DNA from: Escherichia coli
Lineage (GTDB): Bacteria > Pseudomonadota > Gammaproteobacteria > Enterobacterales > Enterobacteriaceae
Length of the DNA stretch: 64,000 nt
Assembly (NCBI RefSeq): GCF_024298765.1
Contig: NZ_CP101210.1
Reading direction: 5' to 3' (one strand)
Part shown: positions 1-64,000 of the stretch, one piece after another
Numbering within the stretch: the first letter of the stretch is position 1
Layout: each line of letters starts with the position of its first letter
Made by a program: the position numbers and the translations under genes
The notes under the pieces: generated by a model
Databases searched by the model: none
Seen by the model: the letters and a program-made list of their open reading frames with translations, nothing else
What the model was told of the DNA's origin: nothing

Positions 1-208
1 GGATAATTTTAAAATAACCCCACTCTTCAGCATGGACGCCGAACAACTGCAGGAGCTGACCGCCCCAACGGGTAAATTCACCTGTGACAGCCCAAAAGGT
101 GCCAGTGATGCCAAAATAGTAAGTGGAGAGAATACCCGCCGCGATGACCGCGGGGATGGGCGCCCAGAATTTAATCAACCAGGCGTGTTTGAATTGCTGC
201 CATGACAT
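1..208 (-). CDS. yedE: YedE-like inner membrane transporter, N-terminal part (gene continues beyond window start)
   Basis: Reverse-strand translation from ATG at 206-208 reads MSWQQFKHAWLIKFWAPIPAVIAAGILSTYYFGITG..., a hydrophobic N-terminus matching the K-12 gene divergent from yedD. Confidence 0.55.
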   Translation of the reverse strand, partial: MSWQQFKHAWLIKFWAPIPAVIAAGILSTYYFGITGTFWAVTGEFTRWGGQLLQLFGVHAEEWGYFKII

Positions 209-391
209 GAATGTAGCCTCTGAACTCAGAAGGTTTGAAACAAGAGTCGCGAATCATACACCATGCAAATTTATTTTCGGGGTAATAATTCACAAAAATA
301 ATGGTTAGATCAAATTTCTCTCTGAACCTGGAAAGGCTGGCGACATCAGGGCTTTAATGCCACAATCCTCTTTTCTTCTCATGCAGGACGA

Positions 392-808
392 ATGATGAAA
401 AAACTCGCAATTGCAGGTGCGCTCATGTTGCTGGCGGGCTGTGCCGAAGTCGAAAACTATAACAATGTCGTGAAAACCCCCGCGCCGGACTGGCTGGCGG
501 GCTACTGGCAGACCAAAGGGCCGCAACGTGCGCTGGTCAGTCCGGAAGCGATAGGCAGCCTGATTGTCACTAAAGAGGGCGATACCCTCGATTGCCGTCA
601 GTGGCAGCGGGTGATTGCCGTGCCGGGTAAATTGACATTGATGTCTGATGATCTCACTAACGTTACCGTAAAACGTGAGCTGTACGAGGTTGAGCGTGAC
701 GGTAACACCATTGAGTACGATGGTATGACGATGGAGCGTGTGGATCGCCCGACGGCAGAGTGTGCCGCCGCGCTGGATAAAGCGCCGTTACCGACGCCAC
801 TGCCGTAA
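392..808 (+). CDS. yedD: Lipoprotein YedD
   Basis: 138-aa ORF with lipobox MMKKLAIAGALMLLAGC; position between yedE and amyA as in K-12. Confidence 0.8.
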   Translation: MMKKLAIAGALMLLAGCAEVENYNNVVKTPAPDWLAGYWQTKGPQRALVSPEAIGSLIVTKEGDTLDCRQWQRVIAVPGKLTLMSDDLTNVTVKRELYEVERDGNTIEYDGMTMERVDRPTAECAAALDKAPLPTPLP

Positions 809-841
809 TGAAATCTCCCCGGCTTGCCGCCGGGGATGAAT

Positions 842-2329
842 TTAAATCACCTCTTCGATAACCCACACGCTGACGCTGCCGCCGTTGCAAAAGAAGGTCG
901 CTTCGCCGTTTTCTTCGGTCACTACGCTCTCTTGCCGGTTCCCCAGAAAATCACGCCAGGTTTTATTGCCGTAATTCTCTCCCAGATGAATGGTTTTTTC
1001 GCCATCATCCCCGTTCGACATGACCACCACGCAGCCGGGATATTCGTCGGTGCCACTGCGGCTAAAGGCAATGCAGTTCGGATGGTCGAAAAATAACGTC
1101 TGTACACCGTGGGCGAAACGCTGACGGGCGAGAATTAACTCATCAAGCTGTTCGATTATTGGCATATCTATCGGATAGGTTTGCCCGTCACCACCGACAT
1201 CTTCGTAATGTGCACCGTAGAGGTCCGGATAGAACACCGAAGGAACGCCATTTTCCCGCAACAAAATTAAGGCATACGCCAGCGGTTTAAACCACGGTTC
1301 GACCGGTGCTTCGAGGGCTTGCAACGGTTGGGTGTCGTGGTTGGCAACGAGGGTTACGGCGTGAAAAGGATCGGCTTCCACCAGCGTCCCAGTGAAGATC
1401 TGCGTCATGTCGTAGTCGCGACCCATGCGCGATGCTTCATGGAATTTCATCTGCAGCGGCGCATCAAACAGCATGGTTTTGCCTTCCACCTGATCAATAT
1501 ACGTTTGCAGTTTATCGACTTCATGCGACCAGTATTCAGCCACAATAAACAGCGGCTTTGGCGCAACTTCCTGTACGTGTTCGATCCACTCTTTATAAAA
1601 CCATGCCGGAATATGTTTGACCGCATCAAGACGAAAGCCGTCGCATTGCGTTTGTTCCATCACCCAGCGCGCCCAGTATTTAATCTCTTCCGTCACGGCA
1701 TGATTGCGAAAATCGATATTCTCACCCATCAGATAATCGAAATTACCGAGTTCATCATCAACCTGATCGTTCCAGCCTTCTCCGGTATAGTCGTTAACAA
1801 TTTTAAAAATGCCATCTTCATCAGGGTTTTCGATATGGTCGATACCGCTAAAACATTTGAAATCCCAGATAAACTGCGAGTATTGCCCGGCACGCGCGGG
1901 GAAGGTGTAACGCGTCCAGCCTTCGCACTCAATGATTTCTTCGTCAATTTGCGTACGGTCATCAGCATTTACACGTTGCACGCGAATAGCTTCTTTTTCA
2001 TCCGCGCCCATTTTGTGGTTGACTACCACGTCCAGCAGCACCGCAATGTCATTACGTTTCAGGGCGTCAATGGCGGCCAGCAGTTGTGCTTTATCGCCAT
2101 ATTTAGTAGGGATGCTGCCTTTCTGATCAAACTCGCCTAAATCAAATAAATCATAGGAGTCGTAGCCGACCGAGTACCCGCCCGATGCGCCTTTATAGGC
2201 GGGCGGCAACCAGACCATATTGATACCAATATCATTAAAACCGTCGGCGCGCTCGGCCAGTTCAGGCCAGAGCTTACCGCCTTCCGGGTAATACCAGTGA
2301 AAACATTGTAACAGCGTGGGATTACGCAT
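842..2329 (-). CDS. amyA: Cytoplasmic alpha-amylase
   Basis: 495-aa ORF with glycoside hydrolase family 13 motifs ([15 protein letters not shown]); next to fliT as in K-12. Confidence 0.9.
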
Positions 2330-2406
2330 TCTTCGACTCCATTCAAGGGGAACATTAGAAGCGTAGCCGTAATCAGATTATTCGCGAGCCATTGGCTCTT
2401 TAAGAT

Positions 2407-2772
2407 TCAAAAGAGGTTATCCTGCGGAGCCAGCACAAAGCCACCCTGATCGCCATAGGCACTTAACACCGATTTTTGCACCGATGACTGACCGACCAGT
2501 TTCGCCAGTTCATCCATCCGAATCTGTAATAACTGCTTTACCTTGCTTTCGTTGTCGAGAATCAGGCGCAGCATCGGGCGGAGCTGCTCCTGCATCGTGG
2601 TGGACGGGGCAACCTCTTCAGTCAGGTGTGCGATCTCCTGCACCGCATTCACATACGCCATTTCGCTGGCGATGAGTTCGTCCCATTGTTCTTCTGTCGC
2701 CAGGCGTAACATGAGCTGACTTTTTTCGACGAGTTGTTGCCAGGCGAAATACAAATGCGGTGCATTGTTCAT
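2407..2772 (-). CDS. fliT: Flagellar export chaperone and anti-FlhDC factor FliT
   Basis: 121-aa ORF directly downstream of fliS in the fliDST operon. Confidence 0.85.
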
Positions 2773-3182
2773 CAGTCTGGGTCCTGAATCAAAGAAGGGG
2801 AGAGTAAAGACTCTTTCCAGGCATCGGCAATATTGCGCATTAATGCTTCCACTTCTTCGACTGCGGAGACATCGTTGCGTAAATTGGCTTGCAGCAAGCG
2901 CCTGACCATATAGCTATAAAGAGCAATCAAGTTTTGGGTTAGTTCGTCTTTGCTCTCTTCATCAAGACTCACCCGCAGCCCGTTCTCAATGATGTTGATC
3001 GCTTTTGACAAAGAGACGCCTTTGCCTTGCTGATTGTTGTCCTGCATAAACAGGCGCGCTCTAACCAGTGCGCTCAGCACTCCATCAAATAGCATGGTGA
3101 CCAGCTGTTGCTGGCTGGCGCTCATTACGGCGCTTTCGACGCCAATTTGTGCATAGGCCTGGGTGCCTTTTGCCGCGTACAT
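2772..3182 (-). CDS. fliS: Flagellin-specific chaperone FliS
   Basis: 136-aa ORF, fliDST operon context. Confidence 0.9.
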
Positions 3183-3197
3183 AGTCTCTCCTGAAGA

Positions 3198-4613
3198 TTA
3201 TTTCGAGTTGCTATTTGAGGTGTCGAACTGCTGTGTCAGATAGCTACTAGTGGAGTTCAGCGAGTTCATTAACACATCTAATTGGGTGAACTGGGCTTTA
3301 TAGCGCGTCATTAAGGTATCGATACGTTCACTGGCTGCGTTGTACTGGTCGGTCAAATTATTCAGCGTTTTGCTGACGCCATCTTTTGCTGCCTGGATTA
3401 TCCCGGTGGAAGAGAGCCAACTGGTCAGGTTGTTACTAATGCCGGTGGTTACCCCAGTACTTTTGCCGTCACCTATAAACATTTCACCGATACCAGCGGC
3501 ATCATTTTTTAGCGCCGTTTGCAGTTTGTCGGTCGCGATTTCCAGCTTGCCGGTACTGGCATCGCTGGTAATGCCAATCTGTGCCAGCGTTTTATAGTTT
3601 GAACTGCTGTGAGTATTGGCGAGCAAGGTTTTAAGCTGAGTCTGGATGGTACGCAGTGTGGAGTCACCGAGTAATGCGCCATTACTGGAGTCCTGACTTT
3701 CAGCTCCGGCATCGACAGCGGTGTATTTGGTTAAGCTGCTGAATGTATCCTGCAATGTGTTATAGGCATCCACCCACGCTTTAACCGCATTTTCAGCTTT
3801 GGATGTGTCTTTACTGATGGTCAGTGTCTGATTACCGGTGGTGACGTCATTCAGGTTGAGGGTGATATCTTCCAGTGAGTCGCTGATAGTGTTACTGCTG
3901 TTTTCAATCTCAACGTTATTGACTGTCAGTTTGGCGTTTTGCGCGGTGACGCTTTCAATCATGCCATTGCTGCTATCACCCGGCGTTCCGTTGTAACCCA
4001 TAAAACTTTCCAGGGCGCTGTCGCCGCTGACGCTAAGTTTCATAGCGTTATTGCTGCCCGTATCGTTAGCGGTGATGGACAGACGATATTCGCCGTTTCC
4101 CACATTGATGATACTGGCGCTGACACCAGCTTTGGCGTTGTTAATGGCATCGCGAATGCCGGAAAGTGACGAGTTACCCGCGCTGATATCAATCGTGACC
4201 GGATCTTTACCGCCGCCTTGTTGGATGGTCAGTACGCTATCGCTGGTGGCGATGGCGGCTTTACTGTCTTTTTGACTATTTTTTGTTGTCAGCGTCTGTG
4301 CCTGCGCCAGTTGGCTAACGCTAATGGTGTATTTCCCAGCAATCGCGCTGCCCGTGGTGGTGGCGCTGAAAGCCGATGAACTGCTGGTGGTTGAGGTGGC
4401 GGTAAATAAATCGGCTTTATTCAGTGCTGTGTTGGCTGTCTGGAAACTCTCTAGTGCACTTTTCAGCGTCCCGTAGGCGCTCAGTTTCGCGGTGTAAGAG
4501 CTTTGCTGTTTTGATATCGGCGTCAGGGTAGATTTTTCTGCCGCCTCCAGACTGTCAAGGATGCTGCTTAAGTCCAGCCCCGACCCAACCCCAAGCGTTG
4601 AAATACTAGCCAT
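3198..4613 (-). CDS. fliD: Flagellar filament capping protein FliD
   Basis: 471-aa ORF, Ser/Thr-rich, conserved N- and C-termini, divergent from fliC. Confidence 0.9.
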   Translation of the reverse strand: MASISTLGVGSGLDLSSILDSLEAAEKSTLTPISKQQSSYTAKLSAYGTLKSALESFQTANTALNKADLFTATSTTSSSSAFSATTTGSAIAGKYTISVSQLAQAQTLTTKNSQKDSKAAIATSDSVLTIQQGGGKDPVTIDISAGNSSLSGIRDAINNAKAGVSASIINVGNGEYRLSITANDTGSNNAMKLSVSGDSALESFMGYNGTPGDSSNGMIESVTAQNAKLTVNNVEIENSSNTISDSLEDITLNLNDVTTGNQTLTISKDTSKAENAVKAWVDAYNTLQDTFSSLTKYTAVDAGAESQDSSNGALLGDSTLRTIQTQLKTLLANTHSSSNYKTLAQIGITSDASTGKLEIATDKLQTALKNDAAGIGEMFIGDGKSTGVTTGISNNLTSWLSSTGIIQAAKDGVSKTLNNLTDQYNAASERIDTLMTRYKAQFTQLDVLMNSLNSTSSYLTQQFDTSNSNSK

Positions 4614-4657
4614 ATAGTTTCCTTAATCATGCGACGTGTATAGAACGAATACCGGGG

Positions 4658-4684
4658 TTATCGGCGTAAGCGGGGTAAAGTTTA
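4658..4684 (-). promoter_or_regulatory. Sigma-28 (FliA) class III promoter for fliDST
   Basis: On the minus strand TAAA-N15-GCCGATAA, matching the sigma-28 consensus, upstream of fliD. Confidence 0.5.
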
Positions 4685-4757
4685 CGATTTATTTTTTGCC
4701 TTAATGGCACGAACAGCAACGAGGAAGGGGAGTATTTCGACCGCTAGAAAAAAATTC

Positions 4758-4784
4758 TAAAGGTTGTGAGTGACCAGACGATAA
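4758..4784 (+). promoter_or_regulatory. Sigma-28 (FliA) class III promoter for fliC
   Basis: TAAA (4758-4761), 15-nt spacer, GACGATAA (4777-4784), about 75 bp upstream of the fliC ATG. Confidence 0.5.
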
Positions 4785-4860
4785 CAGGGTTGACGGCGAC
4801 GAAGCCGAAGGGTGGAAGCCCAATACTTAAACCGTAGACTTGAAAACAGGAAAATGAATT

Positions 4861-5910
4861 ATGGCACAAGTCATTAATACCAACAGCCTCTCGCTGATCA
4901 CTCAGAACAACATCAACAAAAACCAGTCTGCGCTGTCGACTTCTATCGAGCGCCTCTCTTCTGGTCTGCGTATTAACAGCGCTAAAGATGACGCCGCGGG
5001 CCAGGCGATTGCTAACCGCTTTACTTCTAACATCAAAGGTCTGACTCAGGCCGCACGTAACGCCAACGACGGTATTTCTCTGGCGCAGACGGCTGAAGGC
5101 GCGCTGTCAGAGATTAACAACAACTTGCAGCGTATTCGTGAACTGACCGTTCAGGCCTCTACCGGCACGAACTCTGATTCCGACCTGTCTTCTATTCAGG
5201 ACGAAATCAAATCCCGTCTTGATGAAATTGACCGTGTATCTGGTCAGACCCAGTTCAACGGTGTGAACGTGCTGTCGAAAAACGATTCGATGAAGATTCA
5301 GATTGGTGCCAATGATAACCAGACGATCAGCATTGGCTTGCAACAAATCGACAGTACCACTTTGAATCTGAAAGGATTTACCGTGTCCGGCATGGCGGAT
5401 TTCAGCGCGGCGAAACTGACGGCTGCTGATGGTACAGCAATTGCTGCTGCGGATGTCAAGGATGCTGGGGGTAAACAAGTCAATTTACTGTCTTACACTG
5501 ACACCGCGTCTAACAGTACTAAATATGCGGTCGTTGATTCTGCAACCGGTAAATACATGGAAGCCACTGTAGTCATTACCGGTACGGCGGCGGCGGTAAC
5601 TGTTGGTGCAGCGGAAGTGGCGGGAGCCGCTACAGCCGATCCGTTAAAAGCACTGGATGCCGCAATCGCTAAAGTCGACAAATTCCGCTCCTCCCTCGGT
5701 GCCGTTCAAAACCGTCTGGATTCTGCGGTCACCAACCTGAACAACACCACCACCAACCTGTCTGAAGCGCAGTCCCGTATTCAGGACGCCGACTATGCGA
5801 CCGAAGTGTCCAACATGTCGAAAGCGCAGATTATCCAGCAGGCGGGCAACTCCGTGCTGTCTAAAGCCAACCAGGTACCGCAGCAAGTTCTGTCTCTGTT
5901 ACAAGGCTAA
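4861..5910 (+). CDS. fliC: Flagellin (short central variable domain, 349 aa)
   Basis: Conserved flagellin N-terminus (MAQVINTNSLSLITQNNINKNQSALSTSIERLSSGLRINSAKDDAAGQAIANRFT) and C-terminus (NRLDSAVTNL...QVPQQVLSLLQG). Confidence 0.9.
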   Translation: MAQVINTNSLSLITQNNINKNQSALSTSIERLSSGLRINSAKDDAAGQAIANRFTSNIKGLTQAARNANDGISLAQTAEGALSEINNNLQRIRELTVQASTGTNSDSDLSSIQDEIKSRLDEIDRVSGQTQFNGVNVLSKNDSMKIQIGANDNQTISIGLQQIDSTTLNLKGFTVSGMADFSAAKLTAADGTAIAAADVKDAGGKQVNLLSYTDTASNSTKYAVVDSATGKYMEATVVITGTAAAVTVGAAEVAGAATADPLKALDAAIAKVDKFRSSLGAVQNRLDSAVTNLNNTTTNLSEAQSRIQDADYATEVSNMSKAQIIQQAGNSVLSKANQVPQQVLSLLQG

Positions 5911-5928
5911 TGGCCTTAACCTGCCTGA

Positions 5929-5951
5929 CCCCGCTACCGGCGGGGTTTTTT
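5929..5951 (+). terminator. Rho-independent terminator after fliC
   Basis: GC stem CCCCGC / GCGGGG followed by a T-run (ccccgctaccggcggggtttttt). Confidence 0.6.
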
Positions 5952-6073
5952 CTGCCCGCAATTTACCGGTAACCCCCAAATAACCCCTCATTTCACCCAC
6001 TAATCGTCCGATTAAAAACCCTGCAGAAACGGATAATCATGCCGATAACTCATATAACGCAGGGCTGTTTATC

Positions 6074-6793
6074 GTGAATTCACTCTATACCGCTGAAGGT
6101 GTAATGGATAAACACTCGCTGTGGCAGCGTTATGTCCCGCTGGTGCGTCACGAAGCATTGCGCCTGCAGGTTCGACTGCCCGCGAGCGTGGAACTTGACG
6201 ATCTGCTACAGGCGGGCGGCATTGGGTTACTTAATGCCGTCGAACGCTATGACGCCCTACAAGGAACGGCATTTACAACTTACGCAGTGCAGCGTATCCG
6301 TGGCGCTATGCTGGATGAACTTCGCAGCCGTGACTGGGTGCCGCGCAGCGTGCGACGCAACGCGCGTGAAGTGGCACAGGCAATAGGGCAACTGGAGCAG
6401 GAACTTGGCCGCAACGCCACGGAAACTGAGGTAGCGGAACGTTTAGGGATCGATATTGCCGATTATCGCCAAATGTTGCTCGACACCAATAACAGCCAGC
6501 TCTTCTCCTACGATGAGTGGCGCGAAGAGCACGGCGATAGCATCGAACTGGTTACTGATGATCATCAGCGAGAAAACCCGCTACAACAACTGCTGGACAG
6601 TAATCTGCGTCAGCGGGTGATGGAAGCCATCGAAACGTTGCCGGAGCGCGAAAAACTGGTATTAACCCTCTATTACCAGGAAGAGCTGAATCTCAAAGAG
6701 ATTGGCGCGGTGCTGGAGGTCGGGGAATCGCGGGTCAGTCAGTTACACAGCCAGGCTATTAAACGGTTACGCACTAAACTGGGTAAGTTATAA
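6074..6793 (+). CDS. fliA: Flagellar sigma factor sigma-28
   Basis: 239-aa sigma-70-family protein with GTG start, region 2 and region 4 HTH, fliAZ operon context. Confidence 0.9.
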   Translation: MNSLYTAEGVMDKHSLWQRYVPLVRHEALRLQVRLPASVELDDLLQAGGIGLLNAVERYDALQGTAFTTYAVQRIRGAMLDELRSRDWVPRSVRRNAREVAQAIGQLEQELGRNATETEVAERLGIDIADYRQMLLDTNNSQLFSYDEWREEHGDSIELVTDDHQRENPLQQLLDSNLRQRVMEAIETLPEREKLVLTLYYQEELNLKEIGAVLEVGESRVSQLHSQAIKRLRTKLGKL

Positions 6794-6838
6794 CGTCAGT
6801 AAATGCCGCACTTTAACTTTGACTACCAGGAGTTCTTA

Positions 6839-7390
6839 ATGATGGTGCAGCACCTGAAAAGACGGCCATTAAGCCGCTATCTTAAAGACTTTAAACACAG
6901 CCAGACTCATTGCGCGCATTGCCGTAAATTACTCGATCGCATTACCCTCGTTCGCGACGGCAAAATAGTGAATAAAATCGAGATTTCCCGCCTGGACGCG
7001 CTGCTTGATGAAAATGGCTGGCAAACGGAACAAAAATCATGGGCGGCATTGTGCCGATTTTGCGGTGATTTACATTGCAAAACGCAGAGTGATTTTTTCG
7101 ATATTATCGGCTTTAAGCAATTTCTTTTTGAGCAAACTGAAATGAGCCCAGGTACGGTGCGTGAATATGTCGTTCGTTTGCGCCGTTTGGGGAATCATCT
7201 ACACGAGCAAAATATTTCCCTCGATCCGCTGCAGGACGGTTTCCTTGATGAAATCCTCGCCCCGTGGCTGCCCACCACCAGCACCAACAATTACCGCATC
7301 GCATTACGGAAGTATCAACACTATCAGCGTCAAACGTGTACCGGACTTGTGCAGAAATCCTCCAGCCTGCCTGCTTCTGATATATATTAA
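6839..7390 (+). CDS. fliZ: Regulator FliZ
   Basis: ORF 6803-7390; the internal Met (MMVQHLKRRP...) gives the 183-aa K-12 length; downstream of fliA. Confidence 0.75.
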   Translation: MMVQHLKRRPLSRYLKDFKHSQTHCAHCRKLLDRITLVRDGKIVNKIEISRLDALLDENGWQTEQKSWAALCRFCGDLHCKTQSDFFDIIGFKQFLFEQTEMSPGTVREYVVRLRRLGNHLHEQNISLDPLQDGFLDEILAPWLPTTSTNNYRIALRKYQHYQRQTCTGLVQKSSSLPASDIY

Positions 7391-7477
7391 ATAAGAATAA
7401 GATGTAGCGGAGTTGTTTTTGTGTTTACAAACAATGGCTCTACACTGCAAACAGACATAACAACATTCGGGGTAAAT

Positions 7478-9369
<1,892 letters not shown>

Positions 9370-9383
9370 CTCCGGGAACGCTC

Positions 9384-10052
9384 ATGCAAGAAAGTATACA
9401 ACTGGTTATTGATTCCTTGCCGTTCCTGCTGAAAGGGGCTGGGTATACGCTGCAACTCAGTATCGGCGGCATGTTTTTTGGCTTACTGCTCGGGTTTATT
9501 CTCGCGCTGATGCGCCTGTCGCCAATCTGGCCCGTGCGCTGGCTGGCGCGTTTTTATATCTCTATTTTTCGTGGTACACCGCTCATCGCACAACTGTTTA
9601 TGATCTATTACGGCCTGCCGCAGTTTGGTATCGAATTAGATCCCATTCCGTCAGCAATGATTGGTCTGTCGCTCAACACTGCCGCCTATGCTGCCGAAAC
9701 GCTGCGCGCCGCCATTTCTTCTATTGATAAAGGTCAGTGGGAAGCAGCTGCCAGTATTGGTATGACGCCATGGCAGACTATGCGTCGCGCGATTTTGCCA
9801 CAGGCGGCGCGGGTGGCGTTGCCGCCGCTGTCGAACAGCTTTATCAGCCTGGTAAAAGATACGTCGCTGGCCGCGACAATTCAGGTGCCGGAGCTGTTCC
9901 GTCAGGCGCAGTTGATTACCTCGCGCACGCTGGAGGTGTTCACCATGTACCTGGCGGCTTCGCTCATCTACTGGATCATGGCGACAGTATTATCGACGTT
10001 GCAGAACCATTTTGAGAATCAACTTAATCGCCAGGAGAGAGAACCAAAATGA
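9384..10052 (+). CDS. tcyL: Cystine ABC transporter permease
   Basis: 222-aa polar amino-acid ABC permease with multiple TM segments; operon with tcyN. Confidence 0.85.
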   Translation: MQESIQLVIDSLPFLLKGAGYTLQLSIGGMFFGLLLGFILALMRLSPIWPVRWLARFYISIFRGTPLIAQLFMIYYGLPQFGIELDPIPSAMIGLSLNTAAYAAETLRAAISSIDKGQWEAAASIGMTPWQTMRRAILPQAARVALPPLSNSFISLVKDTSLAATIQVPELFRQAQLITSRTLEVFTMYLAASLIYWIMATVLSTLQNHFENQLNRQEREPK

Positions 10053-10801
10053 GTGCCATTGAAGTTAAGAACCTGGTGAAAAAATTTCACGGTCAGACGG
10101 TGCTGCACGGTATCGACCTTGAGGTAAAGCCTGGCGAAGTGGTGGCAATTATCGGTCCGAGTGGTTCCGGCAAAACCACGTTGCTACGCAGCATAAATCT
10201 GCTGGAACAACCGGAAGCGGGAACTATCACCGTTGGCGATATCACTATTGATACTGCACGTTCATTAAGTCAGCAAAAATCGCTGATTCGCCAGTTGCGT
10301 CAGCACGTCGGGTTTGTCTTCCAGAACTTTAATTTGTTTCCGCATCGTACGGTGCTGGAAAACATTATTGAAGGGCCGGTGATCGTCAAAGGCGAACCGA
10401 AAGAAGAGGCCACGGCGCGCGCTCGCGAGCTGTTGGCGAAAGTTGGGCTGGCCGGTAAAGAAACCAGCTATCCACGTCGTTTGTCTGGCGGTCAACAGCA
10501 ACGTGTTGCGATTGCACGTGCGCTGGCAATGCGTCCTGAGGTGATTTTGTTTGACGAGCCAACGTCGGCGCTGGATCCAGAGCTGGTGGGCGAAGTCCTG
10601 AACACCATCCGTCAGCTGGCGCAGGAAAAGCGCACGATGGTGATTGTGACGCACGAAATGAGCTTTGCCCGGGATGTTGCGGACCGGGCGATTTTTATGG
10701 ACCAGGGGCGGATAGTCGAGCAGGGGGCAGCAAAAGCGTTATTTGCCGATCCCCAGCAGCCTCGCACCCGCCAGTTCCTCGAGAAGTTTCTGCTGCAATA
10801 A
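10049..10801 (+). CDS. tcyN: Cystine ABC transporter ATP-binding protein
   Basis: Walker A GPSGSGKTT, ABC signature LSGGQQQRVAIARAL, Walker B ILFDEPTSALD. Confidence 0.9.
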   Translation: MSAIEVKNLVKKFHGQTVLHGIDLEVKPGEVVAIIGPSGSGKTTLLRSINLLEQPEAGTITVGDITIDTARSLSQQKSLIRQLRQHVGFVFQNFNLFPHRTVLENIIEGPVIVKGEPKEEATARARELLAKVGLAGKETSYPRRLSGGQQQRVAIARALAMRPEVILFDEPTSALDPELVGEVLNTIRQLAQEKRTMVIVTHEMSFARDVADRAIFMDQGRIVEQGAAKALFADPQQPRTRQFLEKFLLQ

Positions 10802-11030
10802 TAAGAAAAAATCAGCCCCGACGATTCACCTGTCGGGGCGGGACGCCATTTCAAGCGTGATAAAACAGCTTAACAAATCAGCATAACTCATTAATAACAT
10901 AAGAGAATGCGATGGCTTGCAAAAGTAATTCATTGCCTGAATAATATAAATTATATATAAATCTTATTTATGTGATAGTTTGAATTATCATTATAAATGA
11001 TACTCACTCTCAGGGGCGTTGCGGTTTACT

Positions 11031-11753
11031 ATGCAGGATACGGATTTTTTCAGCTGGCGTCGCACGATGCTGTTGCGTTTTCAGAGGATGGAGGCCGCAG
11101 AAGAGGTCTACCATGAAATAGAGCTTCAGGCTCAGCAGCTAGAGTACGATTACTATTCGTTATGTGTTCGCCACCCGGTACCATTCACGCGACCTAAAGT
11201 GGCTTTCTACACCAATTACCCTGAGGCGTGGGTTAGTTATTATCAGGCAAAAAACTTTCTCGCAATTGATCCGGTGCTGAACCCTGAAAACTTTAGTCAG
11301 GGCCATTTAATGTGGAATGATGACTTATTCAGCGAAGCACAGCCGTTATGGGAAGCCGCGCGCGCACATGGTTTACGCCGCGGTGTCACTCAGTATTTAA
11401 TGCTGCCAAACCGGGCGCTGGGCTTTTTGTCCTTTTCCCGTAGCAGCGCGCGCGAAATACCCATTCTTAGTGATGAACTGCAATTAAAAATGCAGTTACT
11501 GGTGCGCGAAAGTCTGATGGCTCTGATGCGTTTAAATGATGAAATAGTGATGACGCCAGAGATGAATTTCAGCAAGCGCGAAAAAGAAATTTTGAAATGG
11601 ACGGCGGAAGGGAAGACATCAGCAGAGATAGCGATGATTTTGTCAATCTCTGAGAATACGGTCAATTTCCATCAGAAAAACATGCAGAAAAAAATCAATG
11701 CACCGAATAAGACCCAGGTTGCCTGTTACGCGGCCGCTACTGGCTTAATTTGA
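11031..11753 (+). CDS. sdiA: LuxR-family quorum-sensing regulator SdiA
   Basis: Autoinducer-binding domain plus C-terminal LuxR HTH; MQDTDFFSWRRTML start gives 240 aa. Confidence 0.9.
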   Translation: MQDTDFFSWRRTMLLRFQRMEAAEEVYHEIELQAQQLEYDYYSLCVRHPVPFTRPKVAFYTNYPEAWVSYYQAKNFLAIDPVLNPENFSQGHLMWNDDLFSEAQPLWEAARAHGLRRGVTQYLMLPNRALGFLSFSRSSAREIPILSDELQLKMQLLVRESLMALMRLNDEIVMTPEMNFSKREKEILKWTAEGKTSAEIAMILSISENTVNFHQKNMQKKINAPNKTQVACYAAATGLI

Positions 11754-11819
11754 TCTCTTTTCTTTCTGCGTGCCAGATGCAAAAACCGGCTGAAAGGCAC
11801 GCTATCAGCCGGTTTTATA

Positions 11820-12044
11820 TTACTGACGGTAGGCTTGTTTAATTTGCTTAACCGTTTTGGAAAATACTGCAGCCTGGGTTTCGTCTTCGATCAGCGCAAG
11901 CTGTTTTTCCATCTTTAACATCACGCGGCCCGCGTCAGCTTGTCCCATCGCCTGCAGCATCAGCGTCAGCATCGCTTTCAGGCAGGAGACTTCATTTGCC
12001 AGTTCTTGATTATTCTCGGCAGTAGAAAAATCAGGCGTACTCAT
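11820..12044 (-). CDS. yecF: Small protein YecF
   Basis: 74-aa ORF in the conserved position between sdiA and uvrY. Confidence 0.65.
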
Positions 12045-12502
12045 TTATTTTCCTCGTCATGTTGCAATGAAAATTTGCGGTGAAAAATGTTAAGGCGGCG
12101 GAGTATACCATAAGCTTTGCTAAAAATAGCAGTGGTTGTTTTTTGAGCGTATCGTCAACGGTGCTATTAAATGCGTTAATATAATGACCAATAAATATTT
12201 TTATCATGAATGTTTTTTGCCCGTATTGTTCGGGTTAATTAATGTTACATATTCAGCGGGCTGATTTTCATTTTTGCTGAATAAAGGTAATTTTTGTCAC
12301 ATTTCGTCGCAGGGCTTACTGTGAAACGATCCGGTAAGCCGTTGGTGACGGGCGTGACCATAACTGTGGACAATCGAATTGACAAAAACGAGAGAAAAAT
12401 CGAATACCCACCATTTTTAACGTTTCAAAGTTGCAATAAAAACCGCTAATATACGAATGACTAACTATCAGTAGCGTTATCCCTATTTCTGGAGATATTC
12501 CT

Positions 12503-13159
12503 TTGATCAACGTTCTACTTGTTGATGACCACGAACTGGTGCGCGCAGGGATACGACGCATTCTGGAAGATATAAAGGGTATAAAAGTCGTCGGTGAGGC
12601 ATCGTGCGGTGAAGACGCCGTTAAGTGGTGCCGGACAAATGCCGTTGACGTGGTGCTAATGGACATGAGTATGCCGGGCATTGGCGGTCTTGAGGCGACG
12701 CGTAAAATCGCGCGTTCCACAGCTGATGTCAAAATCATCATGCTTACCGTCCATACAGAAAACCCTTTACCAGCGAAAGTCATGCAGGCCGGTGCTGCGG
12801 GCTACCTCAGCAAAGGCGCGGCTCCGCAGGAAGTCGTGAGTGCGATTCGTTCTGTCTATTCAGGGCAGCGTTACATTGCTTCTGACATCGCTCAACAAAT
12901 GGCGTTAAGCCAGATCGAACCAGAAAAAACAGAAAGCCCATTTGCCAGTTTGTCTGAACGTGAATTGCAGATTATGCTGATGATCACCAAGGGCCAGAAG
13001 GTCAATGAGATCTCAGAACAGCTCAATCTCAGTCCGAAAACGGTGAACAGCTACCGCTATCGTATGTTCAGTAAACTAAACATTCATGGCGATGTTGAGC
13101 TGACTCACCTGGCAATTCGCCATGGTCTGTGTAATGCGGAGACATTATCAAGTCAGTGA
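12503..13159 (+). CDS. uvrY: Response regulator UvrY (BarA partner)
   Basis: Receiver domain ([12 protein letters not shown]...D) plus LuxR-type HTH; TTG start; overlaps uvrC. Confidence 0.9.
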
Positions 13160-14988
13160 GTGATCAGTTTGACGCAAAAGCGTTTTTAAAAACCGTAACC
13201 AGCCAGCCAGGCGTTTATCGCATGTACGATGCTGGTGGTACGGTTATCTATGTCGGCAAAGCGAAAGACCTGAAAAAACGGCTTTCCAGCTATTTCCGTA
13301 GCAACCTCGCTTCGCGCAAAACCGAAGCGCTGGTCGCCCAGATCCAGCAAATTGATGTAACGGTTACTCATACAGAAACCGAAGCGCTGTTGCTGGAACA
13401 CAACTACATCAAACTCTATCAGCCGCGTTACAACGTTTTGCTACGCGATGATAAATCTTATCCCTTTATCTTCCTGAGTGGCGATACCCATCCGCGTCTG
13501 GCGATGCATCGTGGTGCGAAGCATGCTAAAGGTGAATATTTCGGCCCGTTCCCGAATGGCTATGCCGTACGTGAAACACTGGCGCTACTGCAAAAGATAT
13601 TCCCCATTCGCCAGTGCGAAAATAGTGTTTATCGCAATCGCTCGCGTCCGTGTCTGCAATATCAGATAGGGCGCTGTCTGGGACCGTGCGTTGAAGGACT
13701 GGTGAGTGAAGAAGAATACGCTCAGCAGGTCGAGTATGTGCGCCTGTTTTTGTCTGGCAAAGATGATCAGGTGCTTACGCAACTCATTAGTCGTATGGAA
13801 ACTGCCAGCCAGAATCTGGAGTTTGAAGAAGCGGCACGTATTCGCGACCAAATTCAGGCGGTGCGACGCGTCACCGAAAAACAGTTTGTGTCCAATACCG
13901 GCGACGACCTCGACGTTATTGGTGTGGCGTTCGATGCGGGCATGGCTTGTGTCCACGTATTGTTCATTCGTCAGGGTAAAGTGCTCGGCAGCCGCAGCTA
14001 TTTCCCGAAAGTGCCTGGCGGTACGGAACTGAGCGAGGTGGTGGAAACCTTCGTAGGTCAGTTCTATTTACAAGGCAGCCAGATGCGCACCTTACCGGGT
14101 GAGATCCTGCTCGATTTTAATCTTAGCGATAAAACGCTGCTCGCCGATTCCCTTTCAGAACTGGCGGGACGCAAGATTAATGTTCAAACCAAACCTCGCG
14201 GCGATCGGGCGCGTTATCTGAAACTCGCGCGCACCAATGCGGCGACGGCATTAACCAGCAAACTTTCGCAGCAATCTACCGTTCACCAGCGACTGACCGC
14301 GCTTGCCAGCGTGTTGAAATTGCCGGAAGTGAAGCGGATGGAATGCTTTGACATCAGCCATACCATGGGGGAACAAACCGTCGCTTCCTGTGTGGTGTTT
14401 GATGCTAACGGCCCGCTGCGTGCGGAGTATCGACGCTATAACATTACTGGCATCACGCCGGGCGATGATTATGCGGCGATGAATCAGGTGCTGCGTCGGC
14501 GTTATGGTAAAGCCATCGACGAGAGTAAGATCCCGGATGTGATCCTTATCGACGGCGGCAAAGGCCAACTTGCGCAGGCGAAAAATGTTTTCGCCGAACT
14601 GGATGTCTCATGGGATAAAAATCATCCGCTGCTACTAGGCGTTGCCAAAGGAGCAGATCGTAAGGCTGGGCTGGAAACGCTGTTCTTTGAGCCGGAAGGT
14701 GAGGGATTCAGTTTGCCGCCAGATTCTCCCGCACTGCATGTTATCCAGCATATTCGCGATGAATCACACGATCACGCGATTGGCGGGCACCGTAAAAAAC
14801 GGGCGAAGGTCAAAAATACCAGTTCCCTGGAAACCATTGAAGGCGTCGGGCCAAAACGTCGGCAAATGTTGTTGAAATATATGGGCGGTTTGCAAGGTTT
14901 ACGTAACGCCAGCGTCGAGGAAATTGCAAAAGTGCCGGGTATTTCGCAAGGTCTGGCAGAAAAGATCTTCTGGTCGTTGAAACATTGA
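13156..14988 (+). CDS. uvrC: Excinuclease ABC subunit C
   Basis: 610-aa ORF with GIY-YIG N-terminus ([24 protein letters not shown]) and C-terminal HhH. Confidence 0.9.
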
Positions 14989-15044
14989 TGTCTCTGTAGC
15001 AACATAGGGGTAATCTTACTGACAACAGATAGTTACCCGTCATT

Positions 15045-15593
15045 ATGCAATTTAATATCCCTACGTTGCTTACACTGTTCCGTGTCATCCTTATCCCATT
15101 CTTTGTATTGGTCTTTTATCTGCCTGTCACCTGGTCGCCGTTTGCCGCCGCGCTCATTTTCTGCGTCGCGGCGGTGACTGACTGGTTCGATGGTTTTCTG
15201 GCACGCCGCTGGAACCAGAGTACCCGGTTTGGTGCTTTCCTTGACCCTGTAGCAGATAAAGTTCTCGTGGCTATCGCCATGGTGCTGGTAACCGAGCATT
15301 ATCACAGCTGGTGGGTGACCTTACCGGCAGCAACGATGATCGCCCGTGAAATTATTATTTCTGCGTTACGCGAATGGATGGCGGAGTTGGGTAAACGCAG
15401 TAGCGTGGCTGTCTCCTGGATTGGGAAAGTGAAAACCACTGCCCAGATGGTGGCGCTGGCCTGGCTGCTGTGGCGTCCGAACATTTGGGTTGAGTACGCC
15501 GGTATTGCACTTTTCTTTGTGGCTGCGGTACTGACTCTGTGGTCAATGTTGCAATATTTGAGCGCTGCGCGTGCAGATTTGCTTGATCAGTGA
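15045..15593 (+). CDS. pgsA: CDP-diacylglycerol-glycerol-3-phosphate 3-phosphatidyltransferase
   Basis: 182-aa membrane protein with CDP-alcohol phosphotransferase motif (DG...AR...G...LD...DK). Confidence 0.9.
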
Positions 15594-15744
15594 TCGTTTC
15601 GGCGCAATTTTCAGCAAACGATCAAAAGTGGTGAAAAATATCGTTGACTCATCGCGCCAGGTAAGTAGAATGCAACGCATCGAACGGCGGCACTGATTGC
15701 CAGACGATAATAAAATCAAGTGATTAACTGATTGCTTGATGAAT

Positions 15745-15820
<76 letters not shown>

Positions 15821-15874
15821 GTTTAAAAGACATCGGCGTCAAGCGGATGTCTGGCTGAAAGGCCTGAAGAATTT

Positions 15875-15948
15875 GGCGCGTTAACAAAGCGGTTATGTAG
15901 CGGATTGCAAATCCGTCTAGTCCGGTTCGACTCCGGAACGCGCCTCCA
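15875..15948 (+). tRNA. cysT: tRNA-Cys (GCA)
   Basis: 74-nt sequence ggcgcgttaacaaagcggtt...cgcctcca; anticodon loop attGCAaat. Confidence 0.9.
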
Positions 15949-15960
15949 CTTTCTTCCCGA

Positions 15961-16047
15961 GCCCGGATGGTGGAATCGGTAGACACAAGGGATTTAAAAT
16001 CCCTCGGCGTTCGCGCTGTGCGGGTTCAAGTCCCGCTCCGGGTACCA
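15961..16047 (+). tRNA. leuZ: tRNA-Leu, long variable arm; integration target of the prophage
   Basis: 87-nt sequence gcccggatggtggaatcggtagac...tccgggtacca; its 3' half is duplicated at 53405-53459. Confidence 0.9.
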
Positions 16048-16116
16048 TGGGAAAGATAAGAATAAAATCAAAGCAATAAGCAGTGTCGTGAAACCACCTT
16101 CGGGTGGTTTTTTTGT
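15993..16116 (+). repeat. attL: 124-bp direct repeat (3' half of leuZ plus downstream terminator)
   Basis: Identical by eye to 53405-53528; includes the leuZ terminator hairpin gaaaccaccttcgggtggttttttt. Confidence 0.85.
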
Positions 16117-16588
16117 ATTTGTATTTTGAGCAATGGCGGTAGAGTGGCGGTGGTGTGGCGATATGCAGAAACAATAATGGTGGTGCACGTGCTGTTTAAG
16201 CTCTAAGGATGAAGCAGAATTCTCCTGCAGCTCCTCCGTATTTCGCATAGTGAACCAAGACTTCGGTTAAACAAAATTTTTCTGGGATTTTTCCACTCGA
16301 CTTCATTTTTCCTCCAGTCATCCACCAAAGGTACCTGCGCTAATCTATCTTTTTTAATCTGACAACATCCTGAGAAAAGGCAAATTCGTCAGATTTACTG
16401 TTTTTTCTGCTGCTTCGAATGCCGATGTCTGCAGTACTGATAAGAGCTCTATCTCTTTGATATAGATCTTTTTTTTGATGAATTGCTCGACATATTATCG
16501 TTATGACACCTTCTTGTTAAAGGTGTTGTACTCCACATCTCGATTTTATGATGTGGGTTATGATTGGTTAGTAATAGAGTGTATCGGT

Positions 16589-16870
16589 ATGCGATGTGGT
16601 TTATTAATGGCAATATGCTTTTGTTTGGTATCTTTTAGTGGGTATGCAGCAACAGGAAAGTCTGATGTTCAGATCAAGAAAGAAATAATTAAAGAATCCA
16701 TTGAATCATATCCAGGCAATTGTGCGTGTCCTTATAATCATGCAAGGAATGGTAGTAGGTGTGGTGGACGCAGTGCATATAGCCGTACTGGAGGGTATGA
16801 TGTGGTATGTTATGAGAGTGATGTTACTGATGAAATGATCCGGCAATGGAAGCAGGAGAATGCTGATTAA
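16589..16870 (+). CDS. Hypothetical secreted cysteine-rich small protein (prophage moron)
   Basis: Signal peptide MRCGLLMAICFCLVSFSGYA followed by a Cys-rich mature region (GNCACPYNH...RCGG...VVCYESD); AT-rich. ORF finder extends it to 16475. Confidence 0.4.
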   Translation: MRCGLLMAICFCLVSFSGYAATGKSDVQIKKEIIKESIESYPGNCACPYNHARNGSRCGGRSAYSRTGGYDVVCYESDVTDEMIRQWKQENAD

Positions 16871-17061
16871 TTACTTTTGACTGGTTTGTTTTGCGAGCAT
16901 TATGTGTGTTGTTAACGGTACCCTAGCTAAGTGAGAGTTCCAAAATAAAACCCGCAGTTTTTACGCTGCGGGTTTTATTGTTTCTGTCGATGGGATAGGG
17001 TGCCACTTCGGCCAGCCTTGGCAACCGATTGACGGGGGATTACTCCCCCGTCGCGGTTTCC

Positions 17062-17202
17062 TTACTGCTTACACTGTAAGAACGCCGCAAACTCCGCTCC
17101 CCAGAAGCTCATCCGTATTTCACACAGCGAACCGTGCAGCATCCAGATGATGAGGATTACCGTCACGCAGAACGTGATGGCCGTAAGCGATTTTTGCGAC
17201 AT
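17062..17202 (-). CDS. Hok/Gef-family type I toxin-like small membrane peptide
   Basis: 46-aa translation MSQKSLTAITFCVTVILIIWMLHGSLCEIRMSFWGAEFAAFLQCKQ: TM helix followed by SLCEIR and E(F/V)AAF, the Hok family pattern. Confidence 0.55.
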   Translation of the reverse strand: MSQKSLTAITFCVTVILIIWMLHGSLCEIRMSFWGAEFAAFLQCKQ

Positions 17203-17383
17203 AGCGCTTGCTCCTTTTTAGGGGAGGCGCTAACCTATCACTTGCTAAGGTTAGATGGTTAGGGCCTCGGTTAAACAGAGATGTTTTCCGGGGCCTTTCC
17301 ACATCTGGCCTTCGGGCATACCCTCCGACCATCAGCCGAAAGGCACCCGCGCGTAATCTATCGTTTTTTTGTTGCTTCGGCAA
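17120..17383 (-). CDS. Mok-like overlapping reading frame (translational coupling frame for the hok-like gene)
   Basis: 87-aa ORF overlapping the hok-like gene in another frame, as in hok/mok/sok loci. Confidence 0.3.
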   Translation of the reverse strand: MPKQQKNDRLRAGAFRLMVGGYARRPDVERPRKTSLFNRGPNHLTLASDRLAPPLKRSKRYVAKIAYGHHVLRDGNPHHLDAARFAV

Positions 17384-17392
17384 TTCTGCTCG

Positions 17393-17653
17393 TTAATTCT
17401 GAGGTAAAGGCAAACTCATCTGATTGTTTCCCCTGTGTGACGTTGGCAGTTCATGCCACGGGATACCTTCTGAAGATCGAACGCCTGAGGTGTGTTTCGA
17501 TGTGAATTTATGGAAAGCTTCCAGTGTTGAGAAGCATACGCCGCATTCCAGGTTGTTACACTGGTAATACTTTTGTCGGACGGTGTTTGAATCATTTTCC
17601 GGACGACTTGTGCGGATACGGGCAGATGCGCCACAAAGCGGACAACGGAACAT
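17393..17653 (-). CDS. ogr: Ogr/Delta-family zinc-finger late-gene transcription activator
   Basis: MFRCPLCGASARIRTSRP...YYQCNNLECGVCFSTLE: Cys4 pattern and N-terminus resemble P2 Ogr. Confidence 0.8.
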   Translation of the reverse strand: MFRCPLCGASARIRTSRPENDSNTVRQKYYQCNNLECGVCFSTLEAFHKFTSKHTSGVRSSEGIPWHELPTSHRGNNQMSLPLPQN

Positions 17654-17896
17654 AGCAACCTCCCTTTAGGTGGTGCTATTCTAAACTTCATCAATGCAGA
17701 TTCCAACTCCTTCCCACTTTAAGCGAAGGATGGTGATAAAGTCAGAATATGTTAGATGAAGTCTAAACGGGCGATAAGTTTTCCAATATTTGAATAACAA
17801 CGTGGCAGGATTTTTGTTTATCAATTATCTTACACTTTTAAGTGTAATAAATTTGTTAGTGATGACAATATTGTGAGAGGAGATTATCAATTGAAG

Positions 17897-19360
17897 ATGG
17901 CAAAAAATAACAATGATAAAATGCGGGCAAAGTATAGGCCGTTCATAAATATATGGGAACATCTTCCTTCTGAGTTCAATGAACTCATCAAGACGTTAAT
18001 GGTGCTGATACGGCAAGGGGAAAATGTGGGAGCTCAGCAAAGGGAGCTTGATTCCATCGAAAACTTCAAACACCTGTTAAGTGGATGGAAGCGGGCGCAA
18101 AGGATCATAGCTGATGAACTCATTATCAGGCTTTCTCAAATCAAGGATCTGGAGTTAGAAAAGAATTGTGCCCATTCAAAAAAGGACTATGAAACAAAGA
18201 AGAAGTGTATACGCAATATTGAAAGGACTAGACTAGAAATTAGGATTTTACGTAGGTGCATTGATTCAATTGTATGGGCGATATTCCGCAATGAACACTC
18301 GTCTATAAGACGGTTACCTATAAATAGAAATACTGACAATCTGACAATATTTAATATACATGATTCAATGGTGGTAGCAGATGAAATCAATGCTGATCCG
18401 ATGGCTATAGCTGTTATCACTGATATTACTACGTTTGTACATACTGGTGATTTACTTGCGTTAATACCTCAGCAAGGCATAACTTTAATTGAAATAAAAA
18501 GTGGTAAGAAAAATATAGAGTTTTCAAAGGCGGCTATGTTCTCAGTGCAAAGTAAATGTCTTCATTTTGATGAGATTTATAGAAAAGACCTTGATAAAAA
18601 TGACTTGAAACACTATGACAGAGCTAAGCGTCAACTTAAAAGAGCTCAAAATGTGATAGATGTCATTGAAACTGGTAAGGGATTTGATAACTTTTTTCAG
18701 TCTCAAGTAACAATTCATGACAGAGATTTTTGTCCCGATTTTTATACAGATAAGATTATTGAGCTTTGGTATGAGATATATAACGGTAAAACTTGGGCGA
18801 TTACTGACATTAATGATTGTTTATTCCTTGGGGCATATATTAATTCTAATATGGGTTTTTGCGGTTTTAATGGATGGATGGAGGTATCTAGAATATCGGG
18901 GAGAGTGTTTAATATTCTTGATAGCTTTTCAGATGCTTTATCACGTCCATTTTTTAGTTTGAACCTACCTGATAAATTGCTTCTGGATATCATTAATGGC
19001 AATCTAATTGTTGTGCTGTGTTTCGATCATCGTCGTTTCGTAGAAAGAGCAAATAAAAAATACCCCGGGATTTATGAGTTATTGGACTTTCCATCTCCGA
19101 AGATTAATCCTATGAGTATGCTTTCCATCAATGGGAAGGGGGTAGTTTCTAGTGTTGATGGACAGAGTGTTTTTATTGGAAATGGTTACGAAACACGGAT
19201 TATTTTTGATCAGCAATATCCAGATAGTCTGATTAAGTGGTCATACCATATGAGTGATCTCAAAAAAAATATTGATAAAAAAAAGCGTAAAATGAAAAAG
19301 GAAACGCAAAGAAAAATAAAAGAGAAAAGAAAACGTAGCAGAAAACAATGCTTAAACTAA
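17897..19360 (+). CDS. Hypothetical 487-aa protein, AT-rich orphan moron between ogr and gpD (candidate accessory or defence gene)
   Basis: Long ORF in a very AT-rich island; RBS GAGAGGA upstream of ATG 17897 (ORF finder starts at GTG 17873); possible PD-(D/E)xK-like motif GD...EIK; Lys/Arg-rich C-terminus. Confidence 0.55.
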   Translation: MAKNNNDKMRAKYRPFINIWEHLPSEFNELIKTLMVLIRQGENVGAQQRELDSIENFKHLLSGWKRAQRIIADELIIRLSQIKDLELEKNCAHSKKDYETKKKCIRNIERTRLEIRILRRCIDSIVWAIFRNEHSSIRRLPINRNTDNLTIFNIHDSMVVADEINADPMAIAVITDITTFVHTGDLLALIPQQGITLIEIKSGKKNIEFSKAAMFSVQSKCLHFDEIYRKDLDKNDLKHYDRAKRQLKRAQNVIDVIETGKGFDNFFQSQVTIHDRDFCPDFYTDKIIELWYEIYNGKTWAITDINDCLFLGAYINSNMGFCGFNGWMEVSRISGRVFNILDSFSDALSRPFFSLNLPDKLLLDIINGNLIVVLCFDHRRFVERANKKYPGIYELLDFPSPKINPMSMLSINGKGVVSSVDGQSVFIGNGYETRIIFDQQYPDSLIKWSYHMSDLKKNIDKKKRKMKKETQRKIKEKRKRSRKQCLN

Positions 19361-19490
19361 CACATCTAATGCTTTAATTTGCTTTACTGTTACAATGTCC
19401 GCTTACTGGTACAGGGCGGACTGCCATATTAGATTTGGTTCTATCTCGTAAGAGTGGCCGTTCAGGTCTGCACTAATACATCTGAATGGT

Positions 19491-20600
19491 TCACTCTGTT
19501 TCTGCTATCCATTCCGGGATTTTTGCTTCAAGCTCAAGCTGAGTGGTAAAGCCGCTGTTATCAATGGTGTGCTCGGCTTTTGCAATAATCCAGTCCTGAT
19601 TATCAATCTCGCTTTTAAATCCTGTTACCGTGCCATGCATTTCGGGGAAGAGTTCTGCGCGTCCGCGTGCCAGTGTGATGGAGAATGATGCGGCTCCGCG
19701 TTGTAGTTGTTGCCACTTTGCCGCCGCTGCGCGTCTTGCTGCCTGCTCGTTCTGATAAGTCTTGCGTAACACAAACACATTGCCTTCCGCGCCTTCCATA
19801 TAATCACCTTCACGGCTGCTGCTTTTCTCTTTTTTCGGTTTTGGCGGTTTGCGGCGTTTCACGCTGACTTTTTTCTTTTTCCCGTAATTAAGATCAAGCC
19901 AGTAAGCGCGTACCCCCGTATACGCCTCGCGGTCAGCAATGCGGAACTGATGGCGATCGCCGCTGCTGCGTGTGATGGCGAACGATGGCAACGGCTGGCC
20001 CTGTGCGTTCACGCCACCGCCGGGCATGATGAATAACAGATTACCGCTTTTTACCGTGGTGATTGCGCCCAGCATTTCCGCCATGCGCGTAAGGAAGGAC
20101 ATGTCACTTTCTTCGGTCTGGTCGGCGTGGTCGATTTCGATATGCATCAGCATTTCGCTGATTTGCGGTTTCAGACCGTACCGATGAGCGATGGCGGATA
20201 CCACACGCTCAACGGTCACATCATGCCAGGACACCTCACGTTTAACGTTAAATTCATCCCGAAAATCTGCGCTTCTGGCTGAAACAGTCAGCCTGTCCGG
20301 CGGTCCTTCGTGTGCGATTTCATCGACAATGTAAGAGCCTTTTTCTGTCAGCGGTTCGCCTTTCCAGCCAATGAGAACCGTCAGGCGCGCGCCCCGTGGC
20401 GGTAGCCGCAACTGACCATCCGCATCATCCAGCGTGATGGTGAGCTGGTCTGCCTCAAATCCCCGGTTGTCGGTCAGCGACAGGCTCATCAGGCGCTCTG
20501 CCACGCCGGACAGCGTTTTACCCTCCGCGAGAATATCAAAATCCGGCATTTTTACGGGGTCTGTGCCCTGACTGAGCAATTGCATGGTGGTGTCGGTCAT
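19491..20600 (-). CDS. Tail protein gpD (P2 D homologue)
   Basis: Start at MTDTTMQLL with a GGGAGGG RBS; the ORF finder extends it to 20732. Confidence 0.8.
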   Translation of the reverse strand: MTDTTMQLLSQGTDPVKMPDFDILAEGKTLSGVAERLMSLSLTDNRGFEADQLTITLDDADGQLRLPPRGARLTVLIGWKGEPLTEKGSYIVDEIAHEGPPDRLTVSARSADFRDEFNVKREVSWHDVTVERVVSAIAHRYGLKPQISEMLMHIEIDHADQTEESDMSFLTRMAEMLGAITTVKSGNLLFIMPGGGVNAQGQPLPSFAITRSSGDRHQFRIADREAYTGVRAYWLDLNYGKKKKVSVKRRKPPKPKKEKSSSREGDYMEGAEGNVFVLRKTYQNEQAARRAAAAKWQQLQRGAASFSITLARGRAELFPEMHGTVTGFKSEIDNQDWIIAKAEHTIDNSGFTTQLELEAKIPEWIAETE

Positions 20601-20757
20601 CTGTTCCCTCCCTGTGCGGCATGGTCGCATGTGCGTGCGGCGGGGGTTACTGCTTTTTGTTGTCGCCGGGTCGGGAGAACGGCGCAGGGGTGAGATTACG
20701 CGCGTGGTGGGTGATGATTGTTGCCGAATCATTTAACGGATACAAGGGGCTGAAGCT

Positions 20758-21942
20758 ATGAGTGAAACTCGTTTTCATGGTGCCCGTGTTACGGAAAATA
20801 CCGACCTGGTAACAGCGATTAACGATGTTGATTCCAGCGTTATCGGTATCGTGGCAACGGCGGATGATGCGGACGCGAAGCTGTTCCCGCTGAACAAGCC
20901 CACACTGCTGACCCGCGTCAATGACGTGCTGGGAAAATGCGGGACAACGGGGACGCTTTATCGTGCGCTTAAGGCCATCGCAGACCAGGTGAGCACAAAG
21001 GTGATCGTCGTTCGCGTGGCTGAACACAAAGAAGAAGACGGAAAGACGCAGGATCAACTGGTTATCGGTGGTTCTGAGGATGACGGCAGCTATACGGGGA
21101 TGTATGCGCTGCTTGTTGCAGAGCAGGATGAAAGCATCGGATACCGTCCGCGTATTCTGGCCGCGCCGGAGCTGGACACGGAGGCGGTAACAAAATCCCT
21201 GTGCGTGATTGCGGGTAAACTGCGCGCGTTTGTGTATGCCTCATGTCACGGCTGTAACACGATGGCTGAGGCGATTACCTACCGCCAGAAATTCAACGAA
21301 CGTGAGGTGATGCTTTTATGGCCGGACTTCATCGCCTACAACCCGAAAAGTGGCAAAAACGAAACGTTCCCCGCGCCTGCCTATGCGTGCGGCCTTCGTG
21401 CGTACATTGACCATGAGCAGGGCTGGCACAAATCGCTGTCCAACGTTCCTGTTAAAAATGTGCTGGGAATGTCCAGGCATGTGTTCTGGTCGTTGCAGGC
21501 CGAAGACAGTGATGCCAACAGCCTCAACAACAAAGAAATCACGACCATTATTCGTCGCAACGGGTTCCGCTTCTGGGGCAACCGCACACCGGAAACGAAC
21601 GCCTACATCTTTGAGGTGTATACCCGAACCGCACAGGTGCTGGCTGATTCAATTGCGGAAGCGCAGTTTGAAACCATCGACAGTCCACTGACGCCTGCGA
21701 ACGTGAAGGATGTTATCAGTGCCATCAGGGCAAAACTGGATTCACTGGTTACTGCCGGGAAACTGATTGGCGCGGAGTGCTGGTATGACGTGGTGGATAA
21801 CAGCACCACGGATTTACGTCAGGGGCGTGTGCGTATTCGCTACAAATATACGCCTGTTCCGCCACTGGAAGACATGGAGCTTTACCAGACGTTTACTGAT
21901 GAATACTTTGAACCTGCATTTGCGGTGCTGGGAGGTGCCTGA
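20758..21942 (+). CDS. Contractile tail sheath protein (P2 FI homologue)
   Basis: 394 aa with conserved sheath motifs (RILAAPELDT, WPDF, IRRNGFRFWGNRT, YTPVPPLE). Confidence 0.9.
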   Translation: MSETRFHGARVTENTDLVTAINDVDSSVIGIVATADDADAKLFPLNKPTLLTRVNDVLGKCGTTGTLYRALKAIADQVSTKVIVVRVAEHKEEDGKTQDQLVIGGSEDDGSYTGMYALLVAEQDESIGYRPRILAAPELDTEAVTKSLCVIAGKLRAFVYASCHGCNTMAEAITYRQKFNEREVMLLWPDFIAYNPKSGKNETFPAPAYACGLRAYIDHEQGWHKSLSNVPVKNVLGMSRHVFWSLQAEDSDANSLNNKEITTIIRRNGFRFWGNRTPETNAYIFEVYTRTAQVLADSIAEAQFETIDSPLTPANVKDVISAIRAKLDSLVTAGKLIGAECWYDVVDNSTTDLRQGRVRIRYKYTPVPPLEDMELYQTFTDEYFEPAFAVLGGA

Positions 21943-22454
21943 TGGCTGTGCCAAAACATCTTCGCTTTTTTACGCTGTTTGTGGATGGTGAAAACGAAGT
22001 GGGTAAGGTGACGTCCGTCACTCTGCCTAAGCTGACGCGCAAAACCGACAGCTACCGGGGGGGTGGCATGATGGGTGCGGTAAGTATTGATCTCGGTCTG
22101 GACGACTCCGCGCTTGATGCGAGCTTTGTCATGGGGGGCGCAGTTCGTGAGCTGTTCCTGAAGTATGGCGGCACGATTGACGGCACGCTACTGCGTTTTG
22201 CGGGTGAATACTACACCGATGCAGAAAGCGACCTGTATGAAGTCGAAATGCGCGGACGTGTGACGGAAATTGATATGGGGGAAGCCAAACAGGGCGAAGC
22301 CACATCACACACTTACGCCATTAAAAACACCTACTACAAGCTGAGTGTTAACGATCGCCCGTTGTGGGAGATTGATCTGCTGAACTTCATTTACCGGAAG
22401 GACGGCAAGGACATTGTGCCCGATCGCATCCGTTCCGCGCTTGGGCTTGGCTGA
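21942..22454 (+). CDS. Tail tube protein (P2 FII homologue)
   Basis: 170 aa immediately after the sheath gene with an ATGA overlap. Confidence 0.85.
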   Translation: MAVPKHLRFFTLFVDGENEVGKVTSVTLPKLTRKTDSYRGGGMMGAVSIDLGLDDSALDASFVMGGAVRELFLKYGGTIDGTLLRFAGEYYTDAESDLYEVEMRGRVTEIDMGEAKQGEATSHTYAIKNTYYKLSVNDRPLWEIDLLNFIYRKDGKDIVPDRIRSALGLG

Positions 22455-22508
22455 TAAGTAATATGCAGGCGGCGCAGTGCGTCGCCTCTGACTGAAAGGA
22501 GTTTCCTG

Positions 22509-22874
22509 ATGAAAGAGACGAAAAACATCGATACCGAAAACACGGTAGTTACTGACACTGTGAAAGAAACCAGTGAGCGTGGCGTAAAACTTACCCAACC
22601 AATTGAGCGAGGCGGCGAAAAAATCACGTATGTGGATATCACCGGGGCTATTGAGCAGGCTGGATCTCTGCGAGATTTGTCGCTGTCTGATGTGCTGAAT
22701 CTGAAAGCGGAATCCATGTTTACGCTGCTGTCACGCGTGACATCACCGCGACTGGATGAAGTGACGATCAAAAAAATGGCATCCCGTGACTTTATTCAGT
22801 TATGTGTGGTTGCCGTAAATTTTTTGAGCGGTGCGGACTCTGGCGGGAAGAACGAACAGGCGACGGAAGCCTGA
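22509..22874 (+). CDS. Tail assembly chaperone gpE
   Basis: Small ORF between tube and tape measure containing the T6G slippery site. Confidence 0.7.
   Translation: MKETKNIDTENTVVTDTVKETSERGVKLTQPIERGGEKITYVDITGAIEQAGSLRDLSLSDVLNLKAESMFTLLSRVTSPRLDEVTIKKMASRDFIQLCVVAVNFLSGADSGGKNEQATEA
22820..22826 (+). other. Programmed -1 ribosomal frameshift slippery heptamer TTTTTTG (E to E+E')
   Basis: TTTTTTG inside gpE; the -1 frame continues as FFERCGLW... to 23038. Confidence 0.5.
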
Positions 22875-32664: not shown

Positions 32665-33015
32665 TTACTCCCTTAGCGTGATGGTTAATTCAACATTCTG
32701 CATGGTCTGCATGACAGTGCCCGACAGCGTCACCCCGGCGCGGCCTCCTGCCTTCCAGACAACGTCGATGGCATCCAGGGCAATGCGGGGTTCCCATCGT
32801 GTCAGCGCAATCACGGCAGCACTCATGCATTGCAGACGCGTGGTGTTATTCATGGGTTCGTCAATCAAATCAGGCACAAGGCTGCCATATTCCCGTCGCA
32901 TAACCCGGCTTGCCAGCGGGGTGGTCAGGATGTCCCTGACTGACTGTTTCAGGTGCTCCATATCGTTCAGGTTTCCCGTCCCGTCCGGATTCATTCCTGT
33001 GTAGCGGGTTGTCAC
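32665..33015 (-). CDS. Baseplate protein gpW
   Basis: 116 aa in the V-W-J-I-H order. Confidence 0.85.
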   Translation of the reverse strand: MTTRYTGMNPDGTGNLNDMEHLKQSVRDILTTPLASRVMRREYGSLVPDLIDEPMNNTTRLQCMSAAVIALTRWEPRIALDAIDVVWKAGGRAGVTLSGTVMQTMQNVELTITLRE

Positions 33016-33593
33016 TGCGGGCCTCCTGTCGAATCGCTGCCGCCTTTCACGCCACCGTGTTTATGCGTATGCACTGTGATGCCGTTTGAGGTGAAATCGC
33101 CGCCGCTGTGCGTGATATTGCCGCTCATCTTTCCCCCTTTTGTGACGTCAAGCGTCGCTGTTCTCAGAAGGTCTGTGCATTCCACGACGGGCGCGTCCAG
33201 TGTCACGCTGACGGATGCCTGCAGGGTGGCTGTTTTCATGCCGCTGGCGCTCAGCGCGCCTGCGTCCGCGTCGTAGCGGAACACCGCGCCGTCCGGCGCG
33301 CTGACCACGATTTCTTTCAGGCTTTTGCCGGGGGGCGGACTGGCATCACTCCACAGGCTGCCAATTATCATGGCGGTTTCCGGGTTGCCGCCAATGCAGG
33401 CAATTACCACCTGTTCGCCGGGTGATGGCGGCAGCCACACATTGAAGGCTCCCGCGCGCGTGGTGTTCCAGCGCAGCCAGCCTGTTTCCAGTCCGCCGCT
33501 GCGAACGCGCACGCGCCAGGACTTCTCATCAACTTCAGAGATGATCCCGGTACGGATGATATTGCTCAGCAGTCGCATGAGTTCTGCGCTCAC
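33012..33593 (-). CDS. Baseplate spike/assembly protein gpV
   Basis: 193 aa upstream of W. Confidence 0.8.
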   Translation of the reverse strand: MSAELMRLLSNIIRTGIISEVDEKSWRVRVRSGGLETGWLRWNTTRAGAFNVWLPPSPGEQVVIACIGGNPETAMIIGSLWSDASPPPGKSLKEIVVSAPDGAVFRYDADAGALSASGMKTATLQASVSVTLDAPVVECTDLLRTATLDVTKGGKMSGNITHSGGDFTSNGITVHTHKHGGVKGGSDSTGGPQ

Positions 33594-34234
33594 CGTACAG
33601 CCTCCGCAATCCGACCCAGCACCGTGTTATAAATCAGGCGCTCATCTGCCTGGCTGATACCCAGCAGCTCACGTACCGGGTAATCGGTGAAAATGCCCGG
33701 CGCAACCTGATCGCGCTCACCGAACTGATGAACGCGTGCAATACGTGCGGCCACGCCGCTGTAACCCACCGTCACACCGGAAGCATCTGCACGGGCTTTC
33801 AGGTAGCGGGCGGTGCGCAGTTTTACGAACATGGGGACGCGCTTTGTGCTGTCCTGGTTGATGCGCCGGGTGCGTATTTCCAGAAAACGGTCGATGTCAT
33901 CCCGGTAAAACGTGCGGATATTGTTTTTATCCTCATCCCACCCGGTAATGGTTCGCCCGTATTTCCCCGTGTCGTGATGCCAGTTTTTCAGCGTGCGTGC
34001 TTCGTTATTCCAGATAAAGCGAATGCGCTCCTGTATCCGGGTTACGCGGCGTCTGCGAGGTGTCCACGCGGTCCCGTCCGGCGCTTTCTGTGACCGGATA
34101 CGTGCCTGCTGGGCGCGGCGTAAATCCTGTGCCAGCTTTCTGGCGATGTTATTGATGACCTGCTGATTCAGGCTGTCGCGGATGGCCTCAAAGGTTTCAT
34201 CCACACGGGTGAATGCCTTATCCATCGCTTTCAC
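33590..34234 (-). CDS. Tail completion protein gpS
   Basis: ORF after R; start uncertain (the ORF is longer than P2 S). Confidence 0.7.
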   Translation of the reverse strand: MKAMDKAFTRVDETFEAIRDSLNQQVINNIARKLAQDLRRAQQARIRSQKAPDGTAWTPRRRRVTRIQERIRFIWNNEARTLKNWHHDTGKYGRTITGWDEDKNNIRTFYRDDIDRFLEIRTRRINQDSTKRVPMFVKLRTARYLKARADASGVTVGYSGVAARIARVHQFGERDQVAPGIFTDYPVRELLGISQADERLIYNTVLGRIAEAVR

Positions 34235-34685
34235 CCCACGTCACATCCTGGAATACATGCGACCAGTCGCCTTCGGAAGAGGGCAGACGGGGTTTTGGCT
34301 CTGGCAGGTGTTCTGCCTGCGGTGTACCCTGACTGCTGCGCGTAATGCGAACGCGTTCCCGCAGGGGGAGCGTAAACAGGAGATCGGCGCTGTCATCGTC
34401 ATTGATAACGGCGGAAAATTTGATGTCCTGATTACGCTCCGGATTGAGCAACAACTGTGGCTGATTTTCGGATAACCACGCCAGTAGCGGCAGCGTGAGG
34501 TCGTCCAGCTCCCCGGCGTAATCCATGACAAACATCACCATCTGATAGCGGTAAACAAACGAGGGCGTTTCTCCGGTCGTTTCAATGTTGCCGCTCTCCA
34601 CGAAAATGGTGAATTTTTCCGGGTTGGCCTGACACCATCGGCATGAACGGGTCATGGCTTCACGCAGGGAATCAGTTTTCAGCAT
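34218..34685 (-). CDS. Tail completion protein gpR
   Basis: 155 aa, same length as P2 R. Confidence 0.8.
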   Translation of the reverse strand: MLKTDSLREAMTRSCRWCQANPEKFTIFVESGNIETTGETPSFVYRYQMVMFVMDYAGELDDLTLPLLAWLSENQPQLLLNPERNQDIKFSAVINDDDSADLLFTLPLRERVRITRSSQGTPQAEHLPEPKPRLPSSEGDWSHVFQDVTWGESDG

Positions 34686-34962
34686 GGTTGTTGTCCTCGT
34701 TGTTCAGTCGTTGCAGCCTGCGCTGTTCCAGTAATTCAATGGCCCGTTTATCCGCGTTACAGGTTTCCAGTGCATCCAGAAGGCGGTCGCCCCATATACC
34801 GAGATTTCCCCATGTGGGAGTGTCAGGGAAGGGGGGAGGCGTTACCGGTATGGTCAGCGTCTGCGGTATAAGCCGGACTGACGGCGCTGGCCGTGGCGCG
34901 TTCTGCGTGCCTGCGCAGCCTGTCAGTAAAACGAGCGTCAGGCAAAGCGTGGGCGCATTCAT
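34672..34962 (-). CDS. Rz1-like outer-membrane lipoprotein spanin (LysC-like)
   Basis: Lipobox LTLVLLTGC, Pro-rich mature part, embedded out of frame in the Rz-like gene. Confidence 0.5.
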   Translation of the reverse strand: MNAPTLCLTLVLLTGCAGTQNAPRPAPSVRLIPQTLTIPVTPPPFPDTPTWGNLGIWGDRLLDALETCNADKRAIELLEQRRLQRLNNEDNNHAEN

Positions 34963-35230
34963 CTTTTGCAATATCGTTGCGTAGCTGTTCACGTCTTGCC
35001 TCTCCGTCCTGATTGCGTTGCTGATTTTCCACGCGGAGTTGCGCCAGCACCTGCTGCATATCCTGTACCCCGGCGCTAATGATATTCAGGGTGTCGGCGG
35101 TACGTTTCAGGGTGCTGGCCTGCGCTTCGTTTCTGGCGTTCTCCCGGCCCAGCGACCATGACAGACGCATGGATGTTCCCCATGCGGCAATCAGAAGGAA
35201 AGCGACACCCAGCGTGGGCCAGAGCTTCAT
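34823..35230 (-). CDS. Rz-like inner-membrane spanin (LysB-like)
   Basis: N-terminal TM MKLWPTLGVAFLLIAAWG then a coiled-coil-like region; start chosen at the internal Met. Confidence 0.5.
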   Translation of the reverse strand: MKLWPTLGVAFLLIAAWGTSMRLSWSLGRENARNEAQASTLKRTADTLNIISAGVQDMQQVLAQLRVENQQRNQDGEARREQLRNDIAKDECAHALPDARFTDRLRRHAERATASAVSPAYTADADHTGNASPLP

Positions 35231-35619
35231 GCCGGATAGACTCCGTGTGGTAACTGAAAATGCGGTCCGTCTTTCAGGGTCTTCCAGTCGCCGCCCCATT
35301 CCACCGGAATATTCAGCTCCCGGCTGGCCTGTCTGAATGCTGCTGCGATTTTTTCGTACAGCGGCCATTCCCATGACACCTGGCTGCCGATATAAGCCAC
35401 AACATCCACGGCATGTCCCGTAAGGTGGCGGCTGTTCATGGTCTGGCTCTTACCTGTGGCCACAAGTTGCTTCTGGCGGTAACGGCTGCGCAACCCTTCG
35501 GTGATACCAAAATCCACTTCCGAAATTTCCAGTGCCCGTCGGGTCACTTTCACCAGATCAGGATTTACGCCCTGCAAATTCTTTTCGCTCCGGCTGCTGA
35601 ATTTAAATGTGTTGCTCAT
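35227..35619 (-). CDS. Endolysin, peptidase M15 (VanY/L-Ala-D-Glu peptidase-like)
   Basis: 130 aa with Zn-binding-like motif SRHLTGHAVDV...W; sits in the lysis cassette after the holin. Confidence 0.65.
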   Translation of the reverse strand: MSNTFKFSSRSEKNLQGVNPDLVKVTRRALEISEVDFGITEGLRSRYRQKQLVATGKSQTMNSRHLTGHAVDVVAYIGSQVSWEWPLYEKIAAAFRQASRELNIPVEWGGDWKTLKDGPHFQLPHGVYPA

Positions 35620-35939
35620 TCGTCCTTCTCCTTCCCCCTGCGATTAAAGGCCGCAATAACCTTGTCGCGTGCTTTCTCTGCGCCCATAAAACCGATTGAT
35701 GCGCCGATAAACGTCACGGCATCTTCAGGAAACCCGAAGAAGCGCAACGACCCGGCCACGGCCATGGCAAGAACGCCGCACGCCAGCGATCCCGTTACGG
35801 TCTGAACCAGTGTTCGTCCGTCATAAAGACTCATCAGCGCGGAAATGCTGACTGCCGCGCCTACTGCATACACCGTTGGCAGGTGGTCAAAGAGCCACGC
35901 AATAACCTGCTCTGTGATCCCTGTTTGAATGGTGCTCAC
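35616..35939 (-). CDS. Holin (P2 Y position)
   Basis: 107 aa with 2-3 TM helices and a charged C-terminus (RRGKEKDE); GTG start overlapping the gpX stop. Confidence 0.55.
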   Translation of the reverse strand: MSTIQTGITEQVIAWLFDHLPTVYAVGAAVSISALMSLYDGRTLVQTVTGSLACGVLAMAVAGSLRFFGFPEDAVTFIGASIGFMGAEKARDKVIAAFNRRGKEKDE

Positions 35940-35941
35940 TG

Positions 35942-36148
35942 CTACTCCCCCCACAACTGAATCATTTCTCGTTTCTTCTTCTCCGGCTCCGGCATCTCCA
36001 CGTCCTGCCCGGCGTCCAGAAATACCTGCTGACAGAGTCCGGGGTTGGCATCCAGCACCTTTTCGGTGACGCCCTGCGTCGTGCCGTAGTACCGGAAACA
36101 GAGCGAATCCACGGTGTCGCCTTCCAGTGCCTTCACTTTCATCAGCAC
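35942..36148 (-). CDS. Tail protein gpX
   Basis: 68 aa, the size and position of P2 X (67 aa). Confidence 0.7.
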   Translation of the reverse strand: MLMKVKALEGDTVDSLCFRYYGTTQGVTEKVLDANPGLCQQVFLDAGQDVEMPEPEKKKREMIQLWGE

Positions 36149-36645
36149 AACTCCGCAAAAATTCGCGGGCGGCGCAGAATGTCAGAGATGGCCCAGCTCA
36201 CATCGCGCCACAAATCCGATGTCTGTATATCCAGTGCGTCCGCCCGGCGGTCGCCCTTATCCGTTGTGTCCGCATCGCGGTAACGCTCCAGAATCAGGGC
36301 GCGTGTGGCGGTATAAACGGCATTGCGCCAGTGCCAGAGATTGACGCTTTCTCCGTTAATTACGGGTGCCGGAACATCGGCCAGCGTCTGATGGCCAGCC
36401 GCCTGCTGTTCCTGCTGCCATGCTTCCAGCTCGCGGGTAACGTGAGCCACCGCCCCGGTGGCGGTATGCAGCAGGCGGGAGGTGGTCACGCGCCCCGGCA
36501 GTCGTACCGCCAGACGCAGCTCACGCAGCACAATATCCGGCCAGAATGCACCCGCTGAAATACGGGTATCACCATCATCGGTATCGGTGATGTCGTCCTC
36601 TGCGGGTCCGGGGTTGGTTCTGGCAACCATACTCATGGGGTTCAC
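36142..36645 (-). CDS. Head completion/stabilisation protein gpL
   Basis: 167 aa after the M gene. Confidence 0.8.
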   Translation of the reverse strand: MNPMSMVARTNPGPAEDDITDTDDGDTRISAGAFWPDIVLRELRLAVRLPGRVTTSRLLHTATGAVAHVTRELEAWQQEQQAAGHQTLADVPAPVINGESVNLWHWRNAVYTATRALILERYRDADTTDKGDRRADALDIQTSDLWRDVSWAISDILRRPRIFAELC

Positions 36646-36737
36646 TCCTGAAAAAATCGGGCGGTGGGTGCGCGGTGTAAACGGTCACGGAGTCAAACCG
36701 GAACACCGCGCACGCCGCCCGCTGACGGGGTCAGTCG

Positions 36738-37538
36738 TTAACCGCGCTTCGCCTTCTGCGTCGCGGTGGTTTTTCGTGTTGCAGGCTTCCGCGTTGTCTT
36801 TTTACTTTTGCTGCTTTCGTTCTGCGCCTGTGGTGTGCTGGCATCTTCTGGTGCGGCTGCGGAATCGGCTTTTTTCAGAGCGCGGGAAAGGGTTGCAATC
36901 TCGCGTTTCACACCTGCGTTCGGGTTCAGGTGCATCGCTTCGCGCAGCAGCTTCAGTGATGAGGCCATGCTGTCCGCATCGCTCAGGCTACGGCGGGCAA
37001 AGGCGCACGCCTTGCATAATTTGGCTCGCACTTCGTCCGGCATATCCTGGTTGGCGACAATTTCCCAAAGTGTGTCCAGTGGTTCGATAAAGGCGGACAA
37101 ATCCGCGTCGGCATCCGTCCCGGCCTGCGTCAGTACCGGGTTGCAGATTTCTTCGGTCAGTACCGTGGCAGCAGTACGGCCAAAGTTATCCGGCATGATG
37201 AGGTTGTGACGGACCACATACGCACCAATACGCAGCGCAAGCGGAAGATCGCCGCAGTCAATTGCCCACACCATCAGCGTGGCAATCACTTCATCCTGCT
37301 GCCCGCCGTCAGCCTCCAGCGTTCCCTCAATCCAGCCGGAAAAGTCCGGCAACAACTCTTTTTTGATGGCGGCTTTCGCGCTTCTGGCCTGTACCCCCTT
37401 AAGTCGGGCCTGTGCCAGACGCAGACGATACAGCACCTCTTCATGCGCGGTACGCGCGGCGTGGTCCACGCCTTCATTCGCCCGGCCTGCGCGCTGTGCC
37501 ATCACGTTCTGCCAGTGTTGCTGTGCAGGAGTAATCAT
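36738..37538 (-). CDS. Terminase small (endonuclease) subunit gpM
   Basis: 266 aa after the capsid gene N. Confidence 0.8.
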   Translation of the reverse strand: MITPAQQHWQNVMAQRAGRANEGVDHAARTAHEEVLYRLRLAQARLKGVQARSAKAAIKKELLPDFSGWIEGTLEADGGQQDEVIATLMVWAIDCGDLPLALRIGAYVVRHNLIMPDNFGRTAATVLTEEICNPVLTQAGTDADADLSAFIEPLDTLWEIVANQDMPDEVRAKLCKACAFARRSLSDADSMASSLKLLREAMHLNPNAGVKREIATLSRALKKADSAAAPEDASTPQAQNESSKSKKTTRKPATRKTTATQKAKRG

Positions 37539-37583
37539 TTTTTCTCTCCGTTACAGGCGGGCATGATGCCCGCCGTGAGTTGA

Positions 37584-38636
37584 TTAGCTGTCGGCGAACT
37601 TCAGGCCAGTGACCATCGCGCACTTGCCATAGTCTTCAACGACATAAGCGTCATTGATGGACTGGTAGGTGGCGATGCGGTTGTATTCCGGCTCGTCTTT
37701 CATCAGGCGACGCATTGTTCCTTTCTGCCAGTAAATCGACAGGTTATTGAACGAGGTGATCAGCATCGTTGAATCCGGGAAGAACGGCGCAAGGAATACA
37801 TCCAGCCCGCCAATGGCGCGCGATGACAGGATGAGCTGTCCGGCAAGTAATTCCGCATTGGGATTCTGGCCGCTGATGCTGTTCAGCACGGGCAGACGCA
37901 GCGAGTTAAACAGGTTGCGCCCCATAATCACCACGAGGTCGTCAGCTTCCTTGTGCCATTCATCCAGCAGGGATGAGCGCGCGTCCTGTACCAGTGCATC
38001 AGCGTTCGCATACTTACCCGCGTGCGCCACGGTGTTGTCCATGTTGCGGGAGGTCAGCGTCACGTCATTCATTACGCGCTCGCTGGCGTCGGTTCTGATG
38101 TGCTCCAGCCATCCCACGTTAACGTCCTGAAGCAGCTTGTTGGTGCTGAAGTTGGACTCATCTGCGTGAGACGTGCCGTTGAAACCGATCATGATGCGGT
38201 CAAGCGCCACCTGCCGGGCAATCTGTGTGCTGACGCGTGACTGAAAATCAGGGTGTGCCGCCCAGGCATCAAGCTGCGGATACGAAATAAACGTGTCGTA
38301 GTTCACCTGTTCGCACTGATATTTGCGGTTTTTCAGATCAACCACGTTATTCGGGTTACGGCGTTTTGTGCCGTCATAACTGGTATTCGTGCGCGCAATC
38401 GGCCCGGTGGTGTCCAGGAGGATTTTTTCGCCTTTCTGGTCGGTCACACCGAACACGTTAATTTTTTTTGTAAATTCAGTGCTCTCCTTTACTGCGTTTT
38501 CAAAACGCTGCTGCACCGAGGGTTCCACGGTAAATCGCGATACCAGTGCAGATACCGGGATGTTGTTAAGCGACGCCTGCTGCGCCATATAGCAACCCAG
38601 CTTGTTGCGGGTAATATCTGACATCACCAGATTCAT
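37584..38636 (-). CDS. Major capsid protein gpN
   Basis: 350 aa after the scaffold gene. Confidence 0.9.
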   Translation of the reverse strand: MNLVMSDITRNKLGCYMAQQASLNNIPVSALVSRFTVEPSVQQRFENAVKESTEFTKKINVFGVTDQKGEKILLDTTGPIARTNTSYDGTKRRNPNNVVDLKNRKYQCEQVNYDTFISYPQLDAWAAHPDFQSRVSTQIARQVALDRIMIGFNGTSHADESNFSTNKLLQDVNVGWLEHIRTDASERVMNDVTLTSRNMDNTVAHAGKYANADALVQDARSSLLDEWHKEADDLVVIMGRNLFNSLRLPVLNSISGQNPNAELLAGQLILSSRAIGGLDVFLAPFFPDSTMLITSFNNLSIYWQKGTMRRLMKDEPEYNRIATYQSINDAYVVEDYGKCAMVTGLKFADS

Positions 38637-38659
38637 AAAAAATTTGCTCCTTTGTCTTA

Positions 38660-39496
38660 TCAGAAGTCAGCCAGTTGATCGGAGGCTGCGCCCGTTGCGG
38701 TGAACCGGTTCTGCGGATCGCCGTCCTGCGTGCGCAGTTTTTCCTTCAGTGCTGTCAGCTCTGTGGTCAGTAAAGTGATTTTCTGGCTGTCCTGCTGATG
38801 GCGGGTTTCCAGCGCATTAAAACGGTCGATAATGTCGGCCTGTGACGTTGCGACACCTTCCACCGCTTCCTGAATACGGGAGAAACTGGCGTCATCCGCT
38901 TTGCGGCCACGGCCAATAATCCCCATAACGCGGTTAAACCACTGGGTGCCTTCTTCCTGACGTTGTTCGGTGAGTTCGATAAGTTCTGACTCCATAGCGG
39001 CGGTAAACATCGCCACGTCTCCCTGCTGACAGTTGAATGTCATCAGTTGCATACGTTGTTGTGCCGCAAAGGCCAGACGTTCCGTGCCCAGGCTGGCGGG
39101 GGTGTCGGTCATTGCCAGCCCGCGCAGGTAAGGGCCTCCCGTGATGGTTGACTGTGGTTCCAGCTCAATACTGGAGTAAATTTTTTTACCATCGTTAAGC
39201 AGGGACATCATGCGAGCGGTCGGCTCAATTTCGGCATACAGTGCCGTGCGACCTGCCAGCGGGCCATCGGTTATGTCTTCGGTGCTCAACCCCACAACAT
39301 CGCCCATAGCGGAAAACTCGCTACCGGGGAGTGGTGACAAGATGTGCTCAATATTCACACGTGCACCATAAACGGACGGGTTATAACTGGTGGCGGCAGC
39401 TTTCAGCATGTCGCCGTTGATTTCGCGCCCGTCTGCCGTTACACCGGAGACAGCCACGCGAAACTTTTTGCGGGATGTCTTTTTTTCATTAGCCAT
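38660..39496 (-). CDS. Capsid scaffolding protein gpO
   Basis: Start chosen at MANEKKTSRKKFRVA; divergent from the P-Q genes. Confidence 0.8.
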   Translation of the reverse strand: MANEKKTSRKKFRVAVSGVTADGREINGDMLKAAATSYNPSVYGARVNIEHILSPLPGSEFSAMGDVVGLSTEDITDGPLAGRTALYAEIEPTARMMSLLNDGKKIYSSIELEPQSTITGGPYLRGLAMTDTPASLGTERLAFAAQQRMQLMTFNCQQGDVAMFTAAMESELIELTEQRQEEGTQWFNRVMGIIGRGRKADDASFSRIQEAVEGVATSQADIIDRFNALETRHQQDSQKITLLTTELTALKEKLRTQDGDPQNRFTATGAASDQLADF

Positions 39497-39650
39497 AGTT
39501 TTTGCCCCTCTGACTGGTTCTTCAGTCATGATGGCAAAGCGTAACAGGCTGATACAAAGGGCTTTTGTTGTAAGAAAACAGTCAGAACAGGGGGTTAAGG
39601 AGAACGGTTTCGCGCGCGGGTAATCTTCCTGTAATTACTCAGGGGGAGCA

Positions 39651-41402
39651 ATGATTCAGGACGCTTTTGTGCGCCAGCGTGCGCGACAACTTTACTGGCA
39701 GGGTTATCCGCCCGCAGAAATATCACGTCTGATGGGAATAAACCCGAACACGATTTATGCGTGGAAAAAACGCGACCAGTGGGATGAAACGCCACCCGTG
39801 CAGCGTGTCACGCAATCCATTGATGCGCGCCTCATCCAGCTTACTGAAAAACAGAATAAAACAGGCGGTGACTTCAAGGAAATAGACCTGCTGACACGGC
39901 AGCTTAAAAAGCTGCATGATGGCCAGCCGGATGTGATTGCCGCAGGAAAGAAAGGCCGGGCGAAAAAACTCAAAAATCATTTCACGCCGGAACAGATTGC
40001 CGCACTGCGGGAAAAAATCATCAGCAGGCTGGAGTGGCATCAGCGGGGCTGGTTTGACTCCCTGACCCTTTGCAGGGAAGCCGGGATACGTAACAGGATG
40101 ATCCTGAAATCCCGACAGATTGGGGCGACCTGGTATTTTGCACAGGAAGCACTGCTGATGGCGCTGCGTGACGATGTGGTGCAACCTTATCAGCGTAACC
40201 AGATTTTTTTGTCTGCGTCGCGTCGTCAGGCGTTCCAGTTTAAAAGCATTATTCAGAAGGCCGCGGCTGAAGTTGATGTGGAGCTGAAAGGGGGCGATAA
40301 AATCATCCTCTCCAACGGCGCAGAGCTGCATTTTCTCGGCACTTCTGCTGCGTCGGCACAGTCCTATACGGGCAATTTTTATTTTGATGAATTCTTCTGG
40401 GTCAGTCGCTTTGCTGAACTGCGCAAGGTGGCTGGCGCTATGGCAACCCTCAGCGGACTGCGGCGCACCTACTTCTCCACGCCATCCACCGAAACGCACG
40501 AGGCATACGCCTACTGGAACGGCGACCGCTGGAACGAGAAAAAGGCCACGCATAAACGCCAGCGTTTTTCTGTGGACTGGAAAACGCTGCATAACGGGCT
40601 TATCTGCCCTGACCGGACGTGGCGGCAAATTGTCACGCTGGAAGATGTGGTTAATCACGGCTGGAAACACACCGATATTGATGAAATTCGTGATGAAAAC
40701 ACCGAAGACGAGTTCCTCAATCTCTATATGTGTGAGTTTGTCCGCGAAGGGGAATCGGCATTTAACCTGAATATCCTGATTGGCTGTGGTGTTGACGGAT
40801 ACGACGACTGGAAAGACTGGAAACCTTTTGCTCCCCGCCCGATGGGGAATCGCCCGGTATGGATTGGGTATGACGCAAATGGCAGCAGTGGCAACGGCGA
40901 CAGCGGCGCTGTGTCCGTGGTGGTTCCTCCGGCTGTTCCTGGTGGCCGTTTTCGAACGGTGGAGACGCGACGCGTTCAGGGGCTGGAGTTTGAAGAACAG
41001 GCCAGAGTCATTGAAGAGTTCACGTGTCGCTACAACGTGGAACACATCGGCATTGATGTGACGGGCGGGAACGGGGAGGCTGTTTATCAGATAGTGAAAC
41101 GGTTTTTCCCTGCCGCTATTCCGTACACCTTCACGCTGTCATCAAAACGGTCGCTGGTACTGAAAATGCTGCAAATAATGCGTGCAGGGCGGTGGGAATA
41201 CGATCGCGCCGAACGCGAGCTGGTCGCGGCCTTTAACGCCGTGCGTAAGGTGAAAACACCGGGCGGCTTTATCACTTACGAAACGGACCGCGCGAGGGGG
41301 ATCAGCCACGGCGACCTTGCGTGGGCAACCATGCTTGCTGTCATTAACGAACCAATTGGCGGCGAAGGAGAAAACGAGCGTTTCACGGTTATGGAGTTCT
41401 GA
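39651..41402 (+). CDS. Terminase large (ATPase) subunit gpP
   Basis: 583 aa with conserved N-terminus RARQLYWQGYPPAEISRLMG. Confidence 0.9.
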   Translation: MIQDAFVRQRARQLYWQGYPPAEISRLMGINPNTIYAWKKRDQWDETPPVQRVTQSIDARLIQLTEKQNKTGGDFKEIDLLTRQLKKLHDGQPDVIAAGKKGRAKKLKNHFTPEQIAALREKIISRLEWHQRGWFDSLTLCREAGIRNRMILKSRQIGATWYFAQEALLMALRDDVVQPYQRNQIFLSASRRQAFQFKSIIQKAAAEVDVELKGGDKIILSNGAELHFLGTSAASAQSYTGNFYFDEFFWVSRFAELRKVAGAMATLSGLRRTYFSTPSTETHEAYAYWNGDRWNEKKATHKRQRFSVDWKTLHNGLICPDRTWRQIVTLEDVVNHGWKHTDIDEIRDENTEDEFLNLYMCEFVREGESAFNLNILIGCGVDGYDDWKDWKPFAPRPMGNRPVWIGYDANGSSGNGDSGAVSVVVPPAVPGGRFRTVETRRVQGLEFEEQARVIEEFTCRYNVEHIGIDVTGGNGEAVYQIVKRFFPAAIPYTFTLSSKRSLVLKMLQIMRAGRWEYDRAERELVAAFNAVRKVKTPGGFITYETDRARGISHGDLAWATMLAVINEPIGGEGENERFTVMEF

Positions 41403-42448
41403 TGAGCAGAAAAAATAAAAAAGTGCGCATGAGTTCACGCATTGATCTCGCTGATGCGCTCAGGAAAGAATCATCGCTCAGTGCATTCACATTTGATGGT
41501 CCTTATCGCCTGACCGGGCATGACCTGCTGGACAATATGTACTGTGCTGATAACGGGCGGTGGTATGAAACCCCGGTGGACTGGTACGGTCTGGCAAGAG
41601 CCGCCCGGCAAACGTCCTGGCATCAGTCTGCGCTTTACTTTAAGCGCAATGTATTACTCGGTTGCTACATCCCGCACCCGCTGCTTTCCCGGCAGGATTT
41701 CTCGGCGCTGGCGCTGGACTGGTTTGTGTTCGGTAACGCATTCCTTGAGCTTCGGAGCAATATGCTCGGCGAACCGCTTAAATTACGGCACGCCCTGGCG
41801 AAATACATGCGACGCGGAAGCGATCTTGAATCATGGTGGTATGTGCAGGATGGCAAGGACGCGTTCCAGTTTCGCCCTGGCAAAGTGTGCCACCTGATGA
41901 ATCCGGATATTAACCAGGAAATCTACGGCATGCCGGAATATCTTGGCGCATTACTCTCGGCCAGCCTTTCTCATTCGGCGGACATGTTCAGAAAACTGTA
42001 CTACGACAACGGATCCCACGCCGGGTGCATCATCTACATCGGTGCAGCGCAGGTAAACCGCGAAAGCATGGACTCCCTGAAAGAAACGTTACAGGGTGCG
42101 CGTGGTGGTGGTGCATTTAAAAACGTGCTCATTCATGCGCCCAACGGGGGCAAAGAAGGGGTGCAAATTTTGCCGTTCCAGCAGATCACCGCAAAAGATG
42201 AGTTCATGAATGTTAAGGCGGCATCCCGTGATGATGTGCTGGCTGCGCACCGCGTTCCGCCGCAACTGATGGGGGCGATGCCGGGCGAAAAAAGTGCGTT
42301 TGGTGATGTGGAGAAGGCCGCGCGGGTTTACGCAATTAACGAGCTGATGCCCGTCATGGAGGCCATGAAGCACATCAATGACTGGCTTGGCGAAGAGGTG
42401 ATCCGCTTTAACCCTTACGCACTGTTAGACACCCAGCCCACATCCTGA
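41402..42448 (+). CDS. Portal protein gpQ
   Basis: 348 aa overlapping the P stop (ATGA), as in the P2 P-Q operon. Confidence 0.9.
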   Translation: MSRKNKKVRMSSRIDLADALRKESSLSAFTFDGPYRLTGHDLLDNMYCADNGRWYETPVDWYGLARAARQTSWHQSALYFKRNVLLGCYIPHPLLSRQDFSALALDWFVFGNAFLELRSNMLGEPLKLRHALAKYMRRGSDLESWWYVQDGKDAFQFRPGKVCHLMNPDINQEIYGMPEYLGALLSASLSHSADMFRKLYYDNGSHAGCIIYIGAAQVNRESMDSLKETLQGARGGGAFKNVLIHAPNGGKEGVQILPFQQITAKDEFMNVKAASRDDVLAAHRVPPQLMGAMPGEKSAFGDVEKAARVYAINELMPVMEAMKHINDWLGEEVIRFNPYALLDTQPTS

Positions 42449-42870
42449 CGCGCTTCGCTTGTCTGCTGCTTCGCCGGGGCATAAAAAATTTATGCCCCGA
42501 CTCTCCAGCTCCTGTATCAGTCAGATAATTTCACGACGCTTTCCTGCTGATTGCCATCATCGACAGTCAGACTCTTACGCAATCCCACCGCGTTGACTGC
42601 ATGTTCTCGCCGTCTCAGTGCGATTTTGACGGCCTTACCTTTCACCCCATCAAATCAAAAGCCCTCACGTCTTTTTCACGCTCAGCGTGAGAAATACAGC
42701 CATTCTGTTGTGTCGCTGCGACATCGTTCAGGGGATGCTATTTACCCCCTGAAACGCGGGCTGTTCCCCCGTCACCTGCGCGCAGAAAAAATGCGTTTTT
42801 TTGTGCACGCACGGATCCTTGACGGATCCAGCCACCATGCGGGCCGGAAGGGCAAAAAGTCGTTCAAAAA

Positions 42871-42909
42871 AATTGTGCAAATTTGTGCACTATTGTGCAT
42901 TTGTATAGT
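42871..42909 (+). promoter_or_regulatory. Iterated TTGTGCA repeats and candidate -10 (TATAGT) upstream of the cargo operon
   Basis: aaTTGTGCAaatTTGTGCActaTTGTGCAtttgTATAGTg: three copies at about 10-11 bp spacing followed by a -10-like hexamer. Confidence 0.4.
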
Positions 42910-42978
42910 GAAAAAAATATAGCAGAAAGTATACTTAGCGCCTTGTGGGCTACGTTAACTTTGCAGGAACATTTGGAA

Positions 42979-44358
42979 ATGAAAAAAATCAATAAAGAAG
43001 ATTCTAAAAGAACCTTTTTACGTGGATGGTTGCGATTTCTTCGTAGCGTTGAGAGAGCTAAGAAAAAAAAGCCTGCGCAAGAGAAAAATGGTAGTCTTCG
43101 TTTTTCCGATGAAACAACTCCTGTCCAAAACCAAGTCGCTACGTTCATTGAAAATATATCGATTATAAAAGAGTATGACTCATCAATTCTTCGTCGTGAC
43201 GCAGAGAAGATATTAATACCTAAATATTTTGACTTATATGACAATCCAGAGAAATCTCTGCTATTTATTAGTGCAGCCACAAAATTAATTGCAAGAGGTA
43301 AATGGAAATCATATATTTTTGATTACAAGAAAAACAAAAAACACTGTCTTGGTCTTGAGTGTCTATTAGGTGTTGCTCTTACAGCAGCAAGGCAAAGTAA
43401 TATAAATTTCAAAGATACGATGATTCAGATTAATGGTATCTACCCTAAAGATGAACAGTATCTTGAAATTATCAGGGATGTCGGGCTTGTAAAAGAGATT
43501 AGTAATGCTGCACCAGGTAAAGTTCTGGACTCTACTGAAGCATCGAAAAAAGCGAATCCGAAGAAACGAATCTTCTCTGCTGATAGTATCGGAAAGGAGA
43601 ATGCTTCTGCCTTTGCCCATGACAGAAAAAATGTCACTGCTGAAAAATTTACCGCATACATAAACGAATGCTTAAATGATCATAATTTAAAACTTGTACA
43701 TGAGGCAGAAAAGCATTTAACTTCCTGCATGGGGGAACTCCTTGATAATGCGGAGCGGCATTGTGGGTTAGAGCAACGCCCACGCTGGTATTTGAGAGGT
43801 TTTGTTAATAATAACGTACGAAACCCCATATGTGAGTTGGCTGTTTTCAATTTTGGGAAAACTATCAGCGAAACTTTTGATAATTTACCTGAGGATCATT
43901 TTTCATTAAGTCAACAAGTTAATCCATACATAAATAAGCATATTAAGAAAAAGGGTATGTTTAAGGAAGGATTAACAACAGTAGCGGCCTTGCAAGGGCG
44001 GGTGAGTTGTAAAAACGAGAAAGAAACTGACAGTTCTGGCACCGGAACAATTGAATTATTGAAGTTATTTCAAGATATGCATGATAATCTTAAAAAAATG
44101 GGAAGAGATATTAAAGGTGGGATAAAAATGACTTTAATATCTGGTAGTACTCATATTAACTTTGATGGATCATATAAATTAAAGCAAAGGTTGGTTAATG
44201 ACGAGGAAAGTGACATTTTTACTTACCCTTTTAATGATGTAGGGCTTGAATCTGAACCGGATCGCAACTATCTTAAGCGTATGAAGGATGCTCGATTTCC
44301 TGGAGTTATGATCAATATTCGTTTTCCTCTACCAGAAAACGCCACCCAGCGAACTTGA
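42979..44358 (+). CDS. Hypothetical protein with C-terminal GHKL-type (histidine kinase/SpoIIAB-like) ATPase domain; candidate defence gene A
   Basis: N-box-like ELLDNAERH, G-box-like DSSGTGTIELL, terminal GG...G...FPLP typical of HATPase_c; AT-rich; RBS AGGAAC before ATG 42979 (ORF finder starts at 42883). Confidence 0.55.
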   Translation: MKKINKEDSKRTFLRGWLRFLRSVERAKKKKPAQEKNGSLRFSDETTPVQNQVATFIENISIIKEYDSSILRRDAEKILIPKYFDLYDNPEKSLLFISAATKLIARGKWKSYIFDYKKNKKHCLGLECLLGVALTAARQSNINFKDTMIQINGIYPKDEQYLEIIRDVGLVKEISNAAPGKVLDSTEASKKANPKKRIFSADSIGKENASAFAHDRKNVTAEKFTAYINECLNDHNLKLVHEAEKHLTSCMGELLDNAERHCGLEQRPRWYLRGFVNNNVRNPICELAVFNFGKTISETFDNLPEDHFSLSQQVNPYINKHIKKKGMFKEGLTTVAALQGRVSCKNEKETDSSGTGTIELLKLFQDMHDNLKKMGRDIKGGIKMTLISGSTHINFDGSYKLKQRLVNDEESDIFTYPFNDVGLESEPDRNYLKRMKDARFPGVMINIRFPLPENATQRT

Positions 44359-44368
44359 GGACAGGTAC

Positions 44369-44713
44369 ATGAAAATGGCTGACATCACCATAGATTTCAA
44401 TAAGTTAGTAAAAGATAGTAACAAGAAACTTTTTGCTGGACGTTCTAATGGGCGCCAGGCCTATGATTACTTTAATATAGGGAAATTTTGCACAACCAGT
44501 AATGATAGATTATATCTATTGATCCCCAAGGGAATTGTTGTATCAAGCTCATACTTTCTAGGTATGCTTGAAACGGTTTTGCCGAAATTTTCTTCGCCTA
44601 GCGAATTTTATAGTCGCACTGTACTTGATGGTCGTGAATATAAAGAAGGTATGCTTTCTGAATTAGATAGAGCTGTAAGGAGAGGCTTACATAAAAATGT
44701 TCCCTTCTTTTAA
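44369..44713 (+). CDS. Small protein, possibly STAS/anti-sigma-antagonist-like; candidate defence gene B
   Basis: 114 aa immediately after the ATPase gene; IVVSSSYFLGMLE resembles the STAS core; very tentative. Confidence 0.4.
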   Translation: MKMADITIDFNKLVKDSNKKLFAGRSNGRQAYDYFNIGKFCTTSNDRLYLLIPKGIVVSSSYFLGMLETVLPKFSSPSEFYSRTVLDGREYKEGMLSELDRAVRRGLHKNVPFF

Positions 44714-45506
44714 AAATATTTTTCAAATCAAAATGACAGCGCTGTCTGTCATTTTTTTTATATTCCCCGCAGCTTGCTCTGTGACAGATTTTTCCAATAA
44801 AGAAAACATTGAATGTAATGAGTCACTTTATCCAAACACGCCTTTTTATATTTCCGATTCAGGACTTAGTGGTATATCATCACCGTTTTTGTTATCCGGA
44901 AACCCGAATGATGGCTTGATGTTTTGTGAAAAGGCAAACGACACCTTTCATAAGTTATCTCTGGCAAGGGATAACAAAAAAGATTTATTTACTAATTATT
45001 TCAAAGATGTTCCAAATTCCTATGATATATATAATATTGTAAAGGTTCCGGAAAATGGTCCAGAGTGGATTTCTATTGGCATCTCTTTATTTGCTTTAGT
45101 TTCATCCTTTGTTATTCCTTGTGTTCAACATAGAAAAGAACGTAAAGAAGCTATTAATGAAGGGTATTGGGTAAGAGAAGTAATTATGCCTAAAATTAAT
45201 GGGTTGGCATTCGATGTTGTGCAAAGTTTTAAAAACTCCATGGCATTATCAGAAGAGGAGTTTCTTAGTGTATTCAGTAATACTCTTTTACCAAAACTAG
45301 GAGAGTTACGGGATTCATTATATTTGTTTAATAGTTTTCCAGAATTAAATGCAGATATTGAAAATCTAGAAAGTATTTGTGACTCCTTGGAGGAAGAAGT
45401 TTCCAATCATATAGACTCGCCTAATGAAATAAGAATTTCTGATATATCAATGTTTCATTCCAAATTAATACAGAAATTAATTTTACTTCATAAGAAGATA
45501 GGTTGA
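44697..45506 (+). CDS. Membrane-anchored protein; candidate defence gene C (possible effector)
   Basis: Overlaps gene B by 17 nt; hydrophobic N-terminus (MTALSVIFFIFPAACS) and a central TM helix (WISIGISLFALVSSFVIPCV). Confidence 0.45.
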   Translation: MFPSFKNIFQIKMTALSVIFFIFPAACSVTDFSNKENIECNESLYPNTPFYISDSGLSGISSPFLLSGNPNDGLMFCEKANDTFHKLSLARDNKKDLFTNYFKDVPNSYDIYNIVKVPENGPEWISIGISLFALVSSFVIPCVQHRKERKEAINEGYWVREVIMPKINGLAFDVVQSFKNSMALSEEEFLSVFSNTLLPKLGELRDSLYLFNSFPELNADIENLESICDSLEEEVSNHIDSPNEIRISDISMFHSKLIQKLILLHKKIG

Positions 45507-45551
45507 TTTTCAAGGCCTCCTTATTCCTAGGGCGGCCTTAGCTCTATATTT

Positions 45552-48317
45552 CTATCGTGTTCGATGCAATAAACTGATTTTTTTGCGAGCATGTTTAGTG
45601 GTTTCACTGATTCTCTGTGCGTGCTCTGCGTCGCGGATGGCGCGCAGCATGTCAGAAAGTACGGTAACGGGTGTTTTCATGGTGTTCTGGTCTTGCTGAA
45701 GTGTGGATGCCAGGCGTGCGGCGGCTTCAGGGTCTGATGCCTCTAGTTGTTCCAGATAGCTGGCGACCGGGTTATGGCGGATCTCCGTGCTGCTTACGCC
45801 GTGATTACGACTCAGGCGTTGCCAGAGCTGCGTGATTCGGCTGTCCGGGCGGGTATCCTGTTTGCGTACAATTTCAAATCCCTGCGGTGCAATGATGCTG
45901 CCGCCAACGTACAGACTGCCGCCTCGTAACAGGTGCTGCATCTGCTGTTCACCGATATGCAGGCCGAGAGATTCAGCAGACTCCCGCCATTCTTTAGCGA
46001 GTAACTCGTGGTTATCAGGCAAAGGCTGTGGCTGTTTGCGGCTCTGTGTCCAGTTCTGCATTTCATCACTGCTGTTTTTTGCCTGTTTGTCACGCAGCGA
46101 ACGCATCAGTGCCCGGCGTTCGTGCCGTTTCAGTGAGCGCATCCATTCATTCACGTCAACGCCTTCAGGAAGCCGCGGCCACGGTGCTGGCCGTTCTTCC
46201 GGCTGTTCTGTCCCGTTGTTGTCCGTTTCCTGTACACGGGGACAGTTATTGCCACGAGTCCAAGGGGCGGCAGGGCCGCCCTGAAGGTCAAAACCATTTT
46301 CGCGGGCGCTGTCTTCCGTTTCCGGTTTACGTCTTACCAGTTTCCAGTTATCCGGATGCGTGCACACACGGGAGGATTCCCCGATGAGTGGTGACCAGAT
46401 CCCGTAAATCTGTACGCTCTGTTCGCCGTAATCATTCAGCTCATCTGCGAGGTCGTAGGCGGTGCGAATCAGGTAGTCTTTGCGTGGAACAAGTACGCCG
46501 CCCTGTTTTTCAATGTAGGTGGCAAAACACCCGGCATCGGCGGCAGCGAGTACCGCATCCATTGCGTCATCTTTCAGTCGTTGCGGGCCTTCCGGGTTGC
46601 GTGCCATCTGGCTGGCAAGGCGGCGCAGTTCACGCCACACCTGACGGGAGGGGATGCCAAAGAACTGGAACTGGCGGACCCGATGAAGGCGCGCCCAGCC
46701 GATGGCGCGCTCCACACTCTCGGCCATTGATTTTCCGGTTTCGTGGTCAACGCGTGGCTTGCCCGTTTTCGGGTCGATGCCATCCACGGCGCGGCTGTCC
46801 AGGTTCTTTCCGATGTAGGTCGCGATATAGCTGGTTGGTGTGCCTTTTGAGCCGTCGACATACTCCGCCTTAAAGCGCGGAGTAATATCATTGCCCAGCT
46901 CGTGGCGGTCTTCCTGAATGGCAATATCGCGGGTGATGGCCACGATGCTGTCGATTTCTTCCGGATGAGCAAAGACCATCATATGCCAGTGCACGGTGCC
47001 GTCATGGTGAGGCTCCACCGTGCGGATGCCATACCAGCGAAGACCGTCGCGGTTCAGTTTTTTGCGGACCGCCGCAAAAAACGTGTTAACCAGGTAATCG
47101 CTGGAGTCGCGCATGGTGGCCCCGTTCCATTTGGGATTCGGATGACCGTTCTCTGTTGTGGCGTGGTATTTTGACGGGCAGGTGACAGTCAGAAACACCG
47201 CTTTGTCGCCACGGGCTTCGGCCAGAAGTTCCAGCCCCTTCATGGTGGCCATCATTTCTGCCTTACGGTGAACCGGGTTACTTACTCCCGCGTAATACAC
47301 CGTCTCGAGATCAATCGTGAACCCGTCTTCGTTTTCCAGCATGAAACTTTTCAGGAAATCGCGTGTTTTCTCGCGCTGTGCGCGAAACTCGCTTAACGCG
47401 TCCTGGCTCAAATAGGGCGATGTTTTTCTGGAAACCAGACAGGCGGCGCGGAGTTGTTCTTCTCTCCACTCGCAACGTAACAGCCACAGTTTGCGTTTCC
47501 ACCATTCCGCACAGGTCAGGCGAAGGATTGCGCCCGGCAGCAGTTCTGTGTCCGGTTCGTTCCTCCGGTCTTTGTCTGTTGTCAGTGCGTCATAATGCGG
47601 AGGCATGGCGTGCAAGTGTAACGCCATGCGGGCCAGCATCTGATACGCCTTCAGCGTTACATCCATGGTCAGCTCGCCATCGGTCGCGCCAAAACCATCG
47701 CAGAGTTTTTCGAAGGTGCTGCTGAACATCGCCGCCGTCATGGTGGCCAGCGTCTGTATCTGGTGTTTGTTGAGTTGCGGCAGGTAAAGCAAATCGTCCA
47801 GGCGTTCACGTCCGGCAAGGGACCGATAACCCGGTGTCAGCCAACGGCTGTCGGTGCGGTCCAGACGTACGAATATTTTGCGCAGGGTTCCGCGCGCGTA
47901 GCGTTCAGCCTGCCAGCTCTTTTTGCCTTTCTGACGATCGGATTCCTGTTTTTTGCGCAGGAAAGAGAGGTGGCGGCTCAGAGGTTCACGCAGATAAACG
48001 GGAAGCACCTTCAGTGTGGCAAAAGCACGGGCCACCGGGTCTTGTTCTGTTGCCTGACGCTTGCTGATGATGCTTTGTGCCAGCTTTTCACGCTGTCCGG
48101 CTTCCTCAAGGGATGCCATGAGTTTTTTACCCACGGTGGATTGTGCGAAAAAGGCTTCCTCCTTCGCTTCCTGTTCTTTCCGGGCCTTTTTGTCCGCCTC
48201 AAGGTAGTAACGGATGGCGCGTTGCAGCTCGGTTTCAGTTTCCTGCCTGCGCTCCGTAAATCTGTCCGGATCAATGGCTGGCCGTGGTTCATTCCAGCTC
48301 CATGCAAACTCACTCAT
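45552..48317 (-). CDS. Replication initiation protein gpA (rolling-circle endonuclease), with extended C-terminus
   Basis: About 921 aa; start MSEFAWSWNEPRP overlaps the upstream ORF stop (ATGA); longer than the ~760 aa I recall for P2 A. Confidence 0.8.
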   Translation of the reverse strand: MSEFAWSWNEPRPAIDPDRFTERRQETETELQRAIRYYLEADKKARKEQEAKEEAFFAQSTVGKKLMASLEEAGQREKLAQSIISKRQATEQDPVARAFATLKVLPVYLREPLSRHLSFLRKKQESDRQKGKKSWQAERYARGTLRKIFVRLDRTDSRWLTPGYRSLAGRERLDDLLYLPQLNKHQIQTLATMTAAMFSSTFEKLCDGFGATDGELTMDVTLKAYQMLARMALHLHAMPPHYDALTTDKDRRNEPDTELLPGAILRLTCAEWWKRKLWLLRCEWREEQLRAACLVSRKTSPYLSQDALSEFRAQREKTRDFLKSFMLENEDGFTIDLETVYYAGVSNPVHRKAEMMATMKGLELLAEARGDKAVFLTVTCPSKYHATTENGHPNPKWNGATMRDSSDYLVNTFFAAVRKKLNRDGLRWYGIRTVEPHHDGTVHWHMMVFAHPEEIDSIVAITRDIAIQEDRHELGNDITPRFKAEYVDGSKGTPTSYIATYIGKNLDSRAVDGIDPKTGKPRVDHETGKSMAESVERAIGWARLHRVRQFQFFGIPSRQVWRELRRLASQMARNPEGPQRLKDDAMDAVLAAADAGCFATYIEKQGGVLVPRKDYLIRTAYDLADELNDYGEQSVQIYGIWSPLIGESSRVCTHPDNWKLVRRKPETEDSARENGFDLQGGPAAPWTRGNNCPRVQETDNNGTEQPEERPAPWPRLPEGVDVNEWMRSLKRHERRALMRSLRDKQAKNSSDEMQNWTQSRKQPQPLPDNHELLAKEWRESAESLGLHIGEQQMQHLLRGGSLYVGGSIIAPQGFEIVRKQDTRPDSRITQLWQRLSRNHGVSSTEIRHNPVASYLEQLEASDPEAAARLASTLQQDQNTMKTPVTVLSDMLRAIRDAEHAQRISETTKHARKKISLLHRTR

Positions 48318-48703
48318 GGCTGGTATCCCGTCACGCGCTGCCACTCCTGCGAGAAGAGGGTGGAAAGGCGGTTAAATTCAGCGGTGTATTCACTCAGCGA
48401 GGCACACCCGCCAGCAGTGTGATGCGCCAGCATTGCCGCAAATACGGAGGTCGGGGAGTCGTAATACGCCAGCAGTGATTCGCCATGCGGTGTCAGGCAG
48501 CGCAACGCCAGCCCGTGTGGTGTTAAGTCCACGCGGTAGCAGTCGTCTACTGTGAAATAAAGGGTGTCTGCATTCTCCGGTTTTGTAGTGCGTGCTCTGT
48601 TGTCACGACTACGGATGTAGAGATCAAATAATCCCTGAAGAACGGGAGCCAGACGGGTGTCCTGTGTGCGCACCCATCTTGTGAAGTCATGAGCGTCAAT
48701 CAT
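48314..48703 (-). CDS. Hypothetical early-region protein, translationally coupled to gpA
   Basis: 129-aa ORF whose stop overlaps the A start. Confidence 0.45.
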   Translation of the reverse strand: MIDAHDFTRWVRTQDTRLAPVLQGLFDLYIRSRDNRARTTKPENADTLYFTVDDCYRVDLTPHGLALRCLTPHGESLLAYYDSPTSVFAAMLAHHTAGGCASLSEYTAEFNRLSTLFSQEWQRVTGYQP

Positions 48704-48811
48704 GCTGCAATTCTCTCTACTAAGGATGTGCGAAGGCTTCCTGCCAAAAAACTCAGAAGCGGTCGGTTACAGGAATTGGCGTTCTACGAGTAGTTATTGC
48801 TGGCTTGAGGT

Positions 48812-49030
48812 TCATTTCTGTTTAATTCCGTGCATGCTGTAGAAGAAATCAAAAGTGCTATCTATGCGTATCATGAGCTCACGCTGTATCGCTTCTGGTG
48901 TTTCTGGTTCACCTGGCGAGCCAACTCCCGCGAAGAAATCACCGATCTCGCTTTTAATAAGTGCCTTTAGCGTTGCTGAGGAATTCAGGTGTGTGCGGTG
49001 ATGTTTGCGAGTGATTCTTCTCCTGCTCAT
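48812..49030 (-). CDS. Hypothetical small early protein
   Basis: 72-aa ORF in the early operon; overlaps the next ORF by 4 nt. Confidence 0.35.
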   Translation of the reverse strand: MSRRRITRKHHRTHLNSSATLKALIKSEIGDFFAGVGSPGEPETPEAIQRELMIRIDSTFDFFYSMHGIKQK

Positions 49031-49230
49031 TTGCGTGGATCCTGTACCTGTCGGATAAGATTCACCCGCGCCACATTAGTGGCGCAGAAGTAAGTACCGT
49101 CAGTGAGATAGATGTGGTGTGCATCCTTTTCTGAGCGGTGTTTGTCGATTGTGGTAATCAGGCGTTCGTCGACTTCGTATTCACGTCCTCTGGAAGTGAA
49201 ACGAACGACAGGAAAATGCTTAATTGCCAT
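49027..49230 (-). CDS. Hypothetical small early protein
   Basis: 67-aa ORF in the early operon. Confidence 0.35.
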   Translation of the reverse strand: MAIKHFPVVRFTSRGREYEVDERLITTIDKHRSEKDAHHIYLTDGTYFCATNVARVNLIRQVQDPRK

Positions 49231-49427
49231 TACACCTCCTGGGCGTGTGCGAATACCTCCGCGAATGCGGATTGTTTTTACATTTTCTTATTTAACCTAG
49301 GGTTTTTATTTGCGCTGTTATTCGCCAGTGAAAAAGCGGTCAATCTTTTTTACTGAACGAATAATTCGCATAATCCCAATGGCGCAGACCACCGAAATAA
49401 TCAGAACAAGCCATGAGATAAATATAC

Positions 49428-49670
49428 TCATGCAATATTCCCCAGCTTATACGGTTCAATATGCTCCCCGCATTCTGCGGCACAGATCAGCTCGGAAAGT
49501 TCGTTAAGTGCATCCAGATCATCAGCGTAAAAAGCCACGTCATACAGACTCCGGATTGCCCTGGTTAATGAGTCACGGGCTGCACGTTCAGCATGAGTAC
49601 CTGATGCACTTAAGCGAAAATAAAAACGCTCAAGTGCTTTGTTTATGAGAGTCTTATATTCTTTGCCCAT
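49428..49670 (-). CDS. Hypothetical small early protein
   Basis: 80-aa ORF in the early operon. Confidence 0.35.
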   Translation of the reverse strand: MGKEYKTLINKALERFYFRLSASGTHAERAARDSLTRAIRSLYDVAFYADDLDALNELSELICAAECGEHIEPYKLGNIA

Positions 49671-49681
49671 CGCAACGCCCT

Positions 49682-49960
49682 TTAATCTGCTTTCTGAATT
49701 TCAGCTTCTGAATCCATGCAGATAATTTCGATATAGGGTTCATCGCCATTAACCTGACGAGCTTTTTCAGCTTCGTTAATTATTTCGCGAACGGTCTGGT
49801 ACGGAAGTTCTACTGTCAGGCGCGTACCGTTCAGATAAACGTAGGTAGCTGCATTTTTTCAGATGGAACTACTCCGTCAATAGCTGATGCGCGTAATAAC
49901 AGTTCACCGCGAAAATCAATAAAGCGGATAAATACACCTTGTGCATGGTCTTTAGTCATA
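49682..49960 (-). pseudogene. Small early gene (about 90 aa) interrupted by a frameshift at an A6 run
   Basis: MTKDHAQGVFIRFIDFRGELLLRASAIDGVVPSE... continues in another frame as ...TYVYLNGTRLTVELPYQTVREIINEAEKARQVNGDEPYIEIICMDSEAEIQKAD after the run at 49854-49859. Confidence 0.3.
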
Positions 49961-49969
49961 AAGCACCTG

Positions 49970-50320
49970 TTATAAATCAGCCTGTTTAATAAAACTTTGC
50001 CCGCGAAGCAAACGATCGACTGTGCGCAGTGCTTCGTACAATGTAAAATCCTGCCCGAACTGATTATCGCCGTTGCTTAATGCAAAAATGCGGTTTCCGG
50101 TAAACGGATTGCGTGAGCATCTGTGAACCACTATTCCAGCTTTCTCAATCAGCCAGGTGTGTTCGCCGATTTGTTTTACAGCGTGCCCATCTGGTGTTGC
50201 GTGCGTCTCGTTCAGGTTATAGCGATTGTTACTACGTGATGCACTGGTAGCGACGTGGTGTATATGGCGTTCTACGCCATTACGAAATTTGGAGTATGGA
50301 TTATTAGCGTGTTTTTTCAT
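49970..50320 (-). CDS. Hypothetical early protein
   Basis: 116-aa ORF in the early operon. Confidence 0.4.
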   Translation of the reverse strand: MKKHANNPYSKFRNGVERHIHHVATSASRSNNRYNLNETHATPDGHAVKQIGEHTWLIEKAGIVVHRCSRNPFTGNRIFALSNGDNQFGQDFTLYEALRTVDRLLRGQSFIKQADL

Positions 50321-50341
50321 GATGATGCTCTGTTCATTGTT

Positions 50342-50545
50342 TTAGCTGTTAGCCAAAGCGTCTTTTAACATCGCCACAAGGTTTACTTCAGGCTTTTCCA
50401 TTTTGGCACGTTTGGGGCGGATAATAATTCGACCGTCAGCCAACATCTTTTTGCATGTATTAAGAGGGATACCTGTTATCTCTGCATATTTCTGCAGGGA
50501 TACATAGGGGGCATTCACATTGATATTGATGGTTATACCTGACAT
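50342..50545 (-). CDS. Small HTH DNA-binding protein (Cox/Apl/excisionase-like)
   Basis: 67 aa with HTH-like YVSLQKYAEITGIPLNTCKKMLADGRI; second gene of the early operon. Confidence 0.4.
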   Translation of the reverse strand: MSGITININVNAPYVSLQKYAEITGIPLNTCKKMLADGRIIIRPKRAKMEKPEVNLVAMLKDALANS

Positions 50546-50561
50546 CCCACTAGCCTCCTGA

Positions 50562-50768
50562 TCAGGAAGATTTGTTTTGTTCTTTCTGGGTTAGCTCTAG
50601 GCCGCGAAGGAAGATCATGCGCGCCATGTTAGAGGATGAGCGTTGTTCTTTAGTTGCCATTTCATCAATGACGGCTCGCTCTTCGAGGGACAGCCGAAGT
50701 GCCAGTCTTGGACCTGTGGCGGTGTTACGCGGAATGCGTGATCTGGTATCGTGAAGAACTTGTTTCAT
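50562..50768 (-). CDS. Small early regulatory protein (first gene of the early operon)
   Basis: 68 aa, divergent from the repressor gene across a 75-bp switch region. Confidence 0.4.
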   Translation of the reverse strand: MKQVLHDTRSRIPRNTATGPRLALRLSLEERAVIDEMATKEQRSSSNMARMIFLRGLELTQKEQNKSS

Positions 50769-50810
50769 AGTGGTATATTGTGATCATCTAATAGCTCGTG
50801 AAATCATTTT

Positions 50811-50828
50811 GGTATCAAAAAAGATACC
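50811..50828. promoter_or_regulatory. Candidate operator palindrome GGTATC-N6-GATACC in the genetic switch region
   Basis: Perfect 6-bp inverted repeat with an A6 spacer between the divergent early and repressor genes. Confidence 0.35.
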
Positions 50829-50843
50829 TGTCAAGGTTTTTGT

Positions 50844-51248
50844 ATGAAAAATGATATTGGTCAGCGGTTGCGTGAGGAAAGGGAAAGATTGGGGCTTAGT
50901 CAAGTTGCTATGAGCGAAATTGGTGGAGTCAAAAAGCTAACTCAGCTTAGATATGAGAAAGGAGATAGCTTTCCTGATGCTGCGTATTTGGCAGCGCTGT
51001 CTCGTTTTGGCCTTGATGTTCAGTATGTTGTGTTGGGAATTCACTCACCTGAAACTTATAACGATGATGAGCAGGAGTTGATTACTCGCTTTCGAGCAGC
51101 TTCGTTAGATGTAAAAAACGCGGTGATCGGGGCTTTAAAAAGTGCGGGCAGTGAAAAGGAAACTCAGCCATCAGGGCGTGAGTTAAATATTTCTGGTGGT
51201 AATAACCGTATCGCTGGTCGTGACTATAACGAAACTAAGGGTAGGTGA
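50844..51248 (+). CDS. Immunity repressor (XRE-family HTH, C/CI-like)
   Basis: N-terminal HTH IGQRLREERERLGLSQVAMSEIGGVKKLTQLRYEKG; divergent from the early operon; same strand as int. Confidence 0.65.
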   Translation: MKNDIGQRLREERERLGLSQVAMSEIGGVKKLTQLRYEKGDSFPDAAYLAALSRFGLDVQYVVLGIHSPETYNDDEQELITRFRAASLDVKNAVIGALKSAGSEKETQPSGRELNISGGNNRIAGRDYNETKGR

Positions 51249-51263
51249 TAGTAGGGAGGTGAC

Positions 51264-51914
51264 ATGGCCGTCAACTCAAACGGTTCAAACAATCGCGTTG
51301 CTGGGCGTGATTTTCACGAAAAGAATATTCAGATAGAGCGATATGATGGTTCTCATACCGTCAATATCGCAATCCCTTCGAATAATGATGATGACGCTCG
51401 CCCTTTGCTTAAGGCACAGCGTAAGGAGCTAAATAGCTTGGTTGCTGCTATTGCAGAAGCTAGCAATACTGAAGCGTTTATTATTTGGCAAAAAGTACAT
51501 GCGGAGATTGGTGTAGCTGGTATTGATGATATGACAATAAATCAATATAAAACAGCGGAGAGTTTTCTGCATGCAATGCTTGAGCGATGTAAAGATCATG
51601 ATGCCTGTAAGACTCTTGTAAGTTTATTACTACGTAACAGTGAAGACTGTGGACTTCGACAAAAACTTCTGCGGTATTGCCATATCAATTTCGGTACAGG
51701 ACGTTTAAACGATCTTACTCGTTCTCAGTTACAGTCTGCATTGTCGTGGTTAGAGCAACAATCGGTATCAAGCCACACAGAGAATTCGACCTTACCAGAA
51801 GTCCGCCTTCGTGCTTCAGAATTAATCCGATTTTATCCAAAAGAAATAATATTCTTTATCTGCGTAGGGGTTTTGGTAGGCGGAGCCATTTCTAGGATGT
51901 TTTTTAATTTGTAA
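51264..51914 (+). CDS. Hypothetical C-terminally membrane-anchored protein (lysogeny-expressed cargo)
   Basis: 216 aa with C-terminal TM IIFFICVGVLVGGAISRMFF; its N-terminus repeats a motif from the repressor C-terminus. Confidence 0.5.
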   Translation: MAVNSNGSNNRVAGRDFHEKNIQIERYDGSHTVNIAIPSNNDDDARPLLKAQRKELNSLVAAIAEASNTEAFIIWQKVHAEIGVAGIDDMTINQYKTAESFLHAMLERCKDHDACKTLVSLLLRNSEDCGLRQKLLRYCHINFGTGRLNDLTRSQLQSALSWLEQQSVSSHTENSTLPEVRLRASELIRFYPKEIIFFICVGVLVGGAISRMFFNL

Positions 51915-51943
51915 TCTTACTTGAGCTAAATTGAGGCAATGAC

Positions 51944-52291
51944 ATGAAAGTAAAAAAGGTTCAACTATTAGTTGCTTTTTTATCTATGTTTTCTTTTTCC
52001 GCCGTCGCAATGCCTTTTAAAACTATTGAACGTGAGAGTTTCAATGGAGTATGGCCATTTAATACAGATGAGGTTCAATTGCAGTGTCTTGATGGTAATC
52101 CTTATGTGATGAATTTTGACGATAATAAGTTATATGCGCTTACAGGTTTGGCTCGAATAAAAGGTAAAACATTTGGTGCGTTACCGTTAGATAACAATAA
52201 TCCATTTTGGCTAGATAATGATGCCGCCCCTGGGTTAAAAAAGAATCTGGGGGACGTCACTAAGGCTGCATTTGATTTATGTGATAAGTAA
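51944..52291 (+). CDS. Hypothetical secreted/periplasmic protein (lysogeny-expressed cargo)
   Basis: 115 aa with signal peptide MKVKKVQLLVAFLSMFSFSAVA and two Cys. Confidence 0.5.
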   Translation: MKVKKVQLLVAFLSMFSFSAVAMPFKTIERESFNGVWPFNTDEVQLQCLDGNPYVMNFDDNKLYALTGLARIKGKTFGALPLDNNNPFWLDNDAAPGLKKNLGDVTKAAFDLCDK

Positions 52292-52296
52292 CAAAG

Positions 52297-53298
52297 ATGT
52301 CGGTTCGTAAGATTCCATCAGGTAAATGGCTTTGCGAATGTTATCCCTACGGAGCATCGGGAAAACGCATTCGTAAACAGTTTGCGACAAAAAGTGAGGC
52401 GCTCTCTTATGAGCGCCGTTTAATGAATAGTAGAGTTGGAGACGAGTTTCAAGATGGTTCTGGTCCTCGTCTTTCTGAGTTGATTGCTCGTTGGTTTGAG
52501 ATGTACGGCAAAACCTTGTCCTCTGGTGCAGAGCGCAAAGTCAAACTTGAGGCGATTTGTTCTAGGCTGGGAGATCCATTTGCTTCTCAGTTTGACAAAA
52601 ATATGTTTGCTACTTATCGGGAAAGAAGGCTATCAGGAGAATGGAATCCCAAGGGGAAGAAAAAACTTAGTGAAGCAACCGTTAATCGCGAGCAGTCATA
52701 TCTACATGCTGTTTTTGCCGAACTGAAGCGCCTTGGGGAGTGGTCTGGTGAAAACCCCCTGACTGGAATTCGCAAGTTTCGTGAGGAAGAAAAGGAGCTG
52801 GCGTTTCTGTATGTAGATGAGATTGAACGCCTTTTGATTGCGTGTGATGAGTCACGGAATAAAGATTTGGGGGTTGTTGTCCGTATTGGGCTTGCGACTG
52901 GTGCTCGGTGGAGTGAAGCAGAAGGATTAAAGCAATCTCAAGTACTGCCCGGTCGAATCACATTTGTTAAAACTAAAGGAAAGAAGAACCGCACTGTACC
53001 GATTTCACCTCAATTGCAGGCTATGCTTCCTAAAAAACGAGGAGCGCTATTTTCACCATGTTATGAGGCTTTTGACGCTGCAATTAAGAGAGCGAAGATA
53101 GAGCTCCCTGATGGGCAATTAACTCATGTGCTACGTCACACGTTTGCTAGTCATTTTATGATGCGGGGCGGAAATATTCTTGTGTTGCAAAAAATACTGG
53201 GGCATAGCGATATAAAAATGACTATGCGTTATGCGCATTTTGCTCCGGGTCATTTAGAGGCTGCTGTTGAATTAAACCCTTTTGACAATAGAGGGTAA
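52297..53298 (+). CDS. int: Tyrosine integrase (P2/186 family)
   Basis: 333 aa with catalytic motifs ...RHTFASHF... and HSDIKMTMRYAHF; next to attR. Confidence 0.9.
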   Translation: MSVRKIPSGKWLCECYPYGASGKRIRKQFATKSEALSYERRLMNSRVGDEFQDGSGPRLSELIARWFEMYGKTLSSGAERKVKLEAICSRLGDPFASQFDKNMFATYRERRLSGEWNPKGKKKLSEATVNREQSYLHAVFAELKRLGEWSGENPLTGIRKFREEEKELAFLYVDEIERLLIACDESRNKDLGVVVRIGLATGARWSEAEGLKQSQVLPGRITFVKTKGKKNRTVPISPQLQAMLPKKRGALFSPCYEAFDAAIKRAKIELPDGQLTHVLRHTFASHFMMRGGNILVLQKILGHSDIKMTMRYAHFAPGHLEAAVELNPFDNRG

Positions 53299-53404
53299 AA
53301 AGTGGCGATAAAAAGTGACAATAGATTCAAATGGCGTCGTATAGAGCTATTTGCAAAGTTAATAAAATCATAAGGTTATGATTTATAAATGGTGGTTGAT
53401 AGTT

Positions 53405-53528
53405 TTTAAAATCCCTCGGCGTTCGCGCTGTGCGGGTTCAAGTCCCGCTCCGGGTACCATGGGAAAGATAAGAATAAAATCAAAGCAATAAGCAGTGTCG
53501 TGAAACCACCTTCGGGTGGTTTTTTTGT
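53405..53528 (+). repeat. attR: 124-bp direct repeat (partial 3' leuZ copy plus terminator)
   Basis: Identical by eye to 15993-16116. Confidence 0.85.
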
Positions 53529-53654
53529 GCCTGCAACTTGTCGTTACACCCTCCTTAATTTTTAATCACCGGCAAAGCCACTCAAAAAGTATCTCTGATA
53601 CGGACCGGCATGTAAGATAGGTGCTGGCGAGTTGAGATCCACAAGGAAAAGCGT

Positions 53655-54320
53655 ATGAAAACGGGACCGTTAAACGAAAGTGAGTTGGAATGGCTGGACG
53701 ATATTCTGACCAAATACAACACTGACCACGCCATTCTTGATGTGGCGGAGCTGGACGGTTTATTGACGGCGGTGTTGAGTTCTCCGCAAGAGATTGAACC
53801 GGCACAGTGGCTGGTTGCCGTGTGGGGTGGGGCTGACTATGTGCCGCGCTGGGCGTCAGAGAAAGAGATGACGCGCTTTATGAACCTGGCTTTTCAACAT
53901 ATGGCCGATACCGCAGAGCGTCTGAACGAATTCCCGGAGCAGTTTGAGCCGTTATTCGGCTTGCGAGAAGTCGATGGCAGCGAGCTGACGATTGTTGAGG
54001 AGTGGTGCTTTGGCTATATGCGGGGCGTGGCACTTTCTGACTGGTCAACGTTGCCCGATTCGTTAAAACCAGCGCTGGGGGCGATTGCGCTGCACGGTAC
54101 TGAGGAAAACTTCGAGCGGGTTGAGAAGATGTCGCCAGAAGCGTTTGAAGAGAGCGTAGATGCCATTCGACTGGCGGCGCTTGATTTACATGCATACTGG
54201 ATGGCGCATCCGCAGGAAAAAGCTGTTCAGCAACCGATCAAAGCAGAAGAGAAACCGGGTCGTAACGATCCTTGCCCGTGCGGCAGTGGTAAGAAATTTA
54301 AGCAGTGCTGCCTGCATTAA
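53655..54320 (+). CDS. yecA: SEC-C motif protein YecA
   Basis: 221 aa ending in the metal-binding motif [20 protein letters not shown]. Confidence 0.85.
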
Positions 54321-54369
54321 GAGGTCAAATTGGGTGTCAGCGTTAATTCTGGCACCCAATAAGATCTAA

Positions 54370-55581
54370 TCACCCCACTTCTGGTAACAACCCTGCCGCA
54401 ATCAAAAATTGCACGCCAATCACAGCAATACCACAGAGAAACACCACCACCAGCGCCGGACGACCACCTTTGACCCGGTAACCCGCCTGAGGATTGTGCT
54501 TTCTGCTTTGCCAGGTCAACAGCGAAGGGATAATCAATGCCAGTACCGCCAGCGCCACACCGGCGTAACCCAGCGCCATCACAAATCCTCGTGGATAAAA
54601 CAGTGCAAACGCCAACGGCGGCAGAAAGGTAATTGCACCAGTTTGCAATCTTCCACCAACGGTATTTGAACGCTGAAACAAATCTGCCAGATAATCAAAT
54701 AAGCCTAACGCTACGCCGAGGAAGGACGTGGCGAGGGCTAAATCAGCAAATAAATGCACTGCCAGCTCAACATGCGGAGAGGCCACCATTTCGCGTAACG
54801 CCTGTAACAGCCCGTTTAATCCGGCATGATTAGCCAGCAATCCCATAAAGGTTGTTGAATCAATGCTGCCAAGGGTCGCCAGCTGCCAGAAAATATATGC
54901 CACCAGGGGGATCGCACTACCGATTATAAACACCCAGCGTAGCTTACGAATGTTGCCATCCATATAGCTGACAATACTCGGCACGCTACCGTGAAAACCA
55001 AACGACGTAAAAATCACCGGGATTGCAGACAGTGCCAGTCCCTGTTGCAACGGCAGGGTTAAAAGATTCACTTTGTGAATATGCGGTAGCAGCAATACCA
55101 GCATCACCACCAGAAAAATAATTTTGGCGCTGAACAGAAAACGGTTAAATAAATCGACCAGCGATGTCCCGACACAAACCACGCCACCGGCAACAAAAGT
55201 GAACAACAGCACGCCAGCGGTTGCCGACATTGAAATACCTGTCCAGTCGCTGATGCTGGAGGCCAACAATTCACCGGCACCGCTGATGTATGCCGCAGTC
55301 AGAGCATACATTAAGAACATCATACTGAAGCCCGTCAGCCACTGACCGTAGCGTCCCAGATAGCGTTTTGCCAGCGTGCCCAGACCGGTATCTGCCGGGA
55401 CATGCTGGTACACCTCCAGTAGTAATAGCGCCGTGTAGCACATCAACGCCCAAAGCCCAATCAACAAGATTAACGTGACGCTAAAACCAACACCTGCCGC
55501 AGCCAGCGGCATTGCCAGCATGCCTGCGCCAATTGTGGTTCCCGCCACGATAAAAACACTTCCCAGAGTTCTGTTTTTCAC
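54370..55581 (-). CDS. tyrP: Tyrosine-specific transport protein
   Basis: 403-aa polytopic membrane protein of the aromatic amino-acid permease family. Confidence 0.9.
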
Positions 55582-55771
55582 GCTTTCTTCTGTCCTGACG
55601 ATCTTTATGAGTGATATCTGCGGCGCAGGTTAAGGCATAACGGCTGATTCGTCAAACCGGCGTTACATATGGTGTAAATATAAATGTACAATAAAAAGCG
55701 TTCAGTTCTGCGCTGGCGCAAAGTCTTCATAAGCGGCAATCGCTACGCTAGGCTTTTTTTGAGGAGGAACG

Positions 55772-56011
55772 ATGGACTCTATTCACGGTCATGAAGTGTT
55801 AAATATGATGATTGAATCAGGCGAGCAATATACGCATGCCAGTCTGGAAGCAGCAATTAAAGCGCGTTTTGGTGAACAGGCACGTTTTCACACCTGCTCG
55901 GCAGAAGGGATGACAGCGGGAGAGCTGGTAGCGTTTCTGGCAGCAAAAGGCAAATTTATACCTTCGGAAGAAGGTTTTTCGACCGATCAGAGTAAGATTT
56001 GCCGTCACTGA
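55772..56011 (+). CDS. yecH: Small protein YecH
   Basis: 79-aa ORF between tyrP and ftnA. Confidence 0.65.
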   Translation: MDSIHGHEVLNMMIESGEQYTHASLEAAIKARFGEQARFHTCSAEGMTAGELVAFLAAKGKFIPSEEGFSTDQSKICRH

Positions 56012-56048
56012 TTTGAAACGGCGGCAGTAAACCTGCCGCCGGAGAACA

Positions 56049-56546
56049 TTAGTTTTGTGTGTCGAGGGTAGAGAGTTCTTTGTCGATAAAATACAAACCT
56101 TCGCCGCTTTTGCCTGCCAGACTTAATTTATCAATAATCGATTTGAACAGTTTCTCTTCTTCATGCTGCTCAGAAACATACCATTGCAGGAAATTAAATG
56201 TTGGGTAGTCCTGATTGGTCATTGCAGCATGAGCCAGTTCGTTAATTTTTTGCGTGATTAATTGTTCGTGTTTATAGGTTTCCTGGAATAATTCATCAAG
56301 TGAGGAATATTCAGCAAACGGAGATTCAACGGTATTAATACGCGGTAAGTTGCCGGTATCAGTCAGATAATCAAACAGACGCTGCATATGCGTCATCTCT
56401 TCCTGGGCGTGACGGCGCAGGAACGCGGCAGCACCTTCGAAGGTATGATAGCTGCACCAGGCGCTCATTTGCTGATAAAGCAGTGAAGAGTACAGTTCCA
56501 GGTTCATCTGCTCATTAAGTTTTTCAATCATTTCTGGTTTCAGCAT
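56049..56546 (-). CDS. ftnA: Ferritin
   Basis: Ferritin-like fold with ferroxidase-centre residues; start [13 protein letters not shown] gives 165 aa. Confidence 0.9.
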
Positions 56547-56717
56547 GATAGTGCTCCACAAAGGTTATATTTGTTGCTGTGGCGTCACTATAATTTGTTA
56601 TTTTATTATTTGCAAAAGGTAAAATATAAACTTCATTTATTAAAAATACGAATGGGAATAAAACGCATTACCGCTATTTATTTAATCAGCGAAGATCCCC
56701 CTCGCTGATTAAAACAT

Positions 56718-57041
56718 TTAGAGAAAGACAGGGAAGGCGGAATGATGGCACTGATATGACAAAGTGAATTCCGTATTCAAACATAAGGAACCCGCAAAGA
56801 GGCTACAGTTGCCTACTGGCTGACCAAAGGGGATAGCGTGGGTATAGCCTTCCTGCTGGCATGCGCGATCGGCGATCCCGCGACTGACATAACGATCGGT
56901 ATAGGCATGCTGCAAAAAAGCCTGGTCATAAACCAACCGTACAATACCTGTTGCCGCGTCAACTTCGCTCACATGGGCCTGGCGAGTAACCGTACACCCC
57001 GCCAGCGTTATTAATGAAAGAGTCAGAATCAGAAGTCTCAT
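56718..57041 (-). CDS. yecR: Lipoprotein YecR
   Basis: 107 aa with lipobox LTLSLITLAGC. Confidence 0.7.
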   Translation of the reverse strand: MRLLILTLSLITLAGCTVTRQAHVSEVDAATGIVRLVYDQAFLQHAYTDRYVSRGIADRACQQEGYTHAIPFGQPVGNCSLFAGSLCLNTEFTLSYQCHHSAFPVFL

Positions 57042-57303
57042 GGTCCAGCCAGAAGAGTAAAAGAAAGCACTATTTTACGCGTTACAGCGCTGCGACAATG
57101 GCCGGAAAAGACGCCTGGCAGGCGCTATTTCTCGCCATCTGTAGGTGTCAGAAATGGGGTAGCTGCTTTTTGATTATCATTTTTATAACATTAAAGGGGT
57201 ATTTATGTGATTTACATCACATAAAGATTGATTTTTGTGATGGTTGTCATATTATAAGCGCAAAGACAATAACACATGTATAACAAATGGTCGGAGTGCC
57301 GCG

Positions 57304-57390
57304 ATGAAACTGCGCAAAATCCTGAAAAGTATGTTCAATAACTATTGCAAGACGTTCAAAGACGTACCGCCAGGCAATATGTTCCGATAA
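57304..57390 (+). CDS. azuC: Small membrane-associated protein AzuC (28 aa)
   Basis: Translation MKLRKILKSMFNNYCKTFKDVPPGNMFR matches the known small protein. Confidence 0.6.
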   Translation: MKLRKILKSMFNNYCKTFKDVPPGNMFR

Positions 57391-57504
57391 CAAAAAACCT
57401 GCTCCGGCAGGTTTTTTTGTGTCCTGATGACGGTGGATGTGACTATCGCTGAAGATGTGAAGCCGCTACTATAACGGCTTTCAAAATGCTATCAGGAGTT
57501 TACG

Positions 57505-57756
57505 ATGTCCCAGCCGCTGAATGCCGATCAGGAACTGGTTTCTGATGTGGTTGCTTGCCAGTTGGTTATCAAACAAATTCTGGATGTTCTCGATGTGATC
57601 GCACCCGTTGAAGTTCGCGAAAAAATGTCCAGCCAGCTAAAGAATATCGACTTTACTAACCATCCCGCCGCCGCAGACCCGGTCACCATGCGGGCAATCC
57701 AAAAAGCCATCGCGTTGATTGAACTCAAGTTTACCCCACAGGGCGAATCCCATTAA
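57505..57756 (+). CDS. yecJ: Small protein YecJ
   Basis: 83-aa ORF next to ftnB. Confidence 0.65.
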
Positions 57757-57833
57757 AAAACCGCTGCTTCAAAAAAATGAGGCAGCGGTTTCTCAAAAAC
57801 TTCATCGGCGCAATGCATTAGCGCCGATGATGA

Positions 57834-58337
57834 TCAATGTAGCTGATGCGACACGACATTCAGAACATGTTGGTCGGTCTGCACAGGGCACATACCCGCA
57901 AGTTTCGCACTGCGCACTTCATCAAGAATGGTTTGCAGCAACAGGCCATCATGCTGCTGTTCTTTTTCCAGATCGCGCAGGAAATTGACGGTTGAATCAT
58001 CATTCAGTTCTTTCGCTTCATCGGCTAACTGTGCCAACGTACTAGAACGTTGCTCGTATTCTTCCATCGTTTTTTGGAACAGTTCTTCCAGAGAGTTCAG
58101 TTTTTCACCGGGAACATCAATGGCTTTAACGATGGGGGTAGCGCCGACACTCTTCATAAAGTTAAACATGCGCATCATTTGGGTCACATTACTCTGTGCC
58201 TGGGCGCGAAGGAAAGTGGCGGTGCCGTTCAGACTCTGTTCAGAACACCAGTTACTCAGGTGAAGGTAGAGATTGGATGCGTAAAACTCGCGGTTCATTT
58301 GAGAGTTGAGTTTGAGAAGCATTCCAGCGGTTGCCAT
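57834..58337 (-). CDS. ftnB: Ferritin-like protein FtnB
   Basis: 167-aa ferritin-like paralogue of ftnA. Confidence 0.85.
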
Positions 58338-59133
58338 ACCTAATATCCTTATATCCAGAAGTGGAGAGGTGCAAGATAAATCAAAACACCATAATTACTG
58401 TTTGCAGAATAATTCCTTTCTGCCGGTCCGAAATGTGATCGTGGAGTCAATTCTGACGATGATCTGAAATAAGAATAACGTCTGAACGGGTATAAGAAAA
58501 TGCTTAAATCATCAAGTTTATATATTTTTACATTTCATTGATGAAATCAATGTAACTGCAATGAATTTTAATGATAGTGCTTTTTGTATCTTGTTGATAT
58601 TAATCGATTAATTTGAATTCATGATGAAGTGATGGTTTTATAAAACGTTTTTTCATTTTTGCGAGATGGCTCTCATTATACGTGTTCTGTTAATTAATGA
58701 GCACAGTGATAATTAATGGCGAAATGAATGACGCACATTTTCCACATCTTTGAGTTGTGGTTATTACACCATTGCAAAAACTCAACGCCAGGTAATGCGG
58801 CCTATTGACTGGTTAAAAAGAAGACATCCCGCATGGGTACCAAAGACAACAAGGACTTCCAGGCTAATCTTATGGATTATTCTGCTGTGCACTCGATAAT
58901 TTGTCTGACAAATTCGCTTTTCCTTATGTCTTTTCCCGCTAAATTTATGCACGTTCTCACTGTAATTCTGCGATGTGATATTGCTCTCCTATGGAGAATT
59001 AATTTCTCGCTAAAACTATGTCAACACAGTCACTTATCTTTTAGTTAAAAGGTAATGCTTTGTTTTCCGATTAATTTAACGAATGTCATTCGTTTTTGCC
59101 CTACACAAAACGACACTAAAGCTGGAGAGAACC

Positions 59134-60123
59134 ATGCACAAATTTACTAAAGGCCTGGCAGCCATTGGTCTGGCAGCCGTTATGTCACAATCCGCTATGG
59201 CGGAGAACCTGAAGCTCGGTTTCCTGGTGAAGCAACCGGAAGAGCCGTGGTTCCAGACCGAATGGAAGTTTGCCGATAAAGCCGGGAAAGATTTAGGGTT
59301 TGAAGTTATTAAGATTGCCGTGCCGGATGGCGAAAAAACATTGAACGCTATCGACAGCCTGGCTGCCAGTGGCGCGAAAGGTTTCGTTATTTGTACTCCG
59401 GACCCGAAACTCGGCTCTGCCATCGTGGCGAAAGCGCGTGGCTACGATATGAAAGTCATTGCCGTGGATGACCAGTTTGTTAACGCCAAAGGTAAGCCAA
59501 TGGATACCGTTCCGCTGGTGATGATGGCTGCGACCAAAATTGGCGAACGTCAGGGCCAGGAACTGTATAAAGAGATGCAGAAACGTGGCTGGGATGTCAA
59601 AGAAAGCGCGGTGATGGCGATTACCGCCAACGAACTGGATACCGCCCGCCGCCGTACAACGGGTTCTATGGACGCACTGAAAGCTGCAGGATTCCCGGAA
59701 AAACAAATTTATCAGGTACCTACCAAATCTAACGACATCCCGGGGGCATTTGACGCTGCCAACTCAATGCTGGTTCAACATCCGGAAGTTAAACATTGGC
59801 TGATCGTCGGTATGAACGACAGCACCGTGCTGGGCGGCGTACGCGCGACGGAAGGTCAGGGCTTTAAAGCGGCCGATATCATCGGTATCGGTATTAACGG
59901 TGTGGATGCGGTGAGCGAACTGTCTAAGGCACAGGCAACCGGCTTCTACGGTTCCCTGCTGCCAAGCCCGGACGTACATGGTTATAAGTCCAGCGAAATG
60001 CTTTACAACTGGGTAGCAAAAGACGTTGAACCGCCAAAATTTACCGAAGTTACCGACGTGGTGCTGATCACGCGTGACAACTTTAAAGAAGAACTGGAGA
60101 AAAAAGGTTTAGGCGGTAAGTAA
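59134..60123 (+). CDS. araF: L-arabinose ABC transporter periplasmic binding protein
   Basis: Signal peptide MHKFTKGLAAIGLAAVMSQSAMA followed by a periplasmic binding domain. Confidence 0.9.
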   Translation: MHKFTKGLAAIGLAAVMSQSAMAENLKLGFLVKQPEEPWFQTEWKFADKAGKDLGFEVIKIAVPDGEKTLNAIDSLAASGAKGFVICTPDPKLGSAIVAKARGYDMKVIAVDDQFVNAKGKPMDTVPLVMMAATKIGERQGQELYKEMQKRGWDVKESAVMAITANELDTARRRTTGSMDALKAAGFPEKQIYQVPTKSNDIPGAFDAANSMLVQHPEVKHWLIVGMNDSTVLGGVRATEGQGFKAADIIGIGINGVDAVSELSKAQATGFYGSLLPSPDVHGYKSSEMLYNWVAKDVEPPKFTEVTDVVLITRDNFKEELEKKGLGGK

Positions 60124-60192
60124 TTTGCCGGAAAGATTCCCCTCTGCATGATGCAGAGGGGGTGTGAACGACCAGTGATTCACGGAGACGTT

Positions 60193-61707
60193 ATGCAACA
60201 GTCTACCCCGTATCTCTCATTTCGCGGCATCGGTAAAACGTTTCCCGGCGTTAAGGCGCTGACGGATATTAGTTTTGACTGCTATGCCGGTCAGGTTCAT
60301 GCGTTGATGGGTGAAAATGGCGCAGGAAAATCAACTCTCTTAAAAATCCTCAGCGGAAACTATGCGCCAACCACGGGTTCTGTAGTGATTAATGGGCAGG
60401 AAATGTCCTTTTCCGACACGACCGCAGCACTTAACGCGGGGGTGGCGATTATTTACCAGGAGCTGCATCTCGTGCCGGAAATGACCGTCGCGGAAAACAT
60501 CTATCTCGGCCAGCTGCCGCATAAAGGCGGCATTGTCAATCGCTCATTGCTGAATTATGAGGCGGGTTTACAACTTAAACATCTTGGTATGGATATTGAC
60601 CCGGACACGCCGCTGAAATATCTCTCCATTGGTCAGTGGCAGATGGTTGAAATTGCCAAAGCCCTGGCGCGTAATGCCAAAATTATCGCCTTTGATGAGC
60701 CAACCAGCTCCCTCTCTGCCCGTGAAATCGACAATCTTTTCCGCGTTATTCGTGAACTGCGAAAAGAGGGGCGGGTGATCTTATACGTTTCTCACCGTAT
60801 GGAAGAAATATTTGCCCTCAGCGATGCCATCACTGTCTTTAAAGATGGACGTTATGTCAAAACCTTTACCGATATGCAGCAGGTTGACCACGACGCCCTG
60901 GTGCAGGCGATGGTCGGGCGCGACATCGGCGATATCTACGGCTGGCAACCGCGTAGTTATGGCGAGGAGCGGCTGCGTCTTGATGCTGTGAAAGCACCAG
61001 GCGTACGTACGCCAATAAGTCTGGCGGTTCGCAGTGGTGAAATTGTCGGTCTGTTTGGTCTGGTCGGGGCAGGGCGTAGCGAATTAATGAAAGGCATGTT
61101 TGGCGGGACGCAAATCACCGCCGGTCAGGTTTATATCGACCAACAGCCGATCGATATTCGTAAACCGAGCCACGCCATTGCCGCAGGCATGATGCTCTGC
61201 CCGGAAGATCGCAAAGCGGAAGGCATTATTCCCGTGCACTCCGTTCGCGACAATATCAACATCAGTGCCAGACGTACACATGTGCTCGGCGGTTGTGTAA
61301 TCAACAACGGTTGGGAAGAAAACAATGCCGATCACCACATTCGTTCGCTCAACATCAAAACGCCGGGCGCTGATCAACTGATCATGAATCTCTCAGGCGG
61401 AAATCAGCAAAAAGCCATTCTGGGCCGCTGGTTATCGGAAGAGATGAAGGTCATTTTGCTGGATGAACCTACGCGCGGCATTGATGTTGGTGCTAAGCAC
61501 GAAATATATAACGTAATTTATGCGCTGGCGGCGCAGGGTGTGGCGGTGCTGTTTGCCTCCAGCGACTTACCTGAAGTCCTCGGCGTTGCCGACCGGATTG
61601 TGGTGATGCGGGAAGGCGAAATCGCCGGTGAATTGTTACACGAGCAGGCAGATGAGCGTCAGGCACTGAGCCTTGCGATGCCTAAAGTCAGCCAGGCAGT
61701 TGCCTGA
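60193..61707 (+). CDS. araG: L-arabinose ABC transporter ATP-binding protein (tandem ABC domains)
   Basis: Two Walker A motifs ([17 protein letters not shown]) and two ABC signatures ([15 protein letters not shown]); start [10 protein letters not shown]. Confidence 0.9.
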
Positions 61708-61721
61708 GTAAGGAGAGTATG

Positions 61722-64000
<2,279 letters not shown>

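Follow-up and report, generated by a model that had tools for sequence, protein, structure and literature searches.

What does the AT-rich, three-gene cassette between the portal gene and the replication gene of this P2-like prophage do? Several cargos of the P2 hotspot have been validated as defence systems, but not all are defensive: partition systems occupy about a quarter of the P2-hotspot loci, and cdt toxins account for about 2%. An earlier note on the window (the whole 64,000-nucleotide stretch of Escherichia coli DNA analysed here) had likened the three genes to a partner-switching pair coupled to a membrane effector, and had recognised no named defence system in them.

An AT-rich cassette in the P2 portal-gpA hotspot

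GC content falls to 0.32-0.39 across 42800-45600, compared with 0.52-0.60 in the flanks, and genes A, B and C run on the strand opposite gpA, in agreement with the AT-rich operon that had been described. Homology with more than 1100 E. coli P2-like prophages carrying other cargo ends at about 42900 and returns at about 45585-45593. Because homology breaks at these points, we delimit the cargo as ~42901-45590, near the previously suggested span of 42868-45550. Its location in the P2 portal-gpA hotspot is confirmed, and all three ORFs were found on the + strand exactly where the earlier note had put them. RefSeq calls the same ORFs and annotates each as 'hypothetical protein'.

39651-41402, + strand: terminase, upstream flank
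41402-42448, + strand: portal gene, upstream flank
~42901-45590, no strand: AT-rich variable cargo segment of the P2-like portal-gpA hotspot (GC, homology breakpoints)
42908-42935, + strand: probable cassette promoter, GTGAAA-16-TATACT (inferred from a consensus scan)
42979-44358, + strand: gene A, predicted VapK/CapK-like STAS-GHKL serine kinase, 459 aa
44369-44713, + strand: gene B, DUF4325/STAS-like, 114 aa, proposed phospho-switch/antitoxin (fold, relatives, gene order)
44697-45506, + strand: gene C, membrane protein, 269 aa, proposed effector (ORF, hydropathy; follows B in 33/33 loci)
45527-45546, + strand: terminator-like hairpin 3' of C, between the convergent C and gpA genes (consensus scan only)
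45552-48344, - strand: gpA replication endonuclease, downstream flank, convergent with gene C

We dropped a longer form of gene A with a TTG start at 42883, as every homologue begins MKK. Taken alone, the consensus-scan match at 42908-42935 is no better than chance; a -10-like GTATACT recurs about 40-50 nt 5' of gene A in three loci whose cassettes are 68-79% identical, and this stretch is probably the cassette promoter. TTGTGCA repeats were rejected as a cassette-specific operator: they sit on the conserved backbone edge common to prophages with other cargo. The P2/P4 cos core GGCGAGGCGGGGAAAGCAC has no match in the window with up to 3 mismatches allowed, and no Rfam family matches inside the cargo.

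The three genes travel together. Their A-B-C order is held in 33 of 33 related loci from Enterobacterales, Aeromonas, Vibrio and metagenomes, and the cassette moves as an AT-rich unit among unrelated elements. Many of these loci occupy the same P2 hotspot or adjoin restriction-modification genes; outside P2 phages, the neighbours are type I or type III restriction-modification, AAA_15/21, or MTase/HNH/NERD genes. The cassette is found in ~0.4-0.9% of E. coli P2-like hotspots and is absent from deposited phage genomes at the megablast level.

The claim that the system was unrecognised did not survive, since the exact proteins appear in Table S5B of Rousset 2022 under 'HATPase_c | DUF4325' (155 loci; P2-hotspot system 19), and a mechanistic analogue, VapKSC, was published in 2026. 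System 19 has A and B sequences identical to those in the window and a near-identical C. Both it and the P4-hotspot system 69 of the same catalogue are unnamed entries with no proposed mechanism, and neither was among the sets tested in that study. The cassette is absent from the Vassallo 2022 supplements and from the text and supplements of a 2026 P2/P4 preprint. Scans of A, B and C against PADLOC, NCBIfam and Pfam returned nothing, so the PADLOC comparison suggested earlier gave no match for any of the three. Rst_3HP, the 'hp + hp + hp' system that Rousset 2022 found in the P2 hotspot, was also considered and rejected: the pFR109 proteins differ, and no PADLOC model matches the cassette at E<=1. 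Pfam and PADLOC scans thus entirely miss the A-B-C cassette family.

A kinase-like protein and a small STAS-like neighbour

Gene A encodes three successive regions and the motifs of a GHKL ATPase.

42979-43128, + strand: A residues 1-50, polybasic N-terminal arm with a helix at 6-29, in the position of the CapK HTH (charge, helix)
43186-43593, + strand: A residues ~70-205, internal STAS-like domain
43624-44328, + strand: A residues ~216-450, SpoIIAB-like GHKL (Bergerat) domain
43735-43761, + strand: N-box ELLDNAERH (E253, N257, H261), invariant in 45/45 homologues; aligns with the N-box of VapK, CapK and SpoIIAB
43849-43863, + strand: atypical G1 box N291-F-G293-K-T, with N291 and G293 invariant in 45/45
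44035-44049, + strand: G2 box S-G354-T-G356-T, with G354 and G356 invariant and T357 in 44/45

The protein has a Bergerat alpha/beta fold with a STAS domain fused N-terminal to it, as in kinases of the VapK/CapK type. In structural comparison, the best matches for the GHKL and STAS domains are of the SpoIIAB/SpoIIAA and RsbW/RsbV type. The ~250-aa N-terminus that the earlier note had left without assignment is accounted for by the polybasic helix and the internal STAS domain. Across 45 homologues, the arm has a mean net charge of +11, compared with about +2 for the remainder of the protein, and it may bind nucleic acid.

The motifs previously quoted for A are present and conserved in the 45 homologues (ELLDNAERH and SGTGT, with FPG invariant), and the invariant N-box, G2 and G3 motifs are colinear with those of VapK, CapK and SpoIIAB. 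The G1 box aligns to the D-x-G-x-G of VapK, CapK, SpoIIAB and the P4-hotspot kinase, with Asn replacing the adenine-binding Asp. Its second Gly is replaced by Ser or Thr, giving the family pattern N-x-G-x-S/T in place of D-x-G-x-G. With an invariant Asn where every GHKL protein compared has the adenine-binding Asp, ATP-dependent kinase activity of A is not assured.

None of the three cassette proteins matches the Pfam HMMs for HATPase_c or STAS/DUF4325, the families that the earlier note had expected. For A, HATPase_c and HATPase_c_2 gave nothing at E<=10; one of the 45 homologues matches HATPase_c_2 (E 0.013), and the A-family profile found nothing among PDB sequences. We assign A and B from structure and profile evidence. 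The family phrog_3364 is matched by A (2.4e-7, residues 75-453), by VapK (6.6e-38) and by the P4-hotspot kinase. Alignments made by hhalign to single VapK, VapS, CapS and P4-hotspot trio sequences had low probabilities and were used only for colinearity and residue mapping; A against VapK, at just E 0.14 in such a single-sequence comparison, keeps the N-box and G1 box in colinear order. A MAFFT alignment, unreliable in this region, gave no confident counterpart in A of the aromatic that contacts ssDNA in the STAS-GHKL groove (CapK W68, VapK F54); two aromatics, F84 and W270, are conserved in the family of A.

The model of B (AF2 pLDDT 89.8) drew 51 Foldseek AFDB50 matches at E<=1e-3, nearly all annotated DUF4325, with TM-scores of 0.5-0.95 and most near 0.7. 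Pfam DUF4325 (PF14213) matches neither B nor its 36 close homologues. Among 121 distant relatives, DUF4325 is the sole recurrent Pfam family; when 70 such relatives were scanned, it appeared in 3 at E<=1e-3 and in 7 at E<=0.1. A B-family profile found nothing useful among PDB sequences, where AcrIIC4 reached only E 0.36. Judged by its modelled fold, B is a divergent DUF4325 (STAS-like) protein. The Foldseek matches and the transitive Pfam link through distant relatives bear out the weak STAS likeness first claimed for it.

One element of B stands out as a possible kinase target.

44543-44551, + strand: B Ser59-Ser60-Ser61, candidate phospho-acceptor at the N-terminus of helix 60-67 (conservation, hhalign)

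All three serines are invariant in 37 close homologues, and position 61 is Ser or Thr in 70/71 members of the wider family. The helix begins at residue 60, and the Ser position is equivalent to SpoIIAA S58, CapS S54 and VapS S48. In hhalign single-sequence alignments of low probability, S60 falls onto VapS S48 (B against VapS, a weak E 0.007) and S61 onto CapS S54. By analogy to VapKSC, A would act as a serine kinase on B, with Ser61 or Ser60 as the candidate phospho-site.

A membrane protein behind a conserved hairpin

The third gene and its junction with B contain the following features.

44730-44761, + strand: conserved 10-bp hairpin and U8 tract, intrinsic-terminator/attenuator-like, enclosing the Met13 AUG of C (terminator scan)
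44766-44780, + strand: lipobox-like P-A-A-C27-S at the end of the N-terminal hydrophobic segment of C, Cys27 kept in 19/20 homologues
45060-45131, + strand: transmembrane helix of C, residues 122-145 (Kyte-Doolittle maximum 2.26)
45135-45503, + strand: cytoplasmic domain of C, residues 147-269 (62% mean pairwise identity)
45165-45191, + strand: juxtamembrane motif YWVREVIMP, within the cytoplasmic domain

Gene C overlaps B by 17 nt, and hydropathy gives hydrophobic segments at residues 8-33 and 122-145, as expected from the overlap, N-terminal anchor and internal TM helix that had been claimed. The first segment ends in F-P-A-A-C27-S in the window and in P-T-A-C, L-T-A-C, I-S-A-C or L-T-G-C in homologues, to be compared with the lipobox consensus [LVI][ASTVI][GAS]C; from this pattern it could be lipobox-like, or instead an uncleaved TM1. 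Mean pairwise identity is 67% in the TM helix and 62% in the cytoplasmic domain, compared with 28% in periplasmic residues 28-115. C is therefore a membrane protein in which the TM helix and cytoplasmic core are conserved and the periplasmic part is hypervariable. Distant loci, those of Vibrio and Aeromonas among them, retain its juxtamembrane motif, [FYW]W-x-[RK]-[EQ]-[VIL]-x-x-P. The C HMM failed in four loci; we considered 'effector swapping' there and rejected it, as BLAST and the motif show that the third genes still belong to the C family. Searches of C against Pfam, PADLOC, NCBIfam and PDB sequences gave no match (the PDB profile search returned noise). We propose an effector role for C by position and analogy only, because it bears no likeness to a known toxin or pore-former.

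The hairpin at the B-C junction has an MFE z-score of -2.3. Over 11 diverged loci, 98% of its cells are paired, compared with 39-67% when the pairing is slid. Compensatory changes occur in 4 of its 10 pairs, and the observed covariation score was reached by 0/500 shuffles. Genes B and C either overlap or adjoin one another, a layout suggestive of translational coupling.

A predicted phospho-switch, its rivals and its relatives

We give an even chance to the cassette being a prophage-borne, three-component, toxin-antitoxin-like candidate for abortive infection, VapKSC-like and wired to a membrane protein. In an uninfected lysogen, unphosphorylated B would sit on the cytoplasmic domain of C and keep C inactive. 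C itself would be an inner-membrane protein, conserved in one TM helix and in a ~120-aa cytoplasmic helical domain. B would be produced in excess of C, because a terminator-like hairpin lies just 3' of the B stop codon and the initiation signals of C are weak. A would be activated by a cue arising from infection, most likely a nucleic acid (ssDNA, for example) bound on the basic arm and the STAS-GHKL groove. It would then phosphorylate B at Ser61 (or Ser60), phospho-B would leave C, and the released C would damage or depolarise the membrane and so halt both the cell and the incoming phage. Experimental handles on such a switch are the invariant Asn in an otherwise intact Bergerat site, the Ser-Ser-Ser of B and the covarying B-C attenuator.

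The same parts could be arranged as a classical SpoIIAB/RsbW-style switch, in which A keeps C, or some other partner, sequestered until unphosphorylated B competes for A and C is freed, with phosphorylation of B resetting the system. The GHKL domain of A comes closest to SpoIIAB and RsbW, which are anti-sigma kinases; B, like SpoIIAA and RsbV, has a single STAS-like domain; and A, B and C are strictly linked. However, VapK, the closest characterised kinase of the same architecture, targets an effector-binding STAS protein, no PP2C phosphatase gene is present to restore unphosphorylated B, and the overlap of genes B and C points to a B:C complex and not an A:C one. We consider this arrangement unlikely. 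Less likely again is a membrane-coupled GHKL/STAS branch in which the G1 Asp-to-Asn change marks use of a non-adenine nucleotide or a ligand-gated pseudokinase, and C, through its hypervariable periplasmic lipoprotein-like domain, is an outside-in phage sensor relaying envelope events (phage adsorption or the entry of DNA) to the switch in the cytoplasm.

Membrane proteins and lipoproteins are common among prophage superinfection-exclusion factors, a precedent for C being a sensor or exclusion factor. Its periplasmic lipoprotein-like segment would detect or block adsorption or DNA injection, while A and B transduce or regulate the signal, or act on phage or host targets. A hypervariable segment (28% identity) flanked by a conserved lipobox-like Cys and a TM/cytoplasmic core is typical of conflict surfaces. 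Yet the periplasmic part is dispensable, since one locus and the P4-hotspot version lack it and two other loci keep only a very short one, and an invariant TM and cytoplasmic core is more in keeping with an effector or anchor than with a sensor outside the cell. This role for C is quite improbable.

Just as doubtful is the idea that A is a pseudokinase or does not use ATP, binding partners in a nucleotide-dependent way without phosphotransfer, or using GTP or another ligand. D-to-N at the G1-box Asp position disables ATP binding in other GHKL (Bergerat-fold) proteins; in A, this position is Asn in 45/45 sequences, the second G1 Gly is lost and Pfam HATPase models do not recognise the domain. 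Against this, the Mg-binding N257, together with E253, H261 and the G2 glycines, is invariant, and B keeps its invariant Ser motif at the expected acceptor site, which together argue for preserved catalysis.

Least probable is a prophage stress or regulatory module (envelope or DNA-damage signalling, lysogen fitness, induction control) in place of an anti-phage one: partition systems and cdt toxins share the hotspot, stress regulation is the classical role of GHKL/STAS pairs, the cassette goes unrecognised by defence databases and the VapKSC authors call the line between stress response and immunity fuzzy (PMC13373217), but the cassette repeatedly adjoins restriction-modification or other defence genes outside P2 phages, is mobile as an AT-rich unit between unrelated elements, and has its closest relative in a system that protects against phage.

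The preferred phospho-switch finds partial counterparts in several known systems. SiaB/SiaC (DUF1987) of Pseudomonas aeruginosa was also compared, but has no sequence relationship to the cassette and no phage context; SiaABCD also has a PP2C phosphatase and a diguanylate cyclase. SpoIIAB/SpoIIAA and RsbW/RsbV share the pairing of Ser kinase and STAS substrate, but the cassette has no sigma factor or PP2C, fuses a STAS domain to its kinase, and has a membrane-protein output in a phage-cargo context instead of a developmental or stress regulon. CapK is an HTH-STAS-GHKL kinase activated by ssDNA, and CapS is a STAS-wHTH repressor (PMC13373217). The kinase architecture and the logic of phosphorylating a STAS Ser are common to CapK/CapS and the cassette. 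In contrast, B lacks a DNA-binding domain and is too small for a repressor, the basic helix of A replaces the HTH, and the cassette brings its own third gene whereas CapK/CapS regulates a downstream operon. P4-hotspot system 69, like the cassette, combines a kinase matching phrog_3364, a DUF4325 protein and a 1-TM protein; in system 69, unlike the cassette, the G1 box is the canonical D-x-G-x-G and Pfam recognises the DUF4325.

Of the characterised systems, VapKSC comes closest. It consists of the STAS-GHKL kinase VapK, the STAS antitoxin VapS and the PIN toxin VapC (Chambers et al., EMBO J 2026, PMC13373217). VapKSC protects against phage Bas42, and the STAS protein on which VapK acts is the one bound to the effector (PMC13373217). 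The partner-switch idea of the earlier note matches this system. Because C has no PIN nuclease match, we treat the cassette as an analogue of VapKSC and not a member: its third gene encodes a membrane protein instead of a PIN nuclease. The cassette also differs in the invariant Asn replacing the G1-box Asp, in the extra polybasic arm and long ATP-lid-region insertions of A, in the covarying terminator-like hairpin between B and C, and in marginal sequence similarity, with B in a PHROG family other than that of VapS. Shared by both are a three-gene operon of kinase, small STAS protein (~110 aa) and third protein, a kinase STAS domain N-terminal to a SpoIIAB-like GHKL domain, a common PHROG family for A and VapK, a conserved Ser at the STAS helix start of the small protein, and occurrence near defence genes. 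If validated, the cassette would add a second effector class to GHKL-kinase/STAS phospho-switch immune modules, and the VapK/VapS-type sensor-switch pair would be a portable front end for either a membrane effector or a nuclease.

Borders and setting of the cassette

Between the portal gene and gpA, an earlier note had described an AT-rich cargo with three plus-strand open reading frames, and these are present exactly as described:

42979-44358, + strand, gene A, RefSeq hypothetical protein WP_000723541.1
44369-44713, + strand, gene B, RefSeq hypothetical protein WP_000763711.1
44697-45506, + strand, gene C, RefSeq hypothetical protein WP_001548207.1

B and C overlap by 17 nt. GC content is 0.32-0.39 in the cassette and 0.52-0.60 in both flanks, as the AT-rich label implied. 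Terminase and portal genes (+ strand) lie upstream, and the gpA replication endonuclease gene (- strand) lies downstream. We checked both cargo junctions against 5,426 complete E. coli genomes. The P2-like backbone, kept in more than 1,100 of them, stops at about 42900 and restarts at about 45585-45593; the swapped cargo therefore spans about 42901-45590. The P2 hotspot setting claimed earlier stands, with these homology breaks replacing the proposed span of 42868-45550. Because the right-hand break (45552-45593) falls inside gpA, the final ~14 gpA codons are exchanged along with the cargo. The full cassette was found in 22 of the 5,426 genomes.

TTGTGCA occurs three times as a direct repeat at 42869-42899, just before the junction at about 42900; the copies are spaced by 10 nt and partly palindromic (GTGCAC). 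The sequence AAAAAATTGTGCAAAxTTGTGCA also lies upstream of diverged cassettes in three compared loci (L015, L017, L024), and it belongs to the backbone common to >1100 E. coli prophages that carry other cargo. The repeats may serve as an operator for expression of the cargo or mark a recombination junction. Two further elements occupy the conserved intergenic region 3' of the portal gene:

42811-42829, direct repeat of ACGGATCC, two copies with 11-nt spacing, overlapping a GGATCC palindrome
42777-42811, 15-nt inverted repeat or terminator-like hairpin (GCGCAGAAAAAATGCGT plus a T-run)

A search of the whole window for the P2/P4 cos core GGCGAGGCGGGGAAAGCAC, allowing up to 3 mismatches, found no copy, although the gene order (terminase, portal, cargo, gpA) is P2-like; presumably another cos sequence serves this prophage lineage. 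Beyond gpA, the early region of the same prophage encodes an SPFH domain-containing protein (RefSeq) at 10747-11001 of L001, the window's own prophage region, or about 49346-49600 in the window by the L001 offset. It may be a further accessory or moron gene.

The three proteins and their conservation

PADLOC, NCBIfam and Pfam returned no match for A, B or C. The Pfam test that the earlier note proposed, for HATPase_c and STAS/DUF4325, would thus fail on A and B, and its PADLOC check came back empty for all three. Scanned one by one, a single A homologue of 45 matches HATPase_c_2 (E 0.013), and none of 37 B-family sequences gives anything relevant. Profiles of the A, B and C families against all PDB sequences yielded nothing or noise. 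PHROGs provided the sole lead: A matches phrog_3364 (function unknown) at 2.4e-7 over residues 75-453.

Homologues of A form 59 clusters from Enterobacterales, Aeromonas and Vibrio, none of them annotated. We assigned its regions from STAS and GHKL matches and the secondary structure of the predicted model:

residues 1-50, polybasic arm, mean net charge +11 over the family
residues ~70-205, predicted internal STAS-like domain, from matches and model
between the STAS-like and GHKL domains, predicted linker, from matches and model
residues ~216-450, predicted SpoIIAB-type GHKL domain, from matches and model

The matches include the single-domain STAS proteins RsbV (8.8), TM1442 (8.3), SiaC (7.1) and SpoIIAA (6.9), and the N-terminus of about 250 residues once left unassigned is largely STAS domain. 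The claim that A ends in a GHKL domain is borne out: the N-box, G2 and G3 motifs are kept in an alignment with SpoIIAB, with VapK and CapK (kinases of the systems of Chambers et al.) and with the kinase of P4-hotspot system 69 (Rousset 2022). Across 45 aligned sequences, E253, N257, H261, W270, N291, G293, G354, G356 and F440-P-G442 are invariant. The adenine-binding G1 box, however, reads N-F-G-K-T in A and D-x-G-x-G in the other four kinases, and its Asn is invariant in 45/45 homologues. This substitution could mean that A uses nucleotides differently or is a pseudokinase; it is the chief internal caveat of the mechanism proposed below, and the rival reading of A as a pseudokinase draws its support from it.

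B has 41 close homologue clusters on the same contigs as A homologues, with adjacent locus tags in several cases. Its invariant features include L-F-A-G-R-x-N-G and V-V-S59-S60-S61-Y-F-L-G. An exhaustive profile search recovered 121 distant relatives, among which DUF4325 (PF14213, 'STAS-like domain') is the sole recurrent Pfam family, matched by 3 of the 70 relatives scanned at E<=1e-3 and by 7 at E<=0.1; B had been called STAS-like, and this agrees. The wider family has Ser or Thr at position 61 in 70 of 71 members, with Phe or Tyr as the next residue.

C has hydrophobic segments that fit the N-terminal anchor and internal transmembrane helix noted earlier. Its N-terminal hydrophobic segment ends in a lipobox-like (P/L/I)-(T/A/S)-(A/G)-C27-S, with the Cys kept in 19 of 20 homologues, and is followed by three regions:

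residues 28-115, hypervariable segment, 28% mean pairwise identity
residues 122-145, conserved transmembrane helix, 67% mean pairwise identity
residues 147-269, conserved cytoplasmic domain, 62% mean pairwise identity, starting with the juxtamembrane motif YWVREVIMP

A search for a known domain or solved relative of C found none. In distant loci the periplasmic part ranges from ~150 residues to none, and the transmembrane helix, a W-x-(R/K)-(E/Q)-(V/I/L)-x-x-P motif and a helical cytoplasmic domain are kept.

A full-length A homologue is present in each of the 33 loci that we compared, 7 around five distant homologues in assemblies and 26 on IMG/VR viral contigs. In all of them, B lies directly 3' of A (HMM E<=1e-9), and B is followed by a C-family membrane protein. 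About half lie between portal and gpA in P2-like phages of Escherichia, Klebsiella and relatives. At least three allelic A-B-C versions share this hotspot in those hosts (L015/L016, A 71% identical; L004/L005/L024, 48%; L036-L040), and among them the periplasmic segment of C evolves much faster than the remainder of the cassette. In a 186-like prophage (L006, 6001-8340) the cassette sits near cI/int, flanked by the cI repressor region and the integrase instead of portal and gpA, so the module moves between distinct phage hotspots. Elsewhere, a Vibrio parahaemolyticus island has it next to HsdR and AAA_15/21 genes, an Aeromonas lambdoid prophage next to genes for a methyltransferase and for HNH/SRA and NERD proteins, and an integrase-flanked island next to a type III restriction-modification system. 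This neighbourhood points to a defence role, by guilt by association and not as proof; the rival it weighs against is a non-defence stress module.

A terminator-like hairpin between B and C

One further element falls within the first codons of C:

44730-44761, terminator-like 10-bp hairpin plus U8, 17 nt past the B stop codon

The hairpin encloses the conserved Met13 AUG of C, which lacks a good Shine-Dalgarno sequence at both candidate starts. For 11 diverged loci, pairing holds in 98% of base-pair cells, compared with 39-67% when the pairing is slid, and compensatory double changes occur at 4 of the 10 pairs. The observed covariation score was not reached in any of 500 column shuffles. Some of these changes are coupled amino-acid substitutions in the C signal peptide (T14A with V18A; K12R with F21L). 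With a small sample of related sequences, the case for real covariation is suggestive rather than conclusive. A pairing constraint would explain the unusual conservation of the signal-peptide core 'KMTALSVIFF'. On the simplest reading, the hairpin would be an intrinsic attenuator that makes C less abundant than A and B, which would suit an antitoxin role for B and a toxin role for C.

A proposed phospho-switch and its relatives

Starting from the folds, motifs, gene order, co-occurrence, contexts and hairpin covariation established here, we infer, biochemical steps and defence phenotype included, a VapKSC-like phospho-switch with a membrane effector as the likeliest mechanism, at about even odds. 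Unphosphorylated B would sequester the cytoplasmic domain of C. An infection cue would switch on kinase A; the analogy to CapK and VapK makes a nucleic acid probable here, with the basic arm and STAS-GHKL groove of A as its sensor. A would then phosphorylate B on Ser61 or Ser60, phospho-B would let go of C, and C would compromise the membrane. Two rivals redistribute these roles: a classical switch in which A sequesters the output protein, and a C that acts as a sensor or exclusion factor.

The gpQ-gpA hotspot was defined by Rousset et al. 2022 (PMC9122126), who also validated several of its cargos. P2-hotspot system 19 in their Table S5B, 'HATPase_c | DUF4325' (155 occurrences, note '1 TM in protein 3'), is this cassette, with A and B exact and C near-identical in sequence, and the three-gene layout recurs in P4-hotspot system 69. 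Both systems are absent from the tables of those they tested. Rst_3HP, the 'hp + hp + hp' system that they validated, was ruled out as the cassette's identity, its proteins being different. In the searchable literature, Chambers et al., EMBO J 2026 (PMC13373217) is the only mechanistic work on such modules. There, CapK (HTH-STAS-GHKL), once activated by ssDNA, transfers phosphate to a conserved Ser of CapS (STAS-wHTH). The VapKSC operon has three genes: the inferred substrate of the kinase VapK (STAS-GHKL) is VapS, a STAS antitoxin of ~116 aa whose phosphorylation at S48 would free the VapC PIN toxin. VapKSC protection against phage Bas42 is about 2-log (PMC13373217).

Both VapK (6.6e-38) and the P4-hotspot kinase (2.8e-52) match phrog_3364, as A does. 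By hhalign, the A family aligns with VapK weakly (E 0.14) yet colinearly across the N-box and G1 box. The B family aligns with VapS at E 0.007, placing S60 on VapS S48, and its alignment with CapS places S61 on CapS S54. Without a PIN toxin, the cassette is not a VapKSC member. The earlier interpretation holds in substance and overstated the novelty, as the cassette was already catalogued in 2022 by domain content and VapKSC was published in 2026. It would best be classed as a variant within the immune modules built on a GHKL-kinase/STAS phospho-switch, with VapKSC as their type example.

Follow-up and report, generated by a model that had tools for sequence, protein, structure and literature searches.

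Packaging signals of lambda and of the P2 family

In phage lambda, TerS binds the R3, R2 and R1 repeats of cosB beside cosN, with TerL brought into position on cosN by a bend between R3 and R2 (PMC4856287). The lambda cos site also makes use of IHF and of static bends (PMC4856287). For P2, P4, 186 and their relatives, a "55-bp cos region" is quoted (Ziermann & Calendar 1990, as cited in PMC3931495 and PMC9594776). Transduction of P2/P4 cosmids is more than 1000-fold better when their cos flanks are longer (PMC9594776), which is consistent with a function of the flanks in cos but not specific to any element within them. Next to cos, P2-like phages have the tin/old hotspot described by Rousset et al. 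(PMC9122126).

Here we analyse a stretch of Escherichia coli DNA of 64 kb, hereafter the window, in which a preliminary description had noticed phased TTGTGCA repeats in front of a cargo operon and had read them as sites of a regulator that would make expression of the cassette conditional. We consider it rather probable that the three repeats are instead the distal subsite of an extended cos packaging signal of a P88-type, P2-family prophage. The features on which the analysis rests are as follows.

39651–41402, plus strand: terminase large subunit gpP (Pfam)
41402–42448, plus strand: portal protein gpQ (Pfam)
42758–42776, no strand: putative cos core of 19 nt, gggctgttcccccgtcacc, counterpart of the P2 cohesive end (13 of 19 positions agree with the reverse complement of P2 GGCGAGGCGGGGAAAGCAC)
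42780–42802, plus strand: short hairpin (gcgcag...tgcgt) and T-run, from the cos core to the proximal site, terminator-like in the scan
42801–42808, plus strand: proximal site, the fourth TTGTGCA, with GTGCA at +45 and a GTGCAC palindrome (sequence)
42809–42865, no strand: spacer between the proximal and distal sites, constant in length and variable in sequence across lineages (lineage comparison)
42866–42872, plus strand: A7 tract directly 5′ of the first distal repeat, conserved as (T)CAAAAAAA in most P88-type lineages
42873–42899, plus strand: distal array, three TTGTGCA copies, with GTGCA at +117, +127 and +137 from the start of cos (sequence; position counts across relatives)
42900, no strand: boundary between conserved backbone and variable hotspot (homology ends at 42899; 39 junction classes follow)
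42904–42909, plus strand: TATAGT, the −10 candidate of the preliminary description (no −35 at a 16–18-bp spacer; TATGGT in the 81%-identical copy)
42908–42935, plus strand: candidate cargo promoter, −35 GTGAAA (42908–42913), 16-bp spacer, −10 TATACT (42930–42935) (scan)
42979–45506, plus strand: three-gene cargo operon, 42979–44358, 44369–44713 and 44697–45506 (ORF list)
45552–48344, minus strand: replication protein gpA (Pfam)

The prophage and the repeat array

The closest phage records to the prophage in the window are P88-type Peduoviridae (Xuanwuvirus, Gemsvirus), and its type of cos region is present in 1139 of 5426 complete E. coli genomes. The N-terminus of gpP is a helix-turn-helix domain (Terminase_5, Pfam). 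The interval from the portal gene to gpA consists of a 530-bp intergenic region and three plus-strand ORFs, and corresponds to the cos-proximal tin/old hotspot. The gpA of the window has 930 aa versus 761 aa in P2; its Phage_GPA domain begins at residue 194, giving an N-terminal extension of about 190 aa.

The three copies of TTGTGCA are exact and occupy 42873–42879, 42883–42889 and 42893–42899. The preliminary description had the copies right, but had put them about 10–11 bp apart and had run the array to 42900, whereas the spacing is exactly 10 bp and the third copy ends at 42899. As it also stated, TATAGT lies 3′ of the triple at 42904–42909, and the cargo ORF has its first in-frame ATG (frame checked) 70 nt further on, at 42979. 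A fourth exact copy is found at 42801–42807. The heptamer as such is not enriched in the window (13 copies versus 15.4 expected); it is the sole heptamer in the 64 kb that is present three times at a period of 9–12 bp, and a phased heptamer triple of any kind arose in one of 200 dinucleotide-preserving shuffles. The earlier argument that copies phased on one face of the DNA suggest cooperative binding by a protein is still a sound one.

Read by eye, the heptamer does not fit a DnaA box, a CRP, FNR or Ogr site or a Cox box. The P2 Ogr/Delta site is a TGT-N12-ACA dyad centred about 55 bp 5′ of the start, and none of the three TGTs of the array has ACA after 12 nt (by eye). The Rfam covariance models gave no match to the array element; the nearest hit is a sub-threshold match to the gyrA family outside it, at 42454–42507 on the minus strand (22 bits versus a gathering score of 45, E = 0.008). 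This match overlaps a hairpin right after the portal stop, which is most likely the terminator of the portal operon.

The putative cos core and its flank

The putative cos core is GC-rich and lies between the portal gene and the gpA-side hotspot, as in the P2 family. The 19-mer is near-invariant in diverged lineages, with 16 of its 19 columns invariant across four of them; it is exact in Enterobacter phage phiT5282H, and shows single substitutions in an element of E. coli JML285 (L353) and in another Peduoviridae lineage of E. coli (L354). The core is followed by the short hairpin, the T-run and nTGCA in the same order in the window, P2 and P4, and a hairpin with a T-run is located at the equivalent place in P2, P4, 186, phiCTX and Smp131. 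The distance from the proximal to the first distal site is 72 bp, or about seven helical turns, in both the P88 type and the P2 type, and the spacer itself is unalignable between lineages. The nearest match to the IHF consensus WATCAANNNNTTR, at 42863–42875, is off by one base (by eye) and is not conserved across lineages.

Three further observations concern this flank. A direct repeat ACGGATCC, comprising two BamHI sites, is found within the cos spacer at 42811–42818 and 42822–42829 with 11-bp spacing; it is conserved in the E. coli P88-type phages and not in the diverged lineages. The ends of the linear P884B11 record, equivalent to window positions 42854/42855, were considered as cos and rejected, as these ends are arbitrary and the near-invariant 19-mer at 42758–42776 matches the P2 cos together with its flanks. 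The P88_4B11 record (NC_049391; L002 3300–3310 compared with window 42750–42776) has an altered sequence, shorter by 5 bp, inside the putative 19-nt core (aaacctgtccccccgtcacc), possibly an artefact of assembling the cohesive ends.

Association of the repeats with the phage backbone

Homology between the window and 16 P88-type phage records begins at the portal gene and stops at or before 42901, mostly at exactly 42899, which is the last base of the third repeat. In a scan for the exact pattern, at least 120 viral contigs contained the triple, and the first 25 nt directly after it made up about 60 different sequences. Loci picked by portal identity alone, a set that is unbiased as to the repeats, contain the triple in nearly all cases, about 424 nt past the portal stop, with occasional one-base variants (TCGTGCA, TTGTGCG, TTATGCA). 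For position counts, 83 unique sequences were gathered without reference to the repeats, via portal identity or the 19-mer, and offsets were taken from the first base of the 19-mer. GTGC[AG] starts at +45 in 77 of the 83, at +117 in 75, at +127 in 77 and at +137 in 74, and hardly elsewhere.

When the window is aligned with phiT5282H, a second Peduoviridae lineage of E. coli and a satellite-like element, only three blocks are invariant across the four lineages, namely the cos box, the T-run with GTGCA, and the three distal repeats; the spacer has diverged beyond recognition yet has kept its length. In the same way, the P88 positions are occupied by GTGCA-type sites in Novemvirus phiT5282H and in the E. 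coli lineage L354, although the spacers of both have diverged.

The sequences that follow the third repeat fall into 39 junction classes, in which the first gene points inward in 21 and outward in 14, and no gene was called in the other 4. The inward-facing classes often have a terminator hairpin abutting the repeats, and in P88 itself a terminator and minus-strand genes come after them. The array persists whatever follows it, in either direction, and therefore does not appear to be a cassette-specific operator. Judged from these comparisons, the three repeats are part of the conserved phage backbone or cos region and not of the cargo cassette. The assignment of the repeats to the cargo cassette in the preliminary description thus has to be given up, given the end of homology with P88-type phages at 42899 and the presence of the array across all 39 junction classes. 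The same description had named a lack of conservation in orthologous cassettes as evidence against itself; the repeats were found to be conserved, but independently of the cassette.

The boundary at 42900 is sharp to the nucleotide. This would be explained by the array being the last part of cos under constraint, beyond which the DNA is free to vary. A cassette coding for an S8 peptidase and an AAA ATPase bears on how such DNA moves. It is found both in E. coli phages (L129 and L154, with portals about 100% identical to that of the window) and in the Enterobacter phage phiT5282H, and it carries the same third-repeat variant, TCGTGCA, in the E. coli phages and in the spacer-diverged phiT5282H. 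The shared variant in the phages of both hosts places the crossover within or just 5′ of the array. These sequences suggest that the array is likely a homology anchor for cassette exchange.

Several unrelated cargo classes open with an inverted repeat, ATTACC-N5-6-GGTAAT(TTT). In phiCTX, GGTAATTT repeats are located a little further from cos. The loci for these observations are L050, L083 and L300 (first 60 nt past the third repeat) and L345 (index 200–300). Both the ATTACC/GGTAAT repeats and those of phiCTX may be operators of a cassette-borne regulator.

The same layout in P2-type phages, distant genera and satellites

A P2-type set was assembled from 48 non-redundant sequences with a portal at least 99% identical to that of P2. 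In this set, ATGCA starts at +43 in 46 of the 48, at +111 to +115 in 42, at +124/+125 in 29 and at +135 to +138 in 19, with a background rate elsewhere of about 0.01–0.02 per 10 nt; the third distal site is thus loose in P2-type phages. The DNA past about +55 is unalignable in these phages, and the columns around the ATGCA sites are without consensus. Column profiles give CATGCAAA at +114 to +121 and ATGCA at +125 to +129. The proximal site of the P2 type is a dyad, ATGCAgtTGCAT, at +43. The sites are confined to one side of cos. There is no ATGCA in the 150 nt on the Q side, compared with 50 at +19 to +60 and 99 at +105 to +150 on the hotspot side, and all four copies in the window are likewise on the hotspot side.

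Phages 186 and PSP3 have ATGCA in the P2-type pattern. The Pseudomonas phage phiCTX and the Stenotrophomonas phage Smp131 have CTGC[AG] at about +44, +115 and +125, the individual copies in phiCTX lying at about +44, +98, +114 and +124. The base before TGCA is therefore A in P2, 186, PSP3 and P4, G in the P88 type, and C in phiCTX and Smp131, and this discriminator base is not absolute, as single A/G exchanges are seen. The terminases of the window and P2 have diverged (gpM 37% identical, gpP 44% identical). E. coli phages include both an ATGCA and a GTGCA type, and each motif goes with a cos core of its own.

The satellite P4 and three relatives, which have only the cos region in common with P2, contain ATGCA at +43, +115, +125 and +138. 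In these satellites the array lies 3′ of the converging psu gene, and nothing is transcribed outward. The satellite-like E. coli JML285 element L353 (NZ_AP024114.1 3986584–3993743, L353 1–7160), of the P88 cos type, provides a comparable case for the window. Its sole similarity to the window is the segment 42740–42899, at 81.5% identity, which starts 18 bp ahead of the cos core and stops with the final base of the third repeat, and its GTGCA copies are at +45, +117, +127 and +137. It has an integrase, a toprim primase, an ogr/delta-like gene (a zinc finger), a P2-family capsid-like gene and MazEF. Since a satellite must share its packaging signal with its helper, the segment common to L353 and the window would outline this signal, which ends at the third repeat. 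The L353 gene annotated as P2-family major capsid protein codes for 423 aa, and the element may be a P2-family satellite with a capsid-like gene of its own. Among viral contigs, a search for P4-type satellites with a P88 cos gave no matches to psu, sid, delta or alpha, and only two loci had a P4-like integrase; L353 came from a subsequent search of E. coli genomes.

The cargo operon and its promoter

The cargo ORFs gave no Pfam, PADLOC or significant PDB sequence match. The first cargo protein contains GELLDNAERH and DSSGTGTIELL, which by eye resemble the N-box and G-box of GHKL-type ATPases, a prediction made without a tool match. Of 5426 E. coli genomes, 23 contain the first 1.5 kb of cassette DNA (42900–44400). 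In L354, the same hotspot has a homologue that is 51% identical to the first cargo protein and lies 213 nt from the array behind unrelated DNA. In E. coli TOE17 (L348 2501–3400), an IS1 interrupts the first cargo gene about 26 nt from its start; the array and the next 105 nt are intact there, and beyond the IS1 a truncated cox and an integrase indicate that the prophage has been rearranged or deleted.

The TATAGT proposed earlier as a −10 element is without an acceptable −35 at a 16–18-bp spacer, the TTGTGC of repeat 2 being 15 bp away, and it reads TATGGT in an 81%-identical cassette that lies directly after the array in another P88-type prophage. We therefore do not retain it. The scan of 42300–43300 reported a sole sigma-70-like site, GTGAAA-16-TATACT, with matches at 9 of 12 positions. 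The 81%-identical cassette keeps 42900–42935 and diverges right past TATACT. On this comparison, the cargo promoter most likely lies within 42900–42935 and corresponds to GTGAAA-16-TATACT. The position of the L354 homologue, 213 nt from the array behind unrelated DNA, also argues for a promoter borne by the cargo itself.

A start near 42942 would put the array at about −43 to −69, so that UP-like input, or interference by a bound protein, is possible. In P2, the old-tin −35 (TTGAAT), inferred from the annotated starts at 33424 and 33426 in NC_001895, overlaps the third ATGCA repeat (TTGAATGCA), and outward-facing cassettes can evidently exploit the array. The third repeat was also considered as a general −35 and rejected, as its distance to the best −10-like hexamer varies among the outward classes and most classes are inward. 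With regard to the regulatory reading of the preliminary description as a whole, the one-face phasing and a cargo promoter just 3′ of the repeats are upheld, but the repeats as an element of the cassette are not.

Proposed role of the array

We propose that the array is probably bound by terminase, by analogy with lambda cosB. Binding of terminase to the nTGCA sites, proximal as well as distal, would be cooperative and would bend or wrap the spacer; the contacts would be made by the small subunit, gpM, and/or by gpP with its N-terminal helix-turn-helix. The spacer bent or wrapped in this way would set the nuclease on the cos core, in the way that lambda TerS uses R3-I1-R2-R1 of cosB. Lineages with different cos cores and terminases differ in the base before TGCA, and this base would therefore contribute to packaging specificity. 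As the outermost constrained piece of cos, the array would at the same time fix where the defence-gene hotspot begins on the left and provide the last homology available for cassette exchange. A comparison of gpM and gpP was considered as a way of picking the binding subunit, but both have diverged (37% and 44%) and it is uninformative. The array and the genes for terminase and head are on opposite sides of cos, and the role of the array could be in cleavage geometry or termination rather than in initiation; should packaging in the P2 type begin from the Q-side end, the last-packaged end would be the one with the array, and a different role would be needed.

Four other explanations have to be weighed against a cos subsite. 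The original one, in which a regulator acts through the repeats, as operators or activator sites, on a TATAGT promoter and makes cargo expression conditional, has the geometry in its favour, for the repeats lie 5–31 bp 5′ of TATAGT, their position of about −43 to −69 from the start predicted from TATACT is typical of activators and UP elements, and the third repeat of P2 overlaps an inferred −35. However, conservation of the repeats follows the backbone instead of the cassette, the array is present where the next gene converges or is absent (25 of the 39 classes, as well as P88, 186, P4, phiT5282H and the satellite L353), the L354 homologue stands well away from it behind unrelated DNA, the TATAGT has neither a properly spaced −35 nor a constant sequence, and no regulator gene is evident in the cassette by Pfam or PADLOC; we regard this explanation as quite improbable. 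A second possibility is a combined use. The array would be a cos subsite first, and outward cassettes, such as that of the window and old-tin of P2, would recruit the last repeat or repeats as a −35 or UP-like element, with late occupancy by terminase modulating the cargo. The overlap in P2, the A/T-rich array directly 5′ of the candidate promoter of the window, and the 36-bp block that is common to both cassette versions and abuts the third repeat are all in line with such recruitment. Against this, the spacing from repeat 3 to the best −10-like hexamer differs among the outward classes (by eye), and the L354 homologue lies 213 nt away, which makes it unlikely overall, although less so than the purely regulatory explanation.

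The sharpness of the boundary, to about 1 nt, could alternatively point to an attC/attI-like recombination site at which a dedicated recombinase swaps defence cassettes, and the common starting nucleotide of the 39 classes would follow from it; the S8 peptidase/AAA cassette, shared between E. coli P88-type phage (L129, L154) and phiT5282H together with the TCGTGCA variant, agrees with it. Yet no recombinase is associated with the hotspot, satellites retain the array without a hotspot on that side, and a sharp edge is to be expected if the array is merely the last constrained, homologous segment. Moreover, in the P2 type the variable DNA begins already at the proximal site and the distal motifs are kept inside it, which fits selection on a functional site. 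We give this explanation the least credence of all. It is also conceivable that the element is intrinsically bent or is a site for a host nucleoid or architectural protein, with no sequence-specific recognition by terminase, considering that A- and T-tracts flank the proximal and distal sites and that lambda cos uses IHF and static bends (PMC4856287). A reader encoded by the phage is favoured over a host factor because two motif types occur in one host species, each with its own core and diverged terminases; the motif differs again in the Pseudomonas and Stenotrophomonas phages, and there is no good IHF consensus, the nearest being off by one base. The involvement of a host protein or a bend alone thus seems about as improbable as the operator reading. 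The cos subsite is the explanation that we prefer.

Implications

If the array is a subsite for recognition by terminase, the packaging signal of P2/P4 would extend over about 160 bp (−18 to +141) instead of the 55-bp core usually quoted. A signal of this length would explain why P2/P4 cosmids with longer flanks are transduced better by orders of magnitude, and would offer a rational minimal signal for phage-based delivery vectors. The A, G or C before TGCA, together with the cos core, would form a rule for predicting the compatibility of helpers with satellites or cosmids. The start of the P2-family defence hotspot at one exact nucleotide would also be accounted for, and the conserved array is suggested to serve as the homology arm by which cassettes pass from one lineage to another. 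In annotation, phased repeats that are conserved 5′ of hotspot cargo would then not be read as operators of the cargo.

A broader generalization is that the Peduoviridae and their satellites share an unrecognised bipartite cos module, consisting of an nTGCA dyad at about +44 and a phased array at about +115/+125/+135, in which the A/G/C base defines compatibility groups and the edge of the array is the universal left boundary and homology anchor of cassette exchange. We put this forward tentatively, and hold it to be somewhat doubtful in its full extent.

Comparison with known systems

The promoter of old-tin in P2 resembles the situation in the window in that transcription proceeds outward from beside cos into the hotspot. 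It differs in that the best promoter candidate of the window is wholly in cargo DNA 3′ of the array, and the array is also found in many phages and satellites without any outward gene. In the phiCTX record (NC_003278), a repeat-containing "region3" (R4–R6; 35310..220) spans the cos flanks; R4–R6 may or may not be the CTGC[AG] copies or the GGTAATTT-type repeats further out.

As in the 55-bp cos region of P2, P4, 186 and their relatives, the core in the window lies between the portal gene Q and the tin/old hotspot, with a GC-rich core of 19 nt, a hairpin, a T-run and a proximal nTGCA, while the phage of the window has a core of its own and G rather than A before TGCA. The 55-bp region includes the proximal site and excludes the distal array (+115 to +140). 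Homology-based descriptions of cos would miss the array because it sits in DNA that is unalignable between P2 and P4. The distal repeats are not described in the accessible literature, which treats the P2/P4 cos only as the 55-bp region.

Compared with lambda cosB, neither the sequence nor the terminase family is related, the distal copies in the window are short direct repeats (5–7 bp core) exactly one helical turn apart, the proximal copy is a dyad in P2-type phages, and there is no convincing IHF site in the window; in the window cos separates the array from the terminase and head genes, and binding of the array by terminase is a proposal. The organization is parallel. In both, a short sequence recurs three or four times, always to one side of the nicking site, one copy is proximal and further copies are distal across a spacer of constrained length, A/T tracts or bends lie between the elements, and the whole signal extends about 120–150 bp from the nick site. 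With repeats that are one-sided, fixed in distance and phase and shared by satellites, the array has the sequence features of the cosB-like class, as a candidate terminase-binding subsite.

Follow-up and report, generated by a model that had tools for sequence, protein, structure and literature searches.

The post-origin tail of a P88-like gpA replication endonuclease in Escherichia coli

Is the A-like replication protein of an E. coli prophage, which is 160 aa longer than P2 A (761 aa) and 227 aa longer than 186 A (694 aa), the product of a fusion, or is its length normal for its lineage? The gene lies in a 64,000-nucleotide stretch of E. coli DNA, here called the window, and the original prediction saw in the extra residues an added domain or a fused accessory protein. 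We conclude, with a probability of roughly 0.85, that this is an ordinary P88-like gpA with an accessory tail and not a novel fusion.

The gpA gene, its catalytic core and the predicted origin

The gene, the open reading frame upstream of it and the elements of its core are the following:

45552..48317, minus strand: gpA (replication endonuclease) coding sequence, 921 aa plus stop (open reading frame list, Pfam, PHROG, PhiR44_2 match)
48314..48703, minus strand: upstream open reading frame of 129 aa, its stop overlapping the gpA start as ATGA (open reading frame list)
46791..47765, minus strand: Phage_GPA catalytic domain, aa 185-509 (Pfam match)
46983-46991, minus strand: HUH motif H443-W-H445
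46815-46829, minus strand: tyrosine pair Y497/Y501
46242..46271, minus strand: predicted ori core inside gpA, codons 683-692, AAPWTRGNNC (DNA alignment with P2 and 186)

The protein has 921 aa, as originally estimated, and belongs to the Phage_GPA family, with the start codon in the open reading frame list being the ATG at 48317; a GTG start at 48344, giving a 930-aa product, finds no support in homologue annotations. The Pfam match (PF05840, aa 185-509) runs over profile positions 1-321 of 321 with E=3e-131 and 437.7 bits against a cut-off of 31.4, and the protein is matched by PHROG 91, ‘nicking at origin of replication’ (E=3.8e-269), as well as by phrog_6857. The annotations of PhiR44_2 and E. 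coli O111:H8 8E show the same ATGA overlap with the upstream open reading frame, and in phage 186, according to its annotation, A cannot be translated unless the upstream orf84 is translated. The overlap in the window is consistent with translational coupling between gpA and the 129-aa open reading frame.

Biochemical work on P2 A established two active-site tyrosines spaced Y-x-x-x-Y. Aligned with P2 A and 186 A, the window protein has both its HUH motif and its tyrosine pair in invariant columns. Judged from its sequence, the window gpA is a two-tyrosine HUH rolling-circle initiator of the P2 type and a predicted nickase.

The annotations of P2 and 186 place the origin within gene A, and the gpA of these phages nicks this origin in its own gene; the equivalent, predicted origin DNA of the window encodes aa 683-692. 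Here the block CAATAACTGT is invariant across the window, P2 and 186, and alignment to the annotated nick sites of P2 (29892) and 186 (28576) predicts, from sequence only, a nick at or beside 46261, flanked by GCCCCTTG / GACTCG in the window and GCGCCTCG / GAGTCC in P2 (the slash marking the nick). The same predicted nick region encodes the conserved NNC motif of gpA, whose Cys (C692 in the window) is kept in 88 of 94 gpA relatives. We also observed a 25-nt imperfect direct repeat with one copy on either side of the predicted nick (46214-46238 and 46307-46331).

Distribution of the extra length and anatomy of the tail

Outside the catalytic core and the predicted origin, the protein can be divided as follows:

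47784..48317, minus strand: N-terminal region, aa 1-178, with about 52 aa more than P2 A (landmark mapping, alignment)
45555..46241, minus strand: post-ori C-terminal tail, aa 693-921, 229 aa (landmark mapping; covered by PHROG profiles)
46044..46154, minus strand: basic helix, aa 722-758 (tail alignment; AlphaFold2 (AF2) helices at model residues 50-86, pLDDT ~85-89)
45858..46010, minus strand: conserved small module of two helices and three strands, aa 770-820 (alignments of 31-35 diverse tails; AF2 pLDDT 84-95)
45555..45842, minus strand: helical extension, aa 826-921 (phmmer of the tail against relatives, alignment, AF2)
45555..45596, minus strand: last 14 codons (KHARKKISLLHRTR), the ‘short-end’ allele (DNA alignment)

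To assign the excess to parts of the protein, we mapped three landmarks, L179, H443 and C692 of the window, to residues 127, 399 and 626 in P2 A and 133, 386 and 617 in 186 A. Over P2 A, the length of which had been given correctly as roughly 760 aa, the window gpA gains 52 aa ahead of the core, 14 aa within it and 94 aa past C692, the tail measuring 229 aa in the window, 135 aa in P2 and 77 aa in 186. The roughly 150-aa C-terminal extension of the original prediction is thus real as extra C-terminal sequence, but in the comparison with P2 A only 94 of the 160 aa are C-terminal and about 40% of the excess lies elsewhere; it is against 186 A that the tail is longer by 152 aa, out of 227 aa in total. 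Furthermore, the stretch from C692 to the small module is 78 aa in both the window and P2, so that the C-terminal excess over P2 lies wholly distal to the module, at aa ~819-921. At the other end, E. coli copies of gpA carry different alleles of the first ~107 aa: P88 and O157 copies differ there from the window protein, and copies of the O157/P88 type align to the window gene from nt 322 on only (query 42-2445).

The post-ori tails of 94 gpA relatives are 2-310 aa long (median 78). The window tail taken alone matches the gpA profiles phrog_6857 (3.8e-93) and phrog_91 (5.9e-15). Its modules recur across 23-35 diverse gpAs, P2 A included. The basic helix carries a motif, L-K-R-H-E-R-R-A-L-M-R-S-L-R, common to 186 A (in the form RRERRELTNRLRKKK) and many relatives. 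The small module, with the motif A-x-x-x-G-[LI]-x(8)-L-x-x-G-x-x-[VL]-x-x-x-G, occurs at aa ~705-750 of P2 A and also in most long-tailed gpAs; 186 A lacks it. Within the extension, the helix at aa 826-839 is widely shared among gpA relatives, phmmer searches with the tail find aa 838-866 in relatives at ~37-50% identity, and aa ~867-921 are restricted to the P88-like group; the final predicted helix spans 38 residues (aa 883-920). AF2 predicts the module and the helices with confidence, but with only 23-35 input sequences and a pTM of 0.39-0.44 the arrangement of these elements relative to each other is unreliable.

The post-ori tail evolves under purifying selection. Its dN/dS is 0.14-0.18 against three close relatives, with 0.06-0.08 for aa 821-907 and an overall range of 0.06-0.27, values drawn from a small number of substitutions (23-27 per comparison for the tail) and from relatives two of which share one tail allele. 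As dS in the tail (0.10-0.13) is close to that in the core (0.12-0.14) while dN/dS is low, the constraint acts at the protein level.

Searches of Pfam, NCBIfam and PDB sequences with the full protein and with the last 229 aa returned nothing besides Phage_GPA, and sub-threshold matches of the tail to ‘Death’ and ‘RBM39linker’ were dismissed as noise. Of the proposed added domain, what stands is an added region, partly restricted to a sub-lineage (aa ~838-921); a known domain was not found there.

Closest relatives, alternative ends and spread

The closest known systems show the same organisation. The gpA of PhiR44_2 (XSB42701.1, 946 aa) is 97% identical to the window protein over aa 1-917, and both PhiR44_2 and P88 (Xuanwuvirus P88; replication endonuclease YP_009113059.1, 940 aa) have the early-operon synteny, tail modules and helical extension of the window. 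Close gpAs are 940 aa in P88 and E. coli O157:H7, 946 aa in PhiR44_2 and O111:H8 and 915 aa in WS1933D, and the DNA of the region is 94-95% identical to P88, 520873 and Chuche. P2-like A proteins that are as long or longer and keep the C-terminus therefore exist, an outcome that the original prediction had named as refuting it. It is close to certain that the window gpA is the normal full-length initiator of a P88-like, P2-type E. coli prophage (Xuanwuvirus, Peduoviridae). The protein is already known, being routinely annotated as ‘replication endonuclease’, and its length is the norm for the genus.

More distant relatives share the plan in part. P2 A (NP_046795.1), 32% identical to the window protein, likewise has a Phage_GPA HUH domain, two tyrosines, an in-gene ori nick motif and the small module, but it lacks the ~52 N-terminal aa and stops 11 aa past the module, whereas the window gpA runs on for ~100 aa of helices. 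186 A (NP_052289.1) has 36% identity in the core, the ori motif, the basic motif and the coupling to an upstream open reading frame, but its tail contains neither the small module nor the helical extension. Long gpAs from metagenome and genome representatives with 34-39% identity to the window protein (P0024, 868 aa; P0030, 841 aa; P0032, 943 aa; P0058, 844 aa) have tails of 185-310 aa that include, as in the window, the basic helix, the module and an ‘LWxRL’ helix; P0024 and P0030 also have aa 838-866, but the distal tails of all four are unrelated to window aa 867-921.

The very end of the gene exists in different alleles. Most relatives, P88 and PhiR44_2 among them, carry a different end of 39 codons (the 946/940-aa forms, with a tail of 254 aa) in place of the 14 codons of the window, whose end is 25 aa shorter. 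This short end is not unique to the window, since WS1933D has the same gene end followed by the same downstream island. The island, a query for which matched 22 complete E. coli genomes at a coverage of at least 80%, consists of three low-GC genes 3' of gpA, where P88 and PhiR44_2 carry a ParM/partition cassette. The 3' end of the gpA gene sits at a cargo-exchange junction. In RMDEC332 the tail DNA has been swapped wholesale right after the origin motif.

Possible roles and origins of the tail

Everything past the origin would be an accessory tail free to vary in length within the family, in which two ancestral elements that P2 A has as well, the basic helix and the small module, are followed by the ~100-aa helical extension. 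As many family members end 2-4 residues past the origin motif, the tail is probably dispensable for catalysis. Our literature searches found no paper treating the gpA C-terminus, the P88 paper naming the replicase only within a phylogenetic tree (PMC5285337), and no experiment or database annotation gives the tail a function. For the small module and the extension there is no fold, Pfam or PDB match, and it is from the architecture alone that we infer, tentatively, an adaptor arm for contacts with DNA or partners, in which the long terminal helix might serve protein-protein contact. Such an arm could, for instance, keep gpA on its own DNA (cis action) or engage host replication factors. More doubtful is a broader version, in which the tail would be a modular adaptor shuffled by recombination, the module and the lineage-specific helices would set partner or host specificity, and the ori nick site would be a breakpoint for swapping tails and cargo; such an adaptor might recruit a helicase, serve cis action or help to maintain P88-like elements with ParM/ParR as episomes.

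One could also see in the small module a winged-helix or excisionase-like domain that reads origin-flanking DNA and sets origin specificity. Its order of two helices and three strands and its motif resemble, as a pattern only, proteins with a helix-turn-helix (HTH) and a wing, and single members give weak sub-threshold Pfam matches (HTH_Tnp_IS1 0.0016, HTH_19 0.009, HTH_3 0.019). However, in Pfam scans of 35 members each family that matched did so in a single member only, a comparison by hhalign with the small HTH protein of the prophage itself gives a probability of 2%, and profile searches of the module against PDB sequences lend no support to an excisionase or HTH identity. The net charge of the module is moreover not positive, so that binding of duplex DNA is not favoured. 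We consider such a domain unlikely.

An origin of aa ~838-921, or at least ~867-921, in a formerly independent accessory gene downstream, whose fusion to gpA then became fixed among P88-like elements, would fit the restriction of homologues of the last ~55 aa to the P88-like group and the position of the gene end at a cargo-exchange junction. Furthermore, small open reading frames with ATGA-type overlaps follow A elsewhere (Orf91 in P2, two in RMDEC332), and loss of a stop codon could fuse such frames to gpA. Yet a search of 5.8 billion proteins with the tail (aa 693-921) returned only gpA fragments and no stand-alone homologue, and the tail resembles neither P2 Orf91 (DUF3850, itself unmatched) nor the frames behind the shorter gpA of E. 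coli RMDEC332. Within aa 601-921 no in-frame ATG, GTG or TTG follows a Shine-Dalgarno-like sequence, which also speaks against a nested internal gene as in phiX174 A*, and aa 838-866 continue unbroken into gpAs with 37-50% identity (P0024, P0030, P0010-12). Our findings thus argue against the fused accessory protein that had been proposed, and we regard such an origin as very unlikely.

Least credible of all is that the tail is kept mainly for cis-acting replication DNA beside the origin, with the protein as incidental read-through: the origin within gene A of P2 and 186, the same motif within the window gene and the direct repeat around the predicted nick would agree with this, but short repeats in two copies often arise by chance, dS in the tail reaches the level of the core with non-synonymous change kept low, and relatives exchange tail DNA wholesale just past the origin motif, as in RMDEC332.

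Taken as an ordinary P88-like gpA with an accessory tail, the protein itself is a finding of little weight, this gpA gene being present in roughly one complete E. coli genome in four (1441 of 5426, 1319 of them at a coverage of at least 80%). As a by-product, the analysis marks the part of gpA past the in-gene origin as a hypervariable accretion zone. It also draws attention to the small module, which lies beyond the Pfam Phage_GPA model and to which no structure or function is assigned, not even in P2 A, a well-studied protein; it comes as no surprise, but makes a reasonable target for studies of replication in the P2 family.

The gpA gene, its long relatives and its neighbourhood

An uninterrupted open reading frame runs on the minus strand from 45552 to 48344, and gpA is read within it as follows:

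45552-48317, minus strand, gpA (replication endonuclease), 921 aa from the ATG at 48317
48314-48703, preceding ORF, 129 aa, its stop sharing an ATGA with the gpA start

Annotations of phage PhiR44_2 and of E. coli O111:H8 strain 8E show the same overlap, so the coordinates and length first assigned to the gene are right. Pfam Phage_GPA matches aa 185-509 (E=3e-131; 437.7 bits, cut-off 31.4), PHROG 91 ('nicking at origin of replication') is hit with E=3.8e-269, and the HUH histidines H443 and H445 and the tyrosine pair Y497 and Y501 are invariant when the protein is aligned with the A proteins of P2 and 186. Judged by its sequence it is a gpA-type initiator, most likely the usual replication initiator of a P2-type, P88-like prophage. 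In P2, the A protein uses an active-site tyrosine to nick the DNA site-specifically at an origin within its own gene, and rolling-circle synthesis starts there. By analogy, the window's gpA most likely works in the same way: its tyrosine would nick the in-gene origin and rolling-circle synthesis would follow.

The original prediction had taken the length to be unusual, a view that does not survive comparison, since P2-like A proteins of similar length with a conserved C-terminus exist. Long forms are annotated in phage P88 (type of the genus Xuanwuvirus, Peduoviridae; 940 aa), E. coli O157:H7 (940 aa), O111:H8 8E (946 aa) and WS1933D (915 aa), and the 946-aa protein of PhiR44_2 is 97% identical to the window's over aa 1-917. 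The 12 kb around gpA show 94-95% identity to P88-like phages, the last 199 aa alone match gpA profiles (phrog_6857, 3.8e-93; phrog_91, 5.9e-15), and by megablast 1441 of 5426 complete E. coli genomes contain the gene, 1319 with coverage of no less than 80%. The protein is already catalogued and common.

The common forms exceed the window's gpA by 19-25 aa; in the latter, 14 final codons (KHARKKISLLHRTR) stand in place of 39 codons of most relatives. This short end also occurs in WS1933D, together with the same downstream island:

42883-45506, plus strand, low-GC island of three ORFs, GC 31-39% against about 55% in the flanks

The ORFs encode 491 aa from a TTG start (annotated as 459 aa in WS1933D), 114 aa and 269 aa; none of the three has a Pfam or PADLOC match, and the 22 complete E. 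coli genomes with the island at 80% query coverage or more annotate three hypothetical proteins. P2-like phages have their variable cargo (old/tin in P2) at the corresponding position, and by analogy the island may encode an uncharacterised system for defence or another accessory role. Portal gene and gpA flank it, at the site where a ParM/partition cassette sits in P88, in PhiR44_2 and in most copies from E. coli. In most P88-like copies, genes for ParM and a partition protein come immediately after gpA (loci L004, L005 and L008 among the relatives), whereas in the window's prophage the cassette has been lost or replaced. P88 is among the candidate phage-plasmids, possibly with episomal and integrated states (Pfeifer et al. 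2021, PMC7969092).

Position and plan of the extra length

P2 A, first put at about 760 aa, has 761 aa in its reference record, so that figure was accurate; 186 A has 694 aa. The landmarks L179, H443 and C692 align with positions 127, 399 and 626 of P2 A and with 133, 386 and 617 of 186 A.

Excess length of the window's gpA, by landmark mapping
N-terminal to the conserved core: +52 aa over P2 A, +46 aa over 186 A
inside the core: +14 aa over P2 A, +29 aa over 186 A
tail after C692: +94 aa over P2 A (229 vs 135), +152 aa over 186 A (229 vs 77)
total: +160 aa over P2 A, +227 aa over 186 A

An extension of about 150 aa at the C-terminus, as originally proposed, therefore holds against 186 A and is overstated against P2 A. 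The spacing from C692 to the small module of the tail is 78 aa in both the window's gpA and P2 A, which places the C-terminal excess over P2 A in about 100 aa distal to the module. A second variable segment covers about the first 107 aa (window 47997-48317); in O157:H7/P88-type copies this N-terminal segment is 6 aa shorter, and similarity to the window's gpA begins at aa ~108.

An exhaustive HMMER search found 2514 relatives, and in the 94 of the best 150 where an equivalent of C692 could be mapped, 2-310 residues follow it (median 78, 90th percentile 184). Many family members stop almost exactly at the origin motif, which implies that the tail would be superfluous to the core nicking chemistry.

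Plan of the tail, from an alignment of 23-35 diverse tails
aa 693-719, acidic, proline-rich linker
aa ~726-742, basic helix, L-[ST]-x-x-E-R-R-x-L-x-x-R-L-R, clear in 186 and weak in P2
between basic helix and small module, second linker
aa ~770-820, small module, A-x-x-x-G-[LI]-x(8)-L-x-x-G-x-x-V-x-x-x-G..., present in P2 A (aa ~705-750), absent from 186 A
aa 826-837, helix 'ITQLWQRL', after which many gpAs stop
aa 838-858, segment 'NHGVSSTEIRHNPVASY', shared with relatives of only 37-50% identity (P0024, P0030, P0010-12)
aa ~867-921, distal residues, P88-like group only

A distant relative of 902 aa (P0025) carries two small modules in tandem, …NTGLSPEQIEKLATDGRLDIGAERYF… and …VTGVTTPPEALARRLLAGQPLVLRDERYC…, supporting the module as an independent, duplicable domain.

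Selection, predicted structure and identity of the tail

Where present, the tail is under purifying selection, as a codon-by-codon comparison with three close relatives reveals.

dN/dS along gpA; tail counts are small (23-27 substitutions per comparison), and the O111:H8 and O157:H7 copies have one tail allele in common, so that two of the tail comparisons depend on each other
whole tail, aa 693-907: dN/dS 0.14-0.18, dS 0.10-0.13
aa 693-820: dN/dS 0.24-0.27, dS 0.09-0.10
aa 821-907: dN/dS 0.06-0.08, dS 0.12-0.18
core, aa 179-692: dN/dS 0.03-0.07, dS 0.12-0.14 (O157 and PhiR44_2 only; the O111:H8 core is nearly identical to the window's, with one synonymous difference)

Because dS in the tail is about that of the core, it is the amino-acid sequence, rather than the DNA, that is constrained, and a cis-acting DNA role for the tail is much less likely than a role as protein.

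In AlphaFold2 models of aa 673-921 and 765-921, aa 722-758 are predicted to form a helix and aa 770-820 a unit of two helices and three strands, modelled with confidence (pLDDT 84-95). Further helices span aa 826-839, 850-861 and 863-876, and the protein ends in one of 38 residues, aa 883-920 (pLDDT 81-92). With an overall pTM of only 0.39-0.44, the mutual packing of these elements is unreliable. A likeness of the small module to excisionase-type HTH proteins had no support from hhalign (probability 2%). A winged-helix domain conferring origin specificity would offer the module a DNA-binding role, and we consider this much less likely.

The tail had also been suspected to be a fused accessory protein. 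It has no sequence match in Pfam, NCBIfam or the PDB, a tail-only search of 5.8 billion proteins returned gpA fragments only, and it resembles neither P2 Orf91 nor either of two small ORFs located after the gene for an 830-aa gpA in E. coli RMDEC332. Within the tail, no in-frame start follows a Shine-Dalgarno sequence, and a nested gene was rejected on that ground. Together these results leave no evidence for a fused accessory or nested gene, and an ancient fusion for the last ~55 aa is considered much less likely.

The predicted in-gene origin and a possible exchange of tails

C692 closes an 'NNC' motif, N690-N691-C692 (window 46242-46250; codons AAT AAC TGT), within the DNA block CAATAACTGT. 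The block is invariant among the window, PhiR44_2, P2 and 186, and the nick sites annotated in P2 (29892) and 186 (28576) lie a short way upstream of it. By alignment, the nick in the window is predicted at or adjoining 46261, in codon 686. The origin thus appears to lie inside the gpA gene, as in P2 and 186, the tail being all that is translated downstream of it. Of the 94 mapped relatives, 88 have Cys at the position of C692, among them proteins that end 2-4 residues later; this conservation may be owed to the protein, to the origin DNA or to both. The predicted nick is flanked by an imperfect direct repeat of 25 nt (46214-46238 and 46307-46331; 76% identity, 93 nt apart), possibly by chance.

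The best explanation of the tail is a modular accessory arm that is dispensable in many relatives. Our best guess, with a chance of roughly 30%, is that the basic helix and small module would contact DNA or a replication partner, the helical extension making a lineage-specific protein contact.

Homology breakpoints cluster at or shortly past the predicted origin (window ~46174-46271; gene nt ~2050-2144) in a few genomes. DNA identity to the RMDEC332 gpA is 0.89 up to gene nt ~2100, immediately past the origin, and 0.35 beyond it, and the window differs from O111:H8 8E by 2 mismatches in nt 1-2143 and by 24 in nt 2144-2725. In these few genomes the pattern suggests that tails may be exchanged by recombination near the nick site. 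The two shifts also hint, doubtful as we hold the idea to be, that the post-origin tail would be a recombination-shuffled adaptor for partner specificity, with the origin itself as the swap point.

Follow-up and report, generated by a model that had tools for sequence, protein, structure and literature searches.

A one-base frameshift at an A6 run in a conserved early gene of a P88-like prophage of Escherichia coli

The early gene in P88-like phages and the prophage in the window

In P2-type phages, the small open reading frames located between cox and A typically encode non-essential accessory early proteins. The closest described counterparts of the locus analysed here are present in P88 (gp05), vB_EcoM-569R5 and phage 520873, in each of which one CDS of 279 nt lies between the genes for a DUF4761 and a DUF4754 protein, two families of which no mention was found in the literature searched. 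The gene is carried by 14 phage records only, all of which are P88-like; the 12 records with full coverage each contain one uninterrupted piece of 92-95 aa, and the other two contain the last 36 residues only. Within the family the gene contains an A run that varies, from A8 in frame in P88 to GATAAAAGC in phage 520873.

The locus studied here belongs to a prophage of approximately 37.5 kb that sits just upstream of yecA in the window, the 64,000-nt stretch of the E. coli contig NZ_CP101210.1 that was analysed. The early region has 87-92% nucleotide identity to P88, 569R5, 520873 and P884B11 over 951 bp, and this similarity, together with the gene order, places the prophage among the P2-type prophages (Peduoviridae, Xuanwuvirus / P88-like). 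In near-identical relatives, both the structural and the replication genes are of P2 type. The prophage is flanked by a 124-bp direct repeat (attL/attR) at 15993-16116 and approximately 53405-53528, the right-hand coordinates being derived from the alignment with E. coli 22AR0750. The features of the early region are collected in Table 1.

Table 1. The interrupted gene and its neighbours in the early region (positions in the window).
Feature	Position	Strand	Remarks
DUF4754 protein, 80 aa, intact downstream neighbour	49428..49670	-	start 160 nt past the premature stop
C-terminal remainder of the interrupted gene	49682..49855	-	codons N36-D92 + TAA, -1 frame
N-terminal fragment ORF	49831..49959	-	35 native codons + 7 out-of-frame + TGA; 42 aa
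A6 run, site of the 1-nt deletion	49854..49859	-	A7 in the intact alleles of the clade
DUF4761 protein, 116 aa, intact upstream neighbour	49970..50320	-	early operon
Cox-like excisionase/repressor, 67 aa	50342..50545	-	early operon gene 2; phrog_575, E 1e-27
Arc-like repressor, 68 aa	50562..50768	-	early operon gene 1; phrog_3431, E 2e-28
Promoter-like TTGACA-17-CAAAAT	50806..50834	-	candidate early promoter of the operon, by consensus match only
HTH immunity-repressor-like gene, divergent, 134 aa	50844..51248	+	

An earlier note, made from the letters alone, had likened the early-gene lesion to others of homopolymer type in gpI and in an alternative fibre segment. The gpI lesion is present in the sequence: the gpI baseplate gene (minus strand, approximately 31243-31772) is frameshifted at 31443, where GGGAACA of 22AR0750 and O111:H8 8E reads GGGACA, but the base is lost from an AA dinucleotide and not from a long homopolymer. 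Of the 176 residues of gpI, approximately 110 precede the truncation. No public record matched the shortened product of 122 aa exactly, a result that is uninformative, as the choice of start codon may differ. No lesion was found in the fibre segment: 26950-28620 aligns base for base with its relatives, has no net indel and shares 99.8% identity with a strain where it forms part of an intact tail-fibre gene. As a consequence of the gpI frameshift, the prophage is probably defective and unable to make virions, regardless of the lesion in the early gene.

Other parts of this prophage lineage also differ between strains, and its members decay at differing genes. In E. coli 22AR0750 (NZ_CP195454.1, locus L004 15827-18668), the closest relative with an intact allele, the replication endonuclease (gene A) is frameshifted and ISKpn26 is inserted in the immunity region. 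A Cin/Gin-type invertible tail-fibre region occupies 26369-29135 of the window. Its serine invertase (Resolvase + HTH_7) is encoded at 26369-26974 and its alternative cassette for the fibre C-terminus at 27061-28044, and it also includes two genes for tail-fibre assembly; the segment 27011-28024 is in the inverse orientation relative to strain O111:H8 8E. Additionally, a cassette of three genes (459, 114 and 269 aa) is located at 42979-45506 on the + strand, with the portal gene Q (41402-42448) on one side and the replication gene A (45552-48344) on the other. This is the P2 tin/old position, an anti-phage hotspot (PMC9122126), and the nearest relatives have ParM-like genes in place of the cassette. 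The three proteins have no match in Pfam, NCBIfam or PADLOC, and the first of them contains, as judged by eye, a GHKL-ATPase-like motif (ELLDNAERH). The cassette occurs widely, as its 114-aa protein is listed in 1580 blocks of the collection with the same neighbours in every case, and is a candidate for an uncharacterised defence or accessory system.

The lesion and the intact form of the gene

The frame opened by the ATG at 49957-49959 on the minus strand runs into the A6 run at 49859-49854, which appears as T6 on the + strand in the context gctgcaTTTTTTcagatgg. The resulting 42-aa product, MTKDHAQGVFIRFIDFRGELLLRASAIDGVVPSEKMQLPTFI, consists of the native-frame part MTKDHAQGVFIRFIDFRGELLLRASAIDGVVPSEK and the out-of-frame residues MQLPTFI, and it ends seven codons past the run at a TGA (49833-49831). 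The remainder of the gene, KNAATYVYLNGTRLTVELPYQTVREIINEAEKARQVNGDEPYIEIICMDSEAEIQKAD, is in the -1 frame, where it reads ...KNAATYVYLNG...EIQKAD and ends at the TAA at 49682-49684. From ATG to TAA the gene spans 278 nt, one nt short of a multiple of three. The earlier note had described a gene of roughly 90 aa broken exactly at the A6 run within 49682-49960; the break is confirmed, and the interval holds overall except at its end, which is one base off given the position of the ATG.

The restoration of one A gives a protein of 92 aa that is identical to WP_000158977.1, an annotated CDS in E. coli 22AR0750 and O111:H8 8E, and the translation of the 22AR0750 CDS corresponds to the two pieces of the window joined as ...PSEKNAATY.... 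Residues 1-92 of the repaired protein match positions 1-95 of the 95 positions of the PHROG profile phrog_3800 (E 8.9e-59), a family with an unknown-function label and the sole PHROGs outcome for this protein. A chance pattern is excluded, because a single restored A yields both the exact known protein and the full-length profile match. The location between the DUF4761 and DUF4754 genes is also that of phrog_3800 members, and the window copy departs from the family in that its frame is interrupted. No match to the repaired protein was found in Pfam, NCBIfam or a PDB sequence-profile search. When 1.84 billion representatives were searched exhaustively with phmmer, just 22 clusters were retrieved, each either enterobacterial or very weak, which indicates that the phrog_3800 family is narrow.

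The homologues are consistent with one gene. In the DNA alignment to P88, 569R5 and 520873, the sole gap in the window falls within the A run. Of the 5,426 complete E. coli genomes in RefSeq, approximately 1350 contain a 341-bp region that includes the locus; the best matches among them are 99.7% identical, the sole difference being one extra base (A7 vs A6). Every copy inspected in phages and complete E. coli genomes is a single 279-nt gene for 92 aa, and 57 such intact single-frame copies were recovered. Across a set of 29 distinct intact alleles, codons 1-35 have a pN/pS of 0.13 and codons 36-92 one of 0.145, which indicates purifying selection on both halves in one frame.

The two open stretches could also be read as two separate small genes, a 42-aa gene followed by a second one downstream. 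Apart from the presence of the two stretches nothing else speaks for this reading, which has next to no credibility: no start codon (ATG, GTG or TTG) is present in the downstream stretch, a TGA lies in its frame directly upstream of the run, and the ORF list contains no ORF of at least 20 aa in that frame. The homologues, none of which has two separate small ORFs here, already refute it, and both the full-length phrog_3800 match and the single predicted domain argue against it.

The AlphaFold2 model, built with 19 family members, has a mean pLDDT of 82.6 and a pTM of 0.73 and predicts one compact beta-rich domain across the break, with strands at residues 9-15, 18-23, 27-32, 39-43 and 46-50, a helix at 54-71 and a further strand at 77-82. 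In the predicted fold, the break past residue 35 separates strand 3 from strand 4. Because it would thereby split the single predicted domain, the 42-aa fragment should be unable to form the domain and is expected to be non-functional. By analogy with other early genes at this position, the intact protein may well be a non-essential accessory early protein.

The locus is likely a null allele, frameshifted by replication slippage, of a conserved accessory early gene for 92 aa in a P88-like prophage. Strand slippage during DNA replication would take one A out of A7 and convert GAA AAA AAT into GAA AAA ATG; ribosomes that start at the normal ATG would then leave the native frame past Lys35 and stop at 42 residues. 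The remaining 57 codons would stay untranslated, as a start codon is missing from their frame and the TGA just upstream closes it. The gene would appear dispensable for the lysogen. The flanking genes are intact in the window and in the other A6 carriers; judging from the layout, polarity on the downstream early genes is conceivable, as 160 nt would be untranslated before the DUF4754 start at 49670.

Authenticity and recurrence of the A6 allele

The A6 allele is probably real and not an assembly error. If the true run of the strain were A7, the missing A would be a homopolymer miscall and the gene would be intact, and several observations are in line with such an artefact. The lesion lies in a homopolymer, and the closest complete genomes all carry A7. 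Additionally, some of the public A6 copies belong to the NCTC and JBRXB series, in which erratic gene calls suggest long-read homopolymer errors, and error-prone public assemblies show many breaks of this kind in the prophage family. No exact match to A6, with three A6 haplotypes as queries, occurs among the 5,426 RefSeq complete E. coli genomes, approximately 1350 of which have the gene.

However, a miscall is rather unlikely in view of the sequence that surrounds the run and of the independent assemblies that share it. The alignment of the window with 22AR0750 reveals zero gaps and three mismatches over 13.4 kb of chromosome and prophage end (99.98% identity), and thus no other homopolymer indel in that stretch; the other approximately 17 kb of shared prophage contain two one-base gaps (at 49854 and, in gpI, at 31443), i.e. 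2 per approximately 31 kb. Several independent public assemblies contain stretches of 3-4 kb with 100% identity to the window, A6 included, namely the Logan assemblies SRR31598935 (4.3 kb) and SRR10083233 (3.2 kb), and a third Logan assembly, SRR18346039, is 99.98% identical to the window over 6.1 kb. Clean multi-kb contigs would not be expected from k-mer assemblies of noisy reads. The exact 42-aa product is present on 22 contigs of the public collection (P0109, e.g. STK29608.1). Two further A6 carriers differ by approximately 1% in their flanks; the NCTC assembly GCA_900449855.1, which has the same allele, is 99.05% identical to the window.

The lesion is also recurrent. Other truncated products of 42 aa occur on 133 (P0110), 80 (P0111) and 4 (P0115) contigs. 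When the gene was extracted from 24 A6 loci and one A was restored, at least four haplotype groups separated by 13-22 nt were obtained, three of which then match a known intact allele at 100% identity: the window type matches that of 22AR0750 and O111:H8 8E, the second that of phage 569R5, and the third that of FORC_069 and AR_0013. The prophages that carry these A6 alleles differ in their immunity regions and in where they are integrated. Two further run lengths, A8 (280 nt) and A5 (277 nt), came to light through gene calls in another frame (MHKVYLS...) and were verified on DNA. The frequency of A6 is approximately 2% of copies, and in IMG/VR the A6 pattern is present on one contig vs 53 with the A7 pattern. 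The picture that emerges is of a replication-slippage hot spot that gives rise to recent and independent null alleles at low frequency, with some sequencing noise likely mixed into the public data.

A second homopolymer in the gene, the A5 run GCTGAAAAAGC at 49762-49766 on the minus strand (gene position 193-197), is intact in the window. Public calls of 101-104 aa (P0047, P0062, P0068, P0086) are chimeric, with a change at this run into the frame of the 31-aa ORF at 49654-49749, which indicates two recurrent homopolymer frameshift sites of the gene in public assemblies. The A7 run is, in public E. coli assemblies, a source of spurious calls of 42, 85-88 and 101-104 aa for this gene family. 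For annotation, 49682-49959 should be treated as one frameshifted pseudogene and not as a 42-aa 'hypothetical protein'. We regard the locus as a routine pseudogene allele with a well-known kind of lesion, the exact allele being already in public databases; it matters little as one more pseudogene in a prophage that is also frameshifted in gpI.

Recoding, switching and comparison with known systems

A savior indel combined with low-level compensatory frameshifting has been documented (PMC5009743), and a corresponding rescue can be drawn for the A6 allele: if tRNA-Lys slipped by -1 on GAA AAA A, or if RNA polymerase added one A, some full-length protein would be made beside the 42-aa peptide. 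The decoding is compatible with it in that a P-site Lys slip from 49857-49855 to 49858-49856, followed by AAT GCA, gives exactly the wild-type SEKNAA, and the single E. coli tRNA-Lys is prone to shift on A runs. GAA AAA ATG permits a single-tRNA (P-site Lys) slip only, since the A-site codon ATG cannot re-pair.

Such recoding is nevertheless highly improbable. The 84 nt downstream of the run have a minimum free energy of -11.5 kcal/mol (z +1.29), and 187 of 200 shuffles fold at least as well. The two-frame layout is not conserved, the homologues being single-frame; the A run itself varies among the phages, as described above; and the A6 alleles are rare, each nested in an intact haplotype. Sites of the A_AAA_AAA type are, moreover, far less shifty than A_AAA_AAG (PMC5009743). 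With neither a stimulatory RNA structure downstream nor a conserved two-frame arrangement, programmed -1 frameshifting is rejected, and any frameshifting in the A6 allele would at most be adventitious leakiness.

Length polymorphism among strains in a tract within the gene, as is characteristic of phase-variable loci, is observed here (A5, A6, A7, A8); a tract of seven bases is short for true phase variation. It is very unlikely that the A7 tract switches the gene on and off reversibly, perhaps with leaky -1 slippage of tRNA-Lys on A6 that restores a low level of wild-type protein. If it did, P88-like prophages could adjust or shut down an early gene whose activity burdens the lysogen. A null allele left by replication slippage remains the preferred reading.

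In comparison with dnaX-type sites and savior indels (PMC5009743), the locus shares an A-rich tRNA-Lys slippery stretch on which slippage by -1 would bring back the native protein, whereas it has no stimulatory structure and no conserved pair of frames, and its sequence is A AAA AAT/ATG, not A AAA AAG. With the mutability of AT homopolymers in Salmonella (PMC8538453), it shares the single-base indel in a coding poly-A/T tract, which ranges from A5 to A8 across strains here; the tracts of that study comprise at least 8 bases, whereas that of the window, in its intact form, has 7, with no hint of adaptive use. As for the protein, P88 gp05 (YP_009113048.1) is 81.5% identical to the repaired window protein, with the same early-operon position and the same length, and WP_000158977.1 is 100% identical to it, the window copy differing by one missing A of A7.

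Follow-up and report, generated by a model that had tools for sequence, protein, structure and literature searches.

A conserved prophage gene pair of an XRE-family immunity repressor and a tail-anchored Flk_N-domain protein as a possible membrane-tethered immunity cassette

In an Escherichia coli prophage (contig NZ_CP101210.1; the window analysed is a 64,000-nucleotide stretch of it), the gene for the immunity repressor is followed directly by ORF2, which encodes a tail-anchored Flk_N-domain protein, and the C-terminal tail of the repressor and the N-terminus of ORF2 carry two copies of the same short motif. The two genes may well form a conserved immunity cassette, in which ORF2 acts as a membrane-tethered modulator linked to the repressor via these motifs. 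Most likely, judging from the sequence comparisons, a specific contact or a competition through the two motifs ties the repressor to this modulator. The observed basis is the adjacency of the genes, the co-occurrence of tail and partner, the co-variation of the motifs, selection at the protein level, the disordered arms and the tail-anchor architecture, and what we infer is the physical binding of the repressor to ORF2 and the direction of its effect on repression.

Layout of the repressor operon

The prophage, about 37.4 kb long, is bounded by attR and by attL at 15995-16115, and tRNA-Leu lies at 15961-16047. The features of the lysogeny region and its surroundings are as follows.

50342..50545, - strand: Cox-like excisionase/repressor gene, part of the divergent early operon, given as context (phrog_575, E 1.2e-27)
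50562..50768, - strand: Arc-like repressor, with which the early (lytic) operon begins, given as context (phrog_3431, E 1.9e-28)
50769..50843, no strand: switch intergenic region (consensus scan)
50844..51248, + strand: XRE-family immunity repressor, 134 aa (Pfam HTH_31/HTH_19; phrog_8; AF2 fused model)
51183..51233, + strand: repressor C-terminal tail motif LNISGGNNRIAGRDYNE, aa 114-130
51249..51263, + strand: 15-nt junction TAG TAG GGAGGT GAC (sequence)
51264..51914, + strand: ORF2, 216 aa, predicted tail-anchored Flk_N-domain protein (phrog_5825, E 2e-101; PF27202 on homologues; partial match to Flk NF007987)
51270..51320, + strand: ORF2 N-terminal motif VNSNGSNNRVAGRDFHE, aa 3-19 (homologue conservation; AF2)
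51399..51782, + strand: helical Flk_N domain of ORF2, aa 46-173 (pLDDT about 97)
51837..51908, + strand: predicted C-terminal transmembrane anchor of ORF2, aa 192-215 (hydrophobic sequence; AF2 helix; conserved G202 and G206)
51944..52291, + strand: ORF3, 115 aa, signal-peptide DUF2511 (YebY-like) protein (PF10709; phrog_2950; YebY 7N0J)
52297..53298, + strand: tyrosine integrase, int (phrog_1, E 1.4e-76)
53407..53527, no strand: attR, a copy of the 3' part of tRNA-Leu and downstream sequence (sequence comparison)

The repressor gene runs opposite to the Arc-like and Cox-like genes, and a consensus scan of the switch region gives a sigma-70-like candidate promoter (TTGACA-17-CAAAAT, 50834..50806, - strand) that would read toward them. 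The repressor, ORF2, ORF3 and int are all on the + strand with successive gaps of 15, 29 and 5 nt, and a sequence scan detected no + strand terminator-like site between them. Given such short gaps and no terminator-like site, the co-transcription of these genes with the repressor proposed in an earlier, sequence-only reading of this DNA is plausible; the coordinates and strand that it gave for the three ORFs agree with the present annotation.

The repressor matches Pfam HTH_31 (5e-5) and HTH_19 (7.5e-4) and the repressor families phrog_8, phrog_4 and phrog_3. Its HTH domain and the divergent orientation of its gene relative to the early lytic operon are those expected of a phage repressor of the XRE/Cro-CI HTH type. 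An AF2 model of the repressor fused to ORF2 places the HTH at residues 5-64, two helices at 74-101 and a disordered tail at 102-134. The C-terminal part thus consists of two helices and a disordered tail, with no Pfam match to Peptidase_S24, and a self-cleaving repressor of the LexA/CI type, which has a C-terminal S24 peptidase domain, was rejected.

ORF3 belongs to DUF2511 (PF10709, E 1.7e-5 over aa 28-113) and is distantly related to periplasmic YebY (7N0J, E 0.0067), both Cys residues being aligned. Direct reading of the sequence shows a signal-like N-terminus, MKVKKVQLLVAFLSMFSFSAVA. The domain, the signal peptide and the conserved Cys pair are those of DUF2511/YebY proteins, and the gene lies outside a copC/copD operon. 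In related phages the slot before int is variable: DUF2511 is replaced by BRCT+WYL-like genes, phrog_3989, phrog_3403, phrog_17127, phrog_4293+3556 or nothing, which is the patchy presence at one site typical of moron cargo. The sequence-only reading had assigned both extra genes to the position of exclusion or conversion genes. This holds for ORF3, which behaves like a conversion or moron gene because the content of its slot changes from phage to phage, but not for ORF2, which is constant in every locus examined. ORF3 is therefore proposed to be a separate, exchangeable periplasmic cargo gene, presumably carried on the repressor transcript. Both ORF2 (phrog_5825) and ORF3 (phrog_2950) belong to conserved families of unknown function; the finding that the sequence-only reading had named as speaking against it, a known function for both as conserved phage genes, was not obtained.

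The motif shared by the repressor tail and ORF2

The pairwise alignment that had been suggested for the two proteins bears out the similarity between the repressor C-terminus and the ORF2 N-terminus. LNISGGNNRIAGRDYNE and VNSNGSNNRVAGRDFHE share 10/17 identities and 15/17 positives (BLASTP, E 3e-5), and their local alignment score is 62 compared with 23.6 +/- 4.4 for shuffled sequences, none of 5000 shuffles reaching it. The nucleotide sequences do differ, as had been claimed: the DNA is 59% identical over the 17 codons, the same codon is used at 4 of the 10 identical residues (3.8 expected), and across pairs codons are shared at 70 of 166 identical motif residues (62.6 expected). Such near-expected codon sharing indicates that there has been no recent gene conversion and that selection acts on the peptide. 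Recent duplication or gene conversion as the source of the echo is ruled out by this codon test.

Conservation is concentrated in the motif on both sides. In ORF2, residues S5, G7, N10, R11, G14, R15, D16 and E19 are invariant among 20 homologues down to 58% identity. In the repressor, the tail motif is the most conserved segment among relatives of the AGRD class (0.75 for the motif vs 0.53 for the HTH, the HTH domains differing between relatives). A related repressor that lacks the tail (P0222, L126) has no Flk_N gene downstream. In AF2 models both motif regions are disordered (pLDDT about 55 for ORF2 aa 1-45, which contain the motif) and the adjacent domains are confident, as would be expected for short linear interaction motifs.

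An XRE repressor gene lies directly upstream of the ORF2 homologue on the same strand in 47/47 non-redundant IMG/VR pairs, which took in ORF2 homologues down to 57% identity, and the repressors of these pairs end in ..GNR[VI]AGRD[YF]NExKK. When look-ups start from distant Flk_N proteins, an XRE gene is immediately upstream in 6/6; viral sequence scans using P0283 and P0303 gave no matches. The pair is found in P2-like prophages and in Mu-like transposable prophages of Pectobacterium, Gilliamella and Pseudomonas, recognised by their rve transposase and AAA_22 genes, and thus travels between phage types as one unit. The cassette occurs in about 10% of complete E. coli genomes, O157:H7 among them, and in prophages of Klebsiella, Salmonella, Serratia, Yersinia, Pectobacterium, Gilliamella and Pseudomonas. 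The motif is absent from chromosomal Flk proteins.

ORF2 is in the frame of the repressor, whose TGA stop is directly followed by two more in-frame stops and the ORF2 Shine-Dalgarno sequence. Because TGA TAG TAG separates the frames, a fusion made by read-through is not plausible; read-through and frameshift fusions were rejected on these three consecutive stops and on the junctions of relatives, some of which are in other frames or overlapping. Junctions in relatives range from -26 to +66 nt, mostly 2-18 nt. Of the P2-like junctions, most preserve the frame (gaps of 9, 15 or 18 nt), and those of other lineages have gaps of 2, 3, 11, 13, 32 and 66 or overlaps of -1 and -4, in differing frames. 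The frame kept in P2-like phages, together with the position of the two motif copies on either side of the gene junction, would fit a functionless relic of an ancient tandem duplication, or the fission of an HTH-motif-motif-Flk_N-TM protein at the junction. Such an origin without function is highly improbable: the synonymous sites are saturated and yet both genes encode an almost unchanged peptide, no fused HTH-Flk_N protein occurs among 136 representatives or 186 homologues, the frames differ in other lineages, and the motif has changed in parallel in the two proteins.

This parallel change is seen in about five flavours of the motif, the repressor tail matching the flavour of its own partner. 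Examples of matched repressor and partner are QIFNGDISGQFAGNQIINN with QEFNGTAQGQFSSRDIINI, QTFNAPISGGEFAARDIVNH with QEFNNQIHDGQFAGRDIVNN, and QTFHGSVGQSVAGNVTN with QDFHGDVGQAAAGDINN. For 18 diverse pairs the cognate scores sum to 849 vs 543 +/- 59 for permuted partners (z = 5.2; 0/100000 permutations reach it), but about five flavour classes underlie the co-variation, amounting to a handful of coordinated switches, and the effective significance with the classes alone counted is nearer 1/120 than 1e-5, because the classes are few and within a class the cognate partner is often not the top score. Two pairs (L121 and L125) score poorly. A possible helical flavour in L116 and L129 is significant in L129 only (about 0.02) and not in L116.

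The sequence-only reading had offered an old duplication or a shared interaction motif as the explanation of the echo. The comparative data favour the interaction motif, and duplication is possible only as the origin of the two copies; it would not explain why they remain similar and change flavour in step with their synonymous sites randomised.

The motif could also be a degron or adaptor tag that some third factor recognises, such as a protease or an early protein of the phage, so that the repressor and ORF2 are processed or recruited together, for instance on induction, without binding each other. Both motifs are on disordered termini, which is typical of degrons, and the stability of the Mu repressor is governed through its C-terminal tail by ClpXP. 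The Sp13 prophage, which carries the module, is induced by mitomycin C even though its repressor has no peptidase domain (PMC2669165), and this too would suit such a tag. Nevertheless, a common tag appears unlikely. AGRD, QDFHG and QQFxG forms are all found in Pseudomonas-type loci, and the coexistence of different flavours in phages of one host genus argues against a conserved host reader. Further, no co-varying third-gene candidate was identified, and P2-like carriers have other early operons than Mu-like ones.

ORF2 as a Flk_N-domain protein with a tail anchor

Annotation precomputed on ORF2 homologues assigns them to Flk_N (PF27202). The NCBIfam Flk model NF007987 matches ORF2 aa 38-168 with an E value of 6e-15, the match covering only model positions 21-151 of 339. 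Because the score is 55.4 bits vs the curated equivalog cut-off of 353 bits, ORF2 was rejected as Flk itself and is, on these profile scores, a paralogue of Flk; its setting is a prophage, not a flagellar one. The Pfam-A scan of ORF2 gave no significant match because the release used did not contain Flk_N, and the ORF2 profile likewise matched no PDB sequence. The first three-helix part of the domain resembles the C-terminal bundles of Red-beta (CTD), NinB and Sak, and BFVD Foldseek returned marginal matches only, to ORF6C, RecT-CTD and Bro-N proteins. A match to a 2754-aa eukaryotic Ig-repeat protein was discarded as a chance resemblance to an Ig F-G hairpin. A literature search on this repressor-ORF2 pair, on Flk-like phage proteins and on PF27202 found nothing relevant.

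The C-terminal transmembrane segment noted earlier is backed by an AF2 helix at residues 192-215 of 216 over the hydrophobic stretch IIFFICVGVLVGGAISRMFF, which is conserved in homologues. Tail-anchored inner-membrane proteins have one hydrophobic helix right at the C-terminal end and lack a signal peptide; ORF2 has both features, and such an anchor would leave the bulk of ORF2 facing the cytoplasm. Flk (Fluke/RflH) of Salmonella and E. coli likewise has a Flk_N domain, a C-terminal anchor and a cytoplasmic bulk, and is a tail-anchored cytoplasmic inhibitor of a cytoplasmic partner, thought to hold a domain of that partner (PMC13344023). Unlike ORF2, Flk is chromosomal and flagellar, about 330 aa long, and starts with MQP[LIV]SG without the motif.

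The anchor, the place of ORF2 in the repressor operon and the lack of a terminator before int correspond to the classic rex/sie position, and phrog_6521, a weak relative, is labelled 'moron ... membrane protein'. ORF2 might accordingly be a superinfection-exclusion or defence protein of the inner membrane expressed in the lysogen, the motif being a generic self-association element used by each protein separately. This is improbable, since ORF2 is invariantly present and only the neighbouring slot varies, so that the patchy presence of a moron does not apply to it, and since ORF2 accompanies the repressor into Mu-like phages. Moreover, a generic oligomerisation tag need not switch flavour in step with the repressor tail, and PADLOC gave no defence-family match for ORF2 or ORF3.

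Possible modes of action and their meaning

In the preferred reading, ORF2 would be made from the repressor mRNA, probably through translational coupling because its Shine-Dalgarno sequence lies on or just after the repressor stop. The product would present the motif on a disordered N-terminal arm, followed by the helical Flk_N protein-binding domain and the membrane anchor. The two motif copies may pair with each other; alternatively, the ORF2 arm may mimic the repressor tail and compete for the site of the tail on Flk_N or on another repressor subunit. In either way ORF2 could sequester, cap or buffer the repressor, thereby tuning or triggering the lysogeny switch. An AF2 model of a repressor-linker-ORF2 fusion (35 paired rows) shows no motif-motif or motif-Flk_N contact, the motifs being non-helical with pLDDT about 40, and is weak negative evidence because the alignment is shallow, only 1:1 stoichiometry is represented and the linker is an artificial device. 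It also counts against the model that there is no obvious reason to make a modulator and its target at a fixed ratio.

A loose parallel in design is SinR/SinI (and SlrR/SlrA) of Bacillus subtilis, in which an XRE-type repressor and an adjacent product share a homologous segment that lets the partner engage and control the C-terminal interaction region of the repressor. The present pair likewise has adjacent genes and a shared repressor C-terminal segment (17 aa, E 3e-5, co-varying), which may serve the same end. However, the shared segment of SinR/SinI is a folded helical hook, whereas here it is a Gly/Asn-rich disordered peptide whose binding is presumed, and SinI is small and soluble with its own promoter, whereas ORF2 is a 216-aa, tail-anchored Flk_N protein, presumably on the transcript of the repressor. 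In lambda cI-rexA-rexB, too, the lysogen transcribes further genes along with the immunity repressor, one of them for a membrane protein, and Rex proteins have been reported to modulate the lambda switch as well. Unlike ORF2, Rex proteins are not known to share a motif with CI, nor to accompany CI-type repressors in every phage class, and they are unrelated to ORF2 in sequence and domains. Soluble regulators are bound by a membrane-anchored protein, as the repressor would be by ORF2, in Mlc-PtsG and in sigma-E/RseA-type anti-sigma systems, to which ORF2 has no homology; in the anti-sigma case the anchored protein is encoded directly downstream of the regulator, as ORF2 is. The anti-repressors P4 epsilon, 186 Tum, P22 Ant and Qtip inactivate non-cleavable repressors by binding, and the first Flk_N subdomain of ORF2 weakly resembles the C-terminal bundles of Ant/ORF6C/Bro-type proteins.

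More tentatively, tail-anchored Flk_N proteins could possibly be widespread, undescribed membrane-tethered repressor partners of P2-like and Mu-like temperate phages, which would know their own repressor through peptide mimicry and link the lysogeny switch to a membrane or envelope cue. The O157 Sp13 prophage has the repressor-ORF2 module, and the mechanism by which mitomycin C induces this prophage is unknown (PMC2669165). A membrane-tethered partner, if real, would explain the induction of Sp13-type prophages despite a repressor unable to self-cleave.

The flavours of the motif are natural specificity swaps and make the hypothesis easy to test. If the link between the two proteins is functional, temperate-phage switches would gain a new element, a membrane-anchored partner that is co-produced with the repressor and matched to it by a short co-evolving peptide. 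This may have a bearing on why mitomycin C induces a P2-like prophage whose repressor is non-cleavable (PMC2669165), and would be the first clue to what the Flk_N domain does outside flagella.

The prophage and its lysogeny region

Within the window lies a P2-family prophage of ~37.4 kb, the lysogeny region of which is 97.5% identical to that of Escherichia phage 520873 (genus Xuanwuvirus). The integration site is the 3' end of tRNA-Leu(taa) beside yecA, and the insertion lies between the glyW-cysT-leuZ tRNA cluster and yecA. The four ORFs described in the sequence-only reading and their features were confirmed; ORF2 and ORF3 denote the 216-aa and 115-aa proteins.

Features of the prophage ends and the lysogeny region
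15995-16115 and 53407-53527: attL/attR direct repeat, ~120 bp, comprising the 3' portion of tRNA-Leu(taa) and the sequence that follows it
50342-50545, minus strand: Cox-like gene
50562-50768, minus strand: Arc-like gene
Between Arc-like gene and repressor: switch region, 75 bp, promoter-like site on the minus strand
50844-51248, plus strand: XRE repressor
51264-51914, plus strand: ORF2
51944-52291, plus strand: ORF3
52297-53298, plus strand: int

Of 5426 complete E. coli genomes, 520 contain the 1.5-kb repressor/ORF2/ORF3 module, mostly at 95-99% identity. Its carriers include O157:H7, in which a truncated P2-like prophage encoding a P4 epsilon-like 'derepression protein' adjoins yecA; this agrees with what has been published on Sakai Sp13, which was reported to be mitomycin C-inducible although its repressor lacks a peptidase motif (PMC2669165). 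In E. coli O157:H7 380-94 (NZ_CP104309 2062329-2081856) this prophage is truncated by IS3 and has the same repressor/ORF2/DUF2511/int module.

ORF2 belongs to phrog_5825 (E 2e-101), and its homologues carry Pfam PF27202, Flk_N. ORF2 aa 38-168 match the NCBIfam model for Flk, a flagellar regulator, at E 6e-15 but far under cut-off, so ORF2 is a paralogue rather than Flk itself. In the AlphaFold2 model of ORF2, built from a 44-sequence alignment, aa 1-45 at the N-terminus are disordered (pLDDT about 55), aa 46-173 form a helical domain predicted with very high confidence (pLDDT about 97), and a linker leads to a C-terminal helix on a hydrophobic stretch (aa 192-215); this makes ORF2 a predicted tail-anchored protein. 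ORF3 is a DUF2511 protein with a signal-like N-terminus and has periplasmic YebY (7N0J) as a distant relative. PHROGs files both families as 'unknown function', and both ORFs are unannotated in the phage 520873 record (NC_049344.1). At 3946-4986 of that record tblastn recovers ORF2 in four fragments and the integrase is divided between two CDS, pointing to frameshifts introduced by sequencing or assembly.

A constant pair and a variable slot

Among 80 viral loci with ORF2 relatives, giving 47 non-redundant pairs, an XRE repressor lies immediately upstream of ORF2 on the same strand in 47/47. The two genes are 2-18 nt apart and the Shine-Dalgarno sequence of ORF2 overlaps or abuts the repressor stop, a geometry suited to translational coupling. 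The slot between ORF2 and int varies by locus: it holds DUF2511, BRCT+WYL-like genes or several PHROGs of unknown function, or is empty. Since the slot content varies and ORF2 does not, ORF3 is a cargo-slot gene and ORF2 the fixed companion of the repressor; the earlier view of both as optional extras thus holds for ORF3 only. The slot looks like a moron/defence hotspot.

Non-DUF2511 genes occupy it in database loci L046 (4627-5508), L050 (4661-5536), L048, L049, L068 and L072, and the BRCT+WYL-like proteins partially match the candidate defence family PDC-S48. A conserved gene pair recurs before int in different P2-family prophages with or without a Flk_N gene (L126 2857-3632; L049 4966-5729): one gene encodes a Cys-rich protein of 117 aa (phrog_4293), the other a coiled-coil protein of 137-140 aa with a C-terminal anchor (phrog_3556). 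A Salmonella enterica contig (L128 767-2801) has tandem XRE repressor paralogues (141, 124 and 121 aa) upstream of one Flk_N gene, the first two with intact NRVAGRDYNEKK tails and the third with a degenerate one.

The pair extends beyond P2-like phages. Repressor homologues at greater distance carry other Gly-rich tails, and on their contigs a Flk_N protein of 194-200 aa directly follows the repressor. These contigs represent prophages of the Mu-like transposable kind, with an rve transposase and an AAA_22 ATPase, from Pectobacterium, Gilliamella and Pseudomonas. Look-ups from distant Flk_N representatives found an XRE gene directly upstream in 6/6, and the same order recurs in 30 further viral loci of a Pseudomonas-type subfamily. 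When 1.84 billion representatives were searched with a profile, only 136 relatives emerged, among which the N-terminal motif belongs to short phage-type proteins; long chromosomal Flk proteins start with MQPxSG and lack it. A related tail-less repressor in a P2/186-like prophage (P0222) has no Flk_N gene downstream. In a variant subfamily, represented by L116 (1884-3043) and L129 (2-944), the repressor ends in a helical domain with no Gly-rich tail and the Flk_N partner opens with a helix; in L129 the repressor 'DRLARIVDLLE' is echoed by 'ERLARLAELLK' at the partner N-terminus (96/5000 shuffles reach the score), and in L116 the repressor-partner similarity is not significant.

Matching of the repressor tail to its partner

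The sequence-only reading had noticed that the repressor C-terminus is echoed at the ORF2 N-terminus, and the alignment bears this out: BLASTP pairs repressor aa 114-130 with ORF2 aa 3-19 (10/17 identities, E 3e-5), and the local-alignment score of 62, against 23.6 +/- 4.4 in shuffled sequences, is reached by 0/5000 shuffles. The nucleotide sequences of the two copies differ as it had stated, the DNA being 59% identical with different synonymous codons. ORF2 shares the reading frame of the repressor, with TGA TAG TAG in between, so that it is triply insulated despite the same frame. At 51246-51263 the repressor stop and two further in-frame stops are followed by GGAGGTGAC and the ATG of ORF2; the junction in relatives is TAAGGAxxxxxxATG, the stop overlapping the Shine-Dalgarno sequence.

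In 47/47 pairs the repressor ends in ..[IV]SGxGNR[VI]AGRD[YF]NExKK, and the ORF2 start, M.VNSxGxxNRxAGRDFxE, is kept down to 57% ORF2 identity and with quite different HTH domains. In the AGRD class, conservation of the repressor peaks at the motif (mean column identity 0.75 versus 0.53 for the HTH), and eight residues of the ORF2 motif are the same in all 20 homologues compared. By sequence comparison, the tail resembles the N-terminus of its own partner, lineage variant (flavour) by flavour.

Repressor tails and partner N-termini by flavour
E. coli and relatives: tail GNRVAGRDYNE; partner NRVAGRDFNE
Pectobacterium: tail QIFNGDISGQFAGNQIINN; partner QEFNGTAQGQFSSRDIINI
Locus L122: tail QTFNAPISGGEFAARDIVNH; partner QEFNNQIHDGQFAGRDIVNN
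Gilliamella: tail GEGQIAGGNIY; partner AEQIAGRDIY
Pseudomonas types, first: tail QTFHGSVGQSVAGNVTNKSGVTFNV; partner QDFHGDVGQAAAGDINNYGVSISL
Pseudomonas types, second: tail GQQFNGPVGTVTSGDVVN; partner NQQFHDRVHQVAAGDIKN

The summed score of cognate pairs is 849 versus 543 +/- 59 when permuted (18 diverse pairs; z = 5.2; 0/100000), a figure that overstates independence because the pairs fall into about five flavour classes and the signal comes in blocks; a conservative estimate is ~1/120, for all five classes matching. Inside a class the cognate often does not stand alone as the top match. The excess of cognate over non-cognate similarity argues against independent divergence of the copies after one ancient duplication. 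Both copies use a common codon at 70/166 identical-residue positions, close to the 62.6 expected from codon usage, so gene conversion does not explain the matching. A relic without function, left by duplication or gene fission, is very improbable, since the peptide is strongly conserved while synonymous sites are saturated, and no fused HTH-Flk_N protein was found. An exclusion or defence role of ORF2 would suit its position and membrane anchor but is unlikely, being at odds with its invariance, its co-transfer with the repressor and the flavour matching; PADLOC gave no match.

A possible membrane-tethered modulator

Since the same lineage-specific peptide stands on two disordered arms of a coupled pair, a specific interaction of the repressor and ORF2 through their motifs is the most economical explanation. 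The arms, one at the C-terminal end of the upstream protein and the other at the N-terminal end of the downstream one, may pair directly; alternatively, the ORF2 arm may imitate the repressor tail, competing for the tail's docking site on the Flk_N domain or another repressor subunit. The main evidence against such an interaction is weak and comes from modelling: a repressor-(GGGGS)5-ORF2(1-180) fusion modelled with AF2, from a shallow alignment of 35 paired sequences and at one stoichiometry, had the motifs at a pLDDT of about 40 and no predicted contact. A third factor might instead read the motif as a degron or adaptor tag common to both proteins, which would suit the disordered termini and tie in with the reported mitomycin C induction of Sp13, whose repressor has no peptidase motif (PMC2669165); phages of a single host genus carry several flavours, which speaks against a reader in the host and makes this explanation doubtful. 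P0362, a eukaryote-like Ig-repeat protein of 2754 aa, has nine motif matches ('YKCEANNIAGRDFHEIKLNV'); it was rejected as a true relative, the likeness to an Ig F-G beta-hairpin being due to chance, and it raises the possibility of a hairpin conformation for the motif.

Full-text literature searches found no paper on the repressor-Flk_N pair, Flk-like phage proteins or PF27202. There are precedents for a repressor controlled by a neighbour sharing its interaction segment and for membrane sequestration of regulators: the ORF2-repressor pair loosely resembles SinI/SinR in logic, and Mlc-PtsG and anti-sigma factors in topology. Flk has been described as a tail-anchored cytoplasmic inhibitor keeping a secretion-apparatus component in one state (PMC13344023), which fits the role of a 'tethered holder' for the Flk_N domain. 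The case for the repressor-Flk_N module has so far been built from comparative evidence, and its shared motifs suggest that ORF2, anchored in the inner membrane, may act as a tethered modulator that sequesters, caps or buffers the repressor.
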